This document shows, piece by piece, positions 1 to 64,000 of a stretch of DNA of 64,000 nt. Positions within the stretch are counted from its first letter, which is position 1. Each line of letters begins with the position of its first letter. The DNA comes from Candidatus Falkowbacteria bacterium GW2011_GWF2_43_32 (GTDB taxonomy: Bacteria > Patescibacteriota > Patescibacteriia > Patescibacteriales > UBA12465): NCBI GenBank assembly GCA_000999715.1, contig LCGL01000001.1, positions 323,139 through 387,138 on the forward strand, read 5' to 3'. The notes beneath the pieces are model-generated. The model saw nothing but the letters and a program-made list of their open reading frames with translations. It had not been told where the DNA came from and made no database searches. Made by a program: the position numbers and the translations under genes.

Positions 1-304
1 CGACCACGACTTGTCTGTTTCCGATCTGAACCGAAACCGTGGGCGACATCTTTTTCAAACCGCGAAAACTGAAAGCTTTTTTTAAACCGTCTTTTCTCCG
101 ACCGGACGCTTTGGCCGCCGAATAAGCATAACCCAATTTATTAAGTAAGGTTATGCCCACCATGGGAAATTTTTGATCGGCCGCCGCTTTAAGAATGTCT
201 CCGGCTAAAATTCCCAGCCCGCCGGCATAATTATTCAAGTCCTCGGCCACGGCTATTTCCATGCTGAAATAGGCGACCACCGGCTGTTTCTTTTTCAAGG
301 TCAT
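1..304 (-). CDS. glgP: alpha-glucan phosphorylase (GlgP/GT35 family), N-terminal fragment; the gene continues beyond the window start
   Basis: Own translation from the ATG at 304 (minus strand): MTLKKKQPVVAYFSMEIAVAEDLNNYAGGLGILAGDILKAAADQKFPMVGITLLNK... This carries the YFSME..GGLG.LAGD N-terminal signature of alpha-glucan phosphorylases. It is missing from the ORF track because there is no stop codon in the window. Confidence 0.7.
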   Translation of the reverse strand, partial: MTLKKKQPVVAYFSMEIAVAEDLNNYAGGLGILAGDILKAAADQKFPMVGITLLNKLGYAYSAAKASGRRKDGLKKAFSFRGLKKMSPTVSVQIGNRQVVV

Positions 305-318
305 ATTTTTCCATTAAT

Positions 319-1560
319 TTAACCGAACATCAACACTTGCGGCCAAAATATCAACAACAAACCGATGGCCAGCATTAACAGGCCGCCAATCAAACGGGAG
401 GCGCGCGTATATTTGGTGGTCACGCCGGTTACCCGCAAAGTAATCATGGCCGCGAAGAAAACAAACAAATCATCCAACATGAAAATAAAAATATATAATG
501 CGATATAAGAATAGTGTTGCCATTTGGTCAGATCGCTCAACGCCAAGATCTGCGTATACACCGCCGGCAAACCGGCCGAACAAATCAACTCCACTAAATT
601 AACGGCAAAAGCCAAAATGATTATGCCTCCCAACGCCAACCAAAAACTAGGCAACTGCGTAATCGCCCGTAATCTCCCAAAAACTCTCTGTCTTTTTTCG
701 CCGCTGACAACTTTACAGCTGTCGTCTTTACGGACAAAAAATTCTTTCAAGCTGTACGCTCCGCCCAAGAGAGCAACCAATCCAATCAATATTCTCACCC
801 ACAAAACAAAACCTAAAAATAAAATCAAATTAAGCCAGGCGGCCATGAATACAAAATAAACCGAAGCCGAAGCGACAATGAAGGCAATTCCCAAAATCCA
901 CATCCTTTTCCGGTTCTGCATGCCCAATAACAAGCCGATTAAAAACAAAAGGGTCCACATGGCACAGGGGTTAAAACCGTCCAAAGCGCCCATAATCACC
1001 GTCAATACCGGTAAAGAAAAAGAATTTAAATCCACTCGTCCCAAGAAAGGAATGTCCATTTCCTTTTTTTCTTGTCCGCCCTCTTCCGTGACGTTCGCCG
1101 CTGTTTGGACATCATCGCCCGAAATCTCTTGATCAAACGTTGCCTCATCCTCCTTGTCCAAGCCGACAATGCCGGCCGTTACATTCGGACAAGTTTGTTC
1201 CAAACAAAAAGCGACGCGATCGCCAAGCTCCGCGGGACTGGAAGATTCGGAAAAACCGACAAAACTTTTATCGCCGATAATGGTAAACGGAATGCCCTCG
1301 ACTCTCGCGCCCAACTCTCGTCCGACTTTCTGCAAAAGCAAAGCGTTGCTCCGATTATTATAGATTTCAAAATCATGAACGCGTATTTGCGGATATTGTT
1401 GTTCCAACTTATCAAGATAAATTTCCTCTTTGGCACAATGCGGGCAACCGTCTCCCCAAAAAAAATAAATATCCAATTCATCGCCGGCCGAAGCAAAATT
1501 TGCGGTCGACAACAAAATAACGATTGCTATCAAAAAACCCCATATTTTTATTCTTTTCAT
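319..1560 (-). CDS. thioredoxin-fold domain fused to a CcdA/DsbD-like membrane thiol-disulfide transporter
   Basis: ORF track 319..1581. The N-terminal part has a signal/TM segment and WGDGCPHC (a CxxC thioredoxin/glutaredoxin motif). The C-terminal part has multiple TM segments with the FNPCAMW motif typical of the DsbD/CcdA family. I prefer the ATG at 1560 (MKRIKIWGF...) because the longer start overlaps the upstream gene. Confidence 0.65.
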   Translation of the reverse strand: MKRIKIWGFLIAIVILLSTANFASAGDELDIYFFWGDGCPHCAKEEIYLDKLEQQYPQIRVHDFEIYNNRSNALLLQKVGRELGARVEGIPFTIIGDKSFVGFSESSSPAELGDRVAFCLEQTCPNVTAGIVGLDKEDEATFDQEISGDDVQTAANVTEEGGQEKKEMDIPFLGRVDLNSFSLPVLTVIMGALDGFNPCAMWTLLFLIGLLLGMQNRKRMWILGIAFIVASASVYFVFMAAWLNLILFLGFVLWVRILIGLVALLGGAYSLKEFFVRKDDSCKVVSGEKRQRVFGRLRAITQLPSFWLALGGIIILAFAVNLVELICSAGLPAVYTQILALSDLTKWQHYSYIALYIFIFMLDDLFVFFAAMITLRVTGVTTKYTRASRLIGGLLMLAIGLLLIFWPQVLMFG

Positions 1561-1570
1561 ATTTTCTGTT

Positions 1571-2311
1571 TTAGTGATCAAGCAATTTCACGGCCGACAT
1601 CAAAACTATTCCCAAAATAAACACCACAAACAAGCTCATGGATTTTTTCAAGTTGGCTTCTTTCCGTATTTCCGGCATCAAGTCGGAGGCGGCGATATAA
1701 ATAAACCCGCCGGCGGCAAAAGGCAAAAGATACGGAATAATGCCCTCCAAAGAAAAGGAAATAAAATATCCGACTACGCCGCCCGCCACGACGGTCAGGG
1801 CGACCAAATAATTTACCAACAAAGCCTGGCCTCTTTTCAATCCGGCATGAATCAAAACGCCGAAGTCGCCTATCTCTTGAGGAATTTCATGCAAAGCGAT
1901 CGCTAAAGTTGTAGCCAGACCCAAACGAAAATCCACCAAAAAAGTGCTGGCGATAACCAAACCGTCAATAAAATTATGCAAAGAATCTCCGACCAAATTC
2001 ATATATCCGAAAGTGTGTACCGAACAATCGCCTTTATGACAATGGTGCCAAAACAATAACTTTTCCATGAAGAAAAAGAAAATAAAAGAGGCCAAAACTA
2101 TCAAATAAAGCCGATCGGCGGCGATTTTTCCGGCTGCTTCCGGCAAAAGATGCAAAAAAGCTCCGCCCATCAAAACTCCGGCCGAAAGAGCCAAAAGAAA
2201 TATCGTAATTTTATTCAAGGTTGTTTCTTTAAAATACAAAAACAAAACCGCCAGCCAAACACAAAGACTGATCGCCAGACAAGCTAAAATAATAATGAGC
2301 AACACTCCCAT
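1571..2311 (-). CDS. ZIP-family divalent metal (zinc) transporter
   Basis: 246-aa polytopic protein with the HEIPQEIGDFGVL motif and an HHCHKGDCSVH His-rich loop, both characteristic of ZIP/ZupT transporters. Confidence 0.8.
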   Translation of the reverse strand: MGVLLIIILACLAISLCVWLAVLFLYFKETTLNKITIFLLALSAGVLMGGAFLHLLPEAAGKIAADRLYLIVLASFIFFFFMEKLLFWHHCHKGDCSVHTFGYMNLVGDSLHNFIDGLVIASTFLVDFRLGLATTLAIALHEIPQEIGDFGVLIHAGLKRGQALLVNYLVALTVVAGGVVGYFISFSLEGIIPYLLPFAAGGFIYIAASDLMPEIRKEANLKKSMSLFVVFILGIVLMSAVKLLDH

Positions 2312-2329
2312 AGATTTATGTTAGAAGAT

Positions 2330-3019
2330 TTATTTTTTTATCACGGCCACATCAAAAGAAATCACCACCTGGTCGTCAATAACGTTATCGGCTAAATTAT
2401 CAAAAAAATTTCCCGATCCGTATTTGACTTCCCATTGCGTTCTATCCCAAGAAAATTGCGATTTAATTCTGGTCTCCTCGCCTTGTTGATAAATCGTCAA
2501 GGGCAAAGAAAGCTCCCGAACAGTATCTTTAACGGTTAATTCTCCGTTTACCGACACCACTCCGTCAATCATAATTTCAAACGATTCTAAAACTTGAAAT
2601 TTAATTGTCGGAAAATCGCTAACGGCGAAAAAATCTGCCGATTGCAAATGATTGGCCAAACCGTCTTGACCGCGACCGGATCCCGTCACATCAACGCGCA
2701 AACTGTTCATATCCAAAACTATCAGCCCGTCGCTAACCCTTCCCTCTTGAACCGTAAACGCCCCGGAACGAATAGCTACTGTGCCCAAATCGGAATAATC
2801 GGTTTTCAACGGCTTGCGCCCACTCCACATAATTCTGTCGCCTTTCTGAAAAAAATATTCTCCATCCGATAAATTCACGCCTCGCGCCGATTCCTTTTCC
2901 TGTTTTTCCGCATCGCCGACCAAAGCGGCTAAATTTTGATTATTCCCCTTATTTCTCAAAACCAAAAACCCAATCACCAACACAACTATGATCAACAAGC
3001 TATATAAAAAATATTTCAT
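2330..3019 (-). CDS. YceI-like domain protein with an N-terminal membrane anchor
   Basis: 229 aa with an N-terminal TM segment. The pattern F.....S.I.W.G.K.....H.G...NGELT..D..R...L.. resembles YceI-family lipid-binding proteins. Confidence 0.6.
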   Translation of the reverse strand: MKYFLYSLLIIVVLVIGFLVLRNKGNNQNLAALVGDAEKQEKESARGVNLSDGEYFFQKGDRIMWSGRKPLKTDYSDLGTVAIRSGAFTVQEGRVSDGLIVLDMNSLRVDVTGSGRGQDGLANHLQSADFFAVSDFPTIKFQVLESFEIMIDGVVSVNGELTVKDTVRELSLPLTIYQQGEETRIKSQFSWDRTQWEVKYGSGNFFDNLADNVIDDQVVISFDVAVIKK

Positions 3020-3103
3020 AAGTTAAAATGATTAAATTTAAATTAGATTTTAGTTATTATATGATAGCAAAAATATCATATTTTGAAAACCCGCCTCAAA
3101 TCC

Positions 3104-4306
3104 CTACAGATACCGCGGTAAACGGCGCTTGGTTTTCAGGCTGGGAACCTTGATACAATAGATTAAAGCCCAAAAAATCCGGGCCAAACGACTTCGCAAA
3201 TGCCAGCCCCAGAGATTGCCTAAGGCCGATTTTTTACCCAAAGTCAAAAATTCACCGCGATGCTTATAAACAAAAGGCCGCAAGGGTTTGTTGAGCACAA
3301 GTGCTTCAATGTTTCTCGCCGCCACGACAGCCTGTTGATTGGCTACTTGCGCCAATCCGGGAAGAGGTCCCCCGTTTACCAGCAAACAAGAACTGTCCCC
3401 TAAACACAGAACGTTACGATGACCTTTCATTAATAATTCCGGAGTAATTTCCAGCCGGCCATTAACCGCCACCGGCTGATTGCCTAAAAATTCAGGAGTT
3501 TGCGCTTTAAGACCCGCGGCCCAAATAATATTTTCGGCCATAATTTCTTGACCGTTTTGCAAAACAATCCCTCGCGGCGACAAAGATTCCGCCAAAGAAT
3601 TAAAAATAATTTCCACGCCGATTTTATCAAAACATTTTCGAGCTTCGGCTCTCATCCAAGCGGGAAAAGAGGCCAAAATTTCCTGTCCGCGACTAATCAG
3701 TTTTACCGAAAACTCATTATCGCGCAAATGACTGCCCGCACTCAAAAAATGTTTCTGTTGATTCAACAATTGTTCTTGAATATGGGCCGCCAGCTCGACT
3801 CCGGTGGGACCGGCGCCTAAAACGGCAAAAGATAACAGTTGTCGCCGACGTTGTTCGTCACTTTCTTGAGAAGCAAGCAATAAAGCTTTTTCAATTTTGT
3901 CGCTTAAGCGAAGGGCGTCGTCAATGTCTTGAAATTTATAAATTCGGGAGCTTTCTGCCGGAAAAAAAATATCAGCTTTAGCTCCGGTGGCAATAACCAA
4001 AATATCAAAAGTCAAAATCGTTTTTTTCAATCGGACTTGACGCCGCTCCAGATCAACGGCGATTATTTCTTGATGATAAAAAGTCGTCCGCTTATCCAAT
4101 AAGCTCACCAAAGGAATGGCCACCTCGTCCGATCGCAAACGACCGAAAATCAATTCGGGCAACAAAGGAGTAAACAAAAAATAATCTCGCCGATCTACCA
4201 AAGCCAGCTCTATCAGTCCGCGACGCTGAAGCGGCTTTAACAGTTTGGCGGTTTTAATCCCGCCGAATCCCGCTCCCAAAATGACGACTCTTTGTTTATT
4301 TGTCAT
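3104..4306 (-). CDS. ndh: type II NADH dehydrogenase / FAD-dependent pyridine nucleotide-disulfide oxidoreductase
   Basis: 400 aa with an N-terminal VVILGAGFGG Rossmann motif and a second GAGPTGVE dinucleotide-binding motif. The length and layout fit NDH-2. Confidence 0.75.
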   Translation of the reverse strand: MTNKQRVVILGAGFGGIKTAKLLKPLQRRGLIELALVDRRDYFLFTPLLPELIFGRLRSDEVAIPLVSLLDKRTTFYHQEIIAVDLERRQVRLKKTILTFDILVIATGAKADIFFPAESSRIYKFQDIDDALRLSDKIEKALLLASQESDEQRRRQLLSFAVLGAGPTGVELAAHIQEQLLNQQKHFLSAGSHLRDNEFSVKLISRGQEILASFPAWMRAEARKCFDKIGVEIIFNSLAESLSPRGIVLQNGQEIMAENIIWAAGLKAQTPEFLGNQPVAVNGRLEITPELLMKGHRNVLCLGDSSCLLVNGGPLPGLAQVANQQAVVAARNIEALVLNKPLRPFVYKHRGEFLTLGKKSALGNLWGWHLRSRLARIFWALIYCIKVPSLKTKRRLPRYL

Positions 4307-4334
4307 GGCCGAATTTTATCATAAATTGTCTTAA

Positions 4335-4364
4335 TAAAAAAGAGCTCCCGAAAGCTCATTTTTT
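4335..4364. terminator. bidirectional intrinsic terminator upstream of ndh
   Basis: Hairpin GAGCTCCCGAAAGCTC (4342-4357), flanked by an A-run on the left and TTTTTT on the right. Confidence 0.6.
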
Positions 4365-4416
4365 GTAAATATGGTATTTTCACCAACTATTTTTGGGCAT
4401 TAAACCATAAATTAAT

Positions 4417-4444
4417 ATAAAAAGCCCACGTTTTATAGTGGGCT
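4417..4444 (-). terminator. intrinsic terminator of mini-unit 1
   Basis: Minus strand reads AGCCCAC-TATAAAAC-GTGGGCT followed by TTTTTAT. Confidence 0.6.
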
Positions 4445-4480
4445 CTTGCCTTCTCCTTTAAAGGCATTAAACAGTTTGTG

Positions 4481-4582
4481 TTAATAACAACCCTGTTTCC
4501 CAGTCGTTTTCAACAACTCCCTCTTTTGGTGATTTCGTGGCGAGCCGCGAGAATTTTTAACACTTTTTCTAATGTACTTCAT
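4481..4582 (-). CDS. 33-aa highly basic small protein (mini-unit 1), function unknown
   Basis: Own translation: MKYIRKSVKNSRGSPRNHQKRELLKTTGKQGCY*. A GGAGG sequence lies 8 nt upstream of the ATG, which is rare in this window. The ORF has its own TTGACA-17-TATTAT promoter and its own terminator. It is too short for the ORF track. Confidence 0.45.
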   Translation of the reverse strand: MKYIRKSVKNSRGSPRNHQKRELLKTTGKQGCY

Positions 4583-4623
4583 GTCTTTTTCCTCCATATT
4601 AAGTTAATACTAAAGACATTTAA

Positions 4624-4652
4624 ATAATATATCTGTTATACCTTCTTGTCAA
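4624..4652 (-). promoter_or_regulatory. sigma70-type promoter of mini-unit 1
   Basis: Minus strand: TTGACA (4652-4647), 17-nt spacer, TATTAT (4629-4624). Confidence 0.6.
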
Positions 4653-4733
4653 TTGGTTTACTTTCTCACAAAGAATCTATATTTTTAAAACAAAAAATGA
4701 CCATAAAATTATTTTTATACACCCCCTTACGGG

Positions 4734-4793
4734 GTGGCTAACCGCAAAACTTGGCAAACTTTTTTGATGGAGTGCTTGATACATTAAAAAAAA
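4734..4793. repeat. conserved inter-unit module, copy M1
   Basis: Plus strand: gtggctaaccgcaaaacttggcaaacttttttgatggagtgcttgatacattaaaaaaaacc. The first 40 nt differ from M4 at only 2 positions. All four copies share the core AAACTTG(G/A)(C/A)AAACTTTTTTGAT. Confidence 0.85.
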
Positions 4794-5013
4794 CCACCTA
4801 CATGAGATGGTTTTTGTAAAATAGTTCTTTAAGATACCGCAGTGATATCGCAATCCGCAAAGAGCTTCGGCCCACCCTCACAGGATGATTTTTTTATGCC
4901 TTAGCTACAATTCTGGGTTATCAACTCTTAGTGAGGACTTCCCCTTTAATTAGGTTAACCATCTTGCGAGTGATGGTCAGATACTTTGCCTAACTTTCTC
5001 AAAAAGAACTATA
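4785..5013 (-). ncRNA. candidate non-coding RNA A (mini-unit 2), about 229 nt, unknown family
   Basis: A promoter (TTGACT-16-TAAGAT) lies upstream. The terminator hairpin AACCATCT-CATGT-AGGTGGTT plus a U8 run is at 4812-4784. No start codon with a usable ORF is present. The 5' end (5012-5003) is perfectly complementary over 10 bp to 4830-4821, just before the terminator. There is also an internal hairpin ACCATC/GATGGT. Confidence 0.5.
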
Positions 5014-5018
5014 TTTAA

Positions 5019-5046
5019 ATCTTAACATTAGTATTCAAAAAGTCAA
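5019..5046 (-). promoter_or_regulatory. sigma70-type promoter of mini-unit 2
   Basis: Minus strand: TTGACT (5046-5041), 16-nt spacer, TAAGAT (5024-5019). Confidence 0.5.
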
Positions 5047-5112
5047 TAGATTGTACAACATTAAACTTAAAACAAAAAATAATTCCTAAAAAGAAATTGT
5101 TTTTATATATGA

Positions 5113-5176
5113 GTGGCTATTCGAGAAACTTGAAAAACTTTTTTGATTAAATATTTGATAAATTGATATAAAAAAG
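5113..5176. repeat. conserved inter-unit module, copy M2
   Basis: Plus strand: gtggctattcgagaaacttgaaaaacttttttgattaaatatttgataaattgatataaaaaag. It differs from M3 at about 1 position over roughly 48 nt. Confidence 0.85.
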
Positions 5177-5199
5177 ACCCGCGATATTGTTACGGATCT
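5170..5199 (-). terminator. intrinsic terminator of mini-unit 3
   Basis: Minus strand: AGATCCG-(11-nt loop)-CGGGTCT followed by TTTTTTA. Confidence 0.6.
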
Positions 5200-5245
5200 T
5201 ACAGTTTTTATTTAAACATATTTTGAGGGCATGAGCTAATAGTGA

Positions 5246-5398
5246 TTAAACCTCAAAATTTTCCCTAATGGAGTAAAGAAACGCCAACATGAAAGCTGCG
5301 CCAGCGCAAGCTAGAGTTATAACTGATGCTTCAGACTTCCAGTAAAAAACAAAAATGCCAAAAAGAATTGCTGTAAAATAATTAAAGAATGTTTTCAT
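5246..5398 (-). CDS. 50-aa two-TM hydrophobic peptide (mini-unit 3)
   Basis: Codon-by-codon translation: MKTFFNYFTAILFGIFVFYWKSEASVITLACAGAAFMLAFLYSIRENFEV*. An AGGAG sequence lies 9 nt upstream of the ATG. The ORF has its own promoter, a roughly 115-nt leader and a terminator. Confidence 0.5.
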   Translation of the reverse strand: MKTFFNYFTAILFGIFVFYWKSEASVITLACAGAAFMLAFLYSIRENFEV

Positions 5399-5430
5399 AA
5401 CTTATGACTCCTATTTTTAATGTTAAATAT

Positions 5431-5486
5431 AATTAGATTAATTATTAAGTTTACTAACATTAATAGACTTAATAATTAATCTAATT
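5431..5486. promoter_or_regulatory. perfect 20-bp inverted repeat in the 5' leader of mini-unit 3
   Basis: aattagattaattattaagt (5431-5450) is the exact reverse complement of 5467-5486, with a 16-nt loop. It lies between the predicted start site (about 5512) and the SD/ATG (5398). Confidence 0.8.
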
Positions 5487-5519
5487 TTAACCTTTTTGTA
5501 ATGAACTATATAACTAAAT

Positions 5520-5548
5520 AATATATCACATATATTATATTTTGTCAA
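5520..5548 (-). promoter_or_regulatory. sigma70-type promoter of mini-unit 3 (extended -10)
   Basis: Minus strand: TTGACA (5548-5543), 17-nt spacer ending in TGTGA, TATATT (5525-5520). Confidence 0.6.
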
Positions 5549-5635
5549 TCAATTTATATTATTTAATACTGTTGAGCCACATTTTAACCTTACATAATAG
5601 AAAAACCGAGCTTTCGGACCCGTGCTTTCCTTAAT

Positions 5636-5929
5636 CTATTCCCAAAAAATTAATACCAATGAAACAACCCCCAACAAGAAACCGATGATTTGAATTCTAT
5701 TAATCGGCTCCTTATAAAGCACCATCCCCAATATTACTGCGATAATAGCCGACGCCACAGAAAAAATAATTGCTCCTCTTCCTAGTCCGGCTCCATTTTT
5801 AAGAGAAAACAACCAAAAAGAATTTGCCACCAAATAAAGAGCAAGGCTGATTATTGCAAACCAAATTATTTTTTTTAGCGACCACTCTTTTGCAAATACG
5901 TCAGCAACTGCTTCAAAAATTATTAACAA
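5636..5929 (-). CDS. SMR/EmrE-like small multidrug-resistance-family membrane protein, possibly 5'-truncated
   Basis: 97 aa with four TM segments. The motif IIFEAVADVFAKEW aligns with the EmrE TM1 segment ILAEVIGTTLMKF, including the membrane-embedded Glu. The start is a TTG with no SD, only 5 nt from module M3. Confidence 0.5.
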   Translation of the reverse strand: MLIIFEAVADVFAKEWSLKKIIWFAIISLALYLVANSFWLFSLKNGAGLGRGAIIFSVASAIIAVILGMVLYKEPINRIQIIGFLLGVVSLVLIFWE

Positions 5930-5934
5930 TAAAA

Positions 5935-5988
5935 GCGGAAAACTTGAAAAACTTTTTTGATTAAGTATTTGATAAATTGATATAAAGA
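5935..5988. repeat. conserved inter-unit module, copy M3 (left part missing)
   Basis: Plus strand: gcggaaaacttgaaaaacttttttgattaagtatttgataaattgatataaagag. It lacks the GTGGCTA.. left end found in M1, M2 and M4. The SMR-like ORF starts where that end would be. Confidence 0.85.
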
Positions 5989-6238
5989 GAGGGCTAATTG
6001 CTTAGCCCTCAAAAATTTAGAACTCGTTGAACTGCTTTCAAGGCTATTTCACTCTATTCGCCCCTTCGATTAATAAGGACGGTATCTTATTTTTGACTCC
6101 GCTAAAGCTGGCGCCCTAGGTTCACAGTCTCCCGCCTATTCTGCACATTACTAATCTATCTTCAAGCCAACATACAGGAATTGGACCCGCTGGAGATATA
6201 ATCTCTTGCGCCCATTGCGCTACATTGTTTCTAAATTT
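5985..6238 (-). ncRNA. candidate non-coding RNA B (mini-unit 5), about 255 nt, unknown family
   Basis: The promoter is TTGACA-17-TAATAT. The terminator-like hairpin GAGGGCTAAGCAATTAGCCCTC (6010-5989) has only a weak U-tract. No ORF longer than 9 codons is present. The 5' end (6238-6228) pairs over 11 bp with 6023-6013, just before the terminal hairpin, which is the same architecture as RNA A. Confidence 0.45.
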
Positions 6239-6244
6239 AATTAA

Positions 6245-6273
6245 ATATTATAAATAAAATCAACTTTTGTCAA
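6245..6273 (-). promoter_or_regulatory. sigma70-type promoter of mini-unit 5
   Basis: Minus strand: TTGACA (6273-6268), 17-nt spacer, TAATAT (6250-6245). Confidence 0.6.
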
Positions 6274-6346
6274 CAAAAATACAGCAAGATCTATTTTAAC
6301 CCTCATATCCCAGAAAAAAGCAAAATAGTTCATTTTTCCCAAATAG

Positions 6347-6410
6347 GTGGTTAATCGCAAAACTTGGCAAACTTTTTTGATGGAGTATTTGGTGAGTTGA
6401 TAAAAAAGAG
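6347..6410. repeat. conserved inter-unit module, copy M4
   Basis: Plus strand: gtggttaatcgcaaaacttggcaaacttttttgatggagtatttggtgagttgataaaaaagag. Confidence 0.85.
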
Positions 6411-6433
6411 ACCCTTGATGTTATCGCGGGTCT
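6402..6433 (-). terminator. intrinsic terminator of mini-unit 6
   Basis: Minus strand: AGACCC-(12-nt loop)-GGGTCT followed by CTTTTTTAT. Confidence 0.6.
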
Positions 6434-6459
6434 AGAAATTAGGTAATAAAATCTTTAAT

Positions 6460-6609
6460 TTACATAAACATCAGAGACATCAAAATAAATACCGCAGCAA
6501 TAGCCCACGCAAGCGATGATTTTTTAGATTTTTTTTTAAAACTAAAATATAAACAAAGAATACCGGTAATGAATACTAACACTTTTAAAATTAGAATAAA
6601 AATTTCCAT
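6460..6609 (-). CDS. 49-aa two-TM hydrophobic peptide (mini-unit 6)
   Basis: Codon-by-codon translation: MEIFILILKVLVFITGILCLYFSFKKKSKKSSLAWAIAAVFILMSLMFM*. It has the same TM-charged loop-TM layout as the 5246-5398 peptide. Its leader carries a degenerate version of the unit-3 palindrome. The SD is weak (AGAAA). Confidence 0.4.
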   Translation of the reverse strand: MEIFILILKVLVFITGILCLYFSFKKKSKKSSLAWAIAAVFILMSLMFM

Positions 6610-6717
6610 TATTTCTATTTTTTAATTTAACAATTCGATTAATTCTTAAATTTACTATTTATAATAAACTTAATAATTAACCCAATCGTTTTTTGTAAAA
6701 GAACTATATAACGAAAT

Positions 6718-6746
6718 ATCATATCACATTTACTATTTTTTGTCAA
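6718..6746 (-). promoter_or_regulatory. sigma70-type promoter of mini-unit 6 (extended -10)
   Basis: Minus strand: TTGACA (6746-6741), 17-nt spacer ending in TGTGA, TATGAT (6723-6718). Confidence 0.6.
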
Positions 6747-6838
6747 TTAATTTGTCTTCCCACTAGGGGGTAACAAGACCAAAACAAAAAATAACCCCAA
6801 TCCGCCAGCCGGCGGAGGAGTTATTTTCGCTAATATTA

Positions 6839-7057
6839 GGGTGCCTACTGGGAGTATCTCACTCAGCCGCCGCCGGAAACGCGGCGGCTTCGCTCGTCCT
6901 GGGTTGGCGCCGAGCCCTGCGCCAGCTCGGGTTCGTCGACGCTCGTCCGCTCATTTCGGCTTCCGCCTCAACTCGCGTCTCGCTTCCAACCTGTTCAACT
7001 TCCCGGCTAACGCCGACAGTAATAAAAGAACGCGCAAATGCGCGTTTTTTTATTACT
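6839..7057 (-). repeat. tRNA-His trailer module: hairpin, inverted T-arm copy, GC-rich spacer, 17-bp repeat of the tRNA 3' end
   Basis: gggtgcctactgggagt occurs at 6839-6855 and again at 7058-7074 inside the tRNA (17/17). The hairpin is at 7018-7057. gttcaacttccc (6993-7004) is an inverted T-arm copy. The spacer at 6856-6992 is GC-rich. Confidence 0.85.
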
Positions 7058-7058
7058 G

Positions 7059-7130
7059 GGTGCCTACTGGGAGTTGAACCCAGACTATCGGGACCACAAC
7101 CCGACGTTCTACCGCTAAACTATAGGCACC
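7059..7130 (-). tRNA. tRNA-His (anticodon GUG) with encoded G-1
   Basis: Cloverleaf read by eye: GGTGCCTA acceptor including G-1:C73, anticodon stem TCGGG/CCCGA, loop TTGTGGT, T-arm TGGGTTCAACTCCCA. Confidence 0.85.
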
Positions 7131-7169
7131 ATGATTATATTTTAACGTATCTTTAACGATCGTTAAACG

Positions 7170-7241
7170 TACGCCCGGGGGGAGTCGAACCCTCATCTAG
7201 AGCTTAGAAGGCTCCCGTTCTATCCGTTGAACTACGGGCGC
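7170..7241 (-). tRNA. tRNA-Arg (anticodon UCU)
   Basis: Acceptor GCGCCCG/CGGGCGT, anticodon stem GGAGC/GCTCT, loop CTTCTAA, T-loop TTCGACT. Confidence 0.8.
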
Positions 7242-7363
7242 AAAAATAATCCGTAAAAAATAATTAGGAAATTTTCCTCCCTAATTATTGTCTTATATTA
7301 ATAAAAATATTCATTTTTGTCAAACTGCTAATAAATCATTATCTGTTTGCCGATAAGCCTCTT

Positions 7364-8173
7364 TTATTCTATCACTTCTCTTTGCCGTAAGACCTCAAAA
7401 ATAATGACCGCGGCCGCCACTGAAACATTGAGGGAGTCGATTCCCTTGTTCATCGGAATTTTAATCAGCTCGTCGGCGTCTTTCAACCACTTAGCACTTA
7501 AGCCTTCGGACTCCGATCCTAAAATAATCGCCGTCGGCCCGCTCAAATCAACTTGCGTATAATTTTTAGAAGCGCCGGTGGCCGCGCCAAAGCTTTTTAT
7601 TTTCTTTTCTTTCAACCATTTAATCGTTTCGACGATAGACGCGCTGACGACTTTTTCCGTAAAAACAAGTCCTTCGCTGGCTCTAATAACATTCGGATTA
7701 TAAATGTCCGTTTGATTGTCGTTAACAATCACCGCCGCCGCGCCGGCCGCATAGGCGGTTCGGATTATCGCCCCGAGGTTTCCCGGTTTTTCCACCGCCT
7801 CCAGAACAACAATTAATGGATTATCGTTTAGTCTGATGTCTTTAAAGGTCGTTTCTTTTGTTTCGGCAATCGCCAAAAATCCCTCCGGCTTTTCTTTATA
7901 TGAAATCTTATGAAAAGCCGATTCGGAAACTTCAATTATTTTTTCCGTAGCCACTCCGAAAAATTTATCGCTGTTCCCGACAGTGCCCTTTATCAAGCTC
8001 GGACAATAAAACAAATTATTGATTTTCAATCCGGCCTCAATCGCCAATTCAATTTCGCGCGCACCGTCAATAATAATCAAACCGCGAGTTTTTCTTTCGC
8101 CGGTCTTTTTAAGTCGCACCGCTTCCTTGATTGTCTGATTGCTCAGGCTATTTATTGTTTTCATAATTTTCAA
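7364..8173 (-). CDS. SpoU/TrmH-family RNA 2'-O-methyltransferase (RlmB-like)
   Basis: 269 aa. The C-terminal part has the SpoU motifs LEAVEKPGNLGAIIRTA, ILGSESEGLS and IPM.G.IDSLNVSVAAAV. Confidence 0.8.
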   Translation of the reverse strand: MKIMKTINSLSNQTIKEAVRLKKTGERKTRGLIIIDGAREIELAIEAGLKINNLFYCPSLIKGTVGNSDKFFGVATEKIIEVSESAFHKISYKEKPEGFLAIAETKETTFKDIRLNDNPLIVVLEAVEKPGNLGAIIRTAYAAGAAAVIVNDNQTDIYNPNVIRASEGLVFTEKVVSASIVETIKWLKEKKIKSFGAATGASKNYTQVDLSGPTAIILGSESEGLSAKWLKDADELIKIPMNKGIDSLNVSVAAAVIIFEVLRQREVIE

Positions 8174-8263
8174 ACTGCTTTTATTATATCAACAAACCCT
8201 CGGCATTACAAAAGCCCCCGAAAACTCGGGGGCCCTGAATAATCAAATTATAAAAACTAAATC

Positions 8264-8851
8264 TTATTTACTGCCCATAGCGCGAGTATAGGCGCTGGTA
8301 CCGACACTATAATTTTTATTACTTTTCTCCGGCAAATCGGCCAAGTCAACCTCAATGTCAACATATTTTTTAACGGAATCTAAAACCGAAAACATGTCCA
8401 CTTCTTTCCCCGAATTAAATAAGGTAATAGCATTTTTTAACACTCCAAAAGATTTGGCCCTTTTTTCTTCAACCAATTTTTCGCTACCCAGGGCTTTGCC
8501 GATGCCTTTTAAAATTCCACCCAAACCATGTTTAACTTCTTTTTCTTTGTCCGACCAAGCTTTAATTTTTTCTTTAATTTCGTTAAGCTTCAGCGCGGTC
8601 AATTCTCTGATTTTTTCCTTATCTTCGCCTTTTTCCTGACCGCCGATTTCCTTGATTTCTTCCCGTGTTTTTCCTAAACTTTGTTTTTCCGAGGCCGCAA
8701 TGGCCGCCGCTTGCTCTACGGAGCGATTATCCGCCGAAGAATCCGCTTCTAAAACCTCCGTCATTGTGGCCGAAAGATCTTTAGAAATCTCCTTTTCTTT
8801 GGAAGCTTCTTGGTTGCTAACGCCGGGCACTTTTTCAAAATTGTCTAACAT
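8264..8851 (-). CDS. hypothetical K/E-rich protein
   Basis: 195-aa ORF that is charged and probably coiled-coil. I recognised no family. Confidence 0.4.
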   Translation of the reverse strand: MLDNFEKVPGVSNQEASKEKEISKDLSATMTEVLEADSSADNRSVEQAAAIAASEKQSLGKTREEIKEIGGQEKGEDKEKIRELTALKLNEIKEKIKAWSDKEKEVKHGLGGILKGIGKALGSEKLVEEKRAKSFGVLKNAITLFNSGKEVDMFSVLDSVKKYVDIEVDLADLPEKSNKNYSVGTSAYTRAMGSK

Positions 8852-9054
8852 ATGCTTTTGATTATCTATAATAAGGCTTTTTCAAGCATTTTTAATAATG
8901 TTATTATAACACAAAACTCAAAAATAATCAAGAGCAACCAATTAAGCGCTTATTATGGCCCTAATATCAGCTAAAATTATTAAAAATTTCTAAAAAATCG
9001 ACTAAAATGATATAATAAAAAGGCTATTTTAAATTCTACCTCTTTAACTATTAT

Positions 9055-11844
9055 ATGCCTATTCCTCAGCTACGTTCAAGAAGTTACGGCTCTTGGCACA
9101 ATCAAAAAAATTATTCTCGCCCCAAAAATTCTCCTTTGATCCACCGCAAAAAGAAGCAAAAATTAATAAAAAAATTGATTTCCTTCGCCTTGGTGTCGGG
9201 GCTTTTCTTGCTAATTTTCGGATCAATTTATATTTCCTTGATTTCCCGTAATCTGCCTAACCCGAATGAATTGATTAACCGCGAGGTGGCACAAAGCACC
9301 AAAATATATGATCGCACCGGCGAACATGTTTTATATGAAATCAGCGGCGATCAAAAAAGAACTTTGGTCGCGCTTCAAGATATTCCCGACAACGTCAAGC
9401 AGGCAACAATCGCGATTGAGGACAAAAATTTTTATACTCACGGCGCTTTCAGCGTTTGGGCCATGTTTCGCACCGCCGTCACCAATGTTTTGTTTGGACG
9501 CAGTGCCGGCGGCTCCACCCTCACTCAACAATTTATAAAAAATGCCGTTCTGACTCCGGAAAAAACCATTACCAGAAAAATCAAAGAGTTGATTCTGGCT
9601 TATCGTCTGGAAAAGAAATTTTCCAAAGACGAAATCTTACAGATGTATTTAAATGAAATTCCTTACGGTTCCAACGCTTACGGCGTGGAAGCTGCCAGTC
9701 AAAAATACTTCGACAAGAATGTGAAAGATTTAGCTCTGGAAGAAGCGGCCATCTTGGCGGCTATAGTACAAATGCCGACCCGCTATTCTCCCTATGGCCC
9801 CAACAAGGACATTCTTTTGGGACGTAAAGATTATGTTTTAACTTTGCTGGCCGAACAAGGTTATATTTCCGAGCAAGAGCGCGATGAAGCGCAAAAAAAA
9901 GAAATAGTCTTCAAAAATCCGGGGACCAAAATTACCGCCCCCCATTTTGTCATGTACATAAAAGAAATTGTCGCCGAAAAATACGGCGAACAAATGGTTG
10001 AACAAGACGGTTTAAAAATTTATACCACCCTTGATCTTTACAAACAAAAAATTGCCGAAGAGGTTATCGCCGCACGTTCCGAAGATTATCCTAAAAAATA
10101 TAATGCCAATAACGCCGCCCTGATTTCTCTCGATCCCAAAACCGGACAAATTCTGGCCATGGTCGGTTCGCGAGATTATTTTGACGATTCCATCAACGGT
10201 CAGGTAAATGTCACCACGCGTCCCCGTCAACCGGGCTCTTCCATGAAGCCGATAGTATACGCCGCTTTATTTGAAAAAGGTTACACTCCAAACACAATTT
10301 TATATGATACTCTCACCAATTTCTCCACCAACAGCACCCCTTATTCTCCCCATAATTACGATGATAAAGAGCGTGGTCCGGTAACCGTTCGTCAGGCTCT
10401 GGCTGGCTCTTTAAATATCCCCGCTGTTAAAGCGATTTATTTAGCCGACATCAACACCGTTATCGATTTGGCTGAAAATATGGGCTACACCACTCTTTAT
10501 CCGCGCAATCGCTTCGGGCTCTCGTTGGTATTGGGCGGCGGAGAAGTTAAACTTTTGGAACATACAAACGCCTATAGTGCCTTCGCCCGCGACGGTCAAA
10601 TCAGCGCTGTAACGGGAATTTTGAAAATTGAAGACAAAAACGGCCGCATTATTGAAGAATACCGGGCGACCGAAAAAAAGGCTTTGAGTTCCAAGGTCGC
10701 CAGAATGATTAACAATGTTTTATCGGACAATCAGGCGCGCGCCTATATTTTCGGCGAAAAAAACTACCTGACGCTAGGTAATCGGCCGGTAGCCGCCAAA
10801 ACCGGTACCACCAACGACTATCATGATGCTTGGACGATTGGTTACACCCCTTCGTTGGTAACGGGCGTCTGGGTGGGCAACAGCGACAATAAAGCGATGA
10901 CCGGACGTGCCGACGGCAGTATTTTAGCCGCTCCCATTTGGCACGATTTTATGGACAAAGTTTTAGGCGACACCCCACAGGAAACATTCAAAGAACCGGA
11001 AGACTATAAAACCGGAAAACCTGTTTTAGACGGAGAAGTTTCCCTGGGACAAAACGGCTCGCCGATTCATCACAGCATTCTTTATTACGTGAATAAAGAT
11101 GATCCTCTTGGTTCAACACCAAATAACCCCGATAAAGATCCGCAATTTACCGCTTGGGAAAATTCTGTTCAAGAATGGGCAAATAAAAACGCCACTTCTT
11201 CTCCGGACGGCTCCGGCAACGGCGAGTTTAATGTCCCGGAAAACCTTCCGACGCTTAAAATAGATTCCCCGACAGCCAACGAAACCATTACCGTCAGCGA
11301 ACTAAAAATATCTTTAACGGCGGACGCGCCGCGTGGCATCAACCGGACGGAATATTATATTAACGGCAACCTCTGGGAATCTCGTTGGAATCACCCGGAA
11401 CCGTTTATTAAAGAAATAAATTTTTTAAATAACGGTTATCATTCTCTCCGGGTCAAGGTTTGCGATGATGTTAAAAATTGCCGCGAAGAAGAAATTAACT
11501 TTAATCTTTTAATAAAAAATAATCCGGTCAGTGCCGGAAAAAATTCTCTTATTCTGTCCGGTCTAACGACCGGAGTGGCCGCCACCGCCCTTGATTTTCC
11601 TCTCGCCCTGGAATTGCAAATTGCCAAGCCGGAACGTGTGGCTGAAATCCGTTTATTTTCCAGAAATTCCGATACCGGCGAAGTTCTTCTTATCGGCGAA
11701 TTTGCCGGACCGTTCGGACAAACAATTTCTACCGATACGGGGCCGGCTCCGGCCGTCGGCTCTTACGCCGTTTATGGAGAACTCAAAGATTGGAACGGAG
11801 AAACGATAACCAGTAATGAAATAAAAATAACCGTCAGCCAATAA
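9055..11844 (+). CDS. class A penicillin-binding protein (PBP1A-type transglycosylase/transpeptidase) with a C-terminal extension
   Basis: 929 aa with an N-terminal TM segment. GT51 motifs are EDKNFYTHGAFS and RKIKELILAYRLE. Transpeptidase motifs are SSMKP and KTGTT. Confidence 0.9.
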   Translation: MPIPQLRSRSYGSWHNQKNYSRPKNSPLIHRKKKQKLIKKLISFALVSGLFLLIFGSIYISLISRNLPNPNELINREVAQSTKIYDRTGEHVLYEISGDQKRTLVALQDIPDNVKQATIAIEDKNFYTHGAFSVWAMFRTAVTNVLFGRSAGGSTLTQQFIKNAVLTPEKTITRKIKELILAYRLEKKFSKDEILQMYLNEIPYGSNAYGVEAASQKYFDKNVKDLALEEAAILAAIVQMPTRYSPYGPNKDILLGRKDYVLTLLAEQGYISEQERDEAQKKEIVFKNPGTKITAPHFVMYIKEIVAEKYGEQMVEQDGLKIYTTLDLYKQKIAEEVIAARSEDYPKKYNANNAALISLDPKTGQILAMVGSRDYFDDSINGQVNVTTRPRQPGSSMKPIVYAALFEKGYTPNTILYDTLTNFSTNSTPYSPHNYDDKERGPVTVRQALAGSLNIPAVKAIYLADINTVIDLAENMGYTTLYPRNRFGLSLVLGGGEVKLLEHTNAYSAFARDGQISAVTGILKIEDKNGRIIEEYRATEKKALSSKVARMINNVLSDNQARAYIFGEKNYLTLGNRPVAAKTGTTNDYHDAWTIGYTPSLVTGVWVGNSDNKAMTGRADGSILAAPIWHDFMDKVLGDTPQETFKEPEDYKTGKPVLDGEVSLGQNGSPIHHSILYYVNKDDPLGSTPNNPDKDPQFTAWENSVQEWANKNATSSPDGSGNGEFNVPENLPTLKIDSPTANETITVSELKISLTADAPRGINRTEYYINGNLWESRWNHPEPFIKEINFLNNGYHSLRVKVCDDVKNCREEEINFNLLIKNNPVSAGKNSLILSGLTTGVAATALDFPLALELQIAKPERVAEIRLFSRNSDTGEVLLIGEFAGPFGQTISTDTGPAPAVGSYAVYGELKDWNGETITSNEIKITVSQ

Positions 11845-11853
11845 AACTATAAC

Positions 11854-12978
11854 TTATTGTCCGATAGGCATAACGATATAAAGATAGTTATTGTCTTTTT
11901 CCGGTTTTAATAAAAACGGTTGTTTGTCGTTAAGAAGTCCGATTTTAACACGATCGTCATCAATATTATTTAGGCCGTCAAGTAAATAGCGGAAATTAAT
12001 GGTAATCTCGTTATCGCCACCGCTTACTTCCGCGGCCACTTCTATCTGACTTTCTCCGCTTGCCCCGGAAGACGCGGAAACGATAACTTTATTTTTATTA
12101 AAATTCAAAGTGACATCATTAAGGCCGGTTTTGGAAAACAGGGCGGCGGCTTTAACAGCGCGAAGTAGTTCTGTGCGTTCAATAATTGCCTCCATTTGGC
12201 TTTGCGCGGGAATGATTTGCTTATAGTCCGGATAATGACCGTTAACCAGACGGGAAATCAGACTAACCGAATCAATTGTAAATAAAATTTGATTATCGGA
12301 TAAATAAATTTTAATTTCCGGCGTTCCTTCGATATTACCGGAATCAAAATTATTTAAGATTCTCAATAATTCTTGAATCGTCTTGGCGGGAACAATAACT
12401 TTATGTTCTGCACTACTTTCATCTGCTAGAGCGGCAATTTCTTTTTCCGCCAAACGATAACTGTCCGTGGCCGCCAAACTTAGGCGGTTTTTAATAAAAG
12501 AAAACAAAACGCCGGTTAACTCTACCCTGTTTTCGCTGGTCGCGACCGCAAAAACAACGCTATTAAGGGCTCTCTTTAGGTCGTCCGCCTGACAAACATA
12601 GGGATTGTCTTTGGGAATGGTGGGGATTAAAGGAAATTCTTTGGCCTCCTCACCTTTTATTTTTGTTTTATAGTTTCCGCACTCAACCGCCAACTCGCTT
12701 TCTTTAACTTCAACTTTTACTTTTTCTCCGCTATTCAATAAATTAACATATTCGGTAATCAGTTTGGCGTCCACCGTAAACTGTCCGTCTTTTTCGATTT
12801 TTCCGCGAACCTGATGAACGACCCCAATTTCCAGGTTGGTGCTTACCAGTTCAATATTTCCTCCCTCGACTTTAATTAAAATATTATTAAGAATCGGAAG
12901 ATTAATATTCTTGGCGGTGGCATGACCGACAATATTTAAACCGCGTTTTAAATTTTCTTGTAAACCGATGAAACGCAT
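11854..12978 (-). CDS. dnaN: DNA polymerase III beta sliding clamp
   Basis: 374 aa located immediately downstream of dnaA. It has the typical MRF....L...L start and the three-domain length of a sliding clamp. Confidence 0.9.
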   Translation of the reverse strand: MRFIGLQENLKRGLNIVGHATAKNINLPILNNILIKVEGGNIELVSTNLEIGVVHQVRGKIEKDGQFTVDAKLITEYVNLLNSGEKVKVEVKESELAVECGNYKTKIKGEEAKEFPLIPTIPKDNPYVCQADDLKRALNSVVFAVATSENRVELTGVLFSFIKNRLSLAATDSYRLAEKEIAALADESSAEHKVIVPAKTIQELLRILNNFDSGNIEGTPEIKIYLSDNQILFTIDSVSLISRLVNGHYPDYKQIIPAQSQMEAIIERTELLRAVKAAALFSKTGLNDVTLNFNKNKVIVSASSGASGESQIEVAAEVSGGDNEITINFRYLLDGLNNIDDDRVKIGLLNDKQPFLLKPEKDNNYLYIVMPIGQ

Positions 12979-13241
12979 ATAGTTATAATTGTTATATTAT
13001 TTATTATATTAATTAATAATAACAATAAGGGAGTGGATAATTTTTACTTTTGGCGATTTTTTTAAAATTTATTAAGGATTTTTTAGATTTTCATGTTGAT
13101 AACTCTCGGGGCGTTTTGTTGATTACTTTTGACAACCGGTGGACAGAAAAAATATTTTTTAAGTTATTCACAAAACACTTTTTTTATCCACAAAGAAATT
13201 AACAAGATATCAACAAAATATTTGGTTAAAAACGGGCGGTT
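12979..13241. other. candidate oriC (DnaA-box cluster plus AT-rich tract) in the dnaA-dnaN intergenic region
   Basis: One perfect TTATCCACA lies at 13184-13192. Near-matches (8/9) are TTATTCACA at 13164-13172, aGTGGATAA at 13032-13040 and TGTtGATAA at 13094-13102. The tract at 12979-13030 is almost pure A/T. Confidence 0.6.
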
Positions 13242-14630
13242 TTAATAAGCGGCGGTAAATAACTGTCGGATAGAATCTACCTCTTGCTTTATCTTTTTGT
13301 TTTCCAACTCTTTTATTTCTTGGGAAATTTTGTTGTAAGAGTGCATGGCGGTGGTGTGGTCGCGCCCGCCCAGTTCGGCTCCGATTGCCGGATAAGACGT
13401 TCCCAGCTCTTCTCTAATCAAGAAAATGGCGATTTGTCTGGGCCAAACCAACTCCTTTTTGCGACTTTCCCCGGTCAGATCTTTATAATTTAAATTATAA
13501 AATTTGGCGGTTGTTTCAATAATTTCTTTGGGAGTCAGGGACCTTAATTGAATATTGGAAACATAGTCATTAAGAATCTCTTTGACCGTTTTAAGAGACG
13601 GAGACAATCCTTTAAATTGGTGCGAGGCAATAACCTTTGTTAAAGCTCCTTCCAGTTCTCGAATGTTGTTTTGAACGTGATCAGCAATGTAGGATAAGAT
13701 TTCTTTATCTAAAGGAAAGTTTTTTTCCAATGACTTTTTTTCTAAAATAGCAATTTTAGTTTCTATGTCCGGCTTGCCGATGTCGGCCACCATCCCCGAT
13801 TCAAACCGGGAAATCAGCCGTTTTTCAATCGCCGGCAAGGATTTTGGCGGACGATCGGAGGTCAAAACAATTTGCTTGTCGTTTTGTTGCAGTTCATTGA
13901 AGGTATGAAAGAATTCTTCTTGAGTTCCGTCTTTCCCACCCATAAATTGCACGTCGTCCACCAAAAGCAAGTCAACATTACGATAAAGATTTTTAAATTC
14001 TTTTGCTTTTCCGGTTTTTACGGCCTGGATATAATTATTGGTGAATTTTTCACTGGTGGTATATAATATTTTGTCACTGGTTTTGGCCACGACGCCGCCG
14101 ATCGCCTGAAGAAGATGGGTTTTTCCCAAGCCGACACCACCGTAAATAAACAAAGGGTTGTAAGATTTACCGAGATTTTCCGCCACAGCCAAGCAAGCGG
14201 CATGGGCCAACTCGTTGCCGCGTCCGACAATAAAATTTTCAAAGACATAGCGCGGATTTAGCCCGAAGCGGTTGCTTCCGCCATTCGATTCCCGAGAAAC
14301 GGAAGAATCGTTTTTAATCGTTTGAATGGGAGTCTCGATTTTTGTTTCACTTTTAGTCGCGAGAGGCGCTTGTCCGCCGCGTCGTAACTCGATTTTATAA
14401 ATAATTTCTTGGATCGGTTTTTTGGAAACGTTTTCCAGCGCACCGAGAATGTTTTTATGATATTTTTCCTCCAGCCATTTTTTTACAAAGGCGTTGGGAA
14501 CGCAAATAATGACTCGGTCATTTTCAAAAGAGGAAAGAAAGGTATCTTTAAACCAGGTAACAAAATTTGCTCGAGACAGCCCTATTTCAATTTCACCCAA
14601 AACGGCTTGCCATATTTGTTCGTTGGTCAT
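13242..14630 (-). CDS. dnaA: chromosomal replication initiator DnaA
   Basis: 462 aa with Walker A GGVGLGKTHL, the DDVQF box and the C-terminal DNA-binding motif GGRDHTT..H. Confidence 0.95.
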   Translation of the reverse strand: MTNEQIWQAVLGEIEIGLSRANFVTWFKDTFLSSFENDRVIICVPNAFVKKWLEEKYHKNILGALENVSKKPIQEIIYKIELRRGGQAPLATKSETKIETPIQTIKNDSSVSRESNGGSNRFGLNPRYVFENFIVGRGNELAHAACLAVAENLGKSYNPLFIYGGVGLGKTHLLQAIGGVVAKTSDKILYTTSEKFTNNYIQAVKTGKAKEFKNLYRNVDLLLVDDVQFMGGKDGTQEEFFHTFNELQQNDKQIVLTSDRPPKSLPAIEKRLISRFESGMVADIGKPDIETKIAILEKKSLEKNFPLDKEILSYIADHVQNNIRELEGALTKVIASHQFKGLSPSLKTVKEILNDYVSNIQLRSLTPKEIIETTAKFYNLNYKDLTGESRKKELVWPRQIAIFLIREELGTSYPAIGAELGGRDHTTAMHSYNKISQEIKELENKKIKQEVDSIRQLFTAAY

Positions 14631-14841
14631 AAGCGTGAAGTTGATAAGAATCCTTAATCGGAAAATATTAATAAATTTATAGTAGTCTAATTATATTAGA
14701 TAAACAAGTTCTTCACAAGTCGGAGTAATGTTTATAAGGTGTTGATAAGCGGGGGAAAACTATTTGGCGAGGTTTTAATCGGTTGACTTCGCCAAATAAA
14801 GGTGTTATGTTATAAAAATAATAAAGCATTTAATCATTAAT

Positions 14842-14979
14842 ATGCCCAAAAGAACTTATCAGCCCAATAAACGTCGCGCTAAAAAGAAACATGGTTTTAT
14901 CAAGAGAATGGAAACCAAGGACGGGCGCAAGGTTTTAAAACGTCGTCGTCAAAAAGGCCGTAAAAAAATAAGCAAATAA
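14842..14979 (+). CDS. rpmH: 50S ribosomal protein L34
   Basis: Own translation: [45 protein letters not shown]. This is the canonical L34 sequence and sits upstream of rnpA. It is too short for the ORF track. Confidence 0.95.
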
Positions 14980-14995
14980 GCTAGACAAGCGTCGC

Positions 14996-15340
14996 ATGCT
15001 TCCTAAAAACAAAAGAATTAGACTTAATAAAGATTTTGACCATACTTTTAAGACTGGTCAATCTTTTTATGGGCAAATTTTAGGCATTAAAGCGGCTAAA
15101 AACATTCTCCCCGGCAATCGCTTGGGAATTATTATTAATACGAAAGTTAGCAAAAAAGCTGTTGTCAGAAATCGTTTAAAACGGCAAATTAGAGAAATCG
15201 TTAAAAAAGAATTTTCTCTGCTGACAACCGGACATGACCTGGTTATTATCGTTTTTCCGCCAATAATAGATAAAAATTTTTTAGAAATTACCGCGGTCAT
15301 AAAAACCGGCTTAAAGCGTTTGGGCTTATATAAAGGATAA
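14996..15340 (+). CDS. rnpA: ribonuclease P protein component
   Basis: 114-aa basic protein in the conserved rpmH-rnpA-yidD-yidC order, with the RNR.KR..RE motif. Confidence 0.85.
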   Translation: MLPKNKRIRLNKDFDHTFKTGQSFYGQILGIKAAKNILPGNRLGIIINTKVSKKAVVRNRLKRQIREIVKKEFSLLTTGHDLVIIVFPPIIDKNFLEITAVIKTGLKRLGLYKG

Positions 15341-15358
15341 TTGGAATTGATTAACAGT

Positions 15359-15616
15359 ATGTTAAATTATATAAAGCACGGGCCCAGAAGATTGGTGGTT
15401 AAATTGATTAGAATTTATCAAAAAACCCTGTCCTTTGATCATGGCCCGTTAAAAGTTTATTATCCGCACGGTTTTTGTCGTTTTTCTCCCACCTGTTCCG
15501 ACTATGGGGCGGAAGCGATTACTAAATATGGCTTAATCAAGGGAGGGTTGATGGCTGGTTGGCGGATTTTACGTTGCAACCCCTGGAATAAGGGTGGACA
15601 CGATCCCGTAAAATAG
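15359..15616 (+). CDS. yidD: membrane protein insertion efficiency factor YidD
   Basis: Motifs CRF.PTCSDYG and [14 protein letters not shown] prefer the ATG at 15359 over the TTG at 15341 listed in the track. Confidence 0.85.
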
Positions 15617-15663
15617 ACAAGTTATTGAATTTATAATTTTAATACTCAAGCGAGAATAATCGT

Positions 15664-16419
15664 ATGAACAACCTTTTTACAAGTATTTTTTATCAACCGA
15701 TTCTTAATTTATTGGTCTTTTTATACAATACCGTTTCTTTCCATGACCTGGGCGTATCCATTGTTTTGTTGACCGCGATCATCAAATTGGTTTTTTGGCC
15801 CCTGGGAAAATCATCCATTAAATCTCAAAAAGCTTTACAAGACTTACAACCGAAATTGGAGGAGTTGAAAAAAACCTATGCCGGTGATAAAGCCGGGTTG
15901 AGCCGGGCCACTATGGATTTGTATAAGGAAAATAAAGTTAATCCTTTTTCTTCTTGTTTGCCCTTGTTAATTCAATTACCTTTCTTGTGGGCGGTGTACC
16001 GCGTTTTTCGCGATGGCGTAAATAATAAACTGGACTTGGTTTATTCTTTTATTACTCGACCGGAAACGATGAATGTTATTTCTTTCGGACTCTGGGATTT
16101 ATCTCAGCGCAGTATTGCCTTGGCGATTTTAGCCGGGCTGGCTCAATTTTGGCAAGCAAAGATGTTGATGTCCAAAAAACCGGTTGTGACCACTCCCGGA
16201 TCTAAAGATGAAAGCATGGCCGCCATCATGAATAAGCAAATGCTTTATTTTATGCCGGCCATTACCGTTTTTATCGGCCTTTCTCTTCCGGCTGGCCTGA
16301 CTTTATATTGGTTTTTCTTTACTTTGTTTACCGCTTTACAGCAAGTGCTCACTTTTCGTGAAAAAAATACTCCGGAAAACCGGAGTAAAAACACCATTGA
16401 GGGTGAGTTGATAAAATAA
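15664..16419 (+). CDS. yidC: YidC/Oxa1-family membrane protein insertase (short form)
   Basis: 251 aa with multiple TM segments. It has the K...LQP....K motif and sits in the conserved position after yidD. Confidence 0.85.
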   Translation: MNNLFTSIFYQPILNLLVFLYNTVSFHDLGVSIVLLTAIIKLVFWPLGKSSIKSQKALQDLQPKLEELKKTYAGDKAGLSRATMDLYKENKVNPFSSCLPLLIQLPFLWAVYRVFRDGVNNKLDLVYSFITRPETMNVISFGLWDLSQRSIALAILAGLAQFWQAKMLMSKKPVVTTPGSKDESMAAIMNKQMLYFMPAITVFIGLSLPAGLTLYWFFFTLFTALQQVLTFREKNTPENRSKNTIEGELIK

Positions 16420-16459
16420 ATAGTCAGCTATTTTAAAACGACCGGAATTCCGGTCGTTT

Positions 16460-17287
16460 TTAGTTAGAGGAAGAATCGGGAGCGGTCTCTCCGGAAACAG
16501 CCGTTTCTGAGGGCGGAGTTGTTTGGGAGGTTGAAGTGGCGACAGAGTCGGCCGGACTATCAGTGTTGTCTGTGGCGGGCGTTGAGGTGGCGGTAACACC
16601 GACCAGACAGACGGCCTGCCAGGGCACGTAGTGAGAACTGAAGCGTCGTTCTTGGACGGAGGTGGTGGTGGCTCCCTCCGGATAAACCACGGTGTAATCA
16701 AAATAAGCGTCGGCGCCGTTATGAGAGCTTTCCGTGCATTTTTTTTCTCCCGGCGCCAGATCCGTGGTTTCAATTATTTTTGTCGGTTCCGGTTTGACTA
16801 TATTGTAAATTACCGGAGTAGTGGTAGTTACCAGGCGACCGTCTCGTACTCCCCAAAAATCAAAATATAAATCGTCTTGAACAATGCGCGATTGAATAAG
16901 AATGTAATTACCGGTATCGTTTATGAAGCGAAAATCCGGAGCGGGATCGTAAATTGTTGCGTCTGTTCCGGCCGGCTCGTAGTAAGAAACGCGATAAGAA
17001 TGGTTGCGGCGAGCGGTTACCGGCAGTCCCGAGGCTAAAACGGTACGGAAGAGAGTGGTGCCGATTTGGCATAATCCGCCGCCGAATTCCGGAATGGTTT
17101 TATTGTCTTTGATAACCAACTCCGGCAAATATCCGGTTTCACCGGTGATTTCTCCCAGAGCTTTTAACAGTGAAAATTCTTCACCGGGCTTGATTAACAA
17201 ACCGTGTAAAGCTTTCGCGCCGACATTTATATTATGGCGGCGGTTGGCGGGAGAGCCGGCGAAGCGCGAAGAGCCGGTGCCGACCAC
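16460..17287 (-). CDS. VanW-family protein, C-terminal part (VanW domain plus S/T/P-rich tail); apparently split from 17293..18375
   Basis: The GGGLCQ..TTLF......GLP...R..HS core is the VanW domain. The reading frame stays open upstream of the listed start and reads ...ADNDFQIKEVVGTGSSRFAGS, which continues the upstream ORF in another frame. Confidence 0.6.
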   Translation of the reverse strand: MVGTGSSRFAGSPANRRHNINVGAKALHGLLIKPGEEFSLLKALGEITGETGYLPELVIKDNKTIPEFGGGLCQIGTTLFRTVLASGLPVTARRNHSYRVSYYEPAGTDATIYDPAPDFRFINDTGNYILIQSRIVQDDLYFDFWGVRDGRLVTTTTPVIYNIVKPEPTKIIETTDLAPGEKKCTESSHNGADAYFDYTVVYPEGATTTSVQERRFSSHYVPWQAVCLVGVTATSTPATDNTDSPADSVATSTSQTTPPSETAVSGETAPDSSSN

Positions 17288-17292
17288 TTCTT

Positions 17293-18375
17293 TTATTTGA
17301 AAATCATTATCGGCCGTAAATCCAGTTCCCTTTCGGCGGTAAAAATTATTTCGGCTATTTTGGTAATAGTCAGTTCTTGATTTATTTGTCGACCATTTTC
17401 TCCCACCTGCCAGCTGGTTACTCGATCATTTTTCATTTCAAAGCGCGGTCGGACGGCCTCTTTATTTACTTCGGGAGAAACGACGTCGTTCAGATATTGT
17501 TTAATTTTTTCCGAATTCAAAGACAAGGTTGCTCGGTCGTTGTTTTTTTGCGCGCCTAACCAGCCGATCAACTCGGTCGGTGTTATTTTCCAATATTTGG
17601 CCGTACTAGTGCCTTTTTCCGGTTCAAAAAAACGTAAGACCAGTTCTCCGCCGCTAAGAATGTTTTGTGCGCGCTCTTCTTGGCCGATTAAATCTTCTTG
17701 TCTGACCGTCGGATATTGAGTTTTGGTTTTAACTGCAATGATTTCATTTTTCAGGTTTTCCAAATTGGCGGAGAGTTCCGTTAAAATCGCCGCGTAGTTG
17801 ATTTCTTTGCCCAATTTTTCCGGACGAACTTCCAAGCGGAAATCGTTATCTTCGTTTTGCTTGTCAGTTACGGCGAAATAAGCGTCCGACGATGTTATGT
17901 TGAGCTCCGTAAAATTATCAGTTAAAAATTTGTTTATTCTCTCCGCATCCAAAGTGTAAAGAGCTTTGATTTTTTGTGAAGCTTGCGGACGGAAACGAGC
18001 GGATAAATAGGTAAAAAAATTGCGATCGGAAGGTTCTCCAAAAGCCGCCAGGGCGGTTTCGGCGGGATGAAAGGCTAATGAGAGATAAGAAAGATCGGAG
18101 TCAAAAGAGGCCACGGCCGGTGTCAGGGTGGCCGTTTTTTGTCCGGCCTGAAAAACTAAGCCGACGGTTTCTATTTTTTGCATTTCTTCGGTCAGCACTA
18201 TTTTGGCTTCATCCAAAGTCAATCCGCTTAATTCCGTTTCGCCGACCCTTACCCCGGGGTAAATCCGAGTGATATATTTATTTTTCCAAATCGAATAGTT
18301 AAGAATCAAAAAAAGAGCCAATAAAAAAATCGCCAAGAAGGAGATAATTTTAATTACTCGGGACTTCTTTTCCAT
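17293..18375 (-). CDS. VanW-family protein, N-terminal part (TM anchor plus YoaR-like region)
   Basis: 360 aa with an N-terminal TM segment. It ends 5 nt before the VanW-domain ORF, which is in a different frame. Confidence 0.55.
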   Translation of the reverse strand: MEKKSRVIKIISFLAIFLLALFLILNYSIWKNKYITRIYPGVRVGETELSGLTLDEAKIVLTEEMQKIETVGLVFQAGQKTATLTPAVASFDSDLSYLSLAFHPAETALAAFGEPSDRNFFTYLSARFRPQASQKIKALYTLDAERINKFLTDNFTELNITSSDAYFAVTDKQNEDNDFRLEVRPEKLGKEINYAAILTELSANLENLKNEIIAVKTKTQYPTVRQEDLIGQEERAQNILSGGELVLRFFEPEKGTSTAKYWKITPTELIGWLGAQKNNDRATLSLNSEKIKQYLNDVVSPEVNKEAVRPRFEMKNDRVTSWQVGENGRQINQELTITKIAEIIFTAERELDLRPIMIFK

Positions 18376-18398
18376 AGAAGTGTTTGCTTGATGCCGGC

Positions 18399-18818
18399 CT
18401 AGTCTTTTATTTTGACTTTAATTTGGCCGGGATTGTTTTTATAAAGAGTGACGGTCAGAATGCCGTCTTCTAATTCCGCTTCAATGCGTTTGGAATCCAC
18501 TTCCGCCGGAAGAATAATGGAGCGTGAGAAAGAGCCCCAATAACATTCTTTATAGAGATAATCCTCTTCTTTTATTTCTTTGGCGGATGAACGGCTTCCT
18601 TTAATGGTCAAAAGATCGTGATGCAGGGAAATTTTTAGGTCTTCCGGTTTAACGCCGGCGATGGTGGATTTAATGATAATTTTTTTGTCCGCCTGGTAAA
18701 CGTCAATTGCCAACTGTCCTTCGGTTTCCATTTCATCGCGATCCAGCCAGCCCGCCGGCGGAATTGATTCGGCTTCGGCGCGTAAATTGATTTTTTTATT
18801 TTTTTTAGGGAAAAACAT
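18399..18818 (-). CDS. Hsp20/alpha-crystallin small heat-shock protein
   Basis: 139 aa with the alpha-crystallin domain pattern and the C-terminal GILTVTL.K motif. Confidence 0.85.
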   Translation of the reverse strand: MFFPKKNKKINLRAEAESIPPAGWLDRDEMETEGQLAIDVYQADKKIIIKSTIAGVKPEDLKISLHHDLLTIKGSRSSAKEIKEEDYLYKECYWGSFSRSIILPAEVDSKRIEAELEDGILTVTLYKNNPGQIKVKIKD

Positions 18819-18909
18819 ATTTTTTTATTCTGTATATAATTTACCAATAATCGGGCAAAAAGTAAATGATCTTTACAAAAACACGTCGGTTTAAGACGTG
18901 TTTTTAGGG

Positions 18910-18983
<74 letters not shown>

Positions 18984-18991
18984 TCTTCCTG

Positions 18992-19065
18992 TGCGCCTAG
19001 ATGGACTTGAACCATCGACCCCCGCTTTATAAGAGCGGTGCTCTAACCACCTGAGCTATAGGCGC
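18992..19065 (-). tRNA. tRNA-Ile with anticodon UAU
   Basis: Read as GCGCCTA-TA-GCTC-AGGTGGTTA-GAGC-A-CCGCT-CTTATAA-AGCGG-GGGTC-GATGG-TTCAAGT-CCATC-TAGGCGC-A. The anticodon loop CTTATAA gives U34 A35 U36. Confidence 0.75.
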
Positions 19066-19098
19066 ATTCGGCGTTGGACTGCAATTTATTTTATACCA

Positions 19099-20241
19099 TT
19101 ATGAAGTTAATTTATCAAGTTTGTTTCGCAAATTGACGACAACTTCCACCGTGGCCGTTTCTAGGTCTTGATTGATTAGGGCTTGAGCAATTTTTATCGT
19201 GCCTCGGGCCGCATATTCTTTGATAAAATCAAGAGCATTGATGTTTTTAAGAGAATAAATCAATAATTTGGTTTTATCGGTGGCCTCTTCCCGCAAGATG
19301 GCGACGATTTTGGCGCTGGGAACATTGGCGATCAATTCGTCCACGATTTCCGTTAATTTATCGTCGGCGGTATCGACTCCTTGGCAATCAAGCGCGCTTA
19401 AGCGGGACCATAAAAATTCTCCGTTCCTTTCCGATTTGAGATTGGACAGCACTTTCCCCCATAATTTCAGAGAAACGAAATCTCGGGAACGATATAGATG
19501 GTTGACTATTTCTTCGCGTCGGGCGCCGAGAGAAATAAGCTGAGAAGTGGTCAGCAAGGTGCGCGGCGTCAAGTTTGCGGTTTTGAAGTTTTTGGTTTCT
19601 AAAATTATTCCCGCCAACAAACAAGAGGCGATATCCTCGTCGATTAATTGCGGTTTATAATTTTTTAACAGATAAAAAAGAATTTCCGCCGTAGCGACCG
19701 CGTTTAGGTCCACAAAATTTATTTGTCCGAAGTCTTCGTTGGCGGAGCGATGATCGATATTAACGATGGTTGTTTTATAAAAAAATTCCACGTTATCGTC
19801 ATAGATTTTTCCTAGCGCTTCCAGGTCGCTGGTACCGAGAGCAAGAATTAAATCATATTTGAATTCTCCGGCGCGTGTCGTAACGTCCTCCGATTTAAAC
19901 CAGCCGCTGGCCGGAGAAATGATAAAATTCAATTGCTCTCTGTCTACGGTGTATTTGATTTGATTAACCTTGGACTGGCTGATATTCAGAGAAACGATGA
20001 AACGACGCAAATTATGAAGATCGTCCCGAATTTCGGTGCTGGCCGGCAAGAAAGATAAAAGTTTGTTTTTTCCTTTATTGTTCGCGCCGACAATTTCCAC
20101 TTCTTTCCCCAGTTTTTTTAAAAATAAGAAAAAAGCCAAAGCCGAGGCGGTGGTGTCGCCGCTCTGATCGGCCGGAAAAACAAGCAAAATATTTTTTGAT
20201 TTTTCCAGTTGGCGAAAAATTTGTTGTTCTAAATCAAGCAT
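19099..20241 (-). CDS. DHH/DHHA1-family phosphoesterase (NrnA-like)
   Basis: Motifs DGD(T)..SALA, the IDHR-type NIDHRS motif and a C-terminal DHHA1-like region. I prefer the ATG at 20241 (MLDLEQQ...) over the longer start in the track. Confidence 0.65.
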   Translation of the reverse strand: MLDLEQQIFRQLEKSKNILLVFPADQSGDTTASALAFFLFLKKLGKEVEIVGANNKGKNKLLSFLPASTEIRDDLHNLRRFIVSLNISQSKVNQIKYTVDREQLNFIISPASGWFKSEDVTTRAGEFKYDLILALGTSDLEALGKIYDDNVEFFYKTTIVNIDHRSANEDFGQINFVDLNAVATAEILFYLLKNYKPQLIDEDIASCLLAGIILETKNFKTANLTPRTLLTTSQLISLGARREEIVNHLYRSRDFVSLKLWGKVLSNLKSERNGEFLWSRLSALDCQGVDTADDKLTEIVDELIANVPSAKIVAILREEATDKTKLLIYSLKNINALDFIKEYAARGTIKIAQALINQDLETATVEVVVNLRNKLDKLTS

Positions 20242-20361
20242 TTTTTCAATTTTAAACCGTCCACCCCGGCAATCAGGGCGACCTTTCAATATATAGTTAT
20301 TCGCGGCTAAAGTCAAGATAATCGCATTGACTTAAAGGTCTTTTTTTGGTAATTTTAAAGT

Positions 20362-23004
20362 ATGAAACAAGACTTGGATAAGATTTATAACCCCGGAGAG
20401 AACGAGGATCAAATTTATGAAAAATGGGAAAAATCCGGCTATTTTAACCCGGATAATTTAAATTTGTCCGCGAAAGCGCCGAATTACACCATTGTCCTGC
20501 CGCCGCCGAATATTACCGACAAATTGCACATGGGCCATGCGGCCACAGTGGCGATTGAAGATTTATTGATTCGCTATCATCGTTTGTCCGGTTTTAGAAC
20601 TTTATGGTTGCCCGGCACCGATCATGCCGCGATCGCCACTCAAAATGTTGTCGAAAAAAAACTGTGGCGCGAACGGAACAAAACTCGGCATGATTTGGGA
20701 CGCGAGAAATTTCTGGAAGAAGTTTGGGCTTTTCTGAAAGTGACGCAAGGCAAGATTCTGCATCAAACCCGGAAACTGGGAGCGTCTTTGGATTGGTCGC
20801 GCATCGCCTTTACTCTGGACGAACCGCGTCGCCTGGCCGTCCGAACCATGTTTAAGGAGATGTACGACGAGGGGATTATTTATCGCGGAGAAAGAATCGT
20901 CAACTGGTGTCCGCGTTGTCATTCCACTTTAGCCGACGATGAAGTGGAATATCAGGAACAGTCCGCGAAATTATATACTTTTCAATATGATAAAGATTTT
21001 CCGATTGCCATTTCCACTACCCGCCCGGAAACTAAATTGGGCGATACGGCTGTGGCAGTTAATCCCAAAGACGAACGTTATAAAAAATATATCGGTCAAG
21101 AACTTGACGTTGATTTTTGCGGTCAAAAATTGAAGATAAAAATTATTGCCGATCGCAACGTTGAAGCCTCTTTCGGCACGGGAGCGTTGGGGGTTACGCC
21201 GGCGCACTCTTTGATTGACGAACAGATGGCGCGAGAAAACGATTTGCCGATTATTAAAGTTATCAACGAAGATGGGTTGATTCATTCCGGTTTCGGACAA
21301 TATTCCGGTCTGAGCGTCGCGGCCGCTCGGGAAAAAATAGTGGCCGAATTGATTAAGCGCGGATTATTGAAAAAAGAAGAAGACATCAATAACAATTTAT
21401 CGGTTTGTTATCGTTGTGCCACGCCGATAGAGCCGCTGCCTTCGCGGCAATGGTTTATTTCCGTGGATAAAAAATTGAAACGATTAGGCAATCTTTCCTT
21501 GAAGGAGCGAGCGCTAGAAGCCGTGCGAACGGATGATTTAAAAATAATTCCCGCCCGATTTACGAAAAGATATTCTGATTGGATGAGCAATTTACACGAT
21601 TGGTGCATTTCCCGACAAATTTGGTTCGGACATCAGATTCCGGTTTGGTATCAAGGAGAGAAAATTTTTGTCGGTTCGGAGGCGCCGGACGGCGCAGGCT
21701 GGACGCAAGATCCCGACACCTTGGATACTTGGTTTTCTTCCGGCATGTGGACTTTTTCCACTCTCGGTTGGCCGGAAAATTATAAAAATGGCCGAAAAAG
21801 CGGAGATTTAAGCAAATTTCATCCGACGCAGATGTTGGAAACCGGATATGAGATTTTAACTCTCTGGGTGTCGCGCATGGTGATGATGTCCTTTTTCGCT
21901 TTAGGTGAAGTTCCGTTCGAAAAAGTTTATTTGCATGGTATGGTTTTGGATGAAAACGGCAAGAAAATGTCCAAGTCCAAAGGTAACGGCGTGGACCCTT
22001 TGGATATTATCGCCAAGTTCGGTGCCGATGCGGCGCGACTTTCCCTTTTGATGGGGGCCACTCCCGGAAACGATTCTCGGTTCAGCGAAGAACGGGTGGA
22101 GGCGAAAAGGAATTTTATCAATAAATTTTGGAATATCGCTCGGTTTATCATCGGTAATATCGATGCAACATATTTATCGGCTGCACCCGATCGGTTGCCC
22201 GACGGTAAAACGGCGGCGGACATTTGGATTTTGGAAGAGTTCGCCAATTTGATCGAAAGAACGACCGCATTTTTGGATAATTTTGATTTTTCTCTCGCCG
22301 CCGAAGAGCTGACTCAATTCACCAAAGAGACGCTGGCCGATTGGTATTTGGAAATCGCTAAATTTGAAAAAGATAAAGAAGAAATTCTTGTTTATTTGTT
22401 AAAAAACCTTTTGATTCTCTGGCACCCTTTTATTCCTTTCGTGACCGAAAAAATTTGGAGCTCTTGGAATGAAGCCGAAGACCATTTGCTGATGGTCAGT
22501 CATTGGCCGAAAAAGACGGGCTCAAAAAAAACCAAAAAGATTCAACAAAATTCGGCCGACTTTCGAAAAGTAATTCGCTTGATTCAAAAAATCAGGGAGT
22601 TGCGGGCGGAACATAAAATTGAACCGGGAAAGAAATTGCAGGCGGTTATTCGCGCGGGTCGGGAGCATGCGCTGATCAAGGAGCAGGAGCTGTTGATTAA
22701 AAGTTTGCGCACCGGCATCGCCGGTTTAGAAATTACGGTTGACGGCCCCGGTCCCGAAGGCGCGATTGTCGGCTTGAGCGACGATTTGGAAATATATTTG
22801 CTTGGCGCCGTCGATGAAGAAAAAGAAAAAGCGCGCTTGGCCAAAGAAAAAGAAAATCTAAAAAAACTGATTGCCGGTCAAAAAAATAAATTGGCCAATA
22901 GCGATTTTGTGTCTCGAGCCCCGGAAAAAATCGTGGCCGCCGAAAAAGATAAATTGGCCGGCTATGAAGCGGCCTGGGAAAAGATAAATAAAATTAATTT
23001 ATGA
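20362..23004 (+). CDS. valS: valyl-tRNA synthetase
   Basis: 880 aa with the HIGH-type motif (PNITDKLHMGHA), KMSKS and a C-terminal coiled coil. Confidence 0.95.
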   Translation: MKQDLDKIYNPGENEDQIYEKWEKSGYFNPDNLNLSAKAPNYTIVLPPPNITDKLHMGHAATVAIEDLLIRYHRLSGFRTLWLPGTDHAAIATQNVVEKKLWRERNKTRHDLGREKFLEEVWAFLKVTQGKILHQTRKLGASLDWSRIAFTLDEPRRLAVRTMFKEMYDEGIIYRGERIVNWCPRCHSTLADDEVEYQEQSAKLYTFQYDKDFPIAISTTRPETKLGDTAVAVNPKDERYKKYIGQELDVDFCGQKLKIKIIADRNVEASFGTGALGVTPAHSLIDEQMARENDLPIIKVINEDGLIHSGFGQYSGLSVAAAREKIVAELIKRGLLKKEEDINNNLSVCYRCATPIEPLPSRQWFISVDKKLKRLGNLSLKERALEAVRTDDLKIIPARFTKRYSDWMSNLHDWCISRQIWFGHQIPVWYQGEKIFVGSEAPDGAGWTQDPDTLDTWFSSGMWTFSTLGWPENYKNGRKSGDLSKFHPTQMLETGYEILTLWVSRMVMMSFFALGEVPFEKVYLHGMVLDENGKKMSKSKGNGVDPLDIIAKFGADAARLSLLMGATPGNDSRFSEERVEAKRNFINKFWNIARFIIGNIDATYLSAAPDRLPDGKTAADIWILEEFANLIERTTAFLDNFDFSLAAEELTQFTKETLADWYLEIAKFEKDKEEILVYLLKNLLILWHPFIPFVTEKIWSSWNEAEDHLLMVSHWPKKTGSKKTKKIQQNSADFRKVIRLIQKIRELRAEHKIEPGKKLQAVIRAGREHALIKEQELLIKSLRTGIAGLEITVDGPGPEGAIVGLSDDLEIYLLGAVDEEKEKARLAKEKENLKKLIAGQKNKLANSDFVSRAPEKIVAAEKDKLAGYEAAWEKINKINL

Positions 23005-23390
23005 CTTTGAAAAGTTATTTGTCGGTGATGGCCGTTTTAACCGCTTTTTGTTGGGGTATTTTCTTGTTCGTCGCCAGGCTGGTTGATCCGACGGCGACCA
23101 ATTGGCTGGGGTTCTTGTTGTTTTATTTGGCCCTGTTCGCTTCTTTGAGCGGAACTGGCGCTCTGGCGGGGTTCGTGATTCGCTTTGTGGCTTTAAAAAA
23201 GGAATTGGCCTTTAATCTGGTTAAAATCGCTTTTCGCCAATCTTTCTTGTTTTCCTTATTTATCATTTTTCTTTTGATTTTGAAGTCACAGCACTTGTTC
23301 AATTGGTTGAACTTGTCTTTGTTGATAATAATTTTTACGATTTTTGAATTATTTTTAATTAGTTATAAGAAAAACCGTTATGAAAAATAA
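23001..23390 (+). CDS. hypothetical integral membrane protein
   Basis: 129 aa with 3-4 TM segments. It is translationally coupled between valS and pheS. Confidence 0.5.
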   Translation: MTLKSYLSVMAVLTAFCWGIFLFVARLVDPTATNWLGFLLFYLALFASLSGTGALAGFVIRFVALKKELAFNLVKIAFRQSFLFSLFIIFLLILKSQHLFNWLNLSLLIIIFTIFELFLISYKKNRYEK

Positions 23391-24408
23391 ATTGCAAAAA
23401 TTGCGAGACGATTTTTTGCGGCAATTGTCGACGGTTGATACGAGCGAGCGTTTGCGCGATTTGGAGCTTAAATATCTTTCTCGCAAGGGAGAGCTTAGCG
23501 AGATAATGCATGAATTGAAAAATTTAAGCGGAGAATTGAAAAGAGATATCGGCGGATTGGCCAATGCCGTCAAAACGGAATTGCAGGATAAGTTTACGGA
23601 AGCGCGACGTCTTTTGGATAAGCGCTCCGGAGGCGAACGGATGACGGACGTCAGTTTGCCGGGAGAAAAAATTATTAACGGGCACTTGAATCCGATCACC
23701 CTGGTTCAAAACGAATTGGAAGATTTGTTTACTTCCTTGGGCTTTATGGTTTTGGACGGTCCGGAATTGGAGAGCGATTATTATAATTTTACCGCCTTGA
23801 ACCTTTCGCCGGATCATCCGGCGCGCGATATGCAAGACACTTTCTATATTGATTATAAAAATAAGAGCGGACAATATGATTTGTTGATGCGGACACAAAC
23901 CTCGCCGGTGCAAATACGGGCGATGAGAAAATATGGCGCACCGTTGAAGGCCATCATTCCCGGGCGCTGTTTCCGCAACGAATCTACCGACGCTCGCCAT
24001 GAACACACCTTTTATCAAGTGGAAGGAATTTTGGTCGACAAGAATATCAATTTTGCCAATTTAAAAAGTTTTTTGGAAATTGTCGGTCAGAAATTATTCG
24101 GTCCGGACACTAAACTGCGGATGCGTCCCAAGTTTTTTCCTTTCGTGGAGCCGGGAAATAATGGTGAATATTCTTGTTTTTTATGCGGAGGAAAAGGTTG
24201 TCGCGTTTGTAAAAATACCGGTTGGCTGGAAATTGTCGGCGCCGGATTGATTCATCCCGATGTTTTGCGCGCCGGCGGCATCGACCCGGAGGTTTATTCC
24301 GGCCTGGCGTTCGGTTTCGGTTTAAATCGTTTGGCGATGCTTAAATATAGCATTAATGACGTCCGCTTGTTTAATAGCGGCGACCTCAAATTTTTAGAAC
24401 AATTTTAA
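23380..24408 (+). CDS. pheS: phenylalanyl-tRNA synthetase alpha subunit
   Basis: 342 aa with class II motifs (HPARDMQDTFY, FRNE..D..H...F.Q.EG). It is followed by pheT. Confidence 0.95.
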   Translation: MKNKLQKLRDDFLRQLSTVDTSERLRDLELKYLSRKGELSEIMHELKNLSGELKRDIGGLANAVKTELQDKFTEARRLLDKRSGGERMTDVSLPGEKIINGHLNPITLVQNELEDLFTSLGFMVLDGPELESDYYNFTALNLSPDHPARDMQDTFYIDYKNKSGQYDLLMRTQTSPVQIRAMRKYGAPLKAIIPGRCFRNESTDARHEHTFYQVEGILVDKNINFANLKSFLEIVGQKLFGPDTKLRMRPKFFPFVEPGNNGEYSCFLCGGKGCRVCKNTGWLEIVGAGLIHPDVLRAGGIDPEVYSGLAFGFGLNRLAMLKYSINDVRLFNSGDLKFLEQF

Positions 24409-24412
24409 ATCT

Positions 24413-26845
24413 ATGTATATTTCTCTCAATTGGCTTAAAGATTTCGTTAAAATACCGGCTAAAATCAATCCGGCGGTGTTGGCGGAAAAATTAACCGGGC
24501 ATACGGTTGAAGTCGAGGGTTTTGTGAATTCCGGAGAGCAGTTCGATCGAGTCGTGGTCGGAAAAGTTTTGGAAGTCGCCAAACATCCCAATGCCGATCG
24601 TTTGCGATTGACCGTCGTGGATGTGAAAAAAACTAAATTGAATATTGTTTGCGGCGCACCCAATGTCGCGCCCGGTCAACTGGTGGCGGTGGCTTTGGTG
24701 GGCGCCATTTTGCCCAATGGTTTGGAAATAAAGGCGGCGGAAATTCGCGGCGAGAAATCGGCCGGCATGATTTGTGCCGAAGATGAATTGGGTTTGGGAA
24801 AAGATCATGAGGGCATTATGGTTTTGAATGGCGACGCCAAAATCGGAGAGCCGTTCGCCAAATACTTGAAAGCCGAAGACATCGTTTTGGAAATAGACAA
24901 TAAGTCATTGTCCAATCGTCCCGACCTGTTGAATCACTACGGCTTGGCGCGCGAGGTGGCCGCTATTTTTAGTTTGCCGCTTAAGCCCTATGATAAATTT
25001 TTTCAGAAAAAATGGAATTTTGCGGAGGCCAAAGAAAACACTCTGGAAGTTAAAGTTAAGGAGCCCGAACTTTGTGCGCGTTATCAAGCGCTTAAAGTGG
25101 AAAATATCGAAGTCAAAGAATCGCCGGCCTGGCTCAAAGAAAGACTGGTGGCCATCAATCAGCGGCCGATTAATAATATTGTGGATTTGACCAACTATGT
25201 CATGTTTGACTGTGGTCAACCGATGCATGCGTTTGACGCCGCCAAAGTGACAAAAATAGTTGTCAGACGGGCCGAGGATAATGAGGTTTTGGAAACATTG
25301 GACGAAAAAGAACGGGTTCTAGACAATCAAGATTTATTGATTACCGACGGCAAGGAAGCGATCGCGATTGCCGGGGTCATGGGGGGACGTCATAGCGAAA
25401 TCGGCCCGGACACTACTGCTTTGATTTTGGAGTCGGCTAATTTTCTGGGTTCGTCGGTGCGTCGTACCGCGCAAAAGTTCGGTTTGCGCACTGAAGCATC
25501 GGTGCGTTTTGAAAAATCTTTGGCACCGAATTTAACCGAATTTGCTTTATGGCGGTTTTTGACTCTGCTTAAAGAAATTTGTCCGAAGATGAAAATTGCC
25601 AGCGCTTTGGCGGACATCAATAATGCGGCCGACAAAGAAACGAAGATCGTTTTAGATTTAAATTGGTTGACCGTCAAAATCGGGCAAGAAATTTCTCGTT
25701 CCGAGGTGGCGGATATTTTAAAAAGATTGGGCTTTATTTTAGCCGATGAAGACGGGGACATTCTGACGGTGACGGTTCCCGCTTGGCGAGCGATCAAGGA
25801 CGTCACGACGCGAGAAGATTTGGCCGAGGAGATTCTGCGATTATTCGGCTACAATAATGTCGTTTCACGTTTGCCGATTTTAGAAATGCGCTTGCCGGAG
25901 ACCAATCAAGAAAGAGTTTTAGAGAGGAAGATTAAATCTTTGTTGGCCGGCAAACACGCTTTGAATGAAGTTTATAATTATTCCTTCGTGGGAGAGGAAC
26001 AATTGAAGAAATTAGACATTGATTTTTCCAATCATTTGAAATTGGCCAATCCGTTGACGGATTTACAAACGATGTTGCGCCAATCGCTGGTTCCGGGCTT
26101 GATTAATAATATCAAAACCAACCAGTCTCGGCCCGGCGACTTGGGGTTTTTCGAAATCGGCAGTATTTTTTGGCCCGCTCCGGGTAATTTCAAGAAAGAA
26201 ATAGCCGGTGATGAAACTTTGCCTTATCAGGAAAAGCATTTAGGAGTTGCCATGGCCGGAGAAGACGGCAATGCGCTCGGTCGCGTGAAAGCCGTCGTTA
26301 ACAATATGTTGCAGAATTTGCTGGGCTATGAAGAAGAGGCGGAATTTTCATTATTAGAAAATATCCCCGGTTGGGCGAATAAAAAAGCGGCTGTCAGCAT
26401 CAAAATTTATGAAAAAGAAATCGGTTTTGCGGCCATCATCAGCCCGGAAACGACGGAAAAAGTTAATTTGAAAAAAGAAGCGGCCATAGCGGAATTGAAT
26501 TTTACTTTTTTGGTTCAGCTTGTTCTCGGTCGCTCATCTTTCGATTTTCGAGAGCCGGCCAAGTACCCGCCGATTATTCGCGATCTCGCCTTTGTAGTAA
26601 ATCAAAAAATATTGTATAATGATTTAAGGAGTGAATTTTTAAAATTTAATCCTTTAATCAAGAAAGTAGAATTGTTTGACGTTTATAGCGGCAGTAAATT
26701 GCCGGACGGACAGAAGAGCTTGGCTTTTCACTTGGTTTATCAAGACGATTCTCGGACTTTGACGGCGCCGGAAGTCAATAAAATTCAGGAAGAATTAATG
26801 GTGCATCTGGCGAAGAAATTTGAAGCTAAATTGAGAGATTTTTAA
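24413..26845 (+). CDS. pheT: phenylalanyl-tRNA synthetase beta subunit
   Basis: 810 aa with an N-terminal tRNA-binding domain (KHPNADRL..C.VD), B3/4 and B5 domains and an anticodon-binding C-terminus. Confidence 0.95.
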   Translation: MYISLNWLKDFVKIPAKINPAVLAEKLTGHTVEVEGFVNSGEQFDRVVVGKVLEVAKHPNADRLRLTVVDVKKTKLNIVCGAPNVAPGQLVAVALVGAILPNGLEIKAAEIRGEKSAGMICAEDELGLGKDHEGIMVLNGDAKIGEPFAKYLKAEDIVLEIDNKSLSNRPDLLNHYGLAREVAAIFSLPLKPYDKFFQKKWNFAEAKENTLEVKVKEPELCARYQALKVENIEVKESPAWLKERLVAINQRPINNIVDLTNYVMFDCGQPMHAFDAAKVTKIVVRRAEDNEVLETLDEKERVLDNQDLLITDGKEAIAIAGVMGGRHSEIGPDTTALILESANFLGSSVRRTAQKFGLRTEASVRFEKSLAPNLTEFALWRFLTLLKEICPKMKIASALADINNAADKETKIVLDLNWLTVKIGQEISRSEVADILKRLGFILADEDGDILTVTVPAWRAIKDVTTREDLAEEILRLFGYNNVVSRLPILEMRLPETNQERVLERKIKSLLAGKHALNEVYNYSFVGEEQLKKLDIDFSNHLKLANPLTDLQTMLRQSLVPGLINNIKTNQSRPGDLGFFEIGSIFWPAPGNFKKEIAGDETLPYQEKHLGVAMAGEDGNALGRVKAVVNNMLQNLLGYEEEAEFSLLENIPGWANKKAAVSIKIYEKEIGFAAIISPETTEKVNLKKEAAIAELNFTFLVQLVLGRSSFDFREPAKYPPIIRDLAFVVNQKILYNDLRSEFLKFNPLIKKVELFDVYSGSKLPDGQKSLAFHLVYQDDSRTLTAPEVNKIQEELMVHLAKKFEAKLRDF

Positions 26846-26861
26846 ATTTAAATAAAATATT

Positions 26862-27167
26862 ATGTTTGCCACTTCTTATGATGTTTTAAACTTAGTGCTA
26901 TCGATATGTGCCATCGCTCTGGCTTTCTTTCTTTGCTGGGCGCTCTATTATTTCATCGCCAGCGTGCAAAAAATTCATCGTTTGGTGAAGCGAGTGGAGG
27001 CCGGTGTCGATAAGGCGGAAGAAATCGTGGACACGGTTAAAGATAAAATAAAAAATAGCTCGGCTTACGTGATGATTTTGAGCGAGCTGGCCAGAAAAGC
27101 GATAGAATTTATTCAAACGAAGCGAGCGGGGGCGCAGAAAAAAAAGAAAACAGGAAAAAAGAAATAA
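26862..27167 (+). CDS. hypothetical small membrane protein with a Lys-rich tail
   Basis: 101 aa with one N-terminal TM segment. A strong terminator follows. Confidence 0.4.
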   Translation: MFATSYDVLNLVLSICAIALAFFLCWALYYFIASVQKIHRLVKRVEAGVDKAEEIVDTVKDKIKNSSAYVMILSELARKAIEFIQTKRAGAQKKKKTGKKK

Positions 27168-27209
27168 GATTATATTTACAGTTTGCTAAAAAAGGCGCCT
27201 ATTGATAGG

Positions 27210-27253
27210 GCGCCTTTTTTGTGAGAGAGATGATTGATCTTCTTTTTATTTAT
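27210..27253. repeat. left copy of the 44-bp direct repeat bracketing the sortase/surface-protein block
   Basis: gcgccttttttgtgagagagatgattgatcttctttttatttat compared with 31709-31752 gives 40/44 identity by hand alignment. Confidence 0.8.
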
Positions 27254-27927
27254 TCTTTATCCGCAAACACAATCAGTCGTCGAGGAAAAGTTCCGGAGAG
27301 CTTATCATAAGCGCCGTCGCAAGTAATCAAATTGAGATGAGCTTGTCCGTCGGTTGAGAAAAAAATCTCCGAGGCCTCCGCCTGGGCCTTATATTTTTGT
27401 ATTTTACGTACTATAAAGGCAACTCTTTCTCCCTCAGCGGTTTCTACATATATTTTATCCCCCTTTTTCAGTTTGTTCAGATTGTCAAAGACCGATCCTT
27501 GTCCGTTTTTCCAACGACCGTAGTGTCCGGCGATAACCGCGCTTCCTTCGTCTCCCGGAAGCGTGCCCAAATTATACCAGGCGGCGTTGGCGGGATTTTT
27601 AGGAATGTCCATGGCGCCTTTCGGAGTTAAGCCGACCGATTCCAATAAGGCGTTAACTTGGATTTTCGGAATTATCAAGCGCACCGGAAGGCCGGAATCG
27701 GTCGTCGTGCCCGGGGCTATCAAAGGAACAATCTCAACAGATTTTTTATCAAGCTGTCGGTCGACCAATCTCAAGGCCGGTTGTTTATCGGTTGAGAAAG
27801 TTGTTTTTAGATTGGCTCCCTGAGCGGGCAGATTGAAAGACAAAAACAAAACAATAGTTAAAGAGAGGGTGGTTATTGTCAGGCCGGGGATTAAAAGAGA
27901 GTGTTTTAATAATTTTTTCAATAACAT
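27250..27927 (-). CDS. sortase-family transpeptidase
   Basis: It has an N-terminal TM anchor, an active-site-type LITCDG (TLxTC) motif and a conserved His in the AGH context. I prefer the ATG at 27927. Confidence 0.8.
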   Translation of the reverse strand: MLLKKLLKHSLLIPGLTITTLSLTIVLFLSFNLPAQGANLKTTFSTDKQPALRLVDRQLDKKSVEIVPLIAPGTTTDSGLPVRLIIPKIQVNALLESVGLTPKGAMDIPKNPANAAWYNLGTLPGDEGSAVIAGHYGRWKNGQGSVFDNLNKLKKGDKIYVETAEGERVAFIVRKIQKYKAQAEASEIFFSTDGQAHLNLITCDGAYDKLSGTFPRRLIVFADKE

Positions 27928-28008
27928 AAATTTTGCGCATCTTTCAGTCAAGATGAAATAAGAAGTCGGAATAAATTCAGAGCCCCGTGTTGGCGGGGCT
28001 CTGGAAGG

Positions 28009-28149
28009 CTATTTGCCTCTGATGATTCGTATTAGAAATAGGATAATCGCCAGAGCTAACAGAAAATGAATAAATCCGCCGAGTATCGGAAAAACGATGA
28101 ATCCCAACAACCACAACACAACGAGCACGCCGCCGATAATATAAAGCAT
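28009..28149 (-). CDS. lmo0937-family small membrane protein (46 aa)
   Basis: Codon-by-codon translation: MLYIIGGVLVVLWLLGFIVFPILGGFIHFLLALAIILFLIRIIRGK*. The pattern VLWLLGF...GG.IH.LL..AI.LF...I.RG is typical of this family. Confidence 0.65.
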   Translation of the reverse strand: MLYIIGGVLVVLWLLGFIVFPILGGFIHFLLALAIILFLIRIIRGK

Positions 28150-28167
28150 AAAGTTGGTGTTAAGGGG

Positions 28168-29967
28168 TTAATTATTTAATTGATTTTTTCTCAGAACGGC
28201 GGTTAAGGCGACGGAGGATAAGACTAAAAATCCGGTGGCAATAATAATGCTCCACAGCAAGGTTCCTCCGGCGGATGTTCCCGTGTTAGGTAAAGACGGC
28301 ACGACTGAGGCGACGACTACGGTGGCGAGAGCAAAATCTCTGACGGTCAGGCCGTTAGCTTCACCGACTGCCACAGCGGTATTGGTCGTAGTTTTAACGA
28401 GCTTGGTTGAGCAGGTATATGTCCAAGTTTCGGTAGTGTCTAATTTGGCGTCATTATTCGTATCGCCGGAAATGTATTTCATCGGACTGCATTTGTCATC
28501 CGTGAGGCGAACATTGCTTAAGGCCACCGCACCCGGATTGGTGATTTTTTCCGTATAAGTGACCATGCCTCCTCCGGCCGGCAAGGTTAAGGGGCTGGGA
28601 GATTTTGTGACATGGATTAATGGCGGGATGATCGGTAAACCGACCACCACCCTCGCGCTGGCAATATCCGTGGCGCTGATGCCGTTGGCCCAGCCGGTAG
28701 CGACAATCGTATTGGTATGCGTTTCCGAAAGAATTGTAGAGCAAGTATAAACCCAGGTTTCGTTGAGATCAAGCTTAGCGTCGCCGTTTGTATCGCCGGT
28801 CGCTAAATTTATCGGACTGCAGGTGTCGCCGACCATCGTGATATCGGTTACCGGAACCGTGCCGATGTTGCGAAGTGTGTAAGTATAAGTAACCGCGCCC
28901 GGGCCGTTCGGTAAAGACAAGGGGCTAGGCACTTTAACGACATCAATTATCGGCGGTACCGGAGGGATGGCCGTGGGAGCGCCGATATCATCATTGGTAA
29001 TGATGCAGAATTTAGCCTCATCCGGATTAAGGGTCACAATGCCGTTGCTGTCGCAATCGCCGGAAAACGTTTGAGTATATTGAGGGTCGGTAGTTTCGGT
29101 TACGGTATAATCATAAGTGACGATATTGGAGGTGCCGAAACGGTTAGTAATGCCGGAAGCGATGAAACCGCCGTTAATAAATAGCGGAAAATCGGCGACA
29201 GTTTTAGTTCCGCCGTTGTCATTAATTACTGTTTTAACGACATTGATTGTTCCATATTTGGTGGTGCCTCCGCTCGTGCTCGCGACGGCACAAATCGGTT
29301 CGGTGATTTGGTTTCTGATTAAAGTCACCTGAGCGTTGCGCGATAAGGCCCGACCTTCAAGAGTGGCACTGTCTCCGAATGAAATAAGGGCCGTGTTGGT
29401 AATAATCGTACCGACCAGTTCTGCTCCGGCACCGATAGTCATGGCTGTCGGCACTTGCCAAAAGACATTGCAAGCATCGGCTCCGTTGATCATGACGACT
29501 TCAGCGCCCGGGTCGACGGTGATGCTTGAGTCGCTGCGGAAAATATAAACACCGGCGCCGTCAAGAGTTACTGTGCCGTTTAACAAGGCCGCTCCGACGG
29601 TATAGACTCCCGGCGTGACCGTAACTACTCCGGATAAATTTTGTACTCCGTCAGCCGCTTGAGCGTTTAACGCGCCATAAGCCGTTAAAATTGCCGCTTC
29701 TACGCCGGCTCCGGCATCTATTACTCCGTCTACTTGGGTCGCGTCGTCAAGGTTAGTGACATTAACGGCATCGGCACCGACATTTCCCCAAATGTGAGTC
29801 GTGACCGAAAGATCATTGGTCACTCCCGTTTTACCGAAGACCGCATAAGTGGCCGCCGCGCCCAGATCCGGAGCTACTCCGGCCGCAGAAACGGAAATTG
29901 TTCCGAGCGGACTGAGTACGAACGTTATGGCTAAAAGGATTGTTGAAAAACCTTTAAATAGCTTCAT
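28168..29967 (-). CDS. LPXTG-anchored surface protein (DUF3494/ice-binding-like beta-solenoid N-domain plus two tandem roughly 110-aa repeat domains)
   Basis: A signal peptide starts at the ATG at 29967 (MKLFKGFSTILLAITFVLS). The C-terminus has LPNTG, a hydrophobic stretch and an RK tail. GDTN.DAKLD..ETW.YTCST occurs twice. The N-terminal region resembles DUF3494. Confidence 0.75.
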   Translation of the reverse strand: MKLFKGFSTILLAITFVLSPLGTISVSAAGVAPDLGAAATYAVFGKTGVTNDLSVTTHIWGNVGADAVNVTNLDDATQVDGVIDAGAGVEAAILTAYGALNAQAADGVQNLSGVVTVTPGVYTVGAALLNGTVTLDGAGVYIFRSDSSITVDPGAEVVMINGADACNVFWQVPTAMTIGAGAELVGTIITNTALISFGDSATLEGRALSRNAQVTLIRNQITEPICAVASTSGGTTKYGTINVVKTVINDNGGTKTVADFPLFINGGFIASGITNRFGTSNIVTYDYTVTETTDPQYTQTFSGDCDSNGIVTLNPDEAKFCIITNDDIGAPTAIPPVPPIIDVVKVPSPLSLPNGPGAVTYTYTLRNIGTVPVTDITMVGDTCSPINLATGDTNGDAKLDLNETWVYTCSTILSETHTNTIVATGWANGISATDIASARVVVGLPIIPPLIHVTKSPSPLTLPAGGGMVTYTEKITNPGAVALSNVRLTDDKCSPMKYISGDTNNDAKLDTTETWTYTCSTKLVKTTTNTAVAVGEANGLTVRDFALATVVVASVVPSLPNTGTSAGGTLLWSIIIATGFLVLSSVALTAVLRKNQLNN

Positions 29968-30209
29968 AAATTTATAATTATTTGTTAAATTATTTTTTAA
30001 GACCAACACTATATGTTATTTTTAATTTAGCTTATATAGTATATCACACTCTGGACAACTTAACAATTTTTTAGTAATTTTTTTTATTTTTAGTCAAATT
30101 TTGGGCGAGATTACAAAAAGCTAAAAAAATGTTATAATTAAATTAGAAGAAAAATAGGAAATAATAAAGAATAGCGGTTAATTGATTTATTGCATTTTTA
30201 TTTTTTTAT

Positions 30210-31628
30210 ATGAAAAGAAAAATAATTTTTGGTCTTCTATTTAGAAGAATGGCCGATAATAAATCGAATTTAAATAATAAACGGGGCTTAAATTTAGGAA
30301 TTTGTATTTTAACATTTACGGTCCTTTTTTCTTGGCCTTTAGTCGCGCTTAAAGCGGGAGGAGAAATAGAATTGATAACCCAACCAATATTGTCTAAAGT
30401 CGAAACAACGGAAACGGAGTCGGAATCGGAGGTTGAAATAATTAGTTTACAGGAACAGATAGTAATGGCCTTAGCTTCGTTTACTAAGACTTTACAAATA
30501 GGGGCGACGGGTGACGAAGTTCGGCAGTTGCAAACAATTTTAAAAATTTATCCGGAAATTTATCCGGAAGGAGTGGTGACCGGTTATTATGGTCCACTTA
30601 CCGAAATGGCTGTACGACGTTTTCAAATTAAAGAAGAAATAGAGGTTGCCGGGGTTGTCGGTCCGTTGACTAGAGATAAATTAAATGGATTAATAGCTAA
30701 GGAAACGACCGGGACAGTCGGTCCGACCGGGGCCACCGGCGAAACAGGCGCGACTGGTGCGGTTGGGACTACCGGAGCGGTTGGCGAAACTGGCGCGACC
30801 GGAGCTATCGGCGAAACCGGAACAACGGGTGCAATTGGCGAAACAGGAGCGCGAGGCAGGTCCGGTTCTTCCGGCTCAACCGGGGCCACCGGTGAAACAG
30901 GAGCGACCGGTTCCGTTGGAGCGACCGGGACAGAAGGTGCAGCCGGTGCTGTCGGCGACGCTGGGGCAGAAGGTGCGGCTGGCGTTGCTGGCGTTGCTGG
31001 CGACACTGGGGCAGAAGGTGCGGCTGGCGCTGTCGGAGCAGCTGGAGCAGAAGGTGCGATTGGTGCAACCGGTATTGAGGGCGCCGCCGGTGAAGCTGGC
31101 GTTGCTGGCCCGGCTGGGGCAATCGGCGAAACCGGGGCCACCGGCGAAACAGGCGCGACTGGAGCGACTGGAGTTATTTTGTCCGCTCAATATGTTCAGC
31201 TGGGAGCACAGCCGGCAACAGTGGGCGCCGGTCAACCATTTACTTATACTACCGAGGTCTTATCCACGCCGGGCATTACTTTTGAAACCGCGGTATTTAA
31301 TCCGCCGTTTATTACGAGCGGCACAATTTTTACTTTAGCCAATGTCGGACGGTATGAAATAAATTATCAAATGACCTACCCGACGGACGGTGGCATTGTC
31401 TTATATTTTGGCTCGACCATTCCGACAATGTTGCCGCTTCCTTATACGATGATCGGGAAAACCACAGACGGATCGGTTAGCGGTAGAATAATCATTCAAA
31501 CCACGACGCCAAATTCATTTTTAAGCGTTAATGCCGCGGCCGGAAACGCGGCGGCAATTGATATACCGGCGAATACCAGCACCACCAATCAAAGCGCGAC
31601 CACAATATCGTTTAAGCAGATTCAATAA
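30210..31628 (+). CDS. collagen-like (Gly-X-Thr/Ala triplet repeat) protein with a PG_binding_1-like domain and a C-terminal globular domain
   Basis: 472 aa. It has an N-terminal TM/signal segment, a peptidoglycan-binding-like stretch ([11 protein letters not shown]...[15 protein letters not shown]), about 150 aa of uninterrupted G-x-y triplets (nt 30711-31172), and then a roughly 150-aa non-repetitive C-terminal domain. Confidence 0.75.
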
Positions 31629-31708
31629 AGAGGGTGGTTTTACGCCAGGTTCTTCATTAAGCTATCAAAAATATTTAACACCAATAAAAAAAGACGCTGT
31701 TTAATCAA

Positions 31709-31752
31709 GCGCCTTTTTTGTGAGAGATATGATTGATATTCTGTTTATTTTT
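31709..31752. repeat. right copy of the 44-bp direct repeat bracketing the sortase/surface-protein block
   Basis: gcgccttttttgtgagagatatgattgatattctgtttattttt. See the left copy at 27210-27253. Confidence 0.8.
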
Positions 31753-31936
31753 AGTCAATATTAGTTAATTTGCCCGGGCTTGACTGCAAGTTATTTTTGT
31801 GATTTAATTGAAAGTCGATTGGTGTGGCCCTTTAACAACAATGAATTAATCAATGATTTGATTATCGGTTAAAGCTTTAATAATTAGAGTTTTGTCCGAT
31901 AATCAGATCTAGTATTAATTTAAAATAGAAAATGTC

Positions 31937-32470
31937 ATGAAAAAAGTGTATTTATCGTTACTTGTTGCGGTCGTTATTATTGCCGGTCTTTATATTTATA
32001 AAAAATCAACCAGTATTTTGGAACTCGTTTCTGTCGGCCAAGAGCTGACAATAGAAATTCCGCGAGATCGATTGTTTCTTGCCGAAGCCGACAGGATGTT
32101 CAAACATATTGATCCTCGATTGCTGGCGATGGAAAAAAATAAAATTAACCATTCAAACTGCCAAATCACGTTTGACGTTTACGACGCCGACTGTAAAGTC
32201 GGACAAAATTTAGCCGATATTTTTGCCGCTCTTCCTCAGACGAATCGGGAAACGTTAACCTGGGAAGAGGTCAAGATTTTTTGCGTTAAACATTACGCCT
32301 CCTTGGCTCAAGGAGGAAGAGTTAATTTATTTTTAGTGGAAAGCAGCGAACAACAATCAAAAGTTTTTGTCTATGTTGACCCGGACGGATTTTATGTTCT
32401 TTTCCAGTTGTTTGAATATGACGATTTTTGGATCGGTGAAAGTTCCTGGCGCCTGATCGTGCCTCGTTAA
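31937..32470 (+). CDS. hypothetical protein with an N-terminal TM/signal segment
   Basis: 177-aa ORF with a TTGACT-17-TTTAAT promoter near 31778. I recognised no family. Confidence 0.4.
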   Translation: MKKVYLSLLVAVVIIAGLYIYKKSTSILELVSVGQELTIEIPRDRLFLAEADRMFKHIDPRLLAMEKNKINHSNCQITFDVYDADCKVGQNLADIFAALPQTNRETLTWEEVKIFCVKHYASLAQGGRVNLFLVESSEQQSKVFVYVDPDGFYVLFQLFEYDDFWIGESSWRLIVPR

Positions 32471-32517
32471 ATCACTCCACCCTCGGATTAAAGCAAACGC
32501 TTTTAAATCCGGGGGTT

Positions 32518-34749
32518 TTATTTATTTTGCGTGTAACCGCAATCCCGATTACTGCATTTTACTTGGCCGCTTTTATCGGTGACCAATAAGGCTTGGCAAT
32601 CCGGACACTTATCGCCGGTCGGTTGCCCCCAATAGGCATTTTTGCATTTCGGATAAGCGGAGCAGGCCCAAAATGCGCCGCGACGACTGAATTTTTTAAC
32701 GATTTTGCCTTCGCCGCAAACCGGACAGTCCACTTCTTTCCCGTCTCCCGGTTGAGCGATATTTTTGATGTTTTTACATTTCGGGTAAGCGGAGCAAGCC
32801 AGGAAAGGCCCGTATTTTCCGGTGCGGACTTTCATGGGCGCACCGCATTTATCGCAAACTTCGCCGGCATATTTTTTTTCCAGTTCCAGAGTTTTGGCGT
32901 CCGGCTCTTTTTTTTCACCGCCGTTTTCGCCGGGCATTTTTTTGATGTTGCGGCAATCCGGAAAAGCGCTGCAGGCCAAAAATTTTCCATAACGTCCGGT
33001 TTTGATAACCATGGCCGCGCCGCATTTATCGCAGATTTCGCTGGATTTTTCTTCAGGCATAATATCTTTTTTATTAATTTCTTCGTATTTGATTTGTAAA
33101 TTATCGTGAAATTCTTTATAAAACTCGCCCATCACCGGTTGCCATTCTTTTTTTCCCGCGGCGATAAGATCCAGATCGTCTTCCAATTTGGCCGTAAATT
33201 CATAATTAACTATTTTGGGAAAATGATTAATCAATAAATCGGTCACGACAAAGGCGATGCTGGTCGGCTTCAATTTTTTATTTTCATCCCGCTCCACGTA
33301 ATTGCGAACGATAATGGTATTGATGGTCGGAGCGTAAGTGGACGGTCGGCCGATGCCGTGTTTTTCCAATTCTTTGACCAAGCCGGCGTCGGAATAACGG
33401 GCCGGCGGATTGGTGGCATGTTGTTCGGCCCGCAAGTCCAACAAAATCAGCGCTTGTTTTTCGGTTAAGACCGGCAATTCTTGCTCTTTGGTTTTTTCCG
33501 GCCAAATTTTCAGATAGCCCGGGAAAATCAAAATTTGTCCGTTGGCACGAAAAATATAAACTTCCTTTTTTATCTGAGCCTTGATATCAATCGTTGTCGC
33601 CGCCAATTTTGCGGGAGCCATTTGACTGGCGATTGCTCTTTGCCAGATTAAACGATATAAGCGTTCTTGATTTTTATCCAGTTTTCCCGCCAGCAATTCC
33701 GGAGTGGTATTGGCCTCGGTCGGTCGAATGGCTTCATGAGCTTCTTGAGCGTTGCGACTTTTGTTTTTAAAGACGCGCCCTTTTTCCGCCGCGTATTCCG
33801 GTCCGAGATTAGTTTTTAACCAAGCGGCCGCTTCCGTCAAAAATTTCGGCGAGAGGTCCAAGGAGTCGGTGCGCATGTAGGTGATGTGGCCTTGCTCGTA
33901 TAATTTTTGCGCCACCATCATTGTTTGTTTGGCGCTGAAGCCCAAATAACGATTGGCCGATTGCTGTAAGGTGGAAGTCGTAAACGGCGCCGCCGGATTT
34001 TTGTTGATTTGTTTTTTGTCTATTTTATCAACGGCGTACTCCGCGCCGGTTAACAATTTTTTTAGACTGTCGGCTTCCGCTTTTTTGATATCCAGCTTAT
34101 TGAAAGTTTTATTTTTTATTTTATAAAGATCGGCCGTGAAAGCGGTTTCTTTTTTGTCGGCCGTAAAATCGGCCGACAGACTCCAGTATTCTTCAACTTT
34201 GAAGTTTTGTATTTCTCGTTCCCGCTCCACGATTAAGCGGGTAGCTACGCTTTGCACTCGTCCGGCCGACAAACCTTTGGCCACTTTTTTCCATAAAAAC
34301 GGAGACAGTTCATAGCCGACCAGGCGGTCCAAAAGGCGTCGGGTTTGTTGAGCATCCACCAAGTTGAGATCAATTTTTCGCGGCGTTTTTAAGGCCGCCA
34401 AAATCGCCTCTTTGGTGATTTCATGGAAGACGATTCTTTTGTTTTTGTTTTCATCCAAGTTCAAGGCTTTCACCAAATGCCAAGCGATCGCCTCGCCTTC
34501 GCGGTCTTCGTCGGAAGCCAAGATAACTTCCGTGGCCTTTTTGGCGGCCGATTTTAAAGCGGCCACGGTTTTTTTTGCCTTGGCGGGGATGATGTATTTC
34601 GGTTCAAAACCGTGTTCAATGTCTATGCCCATCTCGCTTTTCGGCAAATCGCGAATATGACCGAAAGAAGATTCAACCTGGTATTCTTTGCCCAGGAATT
34701 TACCGATGGTTTTCGCCTTAGTCGGCGATTCAACGATGATTAAATTCAT
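32518..34749 (-). CDS. topA: DNA topoisomerase I
   Basis: 743 aa with an N-terminal Toprim domain (MNLIIVESPTKAKTI), active-site region and four C-terminal CxxC...CxxC zinc ribbons. Confidence 0.95.
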   Translation of the reverse strand: MNLIIVESPTKAKTIGKFLGKEYQVESSFGHIRDLPKSEMGIDIEHGFEPKYIIPAKAKKTVAALKSAAKKATEVILASDEDREGEAIAWHLVKALNLDENKNKRIVFHEITKEAILAALKTPRKIDLNLVDAQQTRRLLDRLVGYELSPFLWKKVAKGLSAGRVQSVATRLIVEREREIQNFKVEEYWSLSADFTADKKETAFTADLYKIKNKTFNKLDIKKAEADSLKKLLTGAEYAVDKIDKKQINKNPAAPFTTSTLQQSANRYLGFSAKQTMMVAQKLYEQGHITYMRTDSLDLSPKFLTEAAAWLKTNLGPEYAAEKGRVFKNKSRNAQEAHEAIRPTEANTTPELLAGKLDKNQERLYRLIWQRAIASQMAPAKLAATTIDIKAQIKKEVYIFRANGQILIFPGYLKIWPEKTKEQELPVLTEKQALILLDLRAEQHATNPPARYSDAGLVKELEKHGIGRPSTYAPTINTIIVRNYVERDENKKLKPTSIAFVVTDLLINHFPKIVNYEFTAKLEDDLDLIAAGKKEWQPVMGEFYKEFHDNLQIKYEEINKKDIMPEEKSSEICDKCGAAMVIKTGRYGKFLACSAFPDCRNIKKMPGENGGEKKEPDAKTLELEKKYAGEVCDKCGAPMKVRTGKYGPFLACSAYPKCKNIKNIAQPGDGKEVDCPVCGEGKIVKKFSRRGAFWACSAYPKCKNAYWGQPTGDKCPDCQALLVTDKSGQVKCSNRDCGYTQNK

Positions 34750-34761
34750 ATATTCGGAAAC

Positions 34762-35892
34762 TTAGATTAGTTTATAGCCGAATTCGGCGGAGCTTATCAC
34801 TCCTTTAATCTCCAATATACTTAGTGTACTATTTATCGTCGCGGTGTCAAGTTTGGTGTTTTTTATAATTTCATCCGCGCTCAGTGCTTCCGCCCGCTCT
34901 TCGGCCGATTTCAATAAATTGCAGATTGTCGCTTCGTTTTGATTTTCCGGTTGATAAGAGGAATGAGCCTTTAATTTTTTAGAGGGCGTTGACGCGGATG
35001 ACGTTAATTTAAAAACTTCCAGAATATCGTCGACATTAATGACGGTCTTTGCTCCGGAGCGGATTAAATCGTTCGGTCCGGCGGAAAATTCCGAGAAGAT
35101 ATTTCCCGGAATCGCCAACACTTCCCTATTTTGTTCCAAGGCGTAGGCGGCGGTAATCAGCGCTCCGGATTTGGCTTTTGCTTCCACGACCAAAGTCGCT
35201 TGCGCCAAGCCGGCGATAATGCGGTTGCGTTGCGGGAAGTTTTGTTTGTAGGGAGGCGTGCCGGGCGGGAATTCCGACAGCAAAAGGCCGCCGTTGGCGA
35301 TGATATTTTCCGCCAAACGCCAATTGGCGGACGGATAAATATTTTTAGCATCTAAGCCGGAACCGAGAATCGCCCAGGTCTTCCCTTTCAAGTCTAAAGT
35401 TTTATGATGCGCCAAGGCGTCTATTCCCAGAGCCAAGCCGCTGATAATTTCTATTTCGGCGGCGATCAGCGGCGGCAACAGTTCGGCAATTATTTTTTCC
35501 GCGTAGGCGCTGTGTTGTCGGGAGCCGACGACGGCCAAGCGATTTTTTATTTTTCCCGCAAATTCTTCGGAACAACCTTTATAATATAAAACCGGCGGCG
35601 GCGCGGATATTTCTTTTAACAACGGCGGATATTCCGGATCGTGCCAAGTGATGAAAGAAATATTTTCTTTTTCCAATTCGGTCAGGACGTTTTCTATCCG
35701 CCAATTTCGTCGCCAGGCAATAAATTCGCCGGCTAATTTAGGATTCAAACCGGCTTTTTCCAAAGCAAAACTAGAGGCCGTAAAAGCGTTTTTTAAATCC
35801 GAAAAATAATTTTCTAATCTTTTCGTCGCCATCGGGCCGATTTTTTGGAAACAGTTGAAGGCGAGATAATAATGTTTATTTTCGTAAGTCAT
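34762..35892 (-). CDS. dprA: DNA-processing protein DprA
   Basis: 376 aa with the Rossmann-like DprA core (VVGSR..S.YA, GLA.GID..AH, LSE.PPGT.P....FP.RNRIIAGL). Confidence 0.9.
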   Translation of the reverse strand: MTYENKHYYLAFNCFQKIGPMATKRLENYFSDLKNAFTASSFALEKAGLNPKLAGEFIAWRRNWRIENVLTELEKENISFITWHDPEYPPLLKEISAPPPVLYYKGCSEEFAGKIKNRLAVVGSRQHSAYAEKIIAELLPPLIAAEIEIISGLALGIDALAHHKTLDLKGKTWAILGSGLDAKNIYPSANWRLAENIIANGGLLLSEFPPGTPPYKQNFPQRNRIIAGLAQATLVVEAKAKSGALITAAYALEQNREVLAIPGNIFSEFSAGPNDLIRSGAKTVINVDDILEVFKLTSSASTPSKKLKAHSSYQPENQNEATICNLLKSAEERAEALSADEIIKNTKLDTATINSTLSILEIKGVISSAEFGYKLI

Positions 35893-35962
35893 ATTTTTAT
35901 TTTTAACCGGTTATATTTTGAATAAATAAAATCCCCCTAAGATTTTTAGGGGGATTTTATGA

Positions 35963-36511
35963 TTATTTTAGATTTTTGATGTTCAGTCCGGCGAGTAATT
36001 TTTGCAGGCGTTCTTTTTCTTCCGGGCTAAAAGCGCCGAGGACGAATTTGTCGGGTGGAATGTGGGTTCTCAATAATTCGTTTTTAACGCCGAGGCGAAG
36101 GCGGGTGATTTTTTTGGTTTTCAGATAATCAATGATGGATTGGACGCCGCGATGTCCGGCGCTGGCGGAATCGACAGCCACCTTATAATCGCCCAAATTT
36201 AAATCCAGGTCGTCATGAACGACAATCAGTGTTTCGCTCAAATCGGCATTTTTCTTTTTTATCAAACCGAAATTTTTTGGTAAAAGTTTGTAATAGTTGA
36301 GAATTTTTTGTACTGCCATGCCGGAGTTATTCATGAAGGTCAGCGGTTTGACGAATAAAAACTCGCCGCTTTCATGAAGTAAAGCGTTGAATTTTTTGTT
36401 TTCCGACCAATTAACGTCGCCTAGCCAGTTATCCAGGGCTAGCCAGCCGGCGTTATGGCGCGTATTTTTGTATCGTTCCCCGGGATTGCCCAGGCCGACT
36501 ACGATTTGCAT
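35963..36511 (-). CDS. pth: peptidyl-tRNA hydrolase
   Basis: 182 aa with VGLGNPG..Y..TRHN.G at the N-terminus. Confidence 0.9.
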   Translation of the reverse strand: MQIVVGLGNPGERYKNTRHNAGWLALDNWLGDVNWSENKKFNALLHESGEFLFVKPLTFMNNSGMAVQKILNYYKLLPKNFGLIKKKNADLSETLIVVHDDLDLNLGDYKVAVDSASAGHRGVQSIIDYLKTKKITRLRLGVKNELLRTHIPPDKFVLGAFSPEEKERLQKLLAGLNIKNLK

Positions 36512-36512
36512 A

Positions 36513-37988
36513 TTATTTTTTATTTTTTATTTTCTTGGGACGAGAGGGCTCGTTATAGGTTGTATGCGATTTTTTATTCTTAGTGACGCGAATGCTCAGA
36601 GGTGTGCCGATAAATCCGTGTCGTTCGCGTAAACGATTTTCCAAGAAACGCACGTAAGAAAAATGCAAATTATCGTTGGGCCCGATACGCAGAACAAAAG
36701 AAGGCGGATTATTTTTGGTTTGGCGGAATTCGTAAATGTGCGGAGCCTTCAATCCCTTGCCTTTGGCCGGTTTATGAATTTTTACCACATGTTTGAGAAA
36801 CTTCTCCGTTTGCGAATCGCTCAATAATAATTGTCGTTGAGTGGCCACGGCGATAATCGACTCCAGAATTTTATTGACCTTTTCTCCGGTTTTGGCGGAA
36901 ATGAATTGAGTCGGCGCCCAAGTGGCGAAAGGTAATTTATCATACAAAATAGCTGCCCATTTTTTGGTGTCGCGTCCTTCCACCAAATCCCATTTGTTGG
37001 CGATGAATATCAAGCTCTTCTGGCGATCAACGATTTCTTGCACCAACTTGGCGTCTTGATGAGTTAAGGGCTCGCTGATATCCATCACTAATAGAGCAAT
37101 GTCCGCTTTTTCCAAAGATTTTAAAGATTTGACGATCCCGTCTTTTTCAAAACCGGTGACATTGCGGCTATGTCGGGCGATGCCCGCAGTATCCACCAAA
37201 GTAATTTTTTTGTCTTGATAAGTTATTTCCGTATTTTGCGGTTCTCTGGTCGTATGCGGCACCGGACTGACAATAACGCGCTCATAGCCGAGAATAGCAT
37301 TCAATAAAGATGATTTGCCGACATTCGGTTTGCCGATCAGACAGGCGGAAATTCCTTTATCCGGATTAACGATTATTTCTTCATCTGAATTTGTGTTTTT
37401 ATTGGCCGGTTTTGATATGTTTTTTCTTTTGGCCAGTTTTTCGGTAATTAAATCCAAAAGATCGCCGGTACCCAAACCGCTGGCCGCCGAAATGATTATC
37501 GGGTCGCCCAGGCCAAGGCGATGAAAAGGAGCCGCTTCTCCGGCGGTCCGGAAACTGTCAACTTTGTTGGCCACCAATAATACCTTTTCTCGATATTTCG
37601 GATTTTTCTTTAGCTCCGCCGCCAATTTCTTGTCTTCCGACAAGAGACCGGCTTTGGCGTCCACGATAAATAAAATCAAGGCCGCTTCCCATAGATAGGA
37701 ACGGGCTTGTTTTTGTGTTTGGCTGTCGATATCTTCGCCCGAAATTTTTTTATCGGTCAGAATTTGCGAATCCAACAATCCGGCAGTATCCACCAATTCA
37801 AAGGATTGTCTCGCCCATTCCACGAAGCCCAGGTTACTGTCCCGCGTCGTGCCGGCGATATCGGAAATCAGCGCCTGTTTTTTTTCCGTCAGACAATTAA
37901 AAAGAGTGGACTTGCCGACGTTGGTTCGTCCGCAAATGGCCACCAGCGGCAATTCTTGATTTATTTTTTTCCGAAGGTTTTTAGTCAT
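36513..37988 (-). CDS. der: ribosome-associated GTPase Der/EngA (two GTPase domains plus KH-like domain)
   Basis: 491 aa with two P-loops (GRTNVGKST and GKPNVGKSS), DTAG motifs and NKxD motifs. Confidence 0.9.
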   Translation of the reverse strand: MTKNLRKKINQELPLVAICGRTNVGKSTLFNCLTEKKQALISDIAGTTRDSNLGFVEWARQSFELVDTAGLLDSQILTDKKISGEDIDSQTQKQARSYLWEAALILFIVDAKAGLLSEDKKLAAELKKNPKYREKVLLVANKVDSFRTAGEAAPFHRLGLGDPIIISAASGLGTGDLLDLITEKLAKRKNISKPANKNTNSDEEIIVNPDKGISACLIGKPNVGKSSLLNAILGYERVIVSPVPHTTREPQNTEITYQDKKITLVDTAGIARHSRNVTGFEKDGIVKSLKSLEKADIALLVMDISEPLTHQDAKLVQEIVDRQKSLIFIANKWDLVEGRDTKKWAAILYDKLPFATWAPTQFISAKTGEKVNKILESIIAVATQRQLLLSDSQTEKFLKHVVKIHKPAKGKGLKAPHIYEFRQTKNNPPSFVLRIGPNDNLHFSYVRFLENRLRERHGFIGTPLSIRVTKNKKSHTTYNEPSRPKKIKNKK

Positions 37989-38004
37989 GTTGATGTTATT
38001 TCGT

Positions 38005-39459
38005 TTATTCGGCGTTGGCGCCCAGGATGAGCAGAAAATCCGCCTGATAAGTTTCGTTGATTTTATAATTTTGAATCCATTCCGGAGAATCGAAAGATTG
38101 ATTGGCGCCGGTTATTCTTTTTAACGCTTCCAAGGATTCGTTTTTCTTGCCGTAGGTCAGGTCATAGAAAGTGGTTTGCGAAAAGTCTCTTAAGGGAGCA
38201 TTGCCAACCTCCACAACATTAAATTTTGATAAAGTCAGTTGACTGGCGCTTTTAGTGGCCAGGCCGGTAATCCAGGTACCGTTGAGAACGATAATTTTGG
38301 CGTTGTCGTTGATAGTTTCTCGCGGTTCGGAAGATTTTTGTTCCAGCGGCGCGGCGGAAAAAATATTACGCACCAGATTTTTTATTTCCGCAAAATTGCC
38401 GGAACGGGGCACCAGAATGTAAGCGCCGTCTTCGCCTTGGCCGGCCACCAATAAACCGTCGGGAGCGTCGCTTAACACTTTATTGATAATTTGATCGCGG
38501 TTGATGTCCTTGAACAAATCCCAAAGCCGCAATATTTCCCAGGCGCTCAGATTGGTGGAAATGTTTTTGTTGAATTCATTGATTAATTTGGCGATGATAG
38601 TGGGGTTGAGCAGAATTTTGCTGGAAAGAATTTTATTTTTTATCGCCTCAAGTACCAATTGTTGTCGACGGGAACGCGCGAAATCGGAACCTTCCGAGCT
38701 GAGAGCGTGACGACTGCGCGCATATTTCAGAGCTAAAGAGCCGTCCATATTTTGTACCCCTTTATCAATATGCAGATGTTCAAAGCGTGCATAGTAATTG
38801 GGATTATCTTCTTGGCCGAAAATCGGATAAGTATAATCATCCAAAGTATTTTCTACATTGACTTCAATGCCGCCCAGTTCGTCTATAATTTTGGCGAAAC
38901 CGCTGAAATCGACTCGAACATAATAAGTAATCGGAGTCTCCAATAGTTCGCTTATTGCTCGAGTGGTTGCCTCGCCGCCACTGCCTTGGTTTTTTTGTTC
39001 GGCATAAGCATTGATGCTGTTTATTTTTCTCCAGCCGTTGACCGGCGAAACCAAATCGCGCGGCAGAGATATCATGGCCACTTGTTTGGTGGATGGTTTC
39101 AGACTGGCAAGGATTATCGTGTCGGTTAAGTAGGCGCCTTCGTGCCCCTCTCCGCCCATGCCTAATAATAAAATATTGATTTGATCTTCGTCCTCGCCGG
39201 CCAAAAGTTTATCGTGACTGGTAATCAGATGTTTTATTTTGCCGAAGAAAGTGTCTTCCGGAAACCAATTGGTTGCATTTTGACTGGATACTAAAATTCG
39301 TCCGGAAAAAATTAGCGCCACGACAACAATCGCGATGGTATAGGTGATAAATCTTTTTCTTTTTTTATTATTAATAATGAGCTCCGGTTGCTCCCAAGTC
39401 AGAGAAGCTCGGTTGGCATGACGCTCCTCCTCTTCTATTTGTTTTTTAAAATCAATCAT
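38005..39459 (-). CDS. LytR-CpsA-Psr (LCP) family cell-envelope phosphotransferase with a C-terminal LytR_C-like domain
   Basis: 484 aa with an N-terminal TM segment. LCP core motifs are NILLLG.D..., DTIILAS, SLPRD and RSR...S.GSDF.R..RQQ. Confidence 0.8.
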   Translation of the reverse strand: MIDFKKQIEEEERHANRASLTWEQPELIINNKKRKRFITYTIAIVVVALIFSGRILVSSQNATNWFPEDTFFGKIKHLITSHDKLLAGEDEDQINILLLGMGGEGHEGAYLTDTIILASLKPSTKQVAMISLPRDLVSPVNGWRKINSINAYAEQKNQGSGGEATTRAISELLETPITYYVRVDFSGFAKIIDELGGIEVNVENTLDDYTYPIFGQEDNPNYYARFEHLHIDKGVQNMDGSLALKYARSRHALSSEGSDFARSRRQQLVLEAIKNKILSSKILLNPTIIAKLINEFNKNISTNLSAWEILRLWDLFKDINRDQIINKVLSDAPDGLLVAGQGEDGAYILVPRSGNFAEIKNLVRNIFSAAPLEQKSSEPRETINDNAKIIVLNGTWITGLATKSASQLTLSKFNVVEVGNAPLRDFSQTTFYDLTYGKKNESLEALKRITGANQSFDSPEWIQNYKINETYQADFLLILGANAE

Positions 39460-39522
39460 AAGAATACTAACGATGATAGAGTCGTTTCTGGGCTTGTCAT
39501 CCAGAACGTTTAAAGTTTATTG

Positions 39523-39593
39523 TCGGGCCGCCGGGAATTGAACCCGGGTCACACGCACCCGAAGCGTGTATAATGCCGTTATACCACGGCCCG
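39523..39593 (-). tRNA. tRNA-Pro (anticodon CGG)
   Basis: Acceptor CGGGCCG/CGGCCCG+A, anticodon stem CACGC/GCGTG, loop TTCGGGT, T-loop TTCAATT. Confidence 0.75.
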
Positions 39594-39601
39594 ATTTATT
39601 A

Positions 39602-39700
39602 GTGGACTTGAGGGGACTTTCGCGCTCGTTCGCCGCTTGTTCGAGTTCCTTTCGATCAGTCAATAAATTATTCAGACAAAGCCTGAATAATTTATTGATG
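39602..39700 (-). repeat. tRNA-Ala(CGC) trailer module: hairpin, inverted T-arm copy, GC-rich spacer, 17-bp repeat of the tRNA 3' end
   Basis: gtggacttgaggggact occurs at 39602-39618 and at 39700-39716 in the tRNA (17/17). A 16-bp-stem hairpin is at 39661-39697. gttcgagttcc (39639-39649) is an inverted T-arm copy with 1 mismatch. The spacer is ttcgcgctcgttcgccgctt. Confidence 0.85.
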
Positions 39701-39773
39701 TGGACTTGAGGGGACTCGAACCCCTTACCTCTGCAATGCGAATGCAGCGCTCTACCAGATGAGCTACAAGCCC
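39701..39773 (-). tRNA. tRNA-Ala (anticodon CGC)
   Basis: Acceptor GGGCTTG/CAAGTCC with G3:U70, anticodon stem CTGCA/TGCAG, loop TTCGCAT. Confidence 0.85.
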
Positions 39774-39862
39774 TTGTGGAGTTTAAATTAGCCTGGATTC
39801 GTCATTCCCCATCCACTATCCGTTATTTGTCGCTGACGGAGGCGGAGAATCAAGACCATTTG

Positions 39863-39933
39863 TCGGGCTGCCCGGAATCGAACCGAGGCTACATGCACCC
39901 CATGCACGCGTACTACCATTATACTACAGCCCG
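39863..39933 (-). tRNA. tRNA-Pro (anticodon GGG)
   Basis: Acceptor CGGGCTG/CAGCCCG+A, anticodon stem CGTGC/GCATG, loop ATGGGGT, T-loop TTCGATT. Confidence 0.7.
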
Positions 39934-40091
39934 GGTTAAGGAAAAAGAATCAATAAAAAAAGGCTGGCGACCCTTTATCTCATATTAACATAAAACTCTA
40001 ATTTTTCAAGGTGTGTTTTTAATGCGATTTACCGCTTATTTTAACAATATCTTGACAAAAATATTAGGATAAGTAAATATGTCTCATAGGT

Positions 40092-40372
40092 GGGGCGCGA
40101 GTTAGTTCTAAAGTTCAGTAGATACGTGCAGAACTTTAATGTTCAAGCCTTAAAAAGCTAGTTAGTTCTACTGCAAAAGAATAGTCTGACTGATGTGATT
40201 ATATTTGTGAATTTCTGAGGCTAGCGACCTCGGTGCTCCGTTTAGTATAATCGTTTCTATTGTTGATAAGTCGGCAACATCCCGGACCGTACCAGTCTTT
40301 GGCCGTATCGACGAAAAGGAACAGCACAGTCAAGAAAGGTTGGAGGGTTCGAATCTCTTCCGGTTCGCCCCA
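40092..40372 (+). ncRNA. tmRNA-like RNA (ssrA candidate) with a tRNA-like 3' end
   Basis: The promoter is TTGACA (40052-40057), 16-nt spacer, TAAATA. The 5' GGGGCG pairs with the 3' CGCCCC-A. A GGTTCGAATC T-loop lies near the 3' end. A strong terminator is at 40398-40428. The RNA is about 281 nt and sits beside tRNA genes. Caveats: position 3:70 reads G:C rather than G:U, there are extra nucleotides between the T-stem and the acceptor, and I could not assign a tag ORF with confidence. Confidence 0.45.
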
Positions 40373-40484
40373 CATTTTTGTTCTTTCATCTAAATCAGGG
40401 CCCGCTTATATCAAAAGCGGGCCTTTTTATTAATTTGCTAAAAACGGCCGATTAAATTACAATATTGATATAAAATAAAATTAT

Positions 40485-41474
40485 ATGCCAGCGCAAAAAA
40501 TCATTTTTTCCGGTATCCAGCCTAGTGGCCGTCTTAATATCGGCAACTACATCGGAGCGATTTCTCAATGGGTGGAAATGCAAAAAAATTATAATTGCAT
40601 TTTTTCCGTGGTCGATTATCACGCCATTACCGTCAAACAGGATCCCGAGGAATTAAGAAAAAGAATTATTGAAGTCACTAAAATTTATTTGGCCGCCGGA
40701 ATTGATCCGGAAAAATCTGTTATTTTTCAGCAATCCGCCATCCCGGCTCATACCGAGTTGGCTTGGATTTTTAATTGTTACGGAACGCATATCGCCGATT
40801 TGAATAAGATGACGCAGTTTAAGGATAAGTCCGGCAAAAATCAAGAATCGGTTAGTGTCGGTCTTTACGACTACCCCGTGTTGATGGCCGCCGACATCTT
40901 GTTATACGATACCGATATTGTTCCGGTCGGAGAAGATCAAGTTCAACACGTGGAATTGGCTCGCGATATCGCTCGTCGTTTCAATAATGAATTCGGCGAA
41001 ACTTTTAAAATACCGCAATCGGTAATACGTAAAGAAGGCGCGCGAATTATGTCTTTGCTTGATCCGGCTAAGAAAATGAGCAAGAGCGATGTTAATCAGA
41101 ATAATTGCCTTGCCTTATTGGATGCGCCGGAAGTTGCCAGGAAGAAAATTATGCGCGCCGTGACCGATTCCGGCTCGGAAATCAGTTATGATCTTAAGAA
41201 TAAACCGGCGTTAGCGAATCTCTTGACGATTTATGCTCAGCTGGGCAATCGCGAAATAAAAAGATTGGTGAAAGATAATTCCGGACGAGGATATGGTGAT
41301 TTTAAAAAAGACTTGGCCGATGTGGTTGTTAAATTTTTAGAAGATTTTCAGAAGAAATATAATAAGATTTCCGATAATGATGTTAAAACGATTTTAGAAA
41401 ACGGGCGTCAGAGAGCGGAAGAGATTGCGCAAGTAAAATTGGAACAAGTTAGAAAATTAATTGGGGTGAGATAA
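40485..41474 (+). CDS. trpS: tryptophanyl-tRNA synthetase
   Basis: 329 aa with class I motifs: GIQPSG.L.IGNY (HIGH-like) and KMSKS. Confidence 0.95.
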   Translation: MPAQKIIFSGIQPSGRLNIGNYIGAISQWVEMQKNYNCIFSVVDYHAITVKQDPEELRKRIIEVTKIYLAAGIDPEKSVIFQQSAIPAHTELAWIFNCYGTHIADLNKMTQFKDKSGKNQESVSVGLYDYPVLMAADILLYDTDIVPVGEDQVQHVELARDIARRFNNEFGETFKIPQSVIRKEGARIMSLLDPAKKMSKSDVNQNNCLALLDAPEVARKKIMRAVTDSGSEISYDLKNKPALANLLTIYAQLGNREIKRLVKDNSGRGYGDFKKDLADVVVKFLEDFQKKYNKISDNDVKTILENGRQRAEEIAQVKLEQVRKLIGVR

Positions 41475-41494
41475 TCAATTAGTATAAGATAATC

Positions 41495-41522
41495 AAAAAA
41501 CCGCTAAAATAAGCGGTTTTTT
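41495..41522. terminator. bidirectional terminator shared by trpS and the 16S rRNA transcript
   Basis: AAAAAA-CCGC-TAAAATAA-GCGG-TTTTTT. Confidence 0.6.
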
Positions 41523-41657
41523 GTATAGTCAATCATGAAATGAATTTTGAGTCTAATCGGCACCAATTCGTTGTTGTCTTGCGACAACCACTCCGACAGC
41601 TAAGTCAGAGGCGACTGATTCTTCTTTCCACGTGGAAAAGAAGAATTTTTCTCCCTA

Positions 41658-43065
<1,408 letters not shown>

Positions 43066-43286
43066 TGATTGACTCTGTTTGAAAGCTTACGCTTTCTATA
43101 TAGATTCCGTTTTTAGAAACGGACAAAATTTATTCTTACCGAATTGATGCCGATTAGCATCAAAATTAAACCATCACCATGATTGTTTGTTATAGAATTT
43201 TTAAGGTTCCAAATAGACAGAAAAAAACAGAGATATAAAATATATCTTGTTTTTATTGAAATATTCCGTTTATTTTTAATAACCTT

Positions 43287-43315
43287 ATTTTATATTAATT
43301 AAAAAGAGCTGTCAA
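43287..43315 (-). promoter_or_regulatory. 16S rRNA promoter
   Basis: Minus strand: TTGACA (43315-43310), 17-nt spacer, TAAAAT (43292-43287). Leader 43161-43140 is complementary (about 19/22) to trailer 41575-41554, which would form a processing stem. Confidence 0.6.
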
Positions 43316-43339
43316 GAGGCGCAGATCTTTCGTTTTAAA

Positions 43340-43368
43340 TTGACTTTTCGGTATTTTTAAGATATAAA
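43340..43368 (+). promoter_or_regulatory. infC-rpmI-rplT promoter
   Basis: TTGACT (43340-43345), 17-nt spacer, TATAAA (43363-43368). Confidence 0.55.
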
Positions 43369-43449
43369 TATATTTAAGCTAGTTATTGTAAAAAAAATCA
43401 TCATTAAGCGGTTGCGGGTTCGGTTATTGAAATACTTATTATAAAAACC

Positions 43450-44007
43450 ATGCGGATTAAATTCCATCGTTTAGAAAGAAAAAAAGAAGTGCCGATTTTT
43501 AGAGCCAATACTCAGATACGAGTACCGGAAGTATTTTTAATAGATGAAAACAATGAAGCGATCGGCAAGATGTCGACGGCCGAGGCGATTGCCAAAGCTC
43601 AGGAAAGCGATTTGGATTTAGTGGAGGTTAATCCTAAAGCCAATCCGCCGGTAGTTAAAATCGTGAATTTGGGTCAATTGAAGTATGAACGGGAGAAGCA
43701 GGCGCATAAGCAAAAAATGCAACAGAAGAAAATTGATACCAAAAATATTCGTCTGTCTTTCCGCATCAGCGAACATGATTTGGGCATGCGTGTTTCTCAG
43801 GCCGAGAAATTTTTGTCTAAAGACAATAAAATCAAAGTAGAGCTGATTTTACGCGGACGAGAGAGACAATATCCCCAGAAGGCCGCGGAAATCGTTAATA
43901 ATTTTGTGGCCAAGTTGAAAGCCAATTCGGAATTAGTCATAGAAGCTGAACAGGCCTTGACAAATCAGGGCGGAAGATTTACTATTATATTGATTAATAA
44001 AAAGTAA
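43450..44007 (+). CDS. infC: translation initiation factor IF-3
   Basis: 185 aa with the N-terminal IRVPEVFLIDENNEAIG motif. It sits in the conserved infC-rpmI-rplT order. The exact start is uncertain because IF-3 genes often use unusual start codons. Confidence 0.9.
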   Translation: MRIKFHRLERKKEVPIFRANTQIRVPEVFLIDENNEAIGKMSTAEAIAKAQESDLDLVEVNPKANPPVVKIVNLGQLKYEREKQAHKQKMQQKKIDTKNIRLSFRISEHDLGMRVSQAEKFLSKDNKIKVELILRGRERQYPQKAAEIVNNFVAKLKANSELVIEAEQALTNQGGRFTIILINKK

Positions 44008-44052
44008 TATCGTTAAATTCAGGTGTTCACCTGTTTTTTAATCGGTAAAATT

Positions 44053-44250
44053 ATGCCCAAGATCAAGACTCATAAGGCCACCGGCAAGCGCTTTACCAGA
44101 ACGGCTACCAAGAAGTTAAAACAACGGAAAGCCGGGCAGGATCATTTTAATTCCCGCGATACCGGAAACGCGACTCGCAAGAAACGTTTGGATATTTCCA
44201 CTCATAAGACTTTGGAGAAAACCATCAAAATGCTGACTCCTTATAATTAA
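44053..44250 (+). CDS. rpmI: 50S ribosomal protein L35
   Basis: MPKIKTHKATGKRF... is the canonical L35 N-terminus. I chose the internal ATG at 44053 within track ORF 44023..44250. Confidence 0.9.
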   Translation: MPKIKTHKATGKRFTRTATKKLKQRKAGQDHFNSRDTGNATRKKRLDISTHKTLEKTIKMLTPYN

Positions 44251-44298
44251 TTTAAAGATTATATTAATTCGGTTTAATACGGATCATAATTTTATCAT

Positions 44299-44649
44299 AT
44301 GCCTAGAGTAAAACGCGGTACGACCCATGTTAAAAAGAGACGAAAATTGCTTAAAGCCGTTAAAGGTTATAAGTGGGGTCGTAAAAAATTGATTAGACTG
44401 GCTAAAACCGCTCGGACTCATGCCGGAGCGCATGCTTATATTGATCGTCGCAAGAAAAAAAGAACGATGCGCGGTTTATGGCAAATGAAAATTAACGCTT
44501 TTGTTCGCGAGCACGGTTTGTCGTACTCCAAATTCATCGATATTTTAAAAAAGAACAAGGTTGAGGTTGACCGGAAAATTTTGGCCGATTTGGCGGTTAA
44601 CGATAAGGAAGTATTGACGGCGTTGATTACTAAACTTCATCAGAAATAA
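44299..44649 (+). CDS. rplT: 50S ribosomal protein L20
   Basis: MPRVKRGTTHVKKRRKLLK... is the canonical L20 sequence. Confidence 0.95.
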   Translation: MPRVKRGTTHVKKRRKLLKAVKGYKWGRKKLIRLAKTARTHAGAHAYIDRRKKKRTMRGLWQMKINAFVREHGLSYSKFIDILKKNKVEVDRKILADLAVNDKEVLTALITKLHQK

Positions 44650-44650
44650 T

Positions 44651-44866
44651 ATGATTTTTTGGATTAAAATCGGGCAAATTGCGGTGGCGGTGCTTTTGAT
44701 GCTCTCGATTTTAATGCAAAATCGCGGTTCGGGTTTGGGCGGCGTTTTTGGCGGTTCCGGCGGAGTATATCTCACCAAACGCGGATTAGAAAAAAAACTT
44801 TTTGTCGCGACTATCGTGTTAGCCGTGATTTTCATCCTTTTATCTTTATTCGTTTTCCTTATATAA
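44651..44866 (+). CDS. secG: preprotein translocase subunit SecG
   Basis: 71 aa with two TM segments separated by the Gly-rich loop NRGSGLGGVFGGSG. Confidence 0.75.
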   Translation: MIFWIKIGQIAVAVLLMLSILMQNRGSGLGGVFGGSGGVYLTKRGLEKKLFVATIVLAVIFILLSLFVFLI

Positions 44867-44901
44867 AGATTAAGCGTTGTTAGGGCGCGTTAAGATTTTT
44901 T

Positions 44902-46680
44902 GTGTCTTCACTTCAGAATAAAATTATTTCTTTTTGGCGAAAGTTGAGAAACGCTCGACTATTTTCTAATTGGTTAAAGAGCGATTCTTTCAGTCAGGAA
45001 AGCGCGGACAGAAAACTTATTTATGCATTGTCGCCCCGGAAGATTCCGAATGGGGAGCAAATCAAGCATTTGAATAAATTTTTGAATCCTCGGGAATTTT
45101 TGCTTATTAAAATATGTATTTTAATCGTTTTGGTGAACGGTGTTTATTTGGGAACGGTTTTTCTAAAAAAACATTTGCAGTATCTGCCGGTAATCGGCGG
45201 TGAATACATTGAAGGAGTGGTGGGCTCCCCGAAAACAATCAATCCGCTTTACGCGGTTAATCGCGATATAGATAGCGATCTGAGTCGCTTGATTTATTCC
45301 AGCTTATTTAAATATGATATTCACGGGCGTTTAAGTCATGACTTGGTCGAGACGATGGAAATCGGCGGCGAGAACAAAGAATATATCATTAAAATCAAAG
45401 AAGGCGTTAGCTGGCATACCGGCGGCAATTTGACTGCCGAAGATATTGTTTTTACCGTTAATCTTATTAAAAGCGCCGAATACAATTCCCCGCTCCGTTC
45501 CGCTTTTACCAATATTACGGTGGAAAAAATTGATGATCTGACTCTTAAATTTGTTTTGGCCGAGCCATATGCTCCGTTTCCGGATCTTTTGACCTTTGGC
45601 ATTTTACCGGCCAATCTTTGGAAAAACATCGCCCCGAATGCGGCGGTTTTGGCCGATTTAAATTTGAAGCCCGTCGGCTCCGGTCCATATAAATTCAAAT
45701 CTCTGGTTAAAAGTAAAACCGGCGACTTGAAAGAATATCGCCTGGAGGCCAATGCCGATTATTACGGCGGCCAAGCGTATTTGAAAAATATTACTTTTAT
45801 TTTTTTCGTAGATTACATTGAGGCCATCAAGGCTTTCAATGATAATCAAATCATGGGTTTGAATTATTTGCCCTTTACTTTACGCCAAGAAATTTTGGCC
45901 CAGAATTCCGTGAAATTTCGGGAATTGGCTCAACCGCAGATTATTTCTCTTTTTTTCAACAGTGTCAAAAATAAAACTTTGGCCGACAAAGACGTTCGGG
46001 TGGCTTTGGCGACGGCCTTGGATAAAAATCAAATCATTCAAGAAGTTTTTGCCGGTATTCATTCTCCGGCGGACGGACCGATTTTAAAAGAAAGCTTCGC
46101 TTATAACGAAGAAATTAAAAAATATGATTATGCTCCGGCCACAGCCGCCGAGACGATTAAAACTAAGCCGGTAACCGCGATTTTAACCGTTATTGATTCC
46201 GGAAACAACGTGGCGGTAGCGGAAAAGGTTAAAGACTATTGGACGAAGGCCGGCGGACAAATTAGTTTGAATATCGTTTCGGGTGATCAGGCGGCCGAAA
46301 TTGTCAAAAATCGTAATTTTGAAATCTTGTTATACGGTGAATTTATCGGTGGCGATCCGGACGTTTTTGTTTTTTGGCACTCCAGTCAAGCTGGTGAAAG
46401 AGGTTTTAACTTGACCGGGTATAACAATCCGGAAGCGGATAAATTATTGGCGGAAGCCAGAGTAAGCACAGATCAGGCCGAGCGCATCAGTCGATATAAA
46501 AAATTTCAAGAAATAGTCGTCGCGGATTTGCCGGCCATATTTTTATACTCTCCGAGTTATACTTATGTACAGAGCAATAAACTTAAGGGGTTTTCCGGAA
46601 CGGCGATTGTTGATCCCGGCGATCGATTTAGCGGCGTCGGCGGCTGGTATTTAAAGACTAAGAAAAAATTAACTTGGTAA
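44902..46680 (+). CDS. ABC-transporter family-5 (peptide/nickel type) solute-binding protein
   Basis: 592 aa with an N-terminal TM anchor. The SBP_bac_5-like core pattern is L......P.LA........D...Y.F.LR.GV.WHDG. No permease genes lie adjacent. Confidence 0.65.
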   Translation: MSSLQNKIISFWRKLRNARLFSNWLKSDSFSQESADRKLIYALSPRKIPNGEQIKHLNKFLNPREFLLIKICILIVLVNGVYLGTVFLKKHLQYLPVIGGEYIEGVVGSPKTINPLYAVNRDIDSDLSRLIYSSLFKYDIHGRLSHDLVETMEIGGENKEYIIKIKEGVSWHTGGNLTAEDIVFTVNLIKSAEYNSPLRSAFTNITVEKIDDLTLKFVLAEPYAPFPDLLTFGILPANLWKNIAPNAAVLADLNLKPVGSGPYKFKSLVKSKTGDLKEYRLEANADYYGGQAYLKNITFIFFVDYIEAIKAFNDNQIMGLNYLPFTLRQEILAQNSVKFRELAQPQIISLFFNSVKNKTLADKDVRVALATALDKNQIIQEVFAGIHSPADGPILKESFAYNEEIKKYDYAPATAAETIKTKPVTAILTVIDSGNNVAVAEKVKDYWTKAGGQISLNIVSGDQAAEIVKNRNFEILLYGEFIGGDPDVFVFWHSSQAGERGFNLTGYNNPEADKLLAEARVSTDQAERISRYKKFQEIVVADLPAIFLYSPSYTYVQSNKLKGFSGTAIVDPGDRFSGVGGWYLKTKKKLTW

Positions 46681-46802
46681 GTTCTCGTTAAGCTTCGGCC
46701 GAGAGAGCTTACCCATTCATATAACTCATCGAGGGGAACCTCGAATTATCGGTGTCCGTGTCCTTAAAATAGACTCGCCCGATACATTAATAATTAAATA
46801 AA

Positions 46803-48596
46803 ATGTTTGCAAAACAACACACTCCGACGCCAACGCCTCGGAAAAGCTTTTCCGGCCGCGGCCGGGAAGCTTCGTATAGTCCAGTTCGTGTCGATAAAAA
46901 AGAATTCGGCCCGGCCACCAATCCCCTGAAGGTCATGGTGGTCGGCGGTTTGGAAGAAGTCGGGCGGAATATGACGATTATCGAGTATCGCAAAGAAATC
47001 ATCATCATTGATATGGGTTTGCAGTTCCCGGAAGAAGATATGCCGGGCATCGATTATATCATTCCTGACGTTACTTACTTGAAAGACAAGAAAGACTGGG
47101 TTAAAGGCGTGATTATCACGCATGGTCATTATGATCATATCGGCGGCATTCCTCATATTATGGGAGAAATAGGCAATCCGCCGATGTTCATGGGTAAAAT
47201 GACCGCCGGTTTGGTCAGAAAACGTCATCAAGAATATAAAACCGCGCCCGCTTTGAAAATCAAAGAAATAGACGAAACAAGTTCGGTTAAACTGGGCTCG
47301 TCTTTTCAGATTGATTTTTTACGGGTTAACCATTCTATTCCCGATTGTTTCGCCATTATCGTGAAAACCGCTTTGGGAACAATTATTCATACCGGCGATT
47401 TCAAAATAGATTTTTCTCCGGTGAACGATAAGCCGGCCGATTTGAACAGAATCGCTCAATTGGGCGCTCAAGGCGTTTTGATGCTTATGTCCGATTCCAC
47501 CGACTCCACTCATCCCGGTTATCAGATTTCCGAATCGGCCATCGGCGAAGAGTTGGGAAAATTGTTTGATAAAATCGAAGGACGCATAATTATCGGCACT
47601 TTCGCTTCGCAGTTAAGTCGTGTTCAGAAGATTTTTGAGTTGGCCGAAAAATACGGTCGTCGCGTCAATCTTCAGGGGCGAAGCATGAATTCCAACGTTG
47701 AGGTCGCTCATCAGATCGGTTATCTTAAATTTGATCCGCGCATTTTGGTGGAAGATAAAGATTTAAATCGACTGTCCGACAATAAAGTCATTATTATCGG
47801 TACCGGCGCTCAAGGAGAAGCAAACGCCTTTCTGAATAGAGTCGTCAATAACGAACACCGTACCGTATCGTTAAAACAAGGAGATACGGTGCTCTTTTCT
47901 TCTTCCATTATTCCCGGCAATGAGCGCAGTGTTCAAAATATCATGGATATGTTGGTTAGACAGGGTGCCAAGATTATCAATTACAGAATGTTGGACATTC
48001 ATGCCGGCGGTCACGCGAAAGAAGAAGACTTGAAATTAATGATGCGCTTGATTAAACCGGAATATTTTATGCCCATTGAAGGCAATCATTATATGTTGAA
48101 GGCTCATGCCGATTTGGCCGAAATCGTGGGTATTCCGAAAGATCATATTTTTGTGGCCGATAACGGTCAAGTAGTTTCTTTCCATAAAGCCGTCGACAAT
48201 AAAATTGTCGGTACGTTGACGAAAGAAAAAATCCCCTCCGCTTATGTCATGGTTGACGGTTTGGGTGTCGGCGACGTTTCGGAAATCGTTCTGCGTGATC
48301 GGCGCATGATGGCCGATGACGGCATGATTGTCATTATTGCCACCATTGATAATAAAACCGGTACCATCATCGGTAATCCCGATTTGATTTCTCGGGGGTT
48401 TGTCTACATGAAAGGCAATCGTGATTTGATTGAGAAAACCAGAATGAAAGTTAAGAAGATCGTTAAAGATAAAAATCCGATGACTCCGGCGGATGACGAT
48501 TATATCAAGAATAAAATCAGAAATGATATCGGACAATTTTTATTTAACGCCACCAAACGACGCCCGATGGTTTTGCCGGTGGTGATTAAGGTTTAA
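46803..48596 (+). CDS. rnj: ribonuclease J
   Basis: 597 aa with the metallo-beta-lactamase motif HGHYDHIGG, a beta-CASP region and a C-terminal domain. It also has a roughly 40-aa N-terminal extension. Confidence 0.9.
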   Translation: MFAKQHTPTPTPRKSFSGRGREASYSPVRVDKKEFGPATNPLKVMVVGGLEEVGRNMTIIEYRKEIIIIDMGLQFPEEDMPGIDYIIPDVTYLKDKKDWVKGVIITHGHYDHIGGIPHIMGEIGNPPMFMGKMTAGLVRKRHQEYKTAPALKIKEIDETSSVKLGSSFQIDFLRVNHSIPDCFAIIVKTALGTIIHTGDFKIDFSPVNDKPADLNRIAQLGAQGVLMLMSDSTDSTHPGYQISESAIGEELGKLFDKIEGRIIIGTFASQLSRVQKIFELAEKYGRRVNLQGRSMNSNVEVAHQIGYLKFDPRILVEDKDLNRLSDNKVIIIGTGAQGEANAFLNRVVNNEHRTVSLKQGDTVLFSSSIIPGNERSVQNIMDMLVRQGAKIINYRMLDIHAGGHAKEEDLKLMMRLIKPEYFMPIEGNHYMLKAHADLAEIVGIPKDHIFVADNGQVVSFHKAVDNKIVGTLTKEKIPSAYVMVDGLGVGDVSEIVLRDRRMMADDGMIVIIATIDNKTGTIIGNPDLISRGFVYMKGNRDLIEKTRMKVKKIVKDKNPMTPADDDYIKNKIRNDIGQFLFNATKRRPMVLPVVIKV

Positions 48597-48714
48597 GGTC
48601 GGTATTGATAAAGAGATTATCTTGATATTTAGCTAATATTCATTTAAAAAAGACCAATAATAAGTTGGTCTTTTTGCTTGTGGTTAAATTGTGGATAAAA
48701 GTATGTGGAAAGTA

Positions 48715-48743
48715 TTGACAAGCAATGTTTTATATGCTATAGT
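48715..48743 (+). promoter_or_regulatory. promoter of the orphan sRNA candidate
   Basis: TTGACA (48715-48720), 17-nt spacer, TATAGT (48738-48743). Three DnaA-box-like sites lie immediately upstream at 48679-48712. Confidence 0.6.
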
Positions 48744-48749
48744 AATAAG

Positions 48750-48907
48750 TCGTTTAAAAATACATAAAAGACATCTTTAGAAAAGACCGCTTTAAACGGG
48801 TCAGGCACGACAAGCATGGGGATTTTCTTGTAGGTTTTTCTGGCTCCGCGCTCGAAAGTGCCTAGAAGAAATTTTCTTGCCTACCCGTTTAAGTCGGTCT
48901 TTTTTTA
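48750..48907 (+). ncRNA. orphan structured sRNA candidate (about 158 nt), unknown family
   Basis: It lies between a consensus promoter and a U7 run. 48784-48801 pairs with 48883-48900 (16 of 18 positions Watson-Crick, the other two a T:G wobble and a C:T mismatch). This stem encloses the helices AGGCAC/GTGCCT, ACAAG/CTTGT and AAGAA/TTCTT. No ORF is present, and the next gene is on the opposite strand. Confidence 0.5.
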
Positions 48908-48927
48908 TAGAAAATATTTATTTTATC

Positions 48928-49665
48928 TTATTCAAACATTCTGTCTTTACCGACGATTACGTTAACGCGATCTTTGCTGATACCCACTTCAATCGGCGTG
49001 GCCATCTCGATAACGCCGTCAACCAGTAATTTGTTATTCGGATTGGTTATCAATAATTTTTTGGCGCTCAAATAAGTTTGGTCTTTTCTTTTGGTTTTGA
49101 TGTAAATATCCAATTTGCCGTCATGCGGATTGGATTTGATGCTTTGATTTTTGTCGCTGAGCAAATTAATAATACTTACTTCCCCTCTTTTGATAATCTC
49201 CAAAGAATAATCGTCAATTTCCAAAATCGTTCCCAGGCTTTGAATGGTGGCTTGGTTTAAAAAATAATATTGCCCGACTATCCCCAAATCTATTTTTTCC
49301 ACGCGGCGCGCCAGCAGGATATTGCAGGCCTCTTCTTCATTTTTAATGCCGAAAGAAGCGGCAATGGAATTGTCTCCGCCGACCGGAATGATGCCTAAAA
49401 TAGTTTTCTTTTGGAAATCGCTATAGATATCCGTATCAATAACCGCTCCGATTATTTTATTGATCGTTTGGTTGTTGCCCACGGCGACGATCGTTTTTGC
49501 GCCCAGTTTTATTTCGTTTTGGATAGTTCCCTTGATATTCTTAATACCGCCTAAACGAATAATTTTACCGTTCAATCCCAAATCAGTCAGCCGAATTTCT
49601 ATTCGGTTAATCGTTTTATTATATTTGCTTTTATTTAAATAGTCGTCGTAAATGTAGACGTGCAT
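48928..49665 (-). CDS. diacylglycerol/lipid kinase catalytic-domain protein (YegS/BmrU-like, short)
   Basis: 245 aa with VAVGNNQTINKIIGAV and GIIPVGGDNSIA (the GGDG-type motif of the DAGK_cat domain). Confidence 0.6.
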   Translation of the reverse strand: MHVYIYDDYLNKSKYNKTINRIEIRLTDLGLNGKIIRLGGIKNIKGTIQNEIKLGAKTIVAVGNNQTINKIIGAVIDTDIYSDFQKKTILGIIPVGGDNSIAASFGIKNEEEACNILLARRVEKIDLGIVGQYYFLNQATIQSLGTILEIDDYSLEIIKRGEVSIINLLSDKNQSIKSNPHDGKLDIYIKTKRKDQTYLSAKKLLITNPNNKLLVDGVIEMATPIEVGISKDRVNVIVGKDRMFE

Positions 49666-49679
49666 AGGGTTGCGCCCGT

Positions 49680-50090
49680 TTATTTATCTGTCGCTACCGC
49701 CTTTTCTTCCGGTTTTAATTTATCGTTGCGTTTATGTTCTTCGCTCAACATCATGAGTTGACCGTTAATGATCGCACCTTTGGCCACAGAGATTTCTCCA
49801 TATTGGATATCGCCGAAGATTTTGGCCGTTCCGCCGATGGCCAAATAATTTTTAGATTTAATATTGCCGCGGACCTCCCCGTTGACAATGGCATCCTTCG
49901 ATTCTATGTTGGCGGTTACTTTCGCCCGATCGCCGATAAACAGATTGGCATCGGTCTTTAAAGAGCCTTCTAACGAGCCTTCAATGATAATGCTTCCCTG
50001 TCCCTGGAAATTTCCTTTGACCTTGATGGAGGCGCCAATAATCGTTTCCGCATCCTTAAACTTTTCCAATTGATTGTCTTTATTAAACAT
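49680..50090 (-). CDS. bactofilin-family cytoskeletal protein
   Basis: 136 aa with repetitive beta-helical G.V.G.I....L.I...A.V.G.I pattern typical of bactofilins. Confidence 0.8.
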   Translation of the reverse strand: MFNKDNQLEKFKDAETIIGASIKVKGNFQGQGSIIIEGSLEGSLKTDANLFIGDRAKVTANIESKDAIVNGEVRGNIKSKNYLAIGGTAKIFGDIQYGEISVAKGAIINGQLMMLSEEHKRNDKLKPEEKAVATDK

Positions 50091-50280
50091 ATGGTTAATT
50101 TAATTATTAGGCTAAATTCTTATAAATAGCGGATAAATAAAAAGGCAGGATTATATTCTTATCTTAGTTTAATCTTAGCCGCTTGTCAAAAGCCGAATTG
50201 TCTTCAAAAACATTAATTTTAATTGTAAAAGTTATTTAATTATTATAGAATTAAAGCTGGTTATCCAATATTTTGTAAAT

Positions 50281-50355
50281 GTCCTCGTAGTTCAACGGAT
50301 AGAACGAGAATCTCCTAAGTTCTAAATCCAGGTTCAATTCCTGGCGGGGACACCA
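50281..50355 (+). tRNA. tRNA-Arg (anticodon CCU), CCA encoded
   Basis: Acceptor GTCCTCG/CGGGGAC, anticodon stem AGAAT/GTTCT, loop CTCCTAA, T-loop TTCAATT. The gene ends in ACCA. Confidence 0.8.
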
Positions 50356-50523
50356 GTTTTAGTATTATCATAATAAATTTGGTTTATTGTCAAGTATTTG
50401 ACAGAATTCCATAATTATTACATTGGTTCCCTCTTGACTTTTATTTTTATTCTAGTATGATATAGATAGTTTTTATAGTAGTTTTGGCTATAAAATAGCA
50501 ATTGTTCCTTGAGGAACAATTTT

Positions 50524-50584
50524 GGGTTATTAGCTCTTCCCTCGCTTCCCGTTCATTAATTGACGAAGGCGGAGGCTAGAGCGC
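50524..50584 (+). repeat. pseudo 5' fragment of tRNA-Ala(GGC) with a 37-nt insertion at the D-loop position
   Basis: GGGTTATTAGCTC (50524-50536) matches the tRNA 5' end GGGCCATTAGCTC at 11/13. GGCTAGAGCGC (50574-50584) is identical to the tRNA D-arm at 50616-50626. The two pieces are separated by ttccctcgcttcccgttcattaattgacgaaggcgga. Confidence 0.7.
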
Positions 50585-50598
50585 CTCAATGTGTTTAA

Positions 50599-50672
50599 GG
50601 GCCATTAGCTCAGTTGGCTAGAGCGCTTCCATGGCATGGAAGAGGTCAAGGGTTCAAGTCCCTTATGGTCCA
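50599..50672 (+). tRNA. tRNA-Ala (anticodon GGC)
   Basis: Acceptor GGGCCAT/ATGGTCC with G3:U70, anticodon stem CTTCC/GGAAG, loop ATGGCAT, T-loop TTCAAGT. Confidence 0.85.
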
Positions 50673-50919
50673 CTAAAAAAAAGAACCCCACCTGCGTGGG
50701 GTTCTTTTTTTAAGATTGAAAGCATAAGGGACTTGAAAGCCGGAGGCGATGCGCACTTGTGCGCCGCCGAGGCCGGGTCGGGGCGCTTAGCGAGTGAGAC
50801 TTGCGAAGCAAGCGAGCGAGGCTTAGCGACCGTGACCAAGTCCCTTATGGTCCACTAATGAAAACAACCCGAACTGCTTTGGGTTGTTTTCATTAAAGAT
50901 AAAAATAAGGGACTTGAAC
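50673..50919 (+). repeat. tRNA-Ala(GGC) trailer module, doubled: hairpin, inverted T-arm, GC-rich spacer, 22-bp 3'-end repeat, second hairpin, second inverted T-arm
   Basis: caagtcccttatggtccactaa occurs at 50655-50676 and 50837-50858 (22/22). cataagggacttgaa (50723-50737) and ataagggacttgaac (50905-50919) are 15-nt exact inverted copies of the T-arm. Hairpins are at 50676-50712 and 50859-50895. The GC-rich spacer is at 50738-50836. Confidence 0.85.
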
Positions 50920-50965
50920 GGATGGCTATTATAGTATATTATTTAGGTGTACTAATTTAATTAAT

Positions 50966-51556
50966 ATGAAAAAAAGAGTTTTTATAATACATGGTTGGGA
51001 TGGGTCTCCGCAAGAGAATTGGTTTCCATGGTTAAAAAGGGAATTAGAAGTTAGAAACTTTGAGGTAATTGTGCCTCAACTTCCTAAACCGGAAGAGCCA
51101 CGGATCAGTAATTGGATTCCCTTTTTAGAAAAAATTGTTATTAATCCGGACATTAACACTTATTTCATTGGTCATAGTATGGGTTGCCAAGCGGTAGCTC
51201 GTTTTTTAGAAAGATTACCAAATAACATTATTGTTGGTGGAGCGATTTTTGTGGCTGGATTTTTTAAACGTCTAACGAATCTTGAGGATGACGATGTAAC
51301 TAACAGTGTTGCGAAAGAATGGTTAGTCTCTTCCTTAGATTTAAAAAAAGTTAAAACTCATTTAAAAAATAGTGTTGCTATTTTTTCCGACAACGATCCG
51401 TATGTTCCATTAGATAACCAAGAAGAGTATATAGATTATCTGGAATCCAAAATAGTGGTTGAACATAATAAGGGGCATTTCAACAGTGGTGCTGGTATTA
51501 CTGAATTGCCGTTTGTTTTAGAAGCCGTATTAGAGATTAGCAAGAGAGGGAATTGA
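50966..51556 (+). CDS. alpha/beta hydrolase of the YdeN/RBBP9 serine-hydrolase type
   Basis: 196 aa with FIIHGW.GSP..NWFPWL and the nucleophile elbow GHSMG. The gene is visibly AT-richer than its neighbours. Confidence 0.65.
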   Translation: MKKRVFIIHGWDGSPQENWFPWLKRELEVRNFEVIVPQLPKPEEPRISNWIPFLEKIVINPDINTYFIGHSMGCQAVARFLERLPNNIIVGGAIFVAGFFKRLTNLEDDDVTNSVAKEWLVSSLDLKKVKTHLKNSVAIFSDNDPYVPLDNQEEYIDYLESKIVVEHNKGHFNSGAGITELPFVLEAVLEISKRGN

Positions 51557-51821
51557 TATAAATATTGATATAAATAATGTAATGCACATGCCGCTAAGAT
51601 TAGTCTACAATAATGTAGACTTTTCTTTTTTATTTAGCTAATATTAAATAAATAACACGTTTAGACAAATTGTGGAAAAGTTGTTATTATCTAGTAAATT
51701 TTTCGCTAAAATTAAATAGACATCAATTTAAAGATCAATAATTTTTTTTAAATTTCGTTGATTTGCTTTTAATAAAAAAAGAAATTATAATTAAGCTATT
51801 AAAATTAATTTTATTATATTT

Positions 51822-52760
51822 ATGTATGATTTAATCATCATTGGTGCCGGTCCGGCCGGCATGACTGCCGGTATTTTTGCCACCAGGCGGGAAATGAAAA
51901 CTCTGATTATCGGTCGAGAGGTCGGAGGACAGTTAGTCTGGGCCAGTGAAATTGAAAATTATCCCGGGTTTCTTACAATAGACAGTTTGGATTTGATTAA
52001 TAAAATGAAAGAGCAGGCTACAACTTTCGGAGTTGAGCTGAAAGAAGATGAAGTGCAAAAAATCCAAAAGACCGAATATAACAGTTTTTTGGTTTATACC
52101 GGTCGGGAAAAATTTGAGGCCAAGACCGTGGTTATTGCCATGGGTTTATCGCCGCGACGTTTATCGATTCCGGGAGAGACCGAGCTTAATGGCCGAGGCG
52201 TTTCTTATTGCGCGAATTGCGACGGACCACTATTTCGCGGTAAAACCATTGCGGTTGTCGGTGGCGGAAACTCCGCTTTAGACGCCGCAGAAATGATGTC
52301 TAAAATCGCCAAAGAAGTTTACTTGATTCATCGTAGCGATAGTTTCAAGGCTTTTGATGTACTGGTAGATGAAGTAAAAAATCGTCCTAATATAAAAATT
52401 TTGATGAATACGGAAGTTAAATCAATTGGGGGAGAAGGGAAGGTGGAAAAAATAAAAATCATGGACAAACAGACAAGCGAAGAAAAAGATATTGTTTTGG
52501 ACGGCGTTTTTGTGGAAGTCGGCCGTTTGGCCAGTACGGAATTGGTTGCCGGCTTGGTGGAGCGTGACGCCAAACAACAAATTATTATAACCAACAAAGG
52601 AGAAACAAAGACCCCCGGATTGTTTGCCGCCGGCGATGTCACTAATTGCGAATTTAAACAAATTCCTATCGCCATGGGAGAGGCAACTACGGCGGCTTTA
52701 AGCGCCTATCAGTATTTGCAGTCAAAACAAGGCGGGACTTTTGTCGCCAAAGATTATTAG
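51822..52760 (+). CDS. trxB: thioredoxin-disulfide reductase
   Basis: 312 aa with GAGPAG, the redox-active CANCDG (CxxC) and GGGNSA motifs. Confidence 0.9.
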   Translation: MYDLIIIGAGPAGMTAGIFATRREMKTLIIGREVGGQLVWASEIENYPGFLTIDSLDLINKMKEQATTFGVELKEDEVQKIQKTEYNSFLVYTGREKFEAKTVVIAMGLSPRRLSIPGETELNGRGVSYCANCDGPLFRGKTIAVVGGGNSALDAAEMMSKIAKEVYLIHRSDSFKAFDVLVDEVKNRPNIKILMNTEVKSIGGEGKVEKIKIMDKQTSEEKDIVLDGVFVEVGRLASTELVAGLVERDAKQQIIITNKGETKTPGLFAAGDVTNCEFKQIPIAMGEATTAALSAYQYLQSKQGGTFVAKDY

Positions 52761-52831
52761 TATTCGGCGGTTATTTTGGCATCTTGGCGGTTATTTTGGT
52801 ATAATAGAGGCAGAAGAAACATTTTTAAAGT

Positions 52832-54121
52832 ATGGACTCAAAAAAAATAAATCTTGTGGCCGCCGACATGGGATACGGTCATCAGCGAGCCGCTTATCCT
52901 TTAATGGATTTGAGCGGGGGAGAAGTTATCACCATCAATAATTATCCGGGAATTCCCGATTGGGAAAAAGAATATTGGGTTAAGAGCTTGCGTTCTTACG
53001 AACGGATTTCTCGCTTTAAAAAAATTCCATTTTTGGGCGGTTTGGTTTTTGAAATTATGGACGCTTTTCAAAAAATCAAACCGTTTTATCCGTTTCGCGA
53101 CTTATCGCGGCCGACCGTTCAACAAAAATATTTTTTTAAGTTTATCAAAAAAGGCTTGGGAAAAGCCTTGATTAAAAAATTAAATCCCAGCGGCTTGCCG
53201 TTTGTCACGACTTTTTTCGTGGCCGCTTATATCGCGGAATACTACGATTATCAGGGCGATATCTATTGTATTATTTGTGATACCGATGCTTCGCGCGCTT
53301 GGGCGCCGCTTAATCCCGGAAACAGCCGTACTAAATTTTTAGTGCCGAACGCCAAAGTCAGAGAAAGATTTTTGATGTATGGCGTTAAAGCGGAAAATAT
53401 TTTTGTTTCCGGATTCCCTTTGCCGAAAGAAAATATTGGTGCCGACAAAAAGATATTAAAGACGGCCATTGCTCGCCGCTTGGCGGCGCTTGATCCGCAA
53501 GGAGTTTATCGTCAGCAGTATCAGGCCTTATTAAAAGAAATTTTGCCCGATTTTGCGCAAGAAGCCGTTTTGGAAATGGCTCATCCGTTGACAATTACTT
53601 TTGCGGTCGGCGGTGCCGGCGCGCAGGCGGAAATCGGCTCGGCTATCATGACTAAACTGGCGGAGGCCATTAAGCAAAAGAAAATAAATTTAAATTTAAT
53701 CGCCGGCAATCGTCCGGAAGTCAAGGATTATTTTATTGAAGAAATCCGCCGGCTTAAATTGGAGGCGGTGGCCGGTATTCAGATAATTTTTGATGCGGAT
53801 AAAGTTGAATACTTTAAAAAATTCAATCAATGCTTGAATCAAACCGATATTCTTTGGACCAAGCCTTCGGAATTGTCTTTTTATTGCGCCTTGGGCTTGC
53901 CGATCATCATGTCCGTGCCGGTCGGCAGTCAAGAAAATTTTAATCGAGAATGGTTGTTGACGATTGGCGCCGGCATTGACAGTTTGGAGCCGCAATATAT
54001 TGACGAATGGTTGCCGGATTTATTAGAGTCGGGACGATTGGCGCGAGCGGCGATAGACGGATTTTTGAATGCCGAACAATCGGGAGCCTATAATGTTGAA
54101 AAGTTGCTGTTAGAAAAATAA
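52832..54121 (+). CDS. putative glycosyltransferase (MGDG-synthase/MurG-like fold); assignment uncertain
   Basis: 429 aa. The N-terminal DMGYGHQRAA resembles the GxGH motif of GT28-type enzymes. The gene lies in a cluster with another GT, a GH and a DMT transporter. Confidence 0.35.
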   Translation: MDSKKINLVAADMGYGHQRAAYPLMDLSGGEVITINNYPGIPDWEKEYWVKSLRSYERISRFKKIPFLGGLVFEIMDAFQKIKPFYPFRDLSRPTVQQKYFFKFIKKGLGKALIKKLNPSGLPFVTTFFVAAYIAEYYDYQGDIYCIICDTDASRAWAPLNPGNSRTKFLVPNAKVRERFLMYGVKAENIFVSGFPLPKENIGADKKILKTAIARRLAALDPQGVYRQQYQALLKEILPDFAQEAVLEMAHPLTITFAVGGAGAQAEIGSAIMTKLAEAIKQKKINLNLIAGNRPEVKDYFIEEIRRLKLEAVAGIQIIFDADKVEYFKKFNQCLNQTDILWTKPSELSFYCALGLPIIMSVPVGSQENFNREWLLTIGAGIDSLEPQYIDEWLPDLLESGRLARAAIDGFLNAEQSGAYNVEKLLLEK

Positions 54122-54152
54122 TTTTAACGGTCGGTAATTAATTTTATAATTT

Positions 54153-55088
54153 ATGTCTTGGGTTTTTGTGGCCCTGGCCGCTTACTTGTTGTTAGCCATC
54201 GTCAATTTATTGGATAAATTTTTGGTGGATAATGTTTTAAAAAGCAGTAAAGCTTATGCTTTTATCGTGTGCACCCTCGGCTTGGCGGTTTTTTTGGCCG
54301 CTCCCTGGCTTTTGGAATGGCCGGGCTGGTTCCTGTTTCTTTTTAATATCGTCAACGGAGTGATTTTTGCCATTGCCTTGTGGTTGTTATATGAAGCTTT
54401 GCGACGCGGCGAGGCGGCGCGAATCCTGGTTTTTATCGGTGGAGTTACCCCGGTTTTTTCCCTGATTTTTTCTATTTTATTCTTTAAGGAACAATTTTCC
54501 CTTAGCCAATGGGCGGGAATAGTCGCCTTGCTTTCCGGAGTTTTCATCGTCGCTCTTTTGCCGGTGCAACGCAGTTTTTTGAAACGGGTTTTTAAAAAAT
54601 TGAGATTGACGCAAGAGGCGCGGCGGGGCGGTTTGGGGGCGGCCTTATTTTGCGCCTTGGCTTATTCCGTTTATTTTTTAGGCACAAAATACGCTTATAC
54701 CGGGCAGTCTTTCGCGAGCGCTTTTATTTGGACTCGTTTGGGGGCGGGATTATTCGTTTTATTGTTTTTAATCAAACGTGTCGATCGTTTGGCGATTACG
54801 GCGACTTTTTCCAAATCCAGCCCAGGAAAAAATAAATTTTTGGTGCTTTTTAATCAACTGATGGGCTCTACCGGATTCATTTTGCAAAATTATGCGGTTT
54901 TTTTGGGTTCGGTGGTTTTGGTCAACGCCTTGCAAGGCGTGCAATATGCCTTTCTTTTGATTGTCAGTACCGGCTTGGCTCTGTTTGCGCCGAAGTTATT
55001 GAAGGAAAATTTTTCTTGGCGAATTACGATTCAAAAAGCGGCCGCGGTTTTGGTGATTGTGTTGGGATTTTATTTTGTCACTCTTTAG
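54153..55088 (+). CDS. EamA/DMT-superfamily membrane transporter-like protein
   Basis: 311 aa with about 10 TM segments arranged as two EamA-like halves. Confidence 0.5.
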   Translation: MSWVFVALAAYLLLAIVNLLDKFLVDNVLKSSKAYAFIVCTLGLAVFLAAPWLLEWPGWFLFLFNIVNGVIFAIALWLLYEALRRGEAARILVFIGGVTPVFSLIFSILFFKEQFSLSQWAGIVALLSGVFIVALLPVQRSFLKRVFKKLRLTQEARRGGLGAALFCALAYSVYFLGTKYAYTGQSFASAFIWTRLGAGLFVLLFLIKRVDRLAITATFSKSSPGKNKFLVLFNQLMGSTGFILQNYAVFLGSVVLVNALQGVQYAFLLIVSTGLALFAPKLLKENFSWRITIQKAAAVLVIVLGFYFVTL

Positions 55089-55108
55089 AACGTATCATGC
55101 TTTAAAAT

Positions 55109-56167
55109 ATGCCCGTCGTTAAATCTTCTCAAATAAATATTAACGGTTCATCGCCTCGCCGAGGCACCTGGTTCAGAGTGGCGATGGCGATTTTTGTTCT
55201 TATTTTAATCGGGCTTCTTTATATTTTTAAAATCGCCGAATATCGTCCGGAAAAAGAGGGACTGGAACATCGGGCGGATTTTTTTGGCATCACTTTTTCT
55301 ACAAAATTCTGCGACGAACTCGGCTTGGGTTGGAAAGAGACTTATCGGGCGATATTGGACGAATTGCAGGTGAAATACATTAGAATTCCGGTTTATTGGG
55401 ACGAGATTGAAAGAGAAGAGGGCGTGTATGATTTTTCCGATTACGATTATCTTTTGGACACCGGAGAAAAAAATGATGTCAAATTTATTTTGAGCATCGG
55501 TCGTCGTATTCCGCGTTGGCCGGAATGTCATAGCCCGGCTTGGCTTAATCGTCAAAGCGAAACTGAAGCGCAGGCGGCGACGTTGAAGATGATTGCGACG
55601 GTTATTGAACGTTATCGCGATCGCGCCAGCATCGAATATTGGCAGATAGAGAATGAACCGTTTTTGGGAACCTTCGGCGTTTGCCCGCCCTTAGATGAGG
55701 AGTTCTTGCAACAAGAGTTCGCGTTGGCGCGCTCATTGGACGATCGTCAACTTATCATCACCGGCTCGGGAGAGTTAAGCTCGTGGAAAAAAGAGGCCGC
55801 CGTCGGTGACATTTTTGGCAGTACGTTATATCGCTCTATCCACAATAAAGTTGTCGGTCATATCCGATACCCTTTTTCCACTTGGTTTTATGAAACTAAA
55901 GCGAAAATGGCCGGGTTGACTCCGGAACGATTAATGGTTTTGGAATTGCAAGCCGAGCCTTGGGTGCCGCAAGGGAAAATGATTTATTTGTCCGACAGTG
56001 AAATCAACAGAACGATGAGTATTCAACAATTCAAGAATAACATTCAATATGCGGTTGATTTGGATTTCCGACGCGCTTATTTTTGGGGAACGGAGTGGTG
56101 GTATTGGCAAAAAAAATACGGCAATCCAGAATATTGGCGGATCGCCGCGAGCTTGTTTGCAGATTAA
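55109..56167 (+). CDS. glycoside hydrolase, clan GH-A TIM-barrel type (GH5/GH42-like), membrane anchored
   Basis: 352 aa with an N-terminal TM segment. IRIPVYWDEIEREEGVYDF and WQIENEP (the catalytic NEP acid/base motif) are present. Confidence 0.55.
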   Translation: MPVVKSSQININGSSPRRGTWFRVAMAIFVLILIGLLYIFKIAEYRPEKEGLEHRADFFGITFSTKFCDELGLGWKETYRAILDELQVKYIRIPVYWDEIEREEGVYDFSDYDYLLDTGEKNDVKFILSIGRRIPRWPECHSPAWLNRQSETEAQAATLKMIATVIERYRDRASIEYWQIENEPFLGTFGVCPPLDEEFLQQEFALARSLDDRQLIITGSGELSSWKKEAAVGDIFGSTLYRSIHNKVVGHIRYPFSTWFYETKAKMAGLTPERLMVLELQAEPWVPQGKMIYLSDSEINRTMSIQQFKNNIQYAVDLDFRRAYFWGTEWWYWQKKYGNPEYWRIAASLFAD

Positions 56168-56168
56168 A

Positions 56169-57245
56169 TTATTTTTCCAATAAAGACAATATTTTATTGT
56201 CGTTTTTATCAACCCATTCTTTGAAAGCGCGACGCGCTTCCGGAGAAGGGGTTTTTTGATGGTCGGTTATCAAAGAGAGATTAAAATTCGTCGCCGTTAT
56301 GGCCAATCCGGCTCGCTCGGCGTCAAAGGCGTTGCTTTTCTGTTCAAAATGGTTGATGGTCGGAATCATTAAAATCGGTTTTTGCAAATAAGCGGCCTCG
56401 GCGATAGAGTCAAAACCGGCGGTCGCGACGTAAGCGCGGCAAGAAGATAAATTATCAATAAATTGTTGGCCGCTGAGCTGATAAAAAACTAAATTAGGAC
56501 CGAAGATCGTTTTCTCTTCTCCGGGATTGTTCCAAAAAGCGCGGACGGAGCTTGTCGGATTGGCTTTCGCCCAGGAAATTATTTCTTCGCTATATCCGGA
56601 ATTCAACAGATAAACCAAAAGAAAGTTTCCAGTCACGGGGACGGTTTGTTTTATGGCCTGACGAATCAGCGGCGGACAAACAAACAGATTTTTTTCCGGG
56701 CAGTCATTTTCCGCCGTGAAAGACAGAGCGATTTTTATGGTCCGGCGCGGCGCGGTCAAACGGTTATATAAACGAAAGGAAAGCTTGGTCAGCCAGTGAA
56801 GCGGCGGGAAACGGAAAGCAGGATGAGCGATAAAATGCTGATGTCCGATACAAAACATCGGTCGTCGATCACGGGAAAATCGGTAGTAATTGCCGGCCAA
56901 AGGTTCATAGAAATTGACAAAAATATCCGGCGGAAATTCGGTCACGATTTTTTTTATTTTTTTAATTGACGCCAGATAATTCGGGAGACGCCAAAACGCT
57001 TGCCGTGCGCTGGCAAAGATTTTTATTCCTTTTTTGCCGGCATCGACTATAAAACGAGGACTGTCGACAGTGAAGAGAGGGCTTTTGATTTGTTCTTTGA
57101 AGAAAGTCGGCAGTTCGTCGCGGGAAGCGGAACCGACGACGACCGCCACGACCGCATGACCTCGGTTTTCCAGTTTTTCCTTTAAAGCCAGGGCTTGGGT
57201 CATATGGCCGCGTCCTTCGCCTTGAATGAAGAAGAAGTATTTCAT
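56169..57245 (-). CDS. glycosyltransferase (GT1/GT28 MurG-like family)
   Basis: 358 aa. The N-terminal FFIQGEGRGHMTQALAL is a G-rich GT-B motif, and there is a C-terminal nucleotide-sugar-binding-like region. Confidence 0.6.
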   Translation of the reverse strand: MKYFFFIQGEGRGHMTQALALKEKLENRGHAVVAVVVGSASRDELPTFFKEQIKSPLFTVDSPRFIVDAGKKGIKIFASARQAFWRLPNYLASIKKIKKIVTEFPPDIFVNFYEPLAGNYYRFSRDRRPMFCIGHQHFIAHPAFRFPPLHWLTKLSFRLYNRLTAPRRTIKIALSFTAENDCPEKNLFVCPPLIRQAIKQTVPVTGNFLLVYLLNSGYSEEIISWAKANPTSSVRAFWNNPGEEKTIFGPNLVFYQLSGQQFIDNLSSCRAYVATAGFDSIAEAAYLQKPILMIPTINHFEQKSNAFDAERAGLAITATNFNLSLITDHQKTPSPEARRAFKEWVDKNDNKILSLLEK

Positions 57246-57349
57246 AAGGAGCGCTGAAATTTATTGCGGTAAATTCGCTTTTATTATAGTAATAATCGGT
57301 TCAAAAAGCAAACCCGGAGTCAGGCGGTTTGAGAAGATAAAAAACGTTT

Positions 57350-58585
57350 TTATTTGAATGTCCGGCGCCTTCGGTTGAATGTCCGTTTCGTTTTCGGACG
57401 AGCGACATTAGGTTCCGATTTTTTGGACAAGCTGACAAATTCCGTTCGCTTGATATTTTTATTGATCAACCGTTCAATTTCTTTGATTTCTCGCGCTTGA
57501 TTGGCGGTGGCAAAAGTAATGGCTTTTCCCGCTTTGTCGGCGCGTCCCGTGCGACCGATGCGATGAACATAGTCTTCGGAATTGTCCGGCATATTATAGT
57601 TCACCACCAATTCAATATTATTGATGTCCAGGCCGCGCGCCGCCACATCCGTCGCCACCAGAATGCGCTTTTTTCCGGATTTAAAATCATTAAGTGCCGC
57701 GCGGCGACGATTTAAAGACAGATTGGAATGAATTTCCGTGGCTCGATGTCCGCCTGCCTGTAATTTTAGAGTTAAAGCTTTTACGCCGTGCTTGGTTCTG
57801 ACAAACACCAGAACCGAGCCGGCATAACGAGCCAGAATTTTTTCCAGATGGCTGAGCCGTTCTTCGCCGTTAATGATAAATATTTCTTGATCGACTTGAG
57901 CGGCCGTCGTTCCCGGTGGCGCGACTTCAATACTGACCGGCAGTTTCATATATTCGGTGGCGATTTTAACAATTGCCGCCGGCATCGTCGCCGAGAATAA
58001 CATGGTTTGACGTTCTGCCGGTGTTTGATTGAGGATTTCCTTAATCTGGGGAGCAAAACCTAAATCCAACATCATATCCGCTTCATCCAACACCAAAATA
58101 GTTATTTGATCCAATTTGAAAGTCCGGCGTTTTAAATGATCCAACAGTCTTCCCGGAGTGGCCACGACAATATGAGGTTTTTTGCGCAAACAAAAAAGCT
58201 GGCGGTCCAGGGATTCTCCGCCGATTAAACTGGCCGTGCGAAGCCCTAAAGATTGACCCAGTTTTTTCAAGCTTTCTTCAACCTGTAAAGCCAATTCACG
58301 GGTGGGCGCGATAACCAGTCCCTGCCCTTTGTTTAAGCCCAAGCGTTGTAACATGGGGATGCCGAAAGCAAAAGTCTTGCCGGTGCCGGTTTGTGCCACG
58401 CCAATCAAATCCTGACCGCTTATGGCCACGGGGATGGTTTTTTCTTGAATAGGCGTCGGTGTTTTGAGATTCAGTTTGGTCAAGGCCTCTAAAATTGATT
58501 GACTGATGCCCAAATCGGAAAATTGTTTTAAAGGTTGAGCCAAGCTTGTCCGGTCAACCCGGCTAGTGTTAATAGTGTGTTTCAT
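57350..58585 (-). CDS. DEAD-box ATP-dependent RNA helicase
   Basis: 411 aa with the Q-motif, AQTGTGKT, DEAD, SAT and HRIGRTGR motifs, plus a basic C-terminal tail. Confidence 0.95.
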   Translation of the reverse strand: MKHTINTSRVDRTSLAQPLKQFSDLGISQSILEALTKLNLKTPTPIQEKTIPVAISGQDLIGVAQTGTGKTFAFGIPMLQRLGLNKGQGLVIAPTRELALQVEESLKKLGQSLGLRTASLIGGESLDRQLFCLRKKPHIVVATPGRLLDHLKRRTFKLDQITILVLDEADMMLDLGFAPQIKEILNQTPAERQTMLFSATMPAAIVKIATEYMKLPVSIEVAPPGTTAAQVDQEIFIINGEERLSHLEKILARYAGSVLVFVRTKHGVKALTLKLQAGGHRATEIHSNLSLNRRRAALNDFKSGKKRILVATDVAARGLDINNIELVVNYNMPDNSEDYVHRIGRTGRADKAGKAITFATANQAREIKEIERLINKNIKRTEFVSLSKKSEPNVARPKTKRTFNRRRRTFK

Positions 58586-59024
58586 AATAAAAATAAGTGA
58601 CCCGATTATTCAAGGTCACTTAATATATGACGAAGATTCGAATCTTAATTTAATAGATTAATTATGGCATATAATTATAATTAAGTCAAGGATTATACGT
58701 TTTCGTTTCTTCGTTCTTTTGTCATTTTTCGTCAGCTTTAAGTTCTATCATTGTTAAACCAGCTTTTATTTGGACATATAAAAAGGTGCGAAAGGTTATT
58801 TAAGCGACGGTTTAATTATATAGGTAGCTTATCCATAGCGGCAGTTTATTAAAAAGTTAAAAAAGACCAGAATCATTGACATTTTTTATGATGTATGTTA
58901 ATTTATAACATTAAAACCGTTCTTTCAAAAATAGGGTTAAATTGGATTAATTATCAAATCCACCTGTTCAGGCGAATTTGTAGTTAATCTAATTATTCTT
59001 AAACCTTTATAAAATTGATAAATC

Positions 59025-59843
59025 ATGAAAAAAATTAGTGTATTGCTCGTAATGTCAGTTATTTTAGTTTGTCAGTGCTTCGGCCAGCAATATAAAATTG
59101 ATTATGAAAAAAATCGTTCCGGTAAAGACATTTACTATGTATCTAAAATTAAAATTGAAATTGAAGATGCAGATACTTTATTTTTTATCGATCAAGCTAT
59201 TCCTGGCATCAAACGAATTGAAGCTTATGAAGAAGGCATCGCCTTTTACGACACCAGTAGAGTGTCGAGCAATTATAATGCTAATCATTTTTGGCTAACT
59301 CGATATTATAATATGGAGTATAAAATTGCTAAATTTGATAAAGCCAAAAAAGAGATTAGACAAACTGTCGCAACTACGGTGTCATCAGATTCCTCTGTGT
59401 CTGTTGAAATTATAGTAATTTTGTTCCTGGCCATTATTTTGGTATTATCAATATTTTTAACAGAGACCGGTGATTGTTCTGACAAAGATATTGAAAAGCC
59501 GGAATTTGGACTCGTTTTTCTTCTTCCGTGGCTGGGTTATTCCATTTGTTTATTAGTTAGTTTTTTTGGTTCTTTTCATAATCCAGAATCACAAATATTT
59601 GTTGGAGTTCTCATGAGCGTAGCAGGTATATTTTTTGTTGTTTCAATGTTTACAACAAAGTGGAATAAAAATAAATATATTGTTTTCCAAACCGTGAACC
59701 TGTCTATTGCCTTGATGTCAATTGGTGCCATTACCGGAAGTTGGTGGGCATCTTTTGTCTCCATACTAGCTTCTTTATTTTGTTATTCAGTATTTGTAAT
59801 TGTTCGCCGGGCAGCTATTGCAATAACAGAGAAGATCAAATAG
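59025..59843 (+). CDS. hypothetical membrane protein (signal peptide, extracytoplasmic domain, 4-5 C-terminal TM segments)
   Basis: 272-aa ORF that is visibly AT-rich. A TTGACA-17-TAATTT promoter lies roughly 130 nt upstream of the ATG. I recognised no family. Confidence 0.45.
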   Translation: MKKISVLLVMSVILVCQCFGQQYKIDYEKNRSGKDIYYVSKIKIEIEDADTLFFIDQAIPGIKRIEAYEEGIAFYDTSRVSSNYNANHFWLTRYYNMEYKIAKFDKAKKEIRQTVATTVSSDSSVSVEIIVILFLAIILVLSIFLTETGDCSDKDIEKPEFGLVFLLPWLGYSICLLVSFFGSFHNPESQIFVGVLMSVAGIFFVVSMFTTKWNKNKYIVFQTVNLSIALMSIGAITGSWWASFVSILASLFCYSVFVIVRRAAIAITEKIK

Positions 59844-59919
59844 CTCAAAATTTACTCTGGTAATAAAATTGAAGTCTCAAAGGTATTTAAGAGGCCTTAA
59901 ACCAGCCTCTTTTTTATTT

Positions 59920-60060
59920 AGAGCGGGTAAGGGGAATAGCGTGCTCGATTATTCGTCGTCGCTTCCGCTCCTCCTCATATCTCGCTCGCTACCTGTCCGA
60001 TTCCCGGCTCGACTCTTATAAAATAAAACAGCCCCTGACGAGGCCGTTTCATTTTATAAG
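59920..60060 (-). repeat. tRNA-Gly trailer module: hairpin, inverted T-arm copy, GC-rich spacer, 18-bp repeat of the tRNA 3' end
   Basis: agagcgggtaaggggaat occurs at 59920-59937 and 60059-60076 (18/18). The hairpin is at 60015-60060. gtccgattccc (59995-60005) is an exact inverted T-arm copy. The spacer at 59938-59994 contains ctcgctcgct and cgtcgtcgcttccgc. Confidence 0.85.
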
Positions 60061-60132
60061 AGCGGGTAAGGGGAATCGGACCCCTCTCATAAGGTTGGAA
60101 ACCTTAGGTAATAACCACTATACGATACCCGC
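60061..60132 (-). tRNA. tRNA-Gly (anticodon UCC)
   Basis: Acceptor GCGGGTA/TACCCGC, anticodon stem TAAGG/CCTTA, loop TTTCCAA, T-arm GGGGTCCGATTCCCC. Confidence 0.8.
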
Positions 60133-60194
60133 CTATTTTTAGTTAATTATTTCGGATTATGACTAATATTATAAAATTAAACCCCGAAAGTCAA

Positions 60195-61376
60195 TTATTT
60201 GCTGTCTTTTAAGGAGAAAGTGAAAGCGAGACCGCTTAACATGATAATGGCCACAAACAAGAAAAGATAATTTAAAGGCCAAAAGGATAGAATCAAAAAA
60301 GCGATTCCCGGGCCGAGAATGTAACTTAAGGGTACGGCCAAACGAAAAAGATTGATTTGATTGATATTTTCGGCATCTACTAATTTAAAAAAATAACTTT
60401 CGCGCATCGCCTCTATCAAAGAAGCACCGATACGACTGAAAAACAACAATAGCGTCCAAAGCCAAACCAGCGGTATGCTGAGATAGGAAAAAAGAAACAG
60501 TGCCACGATTAAAATAACAAAACCGACAGTCAAAATCTCTTTTTCTCCCAGGTATTTATCGGCGATGATGCCGGCGGGAATTTCAAAAATAATGAAAGGA
60601 ATCAGCATGATAGAAAACATCGGGCCCAAAACGCTCCAGCTCATGTTTAGATTTTGATGAAGATAAAGAGGAATATACACTACGGCCGAACTGTAAAATA
60701 ATTGCAGGAGCAAAGAAATAAAGAAAATGCCGCGTAAATTTTTGTTATGCCACATTTTTCGGATCACGACGCCGATTTTTTCTTGGCGATATTTATTTTT
60801 GTCTTTCAGGTTCTTTTTTTGATAAGCGAAAATCAGAAAAACGGGGATAACCAATGCGGCGGCAATTAAAAATGGCAACGAATAATCGCTATAACCGATC
60901 AAGGAAGTGGCCGCTACCGGTGCCAAGATCCAACCGAGATTGATAAAAGTGAAATAAACCGCCCGAGTGCGCCCGGTGGAAGCGTTGTCCGAGAAACTTT
61001 CTACGGCGATGTCCATATTTATCCAAAGCAAATTGACGCTGACGGTAAAGAGAATGATGGCCAGGAGAGCGGCCCAGGGCCCGGTGGAAACGGCTAGTCC
61101 CAGGAGAGCCAAAGCGTAAAAGACAAGAACTATTTTCGTTAAAGAATAATTGGTCAGTCGTTTGATAAGTTTCGGGAAAAACCAAATGGCTATGGCCGCC
61201 GCCAAATTGGCGGTCATGAAAAATAGGCTGACGGATTTGATGTTGACGAACTGGCCCAAAAAATTGGATTGAGTATAAGCGGGCAGAGCCGTGGAAACAG
61301 CCAGCAGACAGCCCAAAAGATACAGAATAGCCAGACGTCGTTGGTTTCGTTTTTTAGTTTTTTTTGTAGAAAACAT
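60195..61376 (-). CDS. MFS-family transporter
   Basis: 393 aa with about 12 TM segments in two halves separated by a basic central loop. Confidence 0.7.
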   Translation of the reverse strand: MFSTKKTKKRNQRRLAILYLLGCLLAVSTALPAYTQSNFLGQFVNIKSVSLFFMTANLAAAIAIWFFPKLIKRLTNYSLTKIVLVFYALALLGLAVSTGPWAALLAIILFTVSVNLLWINMDIAVESFSDNASTGRTRAVYFTFINLGWILAPVAATSLIGYSDYSLPFLIAAALVIPVFLIFAYQKKNLKDKNKYRQEKIGVVIRKMWHNKNLRGIFFISLLLQLFYSSAVVYIPLYLHQNLNMSWSVLGPMFSIMLIPFIIFEIPAGIIADKYLGEKEILTVGFVILIVALFLFSYLSIPLVWLWTLLLFFSRIGASLIEAMRESYFFKLVDAENINQINLFRLAVPLSYILGPGIAFLILSFWPLNYLFLFVAIIMLSGLAFTFSLKDSK

Positions 61377-62172
61377 GAGGATTAAAAATTATGGCGACAG
61401 AAAAAATAATTATGGCCAAACTGATGATTTGCGGCCAGCGCAACCCAAGCCAAGAGGGCGTGGCGTCGATTCTGATAAATTCCAAAGAGAATCTTAATAT
61501 GGAATATAATATCATATAAAGAGCCGTTAACCAAACATAGCGGCGCTCGTTTAATTTTTGACGACGAATCAGATAAACGTTGGCCGCCAGCAAGATTGAG
61601 CCGATCGCCAAACAGCCGAGGCTTTCGTATAAAAAGGTGGGGTGGAAAAAACGATTGGCAATATATTCCGCCGGACGGTTAAGCGGATTGACGGGAATGC
61701 CCCAGGGAAGATTTGTGGGACGGCCGAATAATTCCTGGTTAAAATAATTTCCCCAGCGGCCGATGGCTTGAGCGAAGGCTAAGCCGGGAACAATCAGAGC
61801 GCTCAGTTTCCAGAAATTTATTTTTTGGCGACGGGAGAAAAAATAAATGATTAGCAAACCGGCGATGATGCCGCCGTGAATGGCCAGCCCGCCTTTCCAA
61901 ATCGCCAGAGTTTGCCAAGGATGCTGAAAGTAGTAGGGTAAATTTAAGCCGATGTCGTATAAGCGTGCGCCCAGCAGTCCGCCGATAATCAACCAAAAAG
62001 ACAAATCAAAAATCGTTTCTCTTCTTAGGTGATAATATTTGGCCAAATGGAAAGTTAACGATAAAGCGACTATCATGCCCAGGACAACAAAAAACCCGTA
62101 CCAGTAAACGGTTAGCGGGCCGAAAGAAAATAAAATCGGTTGGGGAGAAAAATAATGAAGAAAATTAAACAT
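61354..62172 (-). CDS. lgt: prolipoprotein diacylglyceryl transferase
   Basis: The Lgt motifs are present (YG....LG, GGLGARLY, GG...HGG..G, RWGN..N.E..G). I trimmed the start to the ATG at 62172 because the track's N-terminal extension overlaps tRNA-Leu. Confidence 0.85.
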   Translation of the reverse strand: MFNFLHYFSPQPILFSFGPLTVYWYGFFVVLGMIVALSLTFHLAKYYHLRRETIFDLSFWLIIGGLLGARLYDIGLNLPYYFQHPWQTLAIWKGGLAIHGGIIAGLLIIYFFSRRQKINFWKLSALIVPGLAFAQAIGRWGNYFNQELFGRPTNLPWGIPVNPLNRPAEYIANRFFHPTFLYESLGCLAIGSILLAANVYLIRRQKLNERRYVWLTALYMILYSILRFSLEFIRIDATPSWLGLRWPQIISLAIIIFSVAIIFNPHVFYKKN

Positions 62173-62181
62173 AAATTCGGT

Positions 62182-62262
62182 GCGGACGGAGAGACTCGAA
62201 CTCTCAAGGGTTGCCCCGTTTGGTCCTAAGCCAAGTGCGTCTACCAATTTCGCCACGTCCGC
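62182..62262 (-). tRNA. tRNA-Leu (anticodon UAG), long variable arm
   Basis: GCGGACG-TG-GCGAAATTGGTAGACGC... closely resembles E. coli leuW. The anticodon loop is CTTAGGA, the variable arm is CGGGGCAACCCTTG, and the T-loop is TTCGAGT. Confidence 0.8.
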
Positions 62263-62382
62263 CAAGCGACGCTCATCAAGCGTCCATTTTTATCTTAAAC
62301 AATTATTCTTATAAAGTAAAGTTTGTGTTATAATGAGAATGATTAAAATTGTTGTAATAAATTTTCATATTTTTATAAATTT

Positions 62383-64000
62383 ATGTCCAAGAATAAATTC
62401 ATTCAGTTTTTCAGCGAGCTCTCCATTAAAGATGTGCCGCGAGTCGGCGGAAAAAATGCTTCCCTGGGAGAAATGTACAGGCATCTGGCTAAATACGGGA
62501 TTAGAGTGCCTAACGGTTTTGCCACCACCGCCTATGCTTATGATCATTTTTTGGAAGCGACCGGCTTGAAGAAAAAAATCAAGGAAATTTTGACCGGCTT
62601 GAATACTCATGACGTTAACGATTTGGGAAAACGCGGTGCGGAAATCAGAAAATTAATCGTTGCCGCCAGTTTTCCGACGGATTTTACCAAAGAAATTACG
62701 ACAGCTTATAGAAAATTGTCGGCCGGTTATAAAGCTAAAAATGTGGACGTGGCCGTTCGTTCCAGCGCGACCGCCGAAGATTTGCCTGACGCTTCTTTCG
62801 CCGGACAGCAGGAAACTTTTTTAAATATCAGCGGCGAGAAAGACTTGTTGCTGGCCGTTAAAAAATGTATTGCCTCGCTGTTTACCAATCGCGCCATTTC
62901 TTATCGCGTCGACAAAAAATTCGATCATTTTTCCATCGCTCTTTCGGTGGGCGTTCAGAGAATGGTACGCGCCGATCTCGGTTCTTCCGGCGTCGCCTTT
63001 ACGATTGACACGGAGTCCGGTTTTAAAGACATCGTTTTAATCAATTCTATTTTCGGACTGGGCGAAAATATCGTTCAGGGGCACGTTAATCCGGACGAAT
63101 ATTATGTTTTTAAGCCGACCGGAAAAATTATTTCTAAAACTATCGCTAAAAAGCAGATTAAAATGGTTTATAATTCGCGCGGTCTGCGTCCGGTCAAAAA
63201 TATCGCCTTGTCGCCGGCTGAGCAAATAAAACCGGCTCTCAGCGATAAGCATGTTTTGCAATTGGCTCGCTGGGCGATGATTATCGAAAAGCATTATCGG
63301 AAACCGATGGATATTGAATTCGCCGTAGACGGGCGAACCAATGAATTATATATCATTCAAGCTCGTCCGGAGACGGTTCAGAGTATTAAAGACTGGAAAA
63401 TAATCGAGCGCTATCGCTTAATGAAAAAAGGAAAAATCATCGTTTCCGGTCAAAGCGTCGGCAGTAAGATCGGTGCCGGAACGGCCAATCGTATTATGGG
63501 CGTTAAAGATATCGACACGTTCAAGCCCGGTCAAGTGTTGGTCACCGATATGACGGATCCGGATTGGGAGCCGATTATGAAAATCGCTTCCGCCATTGTG
63601 GCCGATAAAGGCGGTCGGACCTGTCATGCCGCCATTGTTTCTCGCGAATTGGGGATTCCCTGCGTTGTCGGAACGCAAAATGCTTCCACGAAGATTAAAT
63701 CCGGTCGCGAGATTACCGTCAGTTGCGCCGAAGGGGACGAGGGAGAAGTTTATGAGGGCAAATTGCCGTTTAAAATAGAGAAGACCAACATTAAAAATTT
63801 TCCGCGGCCGCGAACCAAAATCATGATGAATGTCGCCGAGCCGGATTTGGCTTTGACCAATTCTTTTATTCCCAATGACGGCGTCGGGTTGGCGCGCCTG
63901 GAATTCATTATCAATAATTACATTAAGATTCATCCTTTAGCTTTGGTAAATTACAGCCGTTTGAAAGATCGCGCCGTCAAGAAACAGATTGATAAGCTGA
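62383..64000 (+). CDS. ppsA: phosphoenolpyruvate synthase (PEP/pyruvate-binding, phosphohistidine and PEP-utilising domains), 3'-truncated by the window end
   Basis: Own translation from the ATG at 62383: MSKNKFIQFFSELSIKDVPRVGGKNASLGEMYRHLAKYGIRVPNGFATTAYAYDHFL... Later it has the phosphohistidine motif GGRTCHAAIVSRELGIP. It is missing from the ORF track because there is no stop codon in the window. Confidence 0.9.
   Translation, partial: MSKNKFIQFFSELSIKDVPRVGGKNASLGEMYRHLAKYGIRVPNGFATTAYAYDHFLEATGLKKKIKEILTGLNTHDVNDLGKRGAEIRKLIVAASFPTDFTKEITTAYRKLSAGYKAKNVDVAVRSSATAEDLPDASFAGQQETFLNISGEKDLLLAVKKCIASLFTNRAISYRVDKKFDHFSIALSVGVQRMVRADLGSSGVAFTIDTESGFKDIVLINSIFGLGENIVQGHVNPDEYYVFKPTGKIISKTIAKKQIKMVYNSRGLRPVKNIALSPAEQIKPALSDKHVLQLARWAMIIEKHYRKPMDIEFAVDGRTNELYIIQARPETVQSIKDWKIIERYRLMKKGKIIVSGQSVGSKIGAGTANRIMGVKDIDTFKPGQVLVTDMTDPDWEPIMKIASAIVADKGGRTCHAAIVSRELGIPCVVGTQNASTKIKSGREITVSCAEGDEGEVYEGKLPFKIEKTNIKNFPRPRTKIMMNVAEPDLALTNSFIPNDGVGLARLEFIINNYIKIHPLALVNYSRLKDRAVKKQIDKL

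Follow-up and report, generated by a model that had tools for sequence, protein, structure and literature searches.

Fast-Evolving Genes for Predicted Small Membrane Peptides and a Candidate 5′-UTR Hairpin Family in a Falkowbacteria Genome

Two Predicted Small-Peptide Transcription Units 3′ of tRNA-His

The window analyzed here, a stretch of 64,000 nucleotides from the Candidate Phyla Radiation (CPR) bacterium Candidatus Falkowbacteria, is identical in sequence to an ENA metagenome contig and near-identical to a 418-kb JGI contig. The CPR comprises uncultured episymbionts whose genomes are tiny, and to our knowledge almost nothing is known about gene control in these bacteria. In this genome the 3 kb between tRNA-His and the NDH-2 gene consist of an array of minus-strand transcription units, arranged in the order unit 6, alpha, ORF97, unit 3, gamma, and delta, and separated by four copies of a 61-nt repeat termed D1, where only 0.01 copies would be expected (Table 1). 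Two further, unexplained RNA elements are contained in the locus.

Units 3 and 6 carry the small open reading frames ORF50 and ORF49, which were present with exactly the translations quoted in a preliminary description made from the sequence alone. ORF49 corresponds to NCBI protein UV95_C0001G0264 of Candidatus Falkowbacteria bacterium GW2011_GWF2_43_32, and ORF50 is without annotation in the NCBI record. Both had been read as parts of discrete promoter-leader-small ORF-terminator units, which is supported by the predicted promoters and terminators in place. The minus-strand promoters give each unit a leader of about 115 nt (the start site of unit 3 is predicted at ~5513), and each ORF ends 27-47 nt before its terminator. 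Table 1 also refers to the related strain L054, which shows 96.7% nucleotide identity in the flanking genes.

Table 1. Features of the tRNA-His array and of the hairpin-led genes elsewhere in the window.
Feature	Position	Strand	Evidence or remark
Unit 3 promoter, TTGACA-17-TATATT, TG-extended sigma-70-type	5520-5548	minus	11/12 matches; identical in relative L054
Unit 3 leader hairpin	5415-5498	minus	core palindrome 5431-5450 / 5467-5486; covariance-model match 53.1 bits
Unit 3 Shine-Dalgarno sequence (SD), AGGAG	5408-5412	minus	9 nt upstream of ORF50 ATG
ORF50, 50 aa, predicted two-TM (TM ~3-20 and 26-44)	5246-5398	minus	one homologue, P0002
Unit 3 intrinsic terminator	5169-5199	minus	8-bp stem, 9-nt loop, U6; inverted repeat and fold
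D1 repeat copy 3′ of unit 3	5112-5172	minus	missing after unit 3 in L054
Unit 6 promoter, TTGACA-17-TATGAT, TG-extended sigma-70-type	6718-6746	minus	11/12 matches
Unit 6 leader hairpin	6620-6697	minus	27 bp including 4 G·U, two 1x1 mismatches; 54.1 bits
ORF49, 49 aa, predicted two-TM, KKKSKKSS loop	6460-6609	minus	no homologue beyond own genome
Unit 6 terminator	6409-6433	minus	inverted repeat and fold
D1 repeat copy 3′ of unit 6	6346-6406	minus	repeat comparison
Alpha	between unit 6 and ORF97	minus	RNA derived from 23S rRNA
ORF97	between alpha and unit 3	minus	EamA/SMR-like, N-terminally short
Gamma	after unit 3	minus	structured RNA
Delta	after gamma	minus	unit with basic 38-aa ORF (ORF38)
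Third hairpin copy	58929-59011	plus	37.6 bits, E 0.002; 14-18 nt before start of 59025-59843
272-aa orphan, signal peptide and several TM segments	59025-59843	plus	downstream of third hairpin
Probable fourth hairpin	31842-31925	plus	23.8 bits, E 0.055; 12 nt before 31937-32470
177-aa orphan, N-terminal TM segment	31937-32470	plus	downstream of probable fourth hairpin

The perfect 20-bp palindrome that had been pointed out in the leader of unit 3 is indeed there, one arm being the exact reverse complement of the other, and it extends to 30-nt arms at 90% identity. It lies far beyond chance, with a longest perfect inverted repeat of 20 nt against a maximum of 12 nt in 200 shuffles of positions 4301-7400. 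The AGGAG of unit 3 is likewise as unusual as had been claimed: a 4-mer SD core at -22 to -4 was found in 0 of 45 long ORFs of the window, despite a CCUCC at the 3′ end of the 16S rRNA. An SD does not characterize the hairpin-led genes as a class, since it is absent from unit 6 and from the remaining ones.

Comparison of the two units confirmed ORF49 as part of a paralogous unit. They share 83% identity in the promoter, 70% in the terminator, and 77% in the 61-nt 3′ repeat (D1), against only 50% nucleotide identity in the ORFs. The peptides have, as previously noted, the same predicted TM-loop-TM layout and low identity; no BLASTP similarity was found between ORF50 and ORF49, and their global and local alignments beat composition-preserving shuffles at p ~0.014 only. 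The D1 copy 3′ of unit 3 appears to lie outside the unit proper, since it is absent after unit 3 in L054. Taken together, units 3 and 6 may well be two diverged paralogous monocistronic genes.

A Leader Hairpin Family Supported by Covariation

A metagenome scan with the 3′ end of tRNA-His yielded 27 loci of relatives, and several of these loci have a TTGACA promoter and a long homologous hairpin ahead of the first gene that follows tRNA-His. A first covariance model was built from seven hairpins with the copy at 58929 left out, and it retrieved this eighth hairpin (37.6 bits, E 0.002); the refined model also scored unit 3, unit 6, and the copy at 31842 (53.1, 54.1, and 23.8 bits, respectively). 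The eight-hairpin alignment contains 24 pairs, with 89% of the cells paired versus 74% in shuffles and compensatory (double) changes in 15 of the 24 pairs versus 8.4 expected. These covariation measures were reached by none of 500 shuffles, and controls with a slid register were 24-51% paired. The lower stem is conserved in sequence as well (ATTGGRTTAATTA … TAATTAATCNAATT), and the apical part is of variable length. All copies are sense-oriented, with a TTGACA promoter on the upstream side and a start codon that follows within 9-29 nt. The palindrome of unit 3 is one copy of this conserved family of leader hairpins.

The model appears to be specific. A loose stem pattern matched more than 80 loci in AT-rich viral DNA, and the covariance model confirmed none of them in the 700 kb picked in this way. 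The leader pattern had no matches in the viral scan, and a pattern combining promoter and start site had no match in a metagenome collection that does not include the source genome. For units 3 and 6 no Rfam family reached its gathering threshold, the best being RAGATH-30 at E 2.5, and a literature search returned no description of these elements in CPR bacteria or Falkowbacteria. On the explanation favored below, the hairpin would define a new leader motif, specific to this lineage and absent from Rfam.

In the leaders of units 3 and 6 the stem is AU-rich and 27-30 bp long. The preliminary description had offered two views of the palindrome, as a very stable hairpin in the leader RNA or as an operator-like site in DNA, and it is the former that is supported by folding and by covariation across eight copies. 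The unit 3 hairpin folds at -24.4 kcal/mol (z -5.7) as sense RNA and at -23.7 kcal/mol as antisense, the unit 6 hairpin at -21.8 kcal/mol (z -4.85) versus -6.1 kcal/mol (z -0.28), and the copy at 31842-31925 at -34.2 kcal/mol (z -6.6) versus -19.7 kcal/mol. In all eight hairpins the sense RNA is more stable than the antisense, and on the sense strand there are 32 G·U pairs versus 8 A·C mismatches. Because of this uniform stability difference, and because the hairpin of unit 6 is held by G·U pairs, we suggest that it is the sense strand on which the element works, RNA being the simplest form for it to do so. Two features led us to reject a DNA operator: the asymmetry between the strands, with G·U pairs maintaining the stem on the sense strand only, and an arm spacing that is not constant among homologues, the apical part being of variable length, which rules out an operator with fixed spacing. 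A hairpin formed by single-stranded DNA would likewise be compatible with one-strand G·T wobble. Covariation-backed structure, strand specificity, and a fixed position between promoter and start codon, as in cis-regulatory 5′-UTR hairpins, were all found.

The same data change the view of unit 6, which had been taken for a degraded and possibly decaying copy. As sense RNA its hairpin is comparably stable to that of unit 3; what it has lost is only the symmetry of the antisense RNA and of the DNA, and its differences are compatible with G·U pairing on the sense strand. We therefore rejected decay of unit 6, its hairpin being kept through G·U pairs.

Genes Led by the Hairpin

Within the window, the third hairpin-led gene (59025) lies in the 3′ flank of tRNA-Gly, and among 48 window genes a leader helix of at least 23 bp was found in the four hairpin-led genes only. 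The products of all four have MK or ME at the N-terminus and a hydrophobic segment directly behind it. In relatives, the hairpin precedes four different genes just 3′ of tRNA-His. Their products are 159, 150, 235, and 129 aa long; the first of these, which is the cargo in L070, has TM helices at each of its ends, and the second has a signal peptide. The cargo genes are unrelated orphans, none of the cargo proteins has a Pfam family, and most have N-terminal TM or signal segments. Because two cargo proteins of relatives (L063 and L089) are without an obvious TM segment, an “envelope regulon” should be seen as a tendency, not a rule. The possibility that the two peptides are shortened forms of the 159-aa protein of L070 obtained no support from BLASTP.

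Two consequences follow for the small ORFs. The same leader precedes unrelated genes of 129-272 aa, so the hairpin is apparently generic and not toxin-specific. The ATG codons of ORF49 and ORF50 are placed exactly where the long cargo ORFs begin behind homologous leaders, and this match supports them as real start codons.

Conservation and Likely Translation of the Peptides

The search for homologues of ORF50 returned a single protein, P0002 of strain L054 (86% identical by BLASTP and 84% by global alignment), as its sole homologue, both in a set of 5.8 billion clustered proteins and in a profile search run exhaustively against 1.84 billion representatives. For ORF49 no homologue outside its own genome was found in the protein search, and homology searches with ORF38 as well as family searches with ORF50, ORF49, and ORF38 were without matches.

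Compared with L054, unit 3 is free of substitutions over the 181 nt that reach from the -35 element to codon 7. The rest of ORF50 has nine substitutions (eight non-synonymous and one synonymous) and the 3′ UTR has five. The resulting pN/pS of 2.2 stands against 0.04-0.14 for NDH-2, YceI, and Zip and is not what a conserved protein would show; by our own calculation, at least eight non-synonymous changes among nine have a probability of ~2e-4 under neighbour-like constraint. Judging by these comparisons, the two peptides are confined to their lineage and change more rapidly than the non-coding frames around them. Still, the nine changes in 153 nt compare with ~20 expected at the synonymous rate of the neighbours (pS 0.13), and all five substitutions in TM segments are from hydrophobic to hydrophobic. 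YceI near unit 3 is also almost identical between the strains, and a recent recombination tract could be part of the reason why the leader is conserved in L054.

The number and the hydrophobicity of the ORFs are near what composition predicts. In positions 4307-7057 we observed two ATG-ORFs of at least 49 aa against a shuffle mean of 1.84, and 29% of open shuffles were at least as hydrophobic as ORF50, whose hydrophobicity is largely compositional because the sense strand is T-rich. Among shuffles of this composition, only 4.4% and 1.9% leave a given frame open for 49-50 codons, yet the frame is open in both paralogues and in the L054 orthologue. The non-random part is the position of the ORFs, not their existence. 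On this sequence evidence translation of ORF49 and ORF50 is likely, and small membrane proteins, one of the readings proposed at the outset, are the best remaining reading of these predicted two-TM peptides.

A Plasticity Zone Beside tRNA-His

The array itself differs between strains. In L054, unit 3 is fused directly to the NDH-2 upstream region, and the segment D1, gamma, D1, and delta is missing; homology breaks at the T-tract of the unit 3 terminator, with 8 nt of microhomology, and the promoter of unit 3 directly adjoins an IS30-like element. L087, a relative that is 73-80% identical, has kept alpha and D1, and unit 6 is missing. Among the relatives the interval from tRNA-His to a glycogen-phosphorylase-like gene spans 1.4 to more than 3 kb and contains different orphans, and in some of them an IS or a serine recombinase. 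Searches based on NDH-2 added no relatives: the scan of genome contigs returned proteobacterial genes at 22-33% identity only, and the protein search found its own cluster only. Because modules are gained and lost and the tRNA-His zone is variable in relatives, units 3 and 6 are best seen as probable accessory cargo of a plasticity zone linked to tRNA-His.

D1 occurs in three other genomes, always in the sense orientation and 260-905 nt 3′ of tRNA-His. It is not palindromic, and it ends in GCCACCC, as at the 3′ end of tRNA-His. The D1 core had six viral matches, all of them in coding sequence or due to chance.

A Shared 5′-UTR Hairpin as the Proposed Explanation, and Alternatives

We favor, with a probability of roughly 0.5, the explanation that the two units are paralogous genes for small membrane peptides, which evolve fast and stand under one conserved 5′-UTR hairpin common to both. 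Each would be transcribed from a strong sigma-70-type promoter through the ~115-nt leader and the two-helix peptide ORF to an intrinsic terminator. The leader would be dominated by the 27-30-bp hairpin acting in cis on the sense strand, most simply as 5′-UTR RNA. Given that the hairpin appears common to unrelated, fast-evolving orphans that are mostly membrane-anchored or secreted, it may serve as a common element of post-transcriptional control or processing, for example as a long-duplex determinant of RNase III cleavage or stability, or as the binding site of a shared regulator, and both peptides may be accessory envelope proteins of such a hairpin regulon. Units 3 and 6 would belong to the plasticity zone 3′ of tRNA-His, which gains and loses entire transcription units, with the coding parts under relaxed or diversifying selection and the regulatory frames conserved.

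The hairpin may be real and the ORFs nonetheless non-functional, being relic or “empty” copies of a propagated promoter-leader-terminator module or incidental frames in non-coding transcripts. We regard this as unlikely. Their status as orphans among 1.8-5.8 billion proteins, bar one near-identical strain, the pN/pS of at least 1, an ORF count and hydrophobicity that match compositional expectation, and an SD in unit 3 only would all agree with it. However, an open frame follows the leader in each paralogue and in the orthologue, for which the joint chance is ~1e-3; it starts where long ORFs start behind homologous leaders and stops shortly (27-47 nt) ahead of the terminator. The shared TM-loop-TM layout with its marginal alignability (p ~0.014), the exclusively hydrophobic exchanges in the TM segments, and a divergence of ORF50 below the synonymous rate of its neighbours (9 versus ~20 changes in 153 nt) also speak against non-functional ORFs. 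A rather improbable alternative shifts the weight from RNA to DNA, with the hairpin as a MITE-like or single-stranded site and D1 as an att-like repeat of integrase-less cassettes at tRNA-His, expression effects being secondary. No integrase, transposase, or recombinase was found within 5 kb on either side of the units, target-site duplications were not evident, and the uniform orientation and position of the hairpin relative to promoter and start codon are unlike random MITE insertion. The DNA-level reading does gain from conserved frames around unrelated cargo in different genomes, from the presence or absence of whole modules, from the IS or serine recombinase in the zones of some relatives, and from the third hairpin-led gene lying beside tRNA-Gly. 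D1, with its four copies against 0.01 expected, its sense-oriented recurrence near tRNA-His in three genomes, and its tRNA-like GCCACCC end, points this way; against this, it is non-palindromic, and the L054 breakpoint in a T-tract with 8-nt microhomology fits an ordinary deletion. In its fuller version, which we consider a long shot, the units and the neighbouring RNA modules would be integrase-less, self-expressing cassettes of an integron-like array linked to tRNA-His in CPR bacteria. The single-stranded hairpin and/or D1, whose GCCACCC end resembles a copy of the tRNA 3′ end, would serve as recombination sites by which genes for small envelope proteins are swapped between strains.

The type I toxin pattern proposed in the preliminary description requires ORF49 and ORF50 to be membrane-damaging peptides whose mRNAs are restrained by an antisense RNA at the leader hairpin or the 3′ end. 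Both ORFs are small and hydrophobic (50 and 49 aa, with two hydrophobic segments each), and each has a strong promoter and a terminator to itself. The two paralogues stand in tandem within accessory DNA close to a tRNA, an IS adjoins unit 3 in L054, and the peptide evolves fast between conserved untranslated regions. All this is in line with such a module, and a 7-bp pairing is predicted between the 5′ and the 3′ end of the unit 3 mRNA. The convergent antisense promoter that had been suspected could be a plus-strand promoter-like site at 5404-5433, which faces the palindrome in unit 3, but its -10 element is lost in unit 6 through a 3-nt deletion; such matches are frequent in AT-rich DNA (19 found versus 11 expected), and consensus scans found no plus-strand terminator inside either unit. 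D1 was also considered as a plus-strand antisense promoter at the 3′ side and was rejected, since its copies have spacers of unequal length and L054 has no D1 behind unit 3. No stable fold was predicted for the antisense strand of the hairpin in unit 6 (-6.1 kcal/mol). On the sense strand, folding of the leader gave the stable hairpin with SD and start codon unpaired in the centroid folds, the hairpin ending 21-29 nt upstream of the ATG, so that neither is sequestered. The same leader drives genes of 129-272 aa, searches of Pfam, NCBIfam, and PHROGs gave no match to a toxin family, and a two-TM topology is atypical for the class. Because of the missing conserved antisense promoter and terminator, the free SD, and the lack of a toxin-family match, the type I reading is weak and very improbable. 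The holin-like role that had been offered alongside it was rejected as well: no phage genes and no endolysin-type lysis cassette context were found nearby, and the best PHROG holin match had an E of 0.069.

If the shared-hairpin explanation is right, the hairpin-led genes would be among the first candidate post-transcriptional regulons in the CPR radiation, and the hairpin would mark the proteins most likely to act at the host interface. The locus is also a compact natural case of transcription-unit shuffling beside a tRNA gene, and an example of how a plausible “type I toxin” call can dissolve after cross-genome comparison of leaders.

Comparison with Known Systems

AcrZ, KdpF, and MgtS are small bacterial membrane proteins that are conserved and tied to partner complexes. 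ORF49 and ORF50 resemble them in being shorter than 60 aa, in their predicted TM helices, and in forming short independent genes of the kind often missed by annotation, and they differ in being strain- or species-restricted and fast-evolving. The array recalls integron cassettes in its short units, its variable cargo, and a recurring repeat (D1); however, an integron integrase was not found within 5 kb on each side, D1 is not an imperfect palindrome of the attC type, and each unit has its own promoter and terminator, unlike promoterless cassettes. Class II holins are encoded in lysis cassettes linked to an endolysin, whereas no phage genes are adjacent here.

Type I toxin-antitoxin modules such as hok/sok, aapA/IsoA, and fst/RNAII have been reviewed (PMC8309996, PMC6563280). 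The likeness lies in a small hydrophobic membrane peptide with its own transcript and a long structured untranslated region, and in multiple copies in accessory DNA with a poorly conserved peptide sequence. Here, however, no antisense RNA gene is identifiable, the leader leaves the ribosome-binding site unblocked and also serves much larger unrelated genes, each peptide has two predicted TM helices, and units 3 and 6 are without homology to described toxin families. In mode of working, type I toxins thus appear to be a looser resemblance than the two systems that follow.

The Correia repeat-enclosed elements of Neisseria are inverted repeats transcribed into mRNA leaders as long hairpins, which RNase III may bind or cleave and which can change expression (PMC2649163). 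Like these and other MITE-derived hairpins, the present family consists of gene-adjacent inverted repeats in leaders, with conserved arms and a variable center. It differs in its single orientation and position (promoter, hairpin, start codon), in having its promoter ahead of the repeat instead of one that the repeat creates, and in the absence of a terminal TA duplication; with four copies in 64 kb, neither both orientations nor a target-site duplication was found in the window and the relatives' loci. Putative mobile promoters and promoter reuse (PMC3488235, PMC3575422) offer the other parallel, as a homologous promoter and leader stands before non-homologous genes within and between genomes, which is also what we found. 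Here the shared part is mainly a structured leader with covariation, and this covariation therefore suggests selection on an RNA element, beyond mere copying of a promoter. By analogy, the MITE-derived leader hairpins of the Correia type and the reused mobile promoters would be the closest analogues of the Falkowbacteria hairpin in mode of working.

A repeat bordering the units

The minus-strand units lying between tRNA-His and the NDH-2 gene are separated by D1, a repeat of 61 nt present in four copies (listed with the other features in the table). Its core has four matches in the window against 0.01 expected, and each of these copies lies directly 3′ of a terminator. D1 is also found in three other genomes, namely in L087, a relative 73-80% identical, in L088 and in L066/L072/L075, always less than 1 kb 3′ of tRNA-His. 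The repeat ends in GCCACCC, resembling the 3′ end of tRNA-His itself, and the tRNA-His 3′ flank occurs a second time after D1 in L087. D1 may be an att-like scar.

Features of the tRNA-His-linked stretch, the tRNA-trailing arrangements and the insertion in a related strain
Feature	Coordinates	Strand	Description
NDH-2 gene	3104-4306	minus	adjoins the unit array
delta	4420-4652	minus	consensus promoter 4652-4624; ORF 4481-4597; then two terminators
D1 copy	4733-4793		61 nt
gamma	4816-5010	minus	~195-nt RNA; promoter 5046-5019; terminator of its own
D1 copy	5112-5172		61 nt
ORF97	5636-5929	minus	EamA/SMR-like, four-TM
D1 copy	5926-5986		61 nt
alpha	5990-6230	minus	RNA gene; promoter 6273-6245; terminator 6010-5989
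D1 copy	6346-6406		61 nt
tRNA-His trailing arrangement	6839-7057	minus	
tRNA-Ala-cgc trailing arrangement	39602-39699	minus	
tRNA-Ala-ggc trailing arrangement	50674-50855	plus	
tRNA-Gly trailing arrangement	59921-60059	minus	
IS30-family element	L054 61-1140		HTH_38 + rve transposase; inverted repeats ~28 bp

Genes and insertions in the plasticity zone

ORF97 lacks the start of its domain, matching positions 53-134 of 135 in the Pfam EamA profile and 10-92 of 93 in SMR, and because the gene begins at the exact edge of a D1 copy it may be truncated; a homologue 80% identical is present in the relative L067. NDH-2 forms a single 90% cluster without close relatives; outside that cluster it matches proteobacterial genes best, at 22-33% identity. 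These matches are consistent with a gene of foreign origin inside this plasticity zone, where whole transcription units are gained and lost.

Both gamma and delta are absent from the related strain L054. Gamma holds no ORF; folding predicts a structured RNA (-62 kcal/mol, z -2.96), with no match to Rfam or rRNA. Delta encodes a basic peptide of 38 aa, MEEKDMKYIRKSVKNSRGSPRNHQKRELLKTTGKQGCY, for which no family match was found. L054 also carries an IS30-family insertion upstream of unit 3, the promoter-leader hairpin-ORF50-terminator unit, about 10 nt from the unit's -35 box. A Shine-Dalgarno core is found upstream of none of the 45 long ORFs in the whole window, the 16S 3′ end still carrying CACCUCCUU; the AGGAG before ORF50 is the exception.

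In relatives (L070, L071, L073, and L074), the promoters of the hairpin-led genes, orphan genes with a conserved hairpin between promoter and start codon, carry a 13-bp inverted repeat over the spacer and -10 box, e.g., AAAAACATATCAT..ATGATATGTTTTT, within the first 40 nt after tRNA-His. It looks like a DNA operator, distinct from the leader hairpin.

GC-rich elements trailing tRNA genes

Four of the 11 tRNA genes in the window (His, Ala-cgc, Ala-ggc, and Gly) are followed by a common arrangement, in which a terminator hairpin, a GC-rich element and a second terminator succeed one another. For Gly (11 nt) and Ala-ggc (14 nt), at least, the 5′ part of the element runs exactly antisense to the T-arm of the tRNA, and for His and Ala-cgc it does nearly so, judged by eye; the element's 3′ end copies the tRNA 3′ end perfectly over 16-17 nt. 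Compared with L087, 17 of 44 pairs of the His element are compensatory. The elements have no match in Rfam, and may represent a tRNA-targeting mini-element or a functional trailer of the tRNA precursor.

An RNA gene derived from 23S rRNA

Alpha is a stand-alone RNA gene derived from the L1-stalk region of 23S rRNA domain V, with promoter and terminator of its own. The 16S gene in the window has no adjoining 23S gene. Contigs from two other assemblies (L005 and L006) both stop exactly at 6068, the edge of alpha's 23S-like segment, which points to a repeat or strain break at this position. In L087 alpha is 80% conserved, with five compensatory pairs and a 10-bp closing stem. The Rfam LSU model matched alpha over positions 2126-2215 with 50.4 bits, a match that narrower rescans did not return, and nhmmer aligned it to positions 2034-2182 of E. 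coli 23S (E 2.8e-6). Alpha may act as a decoy for L1 binding, or it may be a piece of rRNA that has been captured.

Follow-up and report, generated by a model that had tools for sequence, protein, structure and literature searches.

We identified a predicted non-coding RNA of about 250 nt, here called RNA B, whose core is, by sequence comparison, a complete and canonical L1 stalk of the 23S rRNA (helices H76 to H78). We regard this assignment as solid. RNA B is encoded on the minus strand, at 5985..6240, of the 64,000-nucleotide stretch of Falkowbacteria DNA that was analysed (hereafter, the window); this predicted transcript includes a terminator hairpin, and full-length homologs are present on three further contigs of Patescibacteria (L029, L018 and L060). 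In the ribosome, the L1 stalk normally binds the ribosomal protein L1 (uL1) and holds the departing tRNA. The best reading of the data, to which we give a probability of roughly 0.55, is that RNA B is a mobile mimic of the L1 stalk that would bind uL1 and/or tRNA elbows.

The signals bounding the unit are those of an independent gene. A sigma-70-type promoter lies at 6245..6273 on the minus strand, with TTGACA at 6273-6268 and TAATAT at 6250-6245 separated by a 17-nt spacer; this promoter-like site scored 10/12. The predicted start, around 6240-6238, corresponds to the first base of a helix (P1) that closes the RNA by pairing its two ends, i.e., the 5' arm AAAUUUAGAA (6229..6238) with the 3' arm UUCUAAAUUU (6013..6022), both in the minimum free energy fold and in the alignment of the homologs. 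An earlier note on this DNA had described the closing helix with 11 bp. The helix is indeed present, at 10 bp rather than 11, as A6228 and G6023 are mismatched. The unit ends in a predicted intrinsic terminator, a hairpin of 9 bp with a 4-nt loop (GAGGGCTAAGCAATTAGCCCTC, 5989..6010, minus strand) followed by the U-rich tail TCTTTATATC.

On the minus strand, the body of RNA B contains no ORF that reaches 20 aa. The ORFs that overlap the region have only 29-39 aa and are placed at its edges or antisense. The GC content of the interior reaches 48-49%, versus 15-30% in the adjacent intergenic DNA. The earlier note had reported the promoter, the terminal hairpin, the non-coding body of around 250 nt and the GC-richer interior, all of which we recovered, and its broader proposal of a discrete, structured, non-coding cassette RNA with its own promoter and terminator and an end-closing helix holds. 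The stability of the fold is unremarkable (z of -1.75 to -2.7 in the four homologs, and of -1.73 in a separate calculation for RNA B of the window). Hence, the case for a structured RNA B is built on homology and covariation, since the folding energy alone does not single it out.

The L1-stalk arm was delimited at 6060..6168 (minus strand) using Rfam, nhmmer, blastn, the universal positions of the stalk and covariation. The Rfam model RF02541 (LSU_rRNA_bacteria) matched 6156-6068 on the minus strand to model positions 2126-2215, with 50.4 bits and an E-value of about 1e-12 in the scan of the whole 64-kb window. The match covers the distal part of H76, H77 and H78, and retains nearly all the strongly conserved nucleotides of the consensus. 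Its score is close to the threshold of 50: the match was reproduced, with its alignment, when positions 1-18000 were scanned, and went unreported when only the sub-regions 5900-6320 or 4400-7300 were used. Searching the window by nhmmer with the E. coli 23S rRNA gave a single match, of 6183-6075 to E. coli positions 2072-2181 (E-value of 2.7e-4, or 1.2e-5 when the search was limited to the array of cassettes described below). Pairwise alignment placed 74 nt of RNA B without gaps on E. coli 23S positions 2108-2181. When RNA B was compared by blastn with plasmids, 10 records matched its nucleotides 92-168 at 75-85% identity in 23S sequence, and the top match was confirmed to lie within the rrl (23S) gene of Thalassospira (76% identity). 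Neither blastn against E. coli genomes nor local blastn with a 7-nt word gave a match for RNA B, because the longest word in common with E. coli has 6 nt.

The correspondence extends to the individual elements of the stalk. In RNA B, H76 has the base extension GGCUU/GGGGC, H77 is formed by GGCGG/CCGUC (6136-6132 with 6081-6077, minus strand), and H78 (6129-6095, minus strand) is full, with an internal loop and the apical loop GCGCCAGC. The joining segments that form the T-loops, GUGCAGAAUAG and (A/U)AGAUACC, are kept in all homologs. The elements recognised by uL1 (H77, the first pairs of H78 and the joining loop) are present as GGCGGGAGACU...GGAGUC...AGAUACCGUCC and are kept in 4/4 homologs. 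Each homolog retains 27-30 of the 32 positions that are near-universal in bacterial stalks. The window encodes a 16S rRNA gene (41659-43065); Rfam and nhmmer found in it neither a 23S gene nor another match to the large subunit rRNA, and the stalk copy in RNA B thus lies outside any rRNA operon. [quoted passage not shown]

These private hairpins lie between the 5' arm of P1 and the stalk, all on the minus strand. The first, GCGC-AAUGG-GCGC (6208..6220), is found in three of the four homologs (it is missing from L060) and shows a compensatory change from C-G to U-A in L018. The second, GAGAU-UAU-AUCUC (6193..6205), is variable in length and reaches about 10 bp in L029, L018 and L060, as judged from alignments and single-sequence folds. 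The third, GCGGG-UCCAAUU-CCUGU (6174..6190), resembles a T-arm, with a stem of 5 bp that is 100% paired across the homologs and a loop of 7 nt with U at position 1 and A at position 5 (the version in L029 is GGGUUCGAUUCC); by inspection only, this hairpin appears T-loop-like. On the other side of the stalk, a 12-nt loop, AAAGCAGUUCAA (6027..6038, minus strand), is identical in all four homologs. It is closed by a weak 4-bp helix that appears only in the consensus of three sequences, and its GUUCA could pair with UGAAC/UGAAU in the internal loop of H78. A tRNA-like cloverleaf in the 5' half of RNA B was considered and rejected, as its spacings are not those of a tRNA, no tRNA model matches it (neither ARAGORN nor the Rfam tRNA family matched 5985-6240), and the D-like hairpin is missing from L060.

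Homologs were searched among public metagenome contigs using the repeat that flanks the cassettes, and among genome contigs using a motif specific of RNA B. We found four distinct RNA B sequences in around 1 Mb of related loci, of which 35 carry the repeat. Besides that of the window, these are in L029 (2612-2346, minus strand), in L018 (1712-1975, plus strand, with an identical copy in L037) and in L060, a Patescibacteria MAG (1064-1330, plus strand). The latter was the one true homolog given by the motif scan of genome contigs, along with 45 chance matches. Two RNA B patterns gave chance matches or none in viral contigs, and RNA B had no match in the phage collection. Many arrays were retrieved via homologs of the neighbouring 4Fe-4S cassette or of the RlmB-like protein, none of which contained a further RNA B.

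The four sequences can be aligned over their whole length between the -35 box and the terminator, and the mean column identity is 82%. Conservation runs along the whole unit, i.e., the promoter, the closing helix, the T-loop-like hairpin, the stalk, the 12-nt loop and the terminator. Both promoter boxes (-35 and -10) are kept in L029, L018 and L060, as is the distance that separates them from the closing helix. The stalk cores are 76-93% identical among the homologs, and alongside them about 140 nt of scaffold unrelated to rRNA are conserved in the four genomes, at 18-25% divergence. The terminator hairpin is also kept, with one compensatory pair, and the homologs have a longer U-tract than the window.

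The RNAalifold consensus has standard pairs in 97.4% of its pair cells, a fraction that falls to 36-49% in a control where partners were slid by 1-3 columns. Six pairs changed on both sides, which was matched by 4/500 shuffles, and the covariation score was 0.237 versus 0.179 +/- 0.016 in the shuffles; these statistics are thin because there are only four homologs. Covariation and compensatory changes were found in H76, H78, the GCGC hairpin and the terminator. In P1, 100% of the cells of the 10 pairs are paired in all four homologs, and the three variable pairs all change to G.U, making the pairing compatible with the minus strand only. The near-universal positions of the stalk vary less among homologs than the others (6/32 vs 23/57, p = 0.058), a difference that is marginal with four sequences and that we regard as suggestive.

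RNA B is part of an array of cassettes encoded on the minus strand. In order, there are a gene for an RlmB/TrmH-like methyltransferase (7364-8173), tRNA-Arg(tct) and tRNA-His(gtg), followed by cassettes separated by a repeat. This cassette-boundary repeat, or module, has around 65 nt and a consensus that includes ATCAAAAAAGTTTTCCAAGTTTTGCGATTAGCCACCC. There are four copies in the window, all on the minus strand: one upstream of RNA B (6346..6412), which ends the preceding cassette with a small ORF, one downstream of it (5934..5985), and two others at 5177-5113 and 4795-4733. The same synteny and repeat were found in around 35 loci, with up to six copies of the repeat. The units between repeats have 0.35-2 kb and nearly all contain one or two ORFs on the strand of the array. 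Among around 25 distinct inter-repeat cassettes, the only units lacking ORFs were those of RNA B (in the window and L018) and of another RNA candidate of the window, RNA A. The earlier note had grouped the two RNAs in one class of shared design, a view that our results do not bear out: what they have in common is only the generic cassette layout (a promoter, a helix closing the ends and a terminator). No homolog of RNA A was found in the same 1 Mb or so of related loci, and it has no Rfam match and no significant similarity to rRNA; rRNA mimicry was also considered for RNA A and discarded, as its similarity to the 16S rRNA was non-significant (E-value of 1.7).

The position of RNA B in the array varies. 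In L029 it comes directly after tRNA-His; in the window and in L018 it is placed deeper in the array, between repeats. In these three loci it is a unit bounded by modules, in the orientation of the array, downstream of the RlmB-like gene, tRNA-Arg and tRNA-His. The RNA B of L060 is outside any recognisable array, with only a degenerate remnant of a module downstream. In the window, the gene 3' of RNA B encodes an SMR/EamA-like protein; at this place L029 has an ORF of 339 aa, L018 a gene for a 4Fe-4S protein, and L060 a DUF1801-like ORF that has a promoter of its own. The downstream gene is thus different in every case, which excludes a role as dedicated leader and indicates that RNA B moves as its own cassette. 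We conclude with high confidence that RNA B is an autonomous non-coding RNA, independently carried as a cassette of an integron-like array. The hypervariable tRNA-His cassette arrays of the Falkowbacteria lineage can carry RNA genes.

The module itself is reminiscent of the tRNA that precedes the array. Its 3' end, TAGCCACCC, resembles that of tRNA-His, TAGGCACCC, and the last 17 nt of the unit that directly follows tRNA-His in the window are identical to the 3' end of the tRNA. This likeness would fit a stepwise site-specific insertion at tRNA-His.

Five proteins of the window match exactly those of Candidatus Falkowbacteria bacterium GW2011_GWF2_43_32, on a contig of 473 kb. Falkowbacteria (Patescibacteria) are tiny bacteria of groundwater. 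They belong to the GTDB class ABY1, order BM507 (PMC12641178 supplement), and ABY1 bacteria are reported to lose H78 and to keep der and rplA (PMC12641178). The same work describes the contact of the uL1 N-terminus with H78, and the co-evolution and partial loss in the lineage of the L1 stalk, uL1 and the GTPase Der (PMC12641178). Der is encoded in the window (TIGR03594, 422 bits). The 23S stalks of two BM507 genomes in the alignment of that study (GCA_001778165.1 and GCA_001780285.1; PMC12641178) have intact H76, H77 and joining segments, and an H78 reduced to a stub of 3-4 bp. From one paper and two related genomes, the host probably has uL1 and a shortened H78. We found no genes for L1 or L11 by tblastn with the E. 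coli proteins in the window or in the loci of the first set retrieved. The cassette next to RNA B in L018 clusters with a member named as Falkowbacteria.

The stalk core of RNA B is 49-57% identical to these two Falkowbacteria stalks and 62-75% identical to full-length stalks (from CPR lineages, E. coli and Thalassospira), with values of 70-75% for many lineages. Its low identity to the former, together with its full H78, indicates that it is no recent copy of the host rRNA. No donor lineage was clearly closest when it was compared with 23S stalks of CPR bacteria.

How could such an RNA work? In the reading we favour, RNA B would be an independently transcribed RNA that holds the stalk within a scaffold closed by the pairing of its 5' and 3' ends. 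Free in the cell, it would mimic the ribosomal L1 stalk and present both the uL1 site and the platform where tRNA elbows dock. Once bound to uL1 and/or tRNA elbows, it might serve as a decoy, a sponge or a small RNP off the ribosome. The ligands of H76-H78 include uL1, whose autoregulation relies on short mRNA sequences that mimic this site and that it also binds (PMC10931766). The interdigitated T-loops of the stalk dock the tRNA elbow with a portable motif, which RNase P and T-box RNAs use as well (PMC4810234). RNA B has all the stalk elements that these contacts involve, H78 included. As most of H78 appears to be missing from the ribosomal site of the host, uL1 may bind the site in RNA B no less well than it binds the ribosome. 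We propose that binding of at least this strength would make RNA B an effective sponge or a distinct small RNP. We infer the binding of uL1 or tRNA, as well as any physiological effect, and our confidence in the mechanism is moderate to low. A benefit of an L1 decoy to the cell or to the mobile element is not evident.

A more ambitious version of this idea is that RNA B is the founder of a group of horizontally mobile "ribosome-part" RNAs: a full L1 stalk encoded in trans and assembled in an off-ribosome uL1 RNP, in a lineage with an eroded H78. We offer it tentatively, and it is more doubtful than the mimic itself. If true, such a uL1 RNP could divert uL1, act as a buffer for the free protein or trap deacylated tRNA, and mobile cassettes would be tied to the lineage-specific remodelling of the CPR ribosome.

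The alternative that fares best is an RNA directed at tRNA, in which the T-loop platform of the stalk grips the elbow of a tRNA or tRNA-like molecule off the ribosome; uL1 may or may not take part, and RNA B would be a sponge, a sensor or a scaffold. It overlaps with the reading that we favour, the relevant ligand being tRNA instead of uL1. It would account for the retention in all homologs of the two segments that form the T-loops and for the additional T-arm-like hairpin of RNA B, and it is consistent with the function of the motif in three unrelated RNA contexts, with more predicted (PMC4810234). However, elements resembling a specifier or pairing with NCCA are not conserved (the candidate UGGC is UGAC in L018), and no tRNA-related gene is linked to RNA B. 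Furthermore, the stalk of the host lineage has the same joining segments, and what RNA B adds to them is H78, which contacts uL1 and not tRNA. We therefore find a purely tRNA-directed role unlikely.

Less probable still is a neutral relic: the cassette machinery would have captured part of a 23S rRNA gene or transcript, and the resulting RNA would be drifting without function. Ribosomal RNA is the most abundant template for accidental capture, RNA B is rare, its fold stability is ordinary, and the Rfam match is the borderline one described above, lost on short sub-regions. Yet, drift would hardly explain that the promoter, the spacing to the start site, the terminator and some 140 nt of scaffold were conserved together with the stalk in four genomes, nor why the substitutions found in the stalk helices H76 and H78, in the GCGC hairpin and in the terminator are compensatory. 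The universal nucleotides of the stalk are retained, and the stalk of RNA B is unlike the truncated one of the host lineage. Even if inert, RNA B would still document the capture and long-term retention of a fragment of rRNA by a cassette system.

We give very little credit to the possibility of a split rRNA, where RNA B would supply in trans the full L1 stalk, or the H78 missing from the shortened host 23S, and assemble onto the 50S subunit. The contrast between the stub of H78 in Falkowbacteria 23S and the full H78 of RNA B would suit such a role, and the 12-nt loop and the T-loop hairpin could be docking sites. But RNA B is an accessory cassette of variable position, absent from most related arrays, including in strains of related species. 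Its ends pair with each other, leaving no strands to pair with the 23S, and the site would already be occupied because the host 23S presumably has its own H76, H77 and stub, as in the two related genomes. Least credible of all is that RNA B acts in cis on the SMR/EamA-like gene that follows it (5929-5636), as a leader or riboswitch with control at the terminator; this is the long 5' UTR that the earlier note had kept as its fallback. The SMR ORF does lack a promoter of its own and starts within the repeat directly after the RNA B terminator, and the U-tract in the window is weak, but the homologs precede unrelated genes and all have a strong terminator with a long U-tract, a cassette-boundary repeat intervenes, no sequence was seen that could form an alternative antiterminator pairing, and the SMR ORF is presumably 5'-truncated relative to EmrE.

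RNA B lacks the defining features of the known systems that it evokes, be it a 23S gene, a uL1 leader, a T-box, a tRNA or a classical integron cassette. Over 5985-6240, no Rfam family matched at E-values up to 5, and none apart from the large subunit rRNA reached its gathering score. Relative to the 23S L1 stalk, it has the same helices and helix lengths, the same H78 internal loop and apical loop, the same H77 and both joining segments. It differs in having its own promoter and terminator, in being borne by a cassette, and in that H76 is closed into a private multi-helix scaffold and is not joined to H75 and H79. The autoregulatory sites of uL1 in mRNA (bacterial rplK-rplA leaders and archaeal L1 operons) are likewise imitations of the 23S uL1 site off the ribosome (PMC10931766). 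These operators are short irregular hairpins in the 5' UTR of the L11/L1 operon that act in cis, whereas RNA B has the entire stalk, stands alone and would act in trans; we did not find it in the 5' UTR of rplK or rplA, judging from tblastn and from the variable downstream genes.

The double T-loop modules of T-box Stem I and RNase P are the same device for docking the tRNA elbow as that of the L1 stalk (PMC4810234), of which RNA B might be a fourth natural context. Those two modules are convergent and lack sequence homology to the stalk, whereas RNA B is homologous to the stalk itself and has no specifier, antiterminator or catalytic domain. We found no Rfam match to the T-box at E-values up to 5 and no conserved UGGN bulge, and the downstream genes are unrelated. 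Bacterial Y RNAs (YrlA) are non-coding RNAs of 100-200 nt with a closing stem made by end-pairing and a module borrowed from translation, a tRNA-like T-arm (PMC4201824). RNA B has no match to the Y RNAs of Rfam and no Ro60/Rsr context, and its borrowed module is a domain of rRNA.

A full-text literature search found nothing equivalent in terms of stand-alone RNAs mimicking the L1 stalk or rRNA, or of integron-like arrays in Patescibacteria. Closest to RNA B in concept are the uL1 operators and the convergent double T-loop modules. To our knowledge, the RNAs known to imitate rRNA are all short operators that act in cis within the mRNAs of ribosomal proteins. A complete domain of rRNA that is a gene of its own and moves between genomes by cassette would be a different use of mimicry, and RNA B is best described in these terms, as rRNA mimicry in an autonomous, mobile, full-domain RNA gene. 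Since it is found where the L1 stalk, uL1 and Der are reported to co-evolve and to be partly lost, it gives a handle on uL1 and on the handling of E-site tRNA as H78 shrinks.

The array shares with integrons the organisation in mostly single-gene units, in one orientation, with a repeated site between them and a content that varies between strains. Integrons, too, have cassettes that lack an ORF, although rarely. It differs from them in that it begins at the 3' end of tRNA-His and not at attI/intI, and in that its cassettes carry their own promoters and terminators. No integrase or IntI was found among the neighbouring genes that were scanned. The conserved repeat of about 65 nt does not follow the imperfect inverted-repeat design of attC sites: its consensus has no inverted-repeat core of this type, and is made of direct repeats instead (AAGUUUU twice, and AUCAA motifs).

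An integron-like cassette array occupies positions 4733-6412 of the window, and such arrays were also found at about 35 of the fetched loci (e.g., L018, 135-4235, and L116, 1182-4628). They consist of single-gene cassettes, each with its own promoter and terminator, separated by a conserved repeat of about 65 nt. The position of the array is constant in the window and in these loci, downstream of an RlmB-like gene, tRNA-Arg(tct), and tRNA-His(gtg), with dnaA-dnaN a few kb away. The 3' end of the repeat (TAGCCACCC) resembles that of tRNA-His. In a viral contig (IMGVR_UViG_3300002091_000153, L004, 14147-14185), an intergenic stretch beside phage-like genes matches the repeat core exactly over 26 nt (ATCAAAAAAGTTTTTCAAGTTTTGCG).

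Two paralogous cassettes on the reverse strand (5246-5560 and 6460-6760) encode hydrophobic peptides of 49-50 amino acids. Both have a strong TTGACA-17 promoter with a TG-extended -10 element, and the 5' UTR of each carries a 30-nt near-perfect palindrome (5428-5489 and 6632-6693) that looks like an operator. The SMR/EamA-like ORF downstream of RNA B (5636-5929, reverse strand) lacks its own promoter, starts with a TTG codon located within the cassette repeat, and is apparently missing about eight N-terminal residues relative to EmrE. This cassette is possibly truncated at its 5' end, and any expression of it may depend on read-through alone.

Besides RNA B, the one further ORF-less cassette is RNA A (4789-5046, reverse strand). 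It has a promoter (TTGACT-16-TAAGAT), a closing helix, and a terminator, and its folding z-score is -2.90. A search of Rfam gave no match, the fetched loci contained no homolog, and the only resemblance to 16S rRNA was non-significant. For RNA B, the Rifle metagenome contig L003 is identical to the window from position 6022 down to 5007, and diverges upstream of 6022. At the junction with window positions 6022/6023, positions 1-40 of the contig (AAAAATTTAGA|TTCTAAATTTTT) fuse both arms of the closing helix of RNA B, the body of the RNA being absent. Either an allele that lacks RNA B or an artefact of assembly could account for this junction.

Immediately 3' of tRNA-His lies a GC-rich unit (6839-7057, reverse strand) of about 220 nt and about 65% GC. 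The unit starts with a terminator hairpin, and its last 17 nt are identical to the 3' end of the local tRNA-His. Counterparts are present in L117-L126 (e.g., L120, 3822-4066), and the alignment of the unit between the window and other Falkowbacteria shows conserved blocks and a hairpin with compensatory changes. Its minimum free energy z-score is -3.89, and it matched no family in an Rfam search. Strains with identical RlmB carry one, two, or at least three copies in tandem.

No integrase was seen adjoining the array in the window. In a Falkowbacteria MAG (GCA_037132255.1; L111, 9141-10847), a gene about 2 kb past the array encodes a 568-aa candidate for the cassette recombinase, a protein in which a GNAT acetyltransferase domain is combined with a large serine recombinase domain.

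Follow-up and report, generated by a model that had tools for sequence, protein, structure and literature searches.

Four of the eleven tRNA genes in a 64-kb stretch of a Candidatus Falkowbacteria chromosome (Patescibacteria/CPR; GC 0.42), which we refer to as the window in the following, are directly followed by short elements that, by their architecture, would constitute a new and distant set of a known kind, the tRNA-linked repeats (TLRs) of Escherichia coli. We consider it fairly probable that they are passenger RNA modules of the TLR type, co-transcribed with the tRNA and spreading by recombination in the 3' segment of the tRNA gene. The affected genes encode tRNA-His, tRNA-Ala(CGC), tRNA-Ala(GGC) and tRNA-Gly(UCC); nothing similar is found downstream of the remaining seven tRNA genes in the window, which also harbors dnaA/dnaN, a 16S rRNA gene and aminoacyl-tRNA synthetases. 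The parts of the elements come in a fixed order: the tRNA end, a long AT-based hairpin, a linker of 8-14 nt, an inverted copy of part of the T-arm (anti-T), a GC- and purine-rich core, an exact repeat of the last 17-19 nt of the tRNA gene and, finally, the original trailer.

The E. coli catalog of TLRs goes back decades, yet most of its entries still lack a function or a known origin, and finding their design in Patescibacteria would mean that it is not an enterobacterial oddity. For genome annotation, units of this kind would explain GC-rich islands and assembly breaks beside tRNA genes in CPR genomes, and they should not be taken for prophage att scars.

Anatomy of the tRNA-His element

The tRNA-His(GUG) gene (7058-7129, minus strand; ARAGORN, and Rfam with 66.4 bits) does not encode the CCA end, its last base being C74. 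Positions 58-74 of the tRNA (7058-7074, minus strand) recur with 17/17 identities at 6839-6855 on the same strand, at a spacing of 219; both copies read ACTCCCAGTAGGCACCC. The tRNA is followed by hairpin 1 (about 7017-7058, minus strand, with arms at 7017-7036 and 7039-7058), which was detected by inverted-repeat search, terminator scan and folding. It is a 20-bp near-perfect palindrome with 95% complementary arms, the 5' arm being A-rich and the 3' arm T-rich, and the terminator scan scores it as terminator-like on either strand. This hairpin is part of the incoming element; at the tRNA-His loci of the relatives L019 and L067, which are likewise occupied, it has another sequence and the same shape.

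Next come a 12-nt linker, TCGGCGTTAGCC (7005-7016, minus strand), placed by alignment, within which GCGTTAGC is kept across the three tRNA-His elements, and the anti-T, GGGAAGTTGAAC (6993-7004, minus strand), identified by inverted-repeat search. The latter is the reverse complement of tRNA positions 53-63 plus one extra A (a match of 11 nt at 91%, equivalent to one added A), and it ends, on its 3' side, with the complement of G53. The extra nucleotide, which the first-pass annotation had pointed out, is real in this copy and absent elsewhere, since L067, L019 and L080 have perfect matches of 11-13 nt. The core (6856-6992, minus strand) comprises 137 nt and five helices, as supported by covariation and by the covariance model R1 described below (143 bits); its GC content is 0.68, compared to 0.42 for the window, and 63% of its bases are purines. 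Behind repeat copy 2 lies the original terminator of the tRNA, a hairpin with a T-run, AAAATAAC..GGGGTTATTTTTTG (about 6778-6827, minus strand), which was recognized by its fold and from relatives and contains a GC-rich insert within its loop. Where the site is empty, as in the relatives L010, L039, L054, L062 and L066, this terminator is located directly 3' of the tRNA. All six parts listed in the first-pass annotation were recovered, with coordinates agreeing to within 1-2 nt.

The same design behind three further tRNA genes

A repeat search returned the same order of parts at the three other loci to which the first-pass annotation had extended the pattern. The tRNA-Ala(CGC) element (39602-39716, minus strand) has its repeat copies at 39700-39716 and 39602-39618, a hairpin at 39660-39698, an anti-T at 39639-39650 and a core remnant of just 20 nt at 39619-39638, all on the minus strand; in place of a native terminator, it is directly followed by tRNA-Pro. 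The tRNA-Ala(GGC) element resides on the plus strand and has orthologs in L079 and L083. The complete element (50655-50855) consists of repeat copies at 50655-50673 and 50837-50855, a hairpin at 50674-50714, an anti-T at 50723-50737 (15/15) and a core of a second subfamily at 50738-50836, and behind it lies a stump left by an older copy, with a hairpin (50856-50895) and an anti-T (50905-50919), so that the two together span 50655-50919. Finally, the tRNA-Gly(UCC) element (59921-60076, minus strand) matches R1 weakly (19.3 bits, E 0.003) and has a full-length ortholog in L079. Its repeat copies (60060-60076 and 59921-59937), hairpin (60013-60062) and anti-T (59995-60005; 11/11) accompany an internally deleted core of 57 nt (59938-59994), and the original terminator follows at 59882-59920, again on the minus strand. 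At tRNA-His, tRNA-Gly and tRNA-Ala(GGC), the units are flanked by hairpin 1 on one side and by the native terminator on the other.

The exact repeats at the four loci, in the order given, measure 17, 17, 19 and 17 nt. They correspond to tRNA positions 58-74, that is, from the T-loop A to the first base past the discriminator, at tRNA-His, tRNA-Ala(CGC) and tRNA-Gly, and to positions 56-74 in the tRNA-Ala(GGC) subfamily. Including eight further loci, we collected 12 instances, all of which start with the base right after tRNA position 74/76 and have an anti-T that begins 49-58 nt past the tRNA end; the 3' end of the anti-T is nearly always the complement of G53. Repeat copy 2 is decayed or absent in 5 of the 12, among them L078, the tRNA-Gly element of L079, L083 and L037. 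The stretch that runs from the 3' segment of the tRNA through hairpin and linker to the anti-T is a single long, imperfect palindrome (about 85-95 nt), in which two parts are paired (positions 53-63 with the anti-T, and the hairpin) and one stretch is unpaired (positions 64-74 against the linker).

By chance, a given 17-mer is expected to recur within 300 nt about 2e-8 times per tRNA. Among 122 tRNAs in 70 sequences, repeats of the 3' end were found only at the four loci of the window and at two homologous tRNA-His loci, and inverted T-arm matches of at least 9 nt occur downstream of 10 of 130 tRNAs, compared to 1 of 130 upstream. Given these repeat counts and the enrichment of the anti-T downstream, the architecture is real and far beyond chance. 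Population polymorphism was not seen, as the three to four assemblies available independently for this species all have identical elements.

Occupied and empty sites

To collect tRNA-His loci, species-representative genomes and metagenomes were scanned with the tRNA-His 3' end, which returned about 50 loci from Patescibacteria. Only three genomes (window, L019, L067) are occupied at this site, and in about 45 relatives the native AAAATAAC..GGGGTTATTTTTG terminator stands directly after the tRNA. It is the same terminator that follows repeat copy 2 in the window, and L010 and L039 additionally share the downstream promoter and leader with the tRNA-His locus of the window. At the L055 locus, only a hairpin-1-like terminator is left. 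For tRNA-Gly and tRNA-Ala, we compared syntenic loci that were reached via TrxB homologs. Here, the tRNA-Gly(UCC) and tRNA-Ala(GGC) sites are empty in L076, L077 and L084, with trailers homologous to the window sequence past repeat copy 2; L076 and L019 derive from the same MAG. The tRNA-Ala(GGC) site is occupied in four of seven genomes and the tRNA-Gly(UCC) site in three of nine, and none of the genomes compared has an element at tRNA-Arg(CCU) or tRNA-Leu(UAG). As the scans were keyed to tRNA-His and one syntenic region, these frequencies are rough for the family as a whole. About 72 kb of the source genome were covered, and the roughly 8 kb that adjoin the window on its contig contain no further tRNA.

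The precise empty sites in relatives identify the units as discrete insertions, and the presence/absence polymorphism at orthologous tRNAs for which the first-pass annotation had suggested looking exists for tRNA-His, tRNA-Gly and tRNA-Ala alike. The three genomes with an occupied tRNA-His site form one subclade of the SpoU tree, and for this tRNA alone, one old gain followed by precise losses fits as well as three gains.

A core family shared between tRNA loci

The three tRNA-His elements are 219-220 bp long and can be aligned from end to end. The covariance model R1, which was built solely from their cores, also matches cores behind other tRNAs, with 106.8 bits for tRNA-Gly in L079, 71.8 bits for tRNA-Gly in L080 and 50.8 bits for tRNA-Ala in L078, besides its weak match in the window. 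Away from tRNAs, it detected no core in the window, which was searched with filters off, or in 47 related loci totaling 300 kb. These matches show that one core family occurs at tRNA-His, tRNA-Gly and tRNA-Ala, with a repeat and an anti-T that always match the local tRNA. In the window, the tRNA-Gly and tRNA-Ala(CGC) representatives are internally deleted and keep both ends.

The first-pass annotation had assumed a single core for all four loci, and here it needs to be amended. The tRNA-Ala(GGC) elements of the window, L079 and L083 contain a second core subfamily (GCCGGAG...), which also occurs in L037, a genome further removed, where it follows tRNA-Leu(GAG). Likewise, the octamer AGCGAGCG, which had been put forward as the marker of the shared core, does not qualify as such: just two of the four elements contain it without mismatch, and three further copies lie within coding sequence.

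Judging from sequence comparisons, core similarity is independent of tRNA identity. The tRNA-His core of the window is most similar to the tRNA-Gly core of L079 (74% identity, compared to 53-65% with the other tRNA-His cores), and helix 4 is 93% identical between the tRNA-Ala core of L078 and the tRNA-Gly core of L079. Conversely, the identical tRNA-Ala(GGC) gene is followed by the first subfamily in L078 and by the second in the window, L079 and L083. These patterns show that cores have been exchanged between tRNA loci. In L080, a complete unit has behind it another hairpin, linker and anti-T and then just the initial 9 nt of a second core; together with the stump at 50856-50919 of the window, this shows that newer copies stack ahead of older, shortened ones. 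The mosaic cores, the two subfamilies at one tRNA and the stumps therefore require that units arrived at tRNA 3' ends repeatedly and independently and that copies recombined with one another. As a description, the family of miniature, non-autonomous insertions that had been proposed in the first pass holds up well, considering the precise empty sites, the occurrence of one core at different tRNAs, the two core types at one tRNA and the tandem stacking.

These observations also bear on the idea of a trailer RNA that evolved in the host and was inherited vertically without ever being mobile, with losses by recombination between the repeats and with gene conversion accounting for the likeness between loci. 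Such a scenario accommodates the restriction of occupied tRNA-His loci to one SpoU subclade with plausible losses, the lone hairpin-1-like terminator of L055, the fact that the tRNA-Ala(GGC) and tRNA-Gly elements are common to the window and L079, and the mosaic core identities, which fit gene conversion. It leaves unexplained, however, how one core was first placed behind at least four tRNAs, each time with matching flanks, and it is at odds with two unrelated core subfamilies at the identical tRNA-Ala(GGC) gene in different genomes and with shortened older copies behind complete ones. We therefore consider it quite improbable.

Selection for secondary structure

When seven cores are aligned to the model, 91.4% of the cells are paired and 28 of 41 pairs show compensatory changes, values that are somewhat inflated by fitting the alignment to the model, with four of the seven sequences lying outside model building. 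None of 500 shuffles reached the observed pairing and compensation values, and sliding the partner columns by 1-3 positions reduces pairing to 31-41%. The pairs include 16 of the G-U type, compared to 2 of the A-C type, and this excess identifies the tRNA sense strand as the one that folds. These data show that the core is under selection for secondary structure of the tRNA-sense strand, be it as RNA or, less conventionally, as single-stranded DNA. Between the helices, the unpaired purine-rich motifs AAGCGAG, GAGCG and CAGGACGAG are conserved. The proposal of a functional trailer RNA, also made in the first pass, gains indirect support from the covariation, from the asymmetry of G-U over A-C pairs and, by analogy, from the E. 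coli precedent.

In searches against Rfam, the whole window yielded only tRNA matches besides chance matches at the gathering score, and the tRNA-His and tRNA-Gly elements yielded just tRNA and chance matches at E<=10. For tRNA-His, RNAalifold proposed a tRNA-like acceptor helix between the linker and repeat copy 2, composed mostly of G-U pairs; we dropped this helix, which fails for tRNA-Gly and tRNA-Ala. We also rejected the possibility of a coding element. Comparing the frames of the elements among homologs revealed no conserved ORF, in agreement with the first-pass annotation; the long open frames, which differ between homologs, merely reflect the scarcity of A on the antisense strand.

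The conserved structure also speaks to another reading from the first pass, which takes the elements for uniformly eroded relics of related integrative elements, and to the variant in which large, integrase-bearing islands once occupied these tRNAs and were randomly eroded. Direct repeats of a tRNA 3' end are indeed what such islands leave, and the decay of repeat copy 2 in several copies would fit. Random erosion is hard to reconcile, however, with the uniform length of 219-220 bp in three genomes, with the constant spacing of the anti-T, with an internal structure that is kept through compensatory changes and with the lack of gene fragments inside the elements. Neither did the inspected flanks, short as they were, reveal a full-length integrase-bearing island at the orthologous sites, with roughly 150 Patescibacteria tRNA loci covered. 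The uniform-erosion reading is disfavored; random erosion is largely refuted, and we consider it highly improbable.

The anti-T segment

The 5' half of the anti-T is complementary to positions 58-63/65 of repeat copy 2, and pairing between the two could close the core. The 3' half is complementary to positions 53-57, which are present in the tRNA alone. The suggestion that the anti-T pairs with the downstream repeat thus accounts for one half of the segment and leaves the other half over. The anti-T follows T-loop variants at positions not covered by the repeat (A57G in L019, C55U in L080), which suggests either that it is copied from the local tRNA on arrival or that its complementarity to the T-loop is maintained. 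The minimum free energy fold of tRNA, hairpin and anti-T does not make use of the pairing between anti-T and T-arm.

Passenger RNA or mobile DNA

In the TLR-type scenario, an arriving unit would bring along a palindromic hairpin of its own that resembles a terminator, the T-loop and 3' T-stem of the host tRNA in inverted copy, a GC/purine-rich five-helix core of roughly 100-140 nt and, at its far end, a copy of positions 58-74. The tRNA would thereby stay intact, with its original trailer displaced downstream. The core would be transcribed from the tRNA promoter via read-through of hairpin 1. The repeated tRNA end may then serve as a tRNA-like 3' processing site, as has been proposed for RrA/B/F, with pairing to the 5' half of the anti-T closing this site; processing there would release a defined, structured RNA. 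Units would spread by conservative recombination within positions 58-74, with the left edge at 57/58, between a tRNA gene and a donor copy and by means of an enzyme acting in trans.

Several observations run against this scenario. Hairpin 1 resembles an efficient terminator, so read-through may be rare. For the half of the anti-T complementary to positions 53-57, repeat copy 2 offers no pairing partner, a point on which the processing model is silent, and how a unit gains the repeat and the anti-T of a new tRNA is left unexplained. The scenario is further weakened by the lack of a recombinase in the 64-kb window, by the failure to demonstrate any similarity to the E. coli TLRs beyond architecture and by the tRNA-His subclade, for which a single old gain with losses fits equally well. 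Moreover, the short derivatives, with cores of 20 nt and 57 nt, and the decayed repeats imply that an RNA function is dispensable or that the ends serve a role at the DNA level.

These points lead to the main rival, in which the elements are selfish DNA: relics of non-autonomous, attP-only minicircles mobilized by a tyrosine integrase encoded elsewhere, whose hairpin, anti-T and core would be the arms of a recombination site, possibly folded as single-stranded DNA, and whose RNA would be incidental. A repeat that runs from inside the T-loop to the gene end is the classical footprint of tRNA-targeting integrases, and 17-bp repeats flank P4-type islands. The precise empty sites, the tandem accretion, the decay of second repeat copies in several genomes and the short derivatives, which keep both ends without the interior in the manner of MITE derivatives, all agree with this rival, and since G-T pairs are tolerated in folded single-stranded DNA, the strand asymmetry is compatible with it as well. 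On the other hand, the recombinase that the first-pass annotation had proposed to look for is missing among the ORFs of the 64-kb window, where Pfam scans and gene tables show housekeeping genes only, the inspected tRNA loci contain no larger relative, and no copies were seen in viral contigs. Furthermore, one core family for at least four tRNA identities would require several integrases or one that reads the anti-T, and five helices compensated over 137 nt go far beyond the needs of known arm-type sites. On balance, we regard selfish DNA as possible, although rather unlikely.

A viral origin was dismissed after scans of IMG/VR with the 17-mer and the core motif, which gave four chance matches in unrelated GC-rich contigs. 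Likewise, the elements are no MITEs of a DDE transposon: the target itself is the source of their inverted segments (anti-T versus repeat copy 2), the duplication measures 17-19 nt and every copy is located at a tRNA 3' end. Models based on a retroviral-type primer-binding site, IS200/IS605, IS91 or hairpin telomeres were set aside on anatomy alone, because the junctions they predict, or the missing duplications, do not fit.

A more speculative idea, to which we give still less credence than to selfish DNA, is that each unit brings its own targeting information: the anti-T and the neighboring copy of positions 58-74 would act as a folded recombination site that mimics the T-arm, or as a guide for a nucleic-acid-guided recombinase. 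If so, a single enzyme acting in trans could insert the cassette at 57/58 of any matching tRNA, and retargeting would need only a change in a short segment. The E. coli TLRs, whose origin has lacked an explanation since 1978, would be accounted for in this way as well.

Comparison with known systems

The elements resemble islands, satellites and cis-mobilizable elements inserted by integrases in that the insert is delimited by direct repeats taken from the 3' segment of the tRNA, the tRNA is restored by element DNA and tandem accretion occurs. They differ in being geneless units of 98-220 bp, with no integrase nearby and no larger relatives seen, and in combining a core family at several tRNA identities with strong RNA-type covariation. 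Integron attC sites and the CTX-phi attP are likewise long imperfect palindromes with an unpaired stretch, and the tRNA-His copy of the window even has one extrahelical base. The polarity is opposite to that of attC, however, whose palindrome is bounded by RYYYAAC...GTTRRRY: in the CPR elements, the 5' base of the palindrome has GTT and the 3' base AAC. The extrahelical base is not conserved, in contrast to attC, and the crossover point is putative. With the reversed GTT/AAC, an extra base in one copy only, and neither an integron integrase nor a Xer context seen with the elements, we rejected their classification as attC sites or CALINs.

The closest parallel in layout is that with the TLRs, which the first-pass annotation had overlooked. 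[quoted passage not shown] The sRNAs rrA, rrB and rrF, encoded behind 5S rRNA, sit between the terminators T1 and T2 and arise when transcription reads through T1, with cleavage presumed to occur at the repeat, and the remaining TLRs have no known function (PMC8144298).

For comparison, we used the tyrT and rrnB loci of E. coli K-12. TLRs, namely rtT/RttR of tyrT and rrA/rrB/rrF, are reportedly the subject of works by Egan and Landy from 1978 and by Rudd from 1999. The tyrT repeat, AATCCTTCCCCCACCACCA, corresponds to tRNA positions 58-76 and thus has its left boundary at position 58, as in the window elements. Every tyrT unit carries GGGGAAGGAT, the reverse complement of positions 59-68, and next comes a core that is rich in GAGCGA and contains GC hairpins. 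Behind the 5S rRNA gene of rrnB, the order is T1 as a long AT-based hairpin, GGATTTGAAC, a GC core, the 18-nt repeat and T2.

At the level of sequences or profiles, no similarity that would accompany this parallel could be demonstrated. The RtT family of Rfam (RF00391) recognizes E. coli units with 133-137 bits as a positive control and, run against the tRNA-His and tRNA-Gly elements, gives no match at E<=10, nor does it match rrB. R1 scores 5.2 bits on tyrT of E. coli, nhmmer found nothing between the CPR cores and the E. coli TLRs, and in Smith-Waterman comparisons with shuffles, 1 of 22 pairs exceeded a z of 4. The link between the two systems is consequently an architectural one.

At this level, and by way of analogy, the CPR elements and the E. 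coli TLRs have the same architecture in detail. Both are located immediately downstream of a tRNA or rRNA gene, within what is, or for the CPR elements would be, its transcription unit, both end in a repeat of the last 17-19 nt of that gene, both place an inverted T-arm piece before a GC/purine-rich core, and both occur singly or in tandem, with CPR arrays comprising at most two units, the second of which is incomplete. The two-terminator layout is present at tRNA-His, tRNA-Gly and tRNA-Ala(GGC), although not at tRNA-Ala(CGC). Differences concern the anti-T, which covers positions 53-63 in the CPR elements compared to 59-68 in E. coli, the repeat, which does not include CCA because most of these tRNA genes encode none, and the hosts, which belong to very distant phyla. 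The CPR elements show polymorphic insertion and have been exchanged among tRNA genes, features that are, to our knowledge, absent from the description of the E. coli TLRs. With a shared design that extends to a repeat starting at position 58, to the inverted T-arm piece and to the two terminators, Patescibacteria supply comparative material that E. coli lacks, namely empty sites, exchange between tRNAs and strong covariation, and the nature of TLRs becomes testable: whether they are processed passenger RNAs, and which recombination system inserts them.

Insertions and palindromes at tRNA genes

Upstream of tRNA-Ala(GGC), the window carries an insertion of ~73 nt (50526-50598), which is absent from the corresponding loci L076, L077, L078 and L084 of other assemblies. 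Within it, tRNA positions 1-13 are repeated in degenerate form (GGGTTATTAGCTC), a tract rich in pyrimidines (TTCCCTCGCTTCCCG) is complementary to the GGAAGCGAG motif found in the cores of the ORF-less elements behind tRNA genes, and a hairpin includes a copy of the D-arm (GGCTAGAGCGC). Two 5' pseudo-halves of this type are present in L079 (7660-7805), a locus from another assembly. The insertion may be a mirror-image counterpart, at the tRNA 5' end, of the phenomenon observed at the 3' end.

GC-rich palindromes also occur in the trailers of tRNA-His. Relative to its relatives, the native terminator of this gene in the window has a palindromic insert, TCCGCCGGCTGGCGGA, in its loop (6799-6818). 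In L059 (2094-2140) a different palindrome, CCGCTAAGCGGGGGTGATGGTGCGCTTAGCGCACCACCCC, is inserted directly 3' of tRNA-His, before the native terminator, and has neither the repeat of the tRNA end nor the anti-T, the inverted T-arm copy typical of the elements.

The surroundings of tRNA-His

Farther along, the segment 6600-6746 (minus strand) holds a promoter close to consensus (TTGACA-17-TGnTATGAT) and, behind it, an AT-rich leader that reads TATATAGTTC.TTTACAAA...GGTTAATTATTAAGTTTATTA... Many Falkowbacteria (L010, L011, L052, L059) keep this leader 3' of tRNA-His; it precedes an ORF for a small membrane protein and may represent a cis-regulatory RNA. At 6068-6156 (minus strand), 89 nt match positions 2126-2215 of bacterial 23S rRNA, the L1-stalk region, with a score that exactly equals the Rfam gathering score. 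This isolated match sits within ~1.3 kb of AT-rich, gene-poor sequence, flanked by an EamA fragment on one side and the tRNA-His trailer on the other.

Other features and assembly differences

The only other long GC-rich tract in the window (30695-31175) is coding: it encodes collagen-like triple-helix repeats within a protein of 472 aa with a peptidoglycan-binding domain. Adjoining tRNA-Val(GAC) is a tRNA called as Ile with anticodon UAU (18991-19065, minus strand), an isoacceptor uncommon among bacteria.

L070, the JGI assembly of this organism, differs from the window within the 16S rRNA gene (41659-43065), where it is longer by 40 bases at 42280/42281 and by 34 at 42663; the rest is 100% identical. 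The discrepancy could reflect polymorphic inserts, or a difference in assembly or editing. In the NCBI assembly (L071), 64 bp (55675-55738) are missing from a glycosyl-hydrolase-like gene, which is therefore split into two calls.

Anti-T matches to other tRNAs

For the anti-T of the tRNA-His element in L019 (GGGGAGTCGAAC, ~640-660), the match to the T-arm of tRNA-Arg(UCU), which lies upstream, extends over 12 nt, 1 nt longer than the match to tRNA-His. Among the tRNA-linked repeats (TLRs) of E. coli, the rrB unit behind the 5S rRNA of rrnB (L082, 345-366) includes GGATTTGAAC. This sequence is complementary not to 5S but to a T-loop of the tRNA type, GTTCAAATCC, which hints that rRNA-linked TLRs descended from tRNA-linked ones.

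Follow-up and report, generated by a model that had tools for sequence, protein, structure and literature searches.

Why is the gap between two neighboring genes, tRNA-Ala(CGC) and tRNA-Pro(CGG), filled by a 98-bp trailer that ends in an exact copy of the 3' end of the upstream tRNA, and is this trailer the smallest working version of a module that recurs in the same genome or the remains of a longer one? We addressed this question in a 64-kb stretch of DNA (hereafter the window; coordinates are counted from its first nucleotide), and we compared it with other sequences, which carry L numbers. The comparison makes it probable that the trailer is an internally deleted and probably non-functional relic of a family of tRNA-trailer modules that resemble the RtT element of E. 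coli.

The initial annotation of the locus had described a hairpin, an inverted T-arm copy, a spacer and a 17-nt repeat on the minus strand, with a period of 98 bp and 8 nt left before tRNA-Pro(CGG), and all of these segments lie where it had placed them. The host tRNA of the module, tRNA-Ala(CGC), occupies 39701-39773 on the minus strand (ARAGORN; Rfam tRNA, 66.4 bits), and its 3' end, AGTCCCCTCAAGTCCAC (39700-39716, minus strand), is the first copy of a 17-nt segment made up of A58-A73 and C74. The module starts 3 nt after the end of the tRNA, on the same strand, with a 37-nt AT-rich hairpin (39661-39697, minus strand). This hairpin had been reported as a perfect 16-bp stem; the hairpin stands, but its perfection does not, because the 3' arm reads TCTGAATAATTTATTG instead of CCTG..., and the stem therefore consists of 15 Watson-Crick pairs and a closing G.T wobble, with the loop CTTTG. 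An 11-nt linker, ACTGATCGAAA (39650-39660, minus strand), leads to the inverted segment GGAACTCGAAC (39639-39649, minus strand), which is the reverse complement of tRNA positions 53-63 and ends at G53; it matches at 10 of 11 positions, and the single mismatch, which the initial annotation had also counted, lies opposite C61. There follow a 20-nt spacer, AAGCGGCGAACGAGCGCGAA (39619-39638, minus strand), identified by alignment and by the covariance model R1 as the remnant of a structured core, and the direct repeat (39602-39618, minus strand), an exact second copy of tRNA positions 58-74 (17/17). An outer stem between the inverted segment and the direct repeat could still form 5 of 6 pairs. The 8 nt that remain, TAATAAAT (39594-39601, minus strand), border tRNA-Pro(CGG) (39523-39593, minus strand), the next gene in a conserved Pro-Ala-Pro tRNA cluster. 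Allowing up to two mismatches, the 17-mer occurs at only these two places in the 64 kb, and 0 occurrences are expected based on 100 shuffles; the repeat, which is as exact as had been claimed, goes far beyond chance. The inverted 11-mer, with at most one mismatch, has 7 matches where 0.85 would be expected by chance, and the additional ones are for the most part the T-arms of tRNAs.

The flanking LytR-family gene places the organism among the Patescibacteria (CPR bacteria), close to Falkowbacteria. With this gene we found 37 syntenic loci, and the gene order Pro(GGG)-Ala(CGC)-Pro(CGG)-LytR is conserved across them. The gap between Ala(CGC) and Pro(CGG) is 2-37 nt in approximately 20 related species, compared with 106 nt here and 218 nt in L018; the 98-bp trailer is therefore an insertion in an otherwise tight Pro-Ala-Pro tRNA operon. 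The residual TAATAAAT resembles the short ancestral Ala-Pro spacer of relatives (TAAA in L011, TAATAAACCA in L016). As in a genomic island, direct repeats of the tRNA 3' end are present at both borders of the insert; no recombinase gene lies within or next to it, and its neighbors are LytR, Der, Pth, TrpRS and similar genes. Co-transcription of Ala and Pro through the trailer, a possibility raised in the initial annotation, is plausible on the predictions made here. In tRNA sense, no promoter-like site was predicted between tRNA-Ala and tRNA-Pro(CGG), the only one lying upstream of tRNA-Pro(GGG), and the AT-rich hairpin, unlike the tRNA-His hairpin described below, received no terminator score.

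The same cluster contains a second enlarged spacer. Between Pro(GGG) and Ala(CGC), the window has 88-89 nt (39774-39862, minus strand), compared with 8-32 nt in relatives. This spacer contains GGGGAATGACGAATCC, which is loosely similar to a GAGAAC-type inverted T-arm segment of tRNA-Pro(GGG), and it lacks a direct repeat; it may be an older, more decayed relic. One same-species assembly (L003:1-3340) departs from the window exactly at the 5' edge of tRNA-Ala(CGC) (window 39774), and beyond the divergence point it carries a 613-aa gene and an inverted tRNA-Ala(GGC). Either the DNA has been rearranged at these similar tRNA-Ala sequences, or the assembly is chimeric there.

The trailer had also been recognized as a short copy of a module seen after tRNA-His, and the layout of hairpin, inverted segment and repeat does recur in the window, after tRNA-His, tRNA-Ala(GGC) and tRNA-Gly(TCC); the three-part signature is absent after the other seven window tRNAs. 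The copy after tRNA-His is full length (6839-7057, minus strand), with a hairpin (7057-7018), a linker (7017-7005), an inverted segment (7004-6993), a 137-nt core (6992-6856) and a direct repeat (6855-6839). After tRNA-Gly(TCC), a shortened copy (59921-60059, minus strand) has a hairpin (60059-60016), an inverted segment (60005-59995), a core remnant with P3 only (59994-59938) and a direct repeat (59937-59921), and it is approximately 92 nt shorter than its counterpart in L103. The copy after tRNA-Ala(GGC) (50674-50919, plus strand) represents a distinct conserved subfamily, in which a hairpin (50674-50713), an inverted segment (50723-50737), a 99-nt core (50738-50836) and a direct repeat (50837-50855) are followed by a second hairpin (50856-50895) and a second inverted segment (50905-50919). 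This type is conserved, with its own compensatory changes, in L103 and L114. A promoter scan found no promoter-like site preceding the His core, and a module hairpin that stands in a terminal position resembles a true terminator; both observations weigh against the reading, set out below, that intact modules are transcribed.

Other features of the window were recorded alongside these copies. The approximately 2.5 kb downstream of the His module (4307-6830) have almost no long ORF and look degraded; they include 97 aa of a fragmentary EamA/SMR-type transporter (5636-5929), and a strong promoter-like site was predicted at 6746-6718. An isolated and possibly spurious 89-nt match to bacterial 23S rRNA (model positions 2126-2215) lies approximately 700 nt past the His module (6068-6156, minus strand), with no 23S gene around it; its score of 50.4 bits is exactly at threshold, and the match was absent in a sub-scan of 4300-6850. 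A 16S rRNA gene stands alone (41659-43065, minus strand; 1407 nt vs. a 1533-position model), with no adjacent 23S or 5S gene. At 18991-19065 (minus strand), a tRNA-Ile with anticodon TAT (UAU), an uncommon bacterial way to read AUA, adjoins tRNA-Val(GAC).

What a complete module looks like is evident from copies elsewhere. We scanned metagenomes with a conserved core block and then with R1, which yielded 86 copies located 62-74 nt after many different tRNAs of at least 12 types (Glu, Leu, Ser, Gln, Ala, Val, Gly, Asp, Cys, Trp, His and Thr-adjacent). A complete module consists, in order, of its own hairpin, a short linker, the reverse complement of tRNA positions 53-63, a core and a copy of positions 58-74. 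The conserved core, approximately 105-137 nt long, folds into a stem that closes it, a GA-rich rod whose loop is GGAA, and another two hairpins. No Rfam family matched it at gathering or permissive thresholds, and we found no earlier description of such modules in CPR bacteria in the literature searched. The core after the window tRNA-His is approximately 75% identical, with compensatory stems, to the core after tRNA-Ala(CGC) in L018, and the flanks match the local tRNA in each. The survey shows that this holds throughout, as flanks always match the local tRNA and near-identical cores occur beside different tRNAs; for example, cores found next to Gln, Ser and Ala tRNAs share 91-93% identity although their flanks are unrelated.

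When 40 distinct copies are aligned with MAFFT, the five-helix structure has 92.8% of its cells paired, compared with 31-40% when partners are slid, and 24 of 46 pairs change on both sides, a count reached in 0 of 500 shuffles. The frequent G.U pairs identify the tRNA-sense strand as the strand that folds. These data show that the core is a single-strand fold on the tRNA-sense strand and is under selection; a role as single-stranded DNA, in place of RNA, is conceivable. The junctions with tRNA-derived sequence recur at the same positions, with the inverted segment ending at G53 in 30/34 modules and the repeat starting at A58 in 16/22 and ending at C74 in 18/22. An inverted copy of positions 53-63 was present no more than 150 nt downstream at 32 of 158 distinct tRNA loci (0 in a reversed-string control). 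We rejected the idea that a tRNA followed by a hairpin and an inverted copy is a general feature of tRNA genes, as this arrangement nearly always comes with the core (the sole exception is the tRNA-Val of L113). A tRNA minihelix mimic, in which an upstream segment would pair with positions 64-73, was also rejected, with a mean of 4.8/11 positions pairing, which is approximately random. The start of the repeat near m1A58 raised the possibility of an origin by reverse transcription of mature tRNA, which was not supported. The repeat ends at C74 and, at genes that do not encode CCA, usually has no CA after it, which indicates that the gene was copied, and not the mature tRNA.

Units of the family are found singly, in tandem, or bracketing one to three co-oriented genes, and tandem units can have differing hairpins and even belong to different subfamilies within one array. 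A second core subfamily includes L088 unit 2, L116 unit 1 and the window Gly copy; in a GC-richer subfamily, tRNA positions 53-76, the hairpin and a perfect inverted copy make up one long palindrome. As expected of a multi-copy repeat, 18/86 copies are cut by contig ends. In L086:3260-3610 (minus strand) and at window 50856-50919 (plus strand), the hairpin and inverted segment appear again after the repeat with no second core, which suggests that the repeating unit can end at different points. The tRNA-Trp modules of L092, L128 and L133 have a high-scoring core and an inverted segment but no direct repeat, and a strong promoter directly after the core is followed by small HTH/toxin-like genes; because these copies keep the core without the repeat, the core appears to be the selected part. 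A recurrent "protein" downstream of modules was dismissed as a spurious antisense ORF over the GC-rich core; GC- and purine-rich cores yield such arginine-rich antisense ORFs, which group into a false protein family, in L144:143-604, L135:8184-8633, L086:3028-3567 and 8 others. A phage or plasmid origin was likewise rejected, as 0 of 13 pattern matches in viral contigs were family members and no homologue was found among annotated phages and plasmids.

Measured against the complete module, the Ala(CGC) copy has lost its interior. In L106, L018 and L088, full-length modules with a homologous hairpin are found at this very site between Ala(CGC) and Pro(CGG), and the window hairpin is of the same lineage as theirs. 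Aligned with these modules, the window core keeps approximately 13-14 nt of the 5' end, which matches AAGCGGCGAGCGAG of L079:4877, and approximately 6 nt of the 3' end, and approximately 114 nt are missing, including helices P2-P5. R1 aligned to the flanks only (10.8 bits, E = 0.07; 17 nt vs. a consensus of 131). Across the window, R1 scores form a decay series, from 149 bits for tRNA-His through 29.5 for tRNA-Gly(TCC) and 13.4 for tRNA-Ala(GGC) to 10.8 for tRNA-Ala(CGC). The position 3' of the tRNA, the inverted copy of 53-63 and the repeat of 58-74 are all retained, and the P2-P5 core is gone; judged by its sequence, the Ala(CGC) copy is a relic and not an intact member of the R1 family. That the 17/17 repeat and the hairpin were kept could reflect recent decay or some residual role.

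The flanking repeats allow a second reading, which we regard as possible but doubtful. Integration into tRNA genes classically leaves 16-19-bp repeats of the tRNA 3' end, and the module might accordingly be a miniature, non-autonomous integrative element that enters the tRNA 3' end by site-specific recombination, with the window copy as a scar. The 17-nt repeat would then be the attL/attR identity block, the core would be an arm or accessory region, and the recombinase would act in trans. The make-up of the arrays is consistent with this reading, since tandem units with their own hairpins and mixed core subfamilies are what successive insertions would leave, and related genomes hold different modules at the same tRNA-Gly.

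Serine-recombinase islands that use the same sequences also favor integration. Small islands are located at tRNA 3'-end sequence in L085:1-3600, L146, L056:9210-10751, L095, L100 and L079:3320-6100, either in the tRNA gene itself or in a module repeat, and the repeat therefore acts as an extra attachment site. Some of them encode a large serine recombinase (Resolvase, Recombinase and Zn-ribbon), and their cargo includes Fic, HD, PEP-utiliser, IMPase, response-regulator and M78 genes. Like these tRNA-targeting islands, the module is bracketed by a 17-19-nt repeat of the tRNA 3' end, leaves the tRNA gene intact and piles up in arrays at the same tRNA, and real large-serine-recombinase islands occupy these very sites in related contigs. 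However, the island junctions resemble a pair of attP half-sites in inverted orientation, in which one side has GTTCCAA-N5-6 together with part of a tRNA 3' end and the other has a AGTTTGTCAA-like sequence, a signature that is seen in L085, L146, L079, L082 and others and is absent from 39594-39700. These junctions (GTTCCAA... / ...TTGACAA) differ from those of the module, which are fixed at G53 and A58. The module, unlike the islands, is only approximately 100-220 bp long, has no recombinase or cargo, and combines an inverted T-loop copy with a covarying structured core. The gene islands are an entity separate from the modules. Against the integrative reading, moreover, no recombinase gene was found in or beside any module in the 64-kb window (nor were reverse transcriptase or nuclease genes found beside them), and three observations are left unexplained: the exact G53 end of the inverted copy, the sense-strand G.U covariation of the core, and the identical architecture of the E. 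coli RtT repeat, an expressed RNA. As a route by which modules spread, integration of this kind is a tentative possibility and is partly compatible with the trailer being a deleted relic.

The initial annotation had favored a different view, in which the 98-bp copy keeps just the essential parts of the module, including a shared GCGAACGAGCGCG core, works like the long copies and offers the best template for a consensus. We consider this improbable. The flanks are indeed intact (repeat, 17/17; hairpin, 15 bp plus wobble; inverted segment, 10/11), and the copy is identical in three independent assemblies; however, these assemblies represent one species, so their identity is uninformative with respect to constraint. 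Given the loss of approximately 114 nt relative to the full-length copies in L106, L018 and L088, the GCGAACGAGCGCG "core" is a deletion junction, and what has been lost, helices P2-P5, is the conserved, covarying part of the family. The tRNA-Trp copies, which keep the core and lack the repeat, also argue against a module reduced to its flanks. A decayed copy is unsuitable for defining the element, and with 10.8 bits the Ala(CGC) copy is a poor template; a good one is the tRNA-His copy (149 bits).

It is very unlikely that the module is an RNA-guided or ribozyme element, with the core as scaffold or catalyst and the inverted segment as an internal guide across the 57/58 junction. On this reading, the copy of 58-74 at the 3' side would be a further guide or an exon for replacement, and the outcome would be homing to T-loops or the cutting and exchange of tRNA 3' ends. 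The 5' segment is an exact reverse complement spanning the point at which the 3' copy begins, the scaffold is constant and the flanks match the target, all as this reading would predict. The bridge RNA of IS110 is a dual-guide RNA. By analogy with dual-guide RNAs, the module might present segments complementary to opposite strands of one target on a structured RNA; unlike in those RNAs, its segments overlap and pair with each other, and no associated protein is known. TIGR-Tas has dual-strand guides, to which the flanks, one complementary and the other identical to the top strand, might also be compared. CPR bacteria possess TIGR systems, which employ G.A motifs of the box C/D type, and a TIGR array consists of tandem 36-nt units with two alternating 8-12-nt repeats and 9-nt spacers, adjacent to a Nop-domain Tas gene (PMC12045711). 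The module is not such an array, as it has a single core of approximately 135 nt and no tandem short units, and no Nop-domain gene was present among the neighbors examined.

Other RNA elements were compared as well. In Patescibacteria, tRNA group I introns are inserted in the anticodon loop at 35/36 (PMC13011429); the module lies after the tRNA and has no Intron_gpI match. Nor does the would-be splice site have a U.G; the core is also too short and does not resemble group I or II introns, and Rfam is silent. In a TnpB omega-RNA (IS200/IS605), a scaffold precedes a 3' guide that corresponds to the flank next to a target-adjacent motif, and the module has a fitting geometry, with the scaffold followed by positions 58-74, which directly follow GTTCR at 53-57; the neighbors examined lacked tnpB and tnpA, and no Rfam omega-RNA family matched. 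Three further observations weigh against RNA guidance, namely that the flanks always match the adjacent tRNA and never a distant target, that no partner protein was found among the neighbors examined, and that the tRNA-Trp copies keep the core without the 3' copy. A self-retargeting RNA element, whether guided to insert behind T-loops or serving to repair damaged tRNA 3' ends, is thus a long shot, although if it were true, the class would also include E. coli RtT as a remote member. An origin of the repeat by chance, or by slippage that simply duplicated the end of the tRNA, unrelated to the other loci, has only the small size of the repeat in its favor and can be set aside, given 0 expected chance matches to the 17-mer, a layout common to four window loci and 86 copies elsewhere, and homology to full-length modules at the same site.

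If the trailer is a relic of an RtT-like module, a course of events can be proposed from the E. coli element. Intact modules would be transcribed with or after the tRNA, and the module would be released as an RNA closed by the stem between inverted segment and repeat, with a tRNA-like 3' terminus; in the precursor, the T-arm of the tRNA proper may be an alternative pairing partner of the inverted segment. In the DNA, the duplication of the tRNA 3' end permits unequal recombination, leading to arrays and deletions, and also offers an additional attachment site for serine-recombinase islands. A relic with surviving flanks alone, as in the window, is most likely a mere transcribed spacer between tRNA-Ala and tRNA-Pro. 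The modules have practical consequences as well, because their repeats break CPR metagenome assemblies and create extra serine-recombinase attachment sites, and their cores generate spurious arginine-rich ORFs.

Among known systems, arrays of modules invite comparison with integrons, in which attC, a folded element conserved in structure, lies at the 3' end of co-oriented cassettes that form arrays at one site. Module arrays similarly hold co-oriented genes anchored at one site (L079, L077/L096, L107, L082). Unlike attC, the core is highly conserved in sequence; a tRNA gene serves as the anchor, an integron integrase is absent, and the cargo junctions, unlike those of integrons, are explained by serine-recombinase att sites.

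The closest likeness is to the repeats of the E. coli tyrT-tyrV locus. These 178-bp repeats include a 19-nt direct repeat corresponding to A58-A76 of tRNA-Tyr, and the unit has an inverted T-arm/acceptor segment (GGGGAAGGAT), followed by GAGAAG/C and then by a GA-rich core. In the annotation, the 5' end of the rttR RNA lies 7 nt past tyrV, and its 3' end coincides exactly with that of the first repeat. Within rttR lies tpr, annotated as encoding a "protamine-like protein" (L148:1088-1177), which may be a by-product of composition like the antisense ORFs of the CPR cores. Circular DNA of the E. coli repeat was also considered, and a mobilome study gave no sign of it.

The CPR modules and RtT differ in several respects. 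Their cores have no detectable similarity in sequence or by covariance model. The RtT model (RF00391; gathering threshold, 45 bits), with which the E. coli units score 133-137 bits, had no match in the whole window, none in the His module at E up to 10, and none in L079, L116 and L086 at E up to 1; conversely, R1 matches the E. coli repeat through the flanks only. RtT is known at one tRNA (Tyr) in enterobacteria, whereas the CPR family occurs at no fewer than 12 tRNA types with its flanks re-matched each time. CPR units start with their own hairpin, often terminator-like, which the E. coli units lack, and the CPR repeat ends at C74 and not at A76 because CCA is not encoded there. RtT is an RNA, annotated as rttR; the products of the CPR modules are putative RNAs.

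The likenesses concern the plan of the element. Both follow a tRNA gene immediately, in the same orientation, and form tandem arrays, and in both the last part of the unit directly repeats the tRNA 3' end from A58 onward. The GGAT-GAGAAC form of the inverted segment is also present in 6 CPR copies, where it places tandem G.A opposite G57 and A58. Both interiors are purine- and GC-rich, of GCGAG type, with hairpins, and in both the genuine tRNA T-arm can pair with the inverted segment. The Rfam consensus of RtT, like the CPR model, has an outer stem formed by the inverted segment and the repeat, and the topology is the same, with an inner stem enclosing two hairpins and a 3' region. The link of the CPR modules to RtT thus appears to be one of architecture and topology only, and, as no core similarity is detectable, the modules would be RtT's kind of element without belonging to the same Rfam family. 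For decades, the tyrT-distal repeats and the RtT RNA have been an isolated curiosity with no known mechanism, and the mode of action of RtT is still described as unknown. The presence of an RtT-type plan behind 12 or more tRNA species in a remote phylum with reduced genomes would turn this one-off into a class with testable rules, which concern the G53 and A58 junctions, the outer stem and the GA-rich rod.
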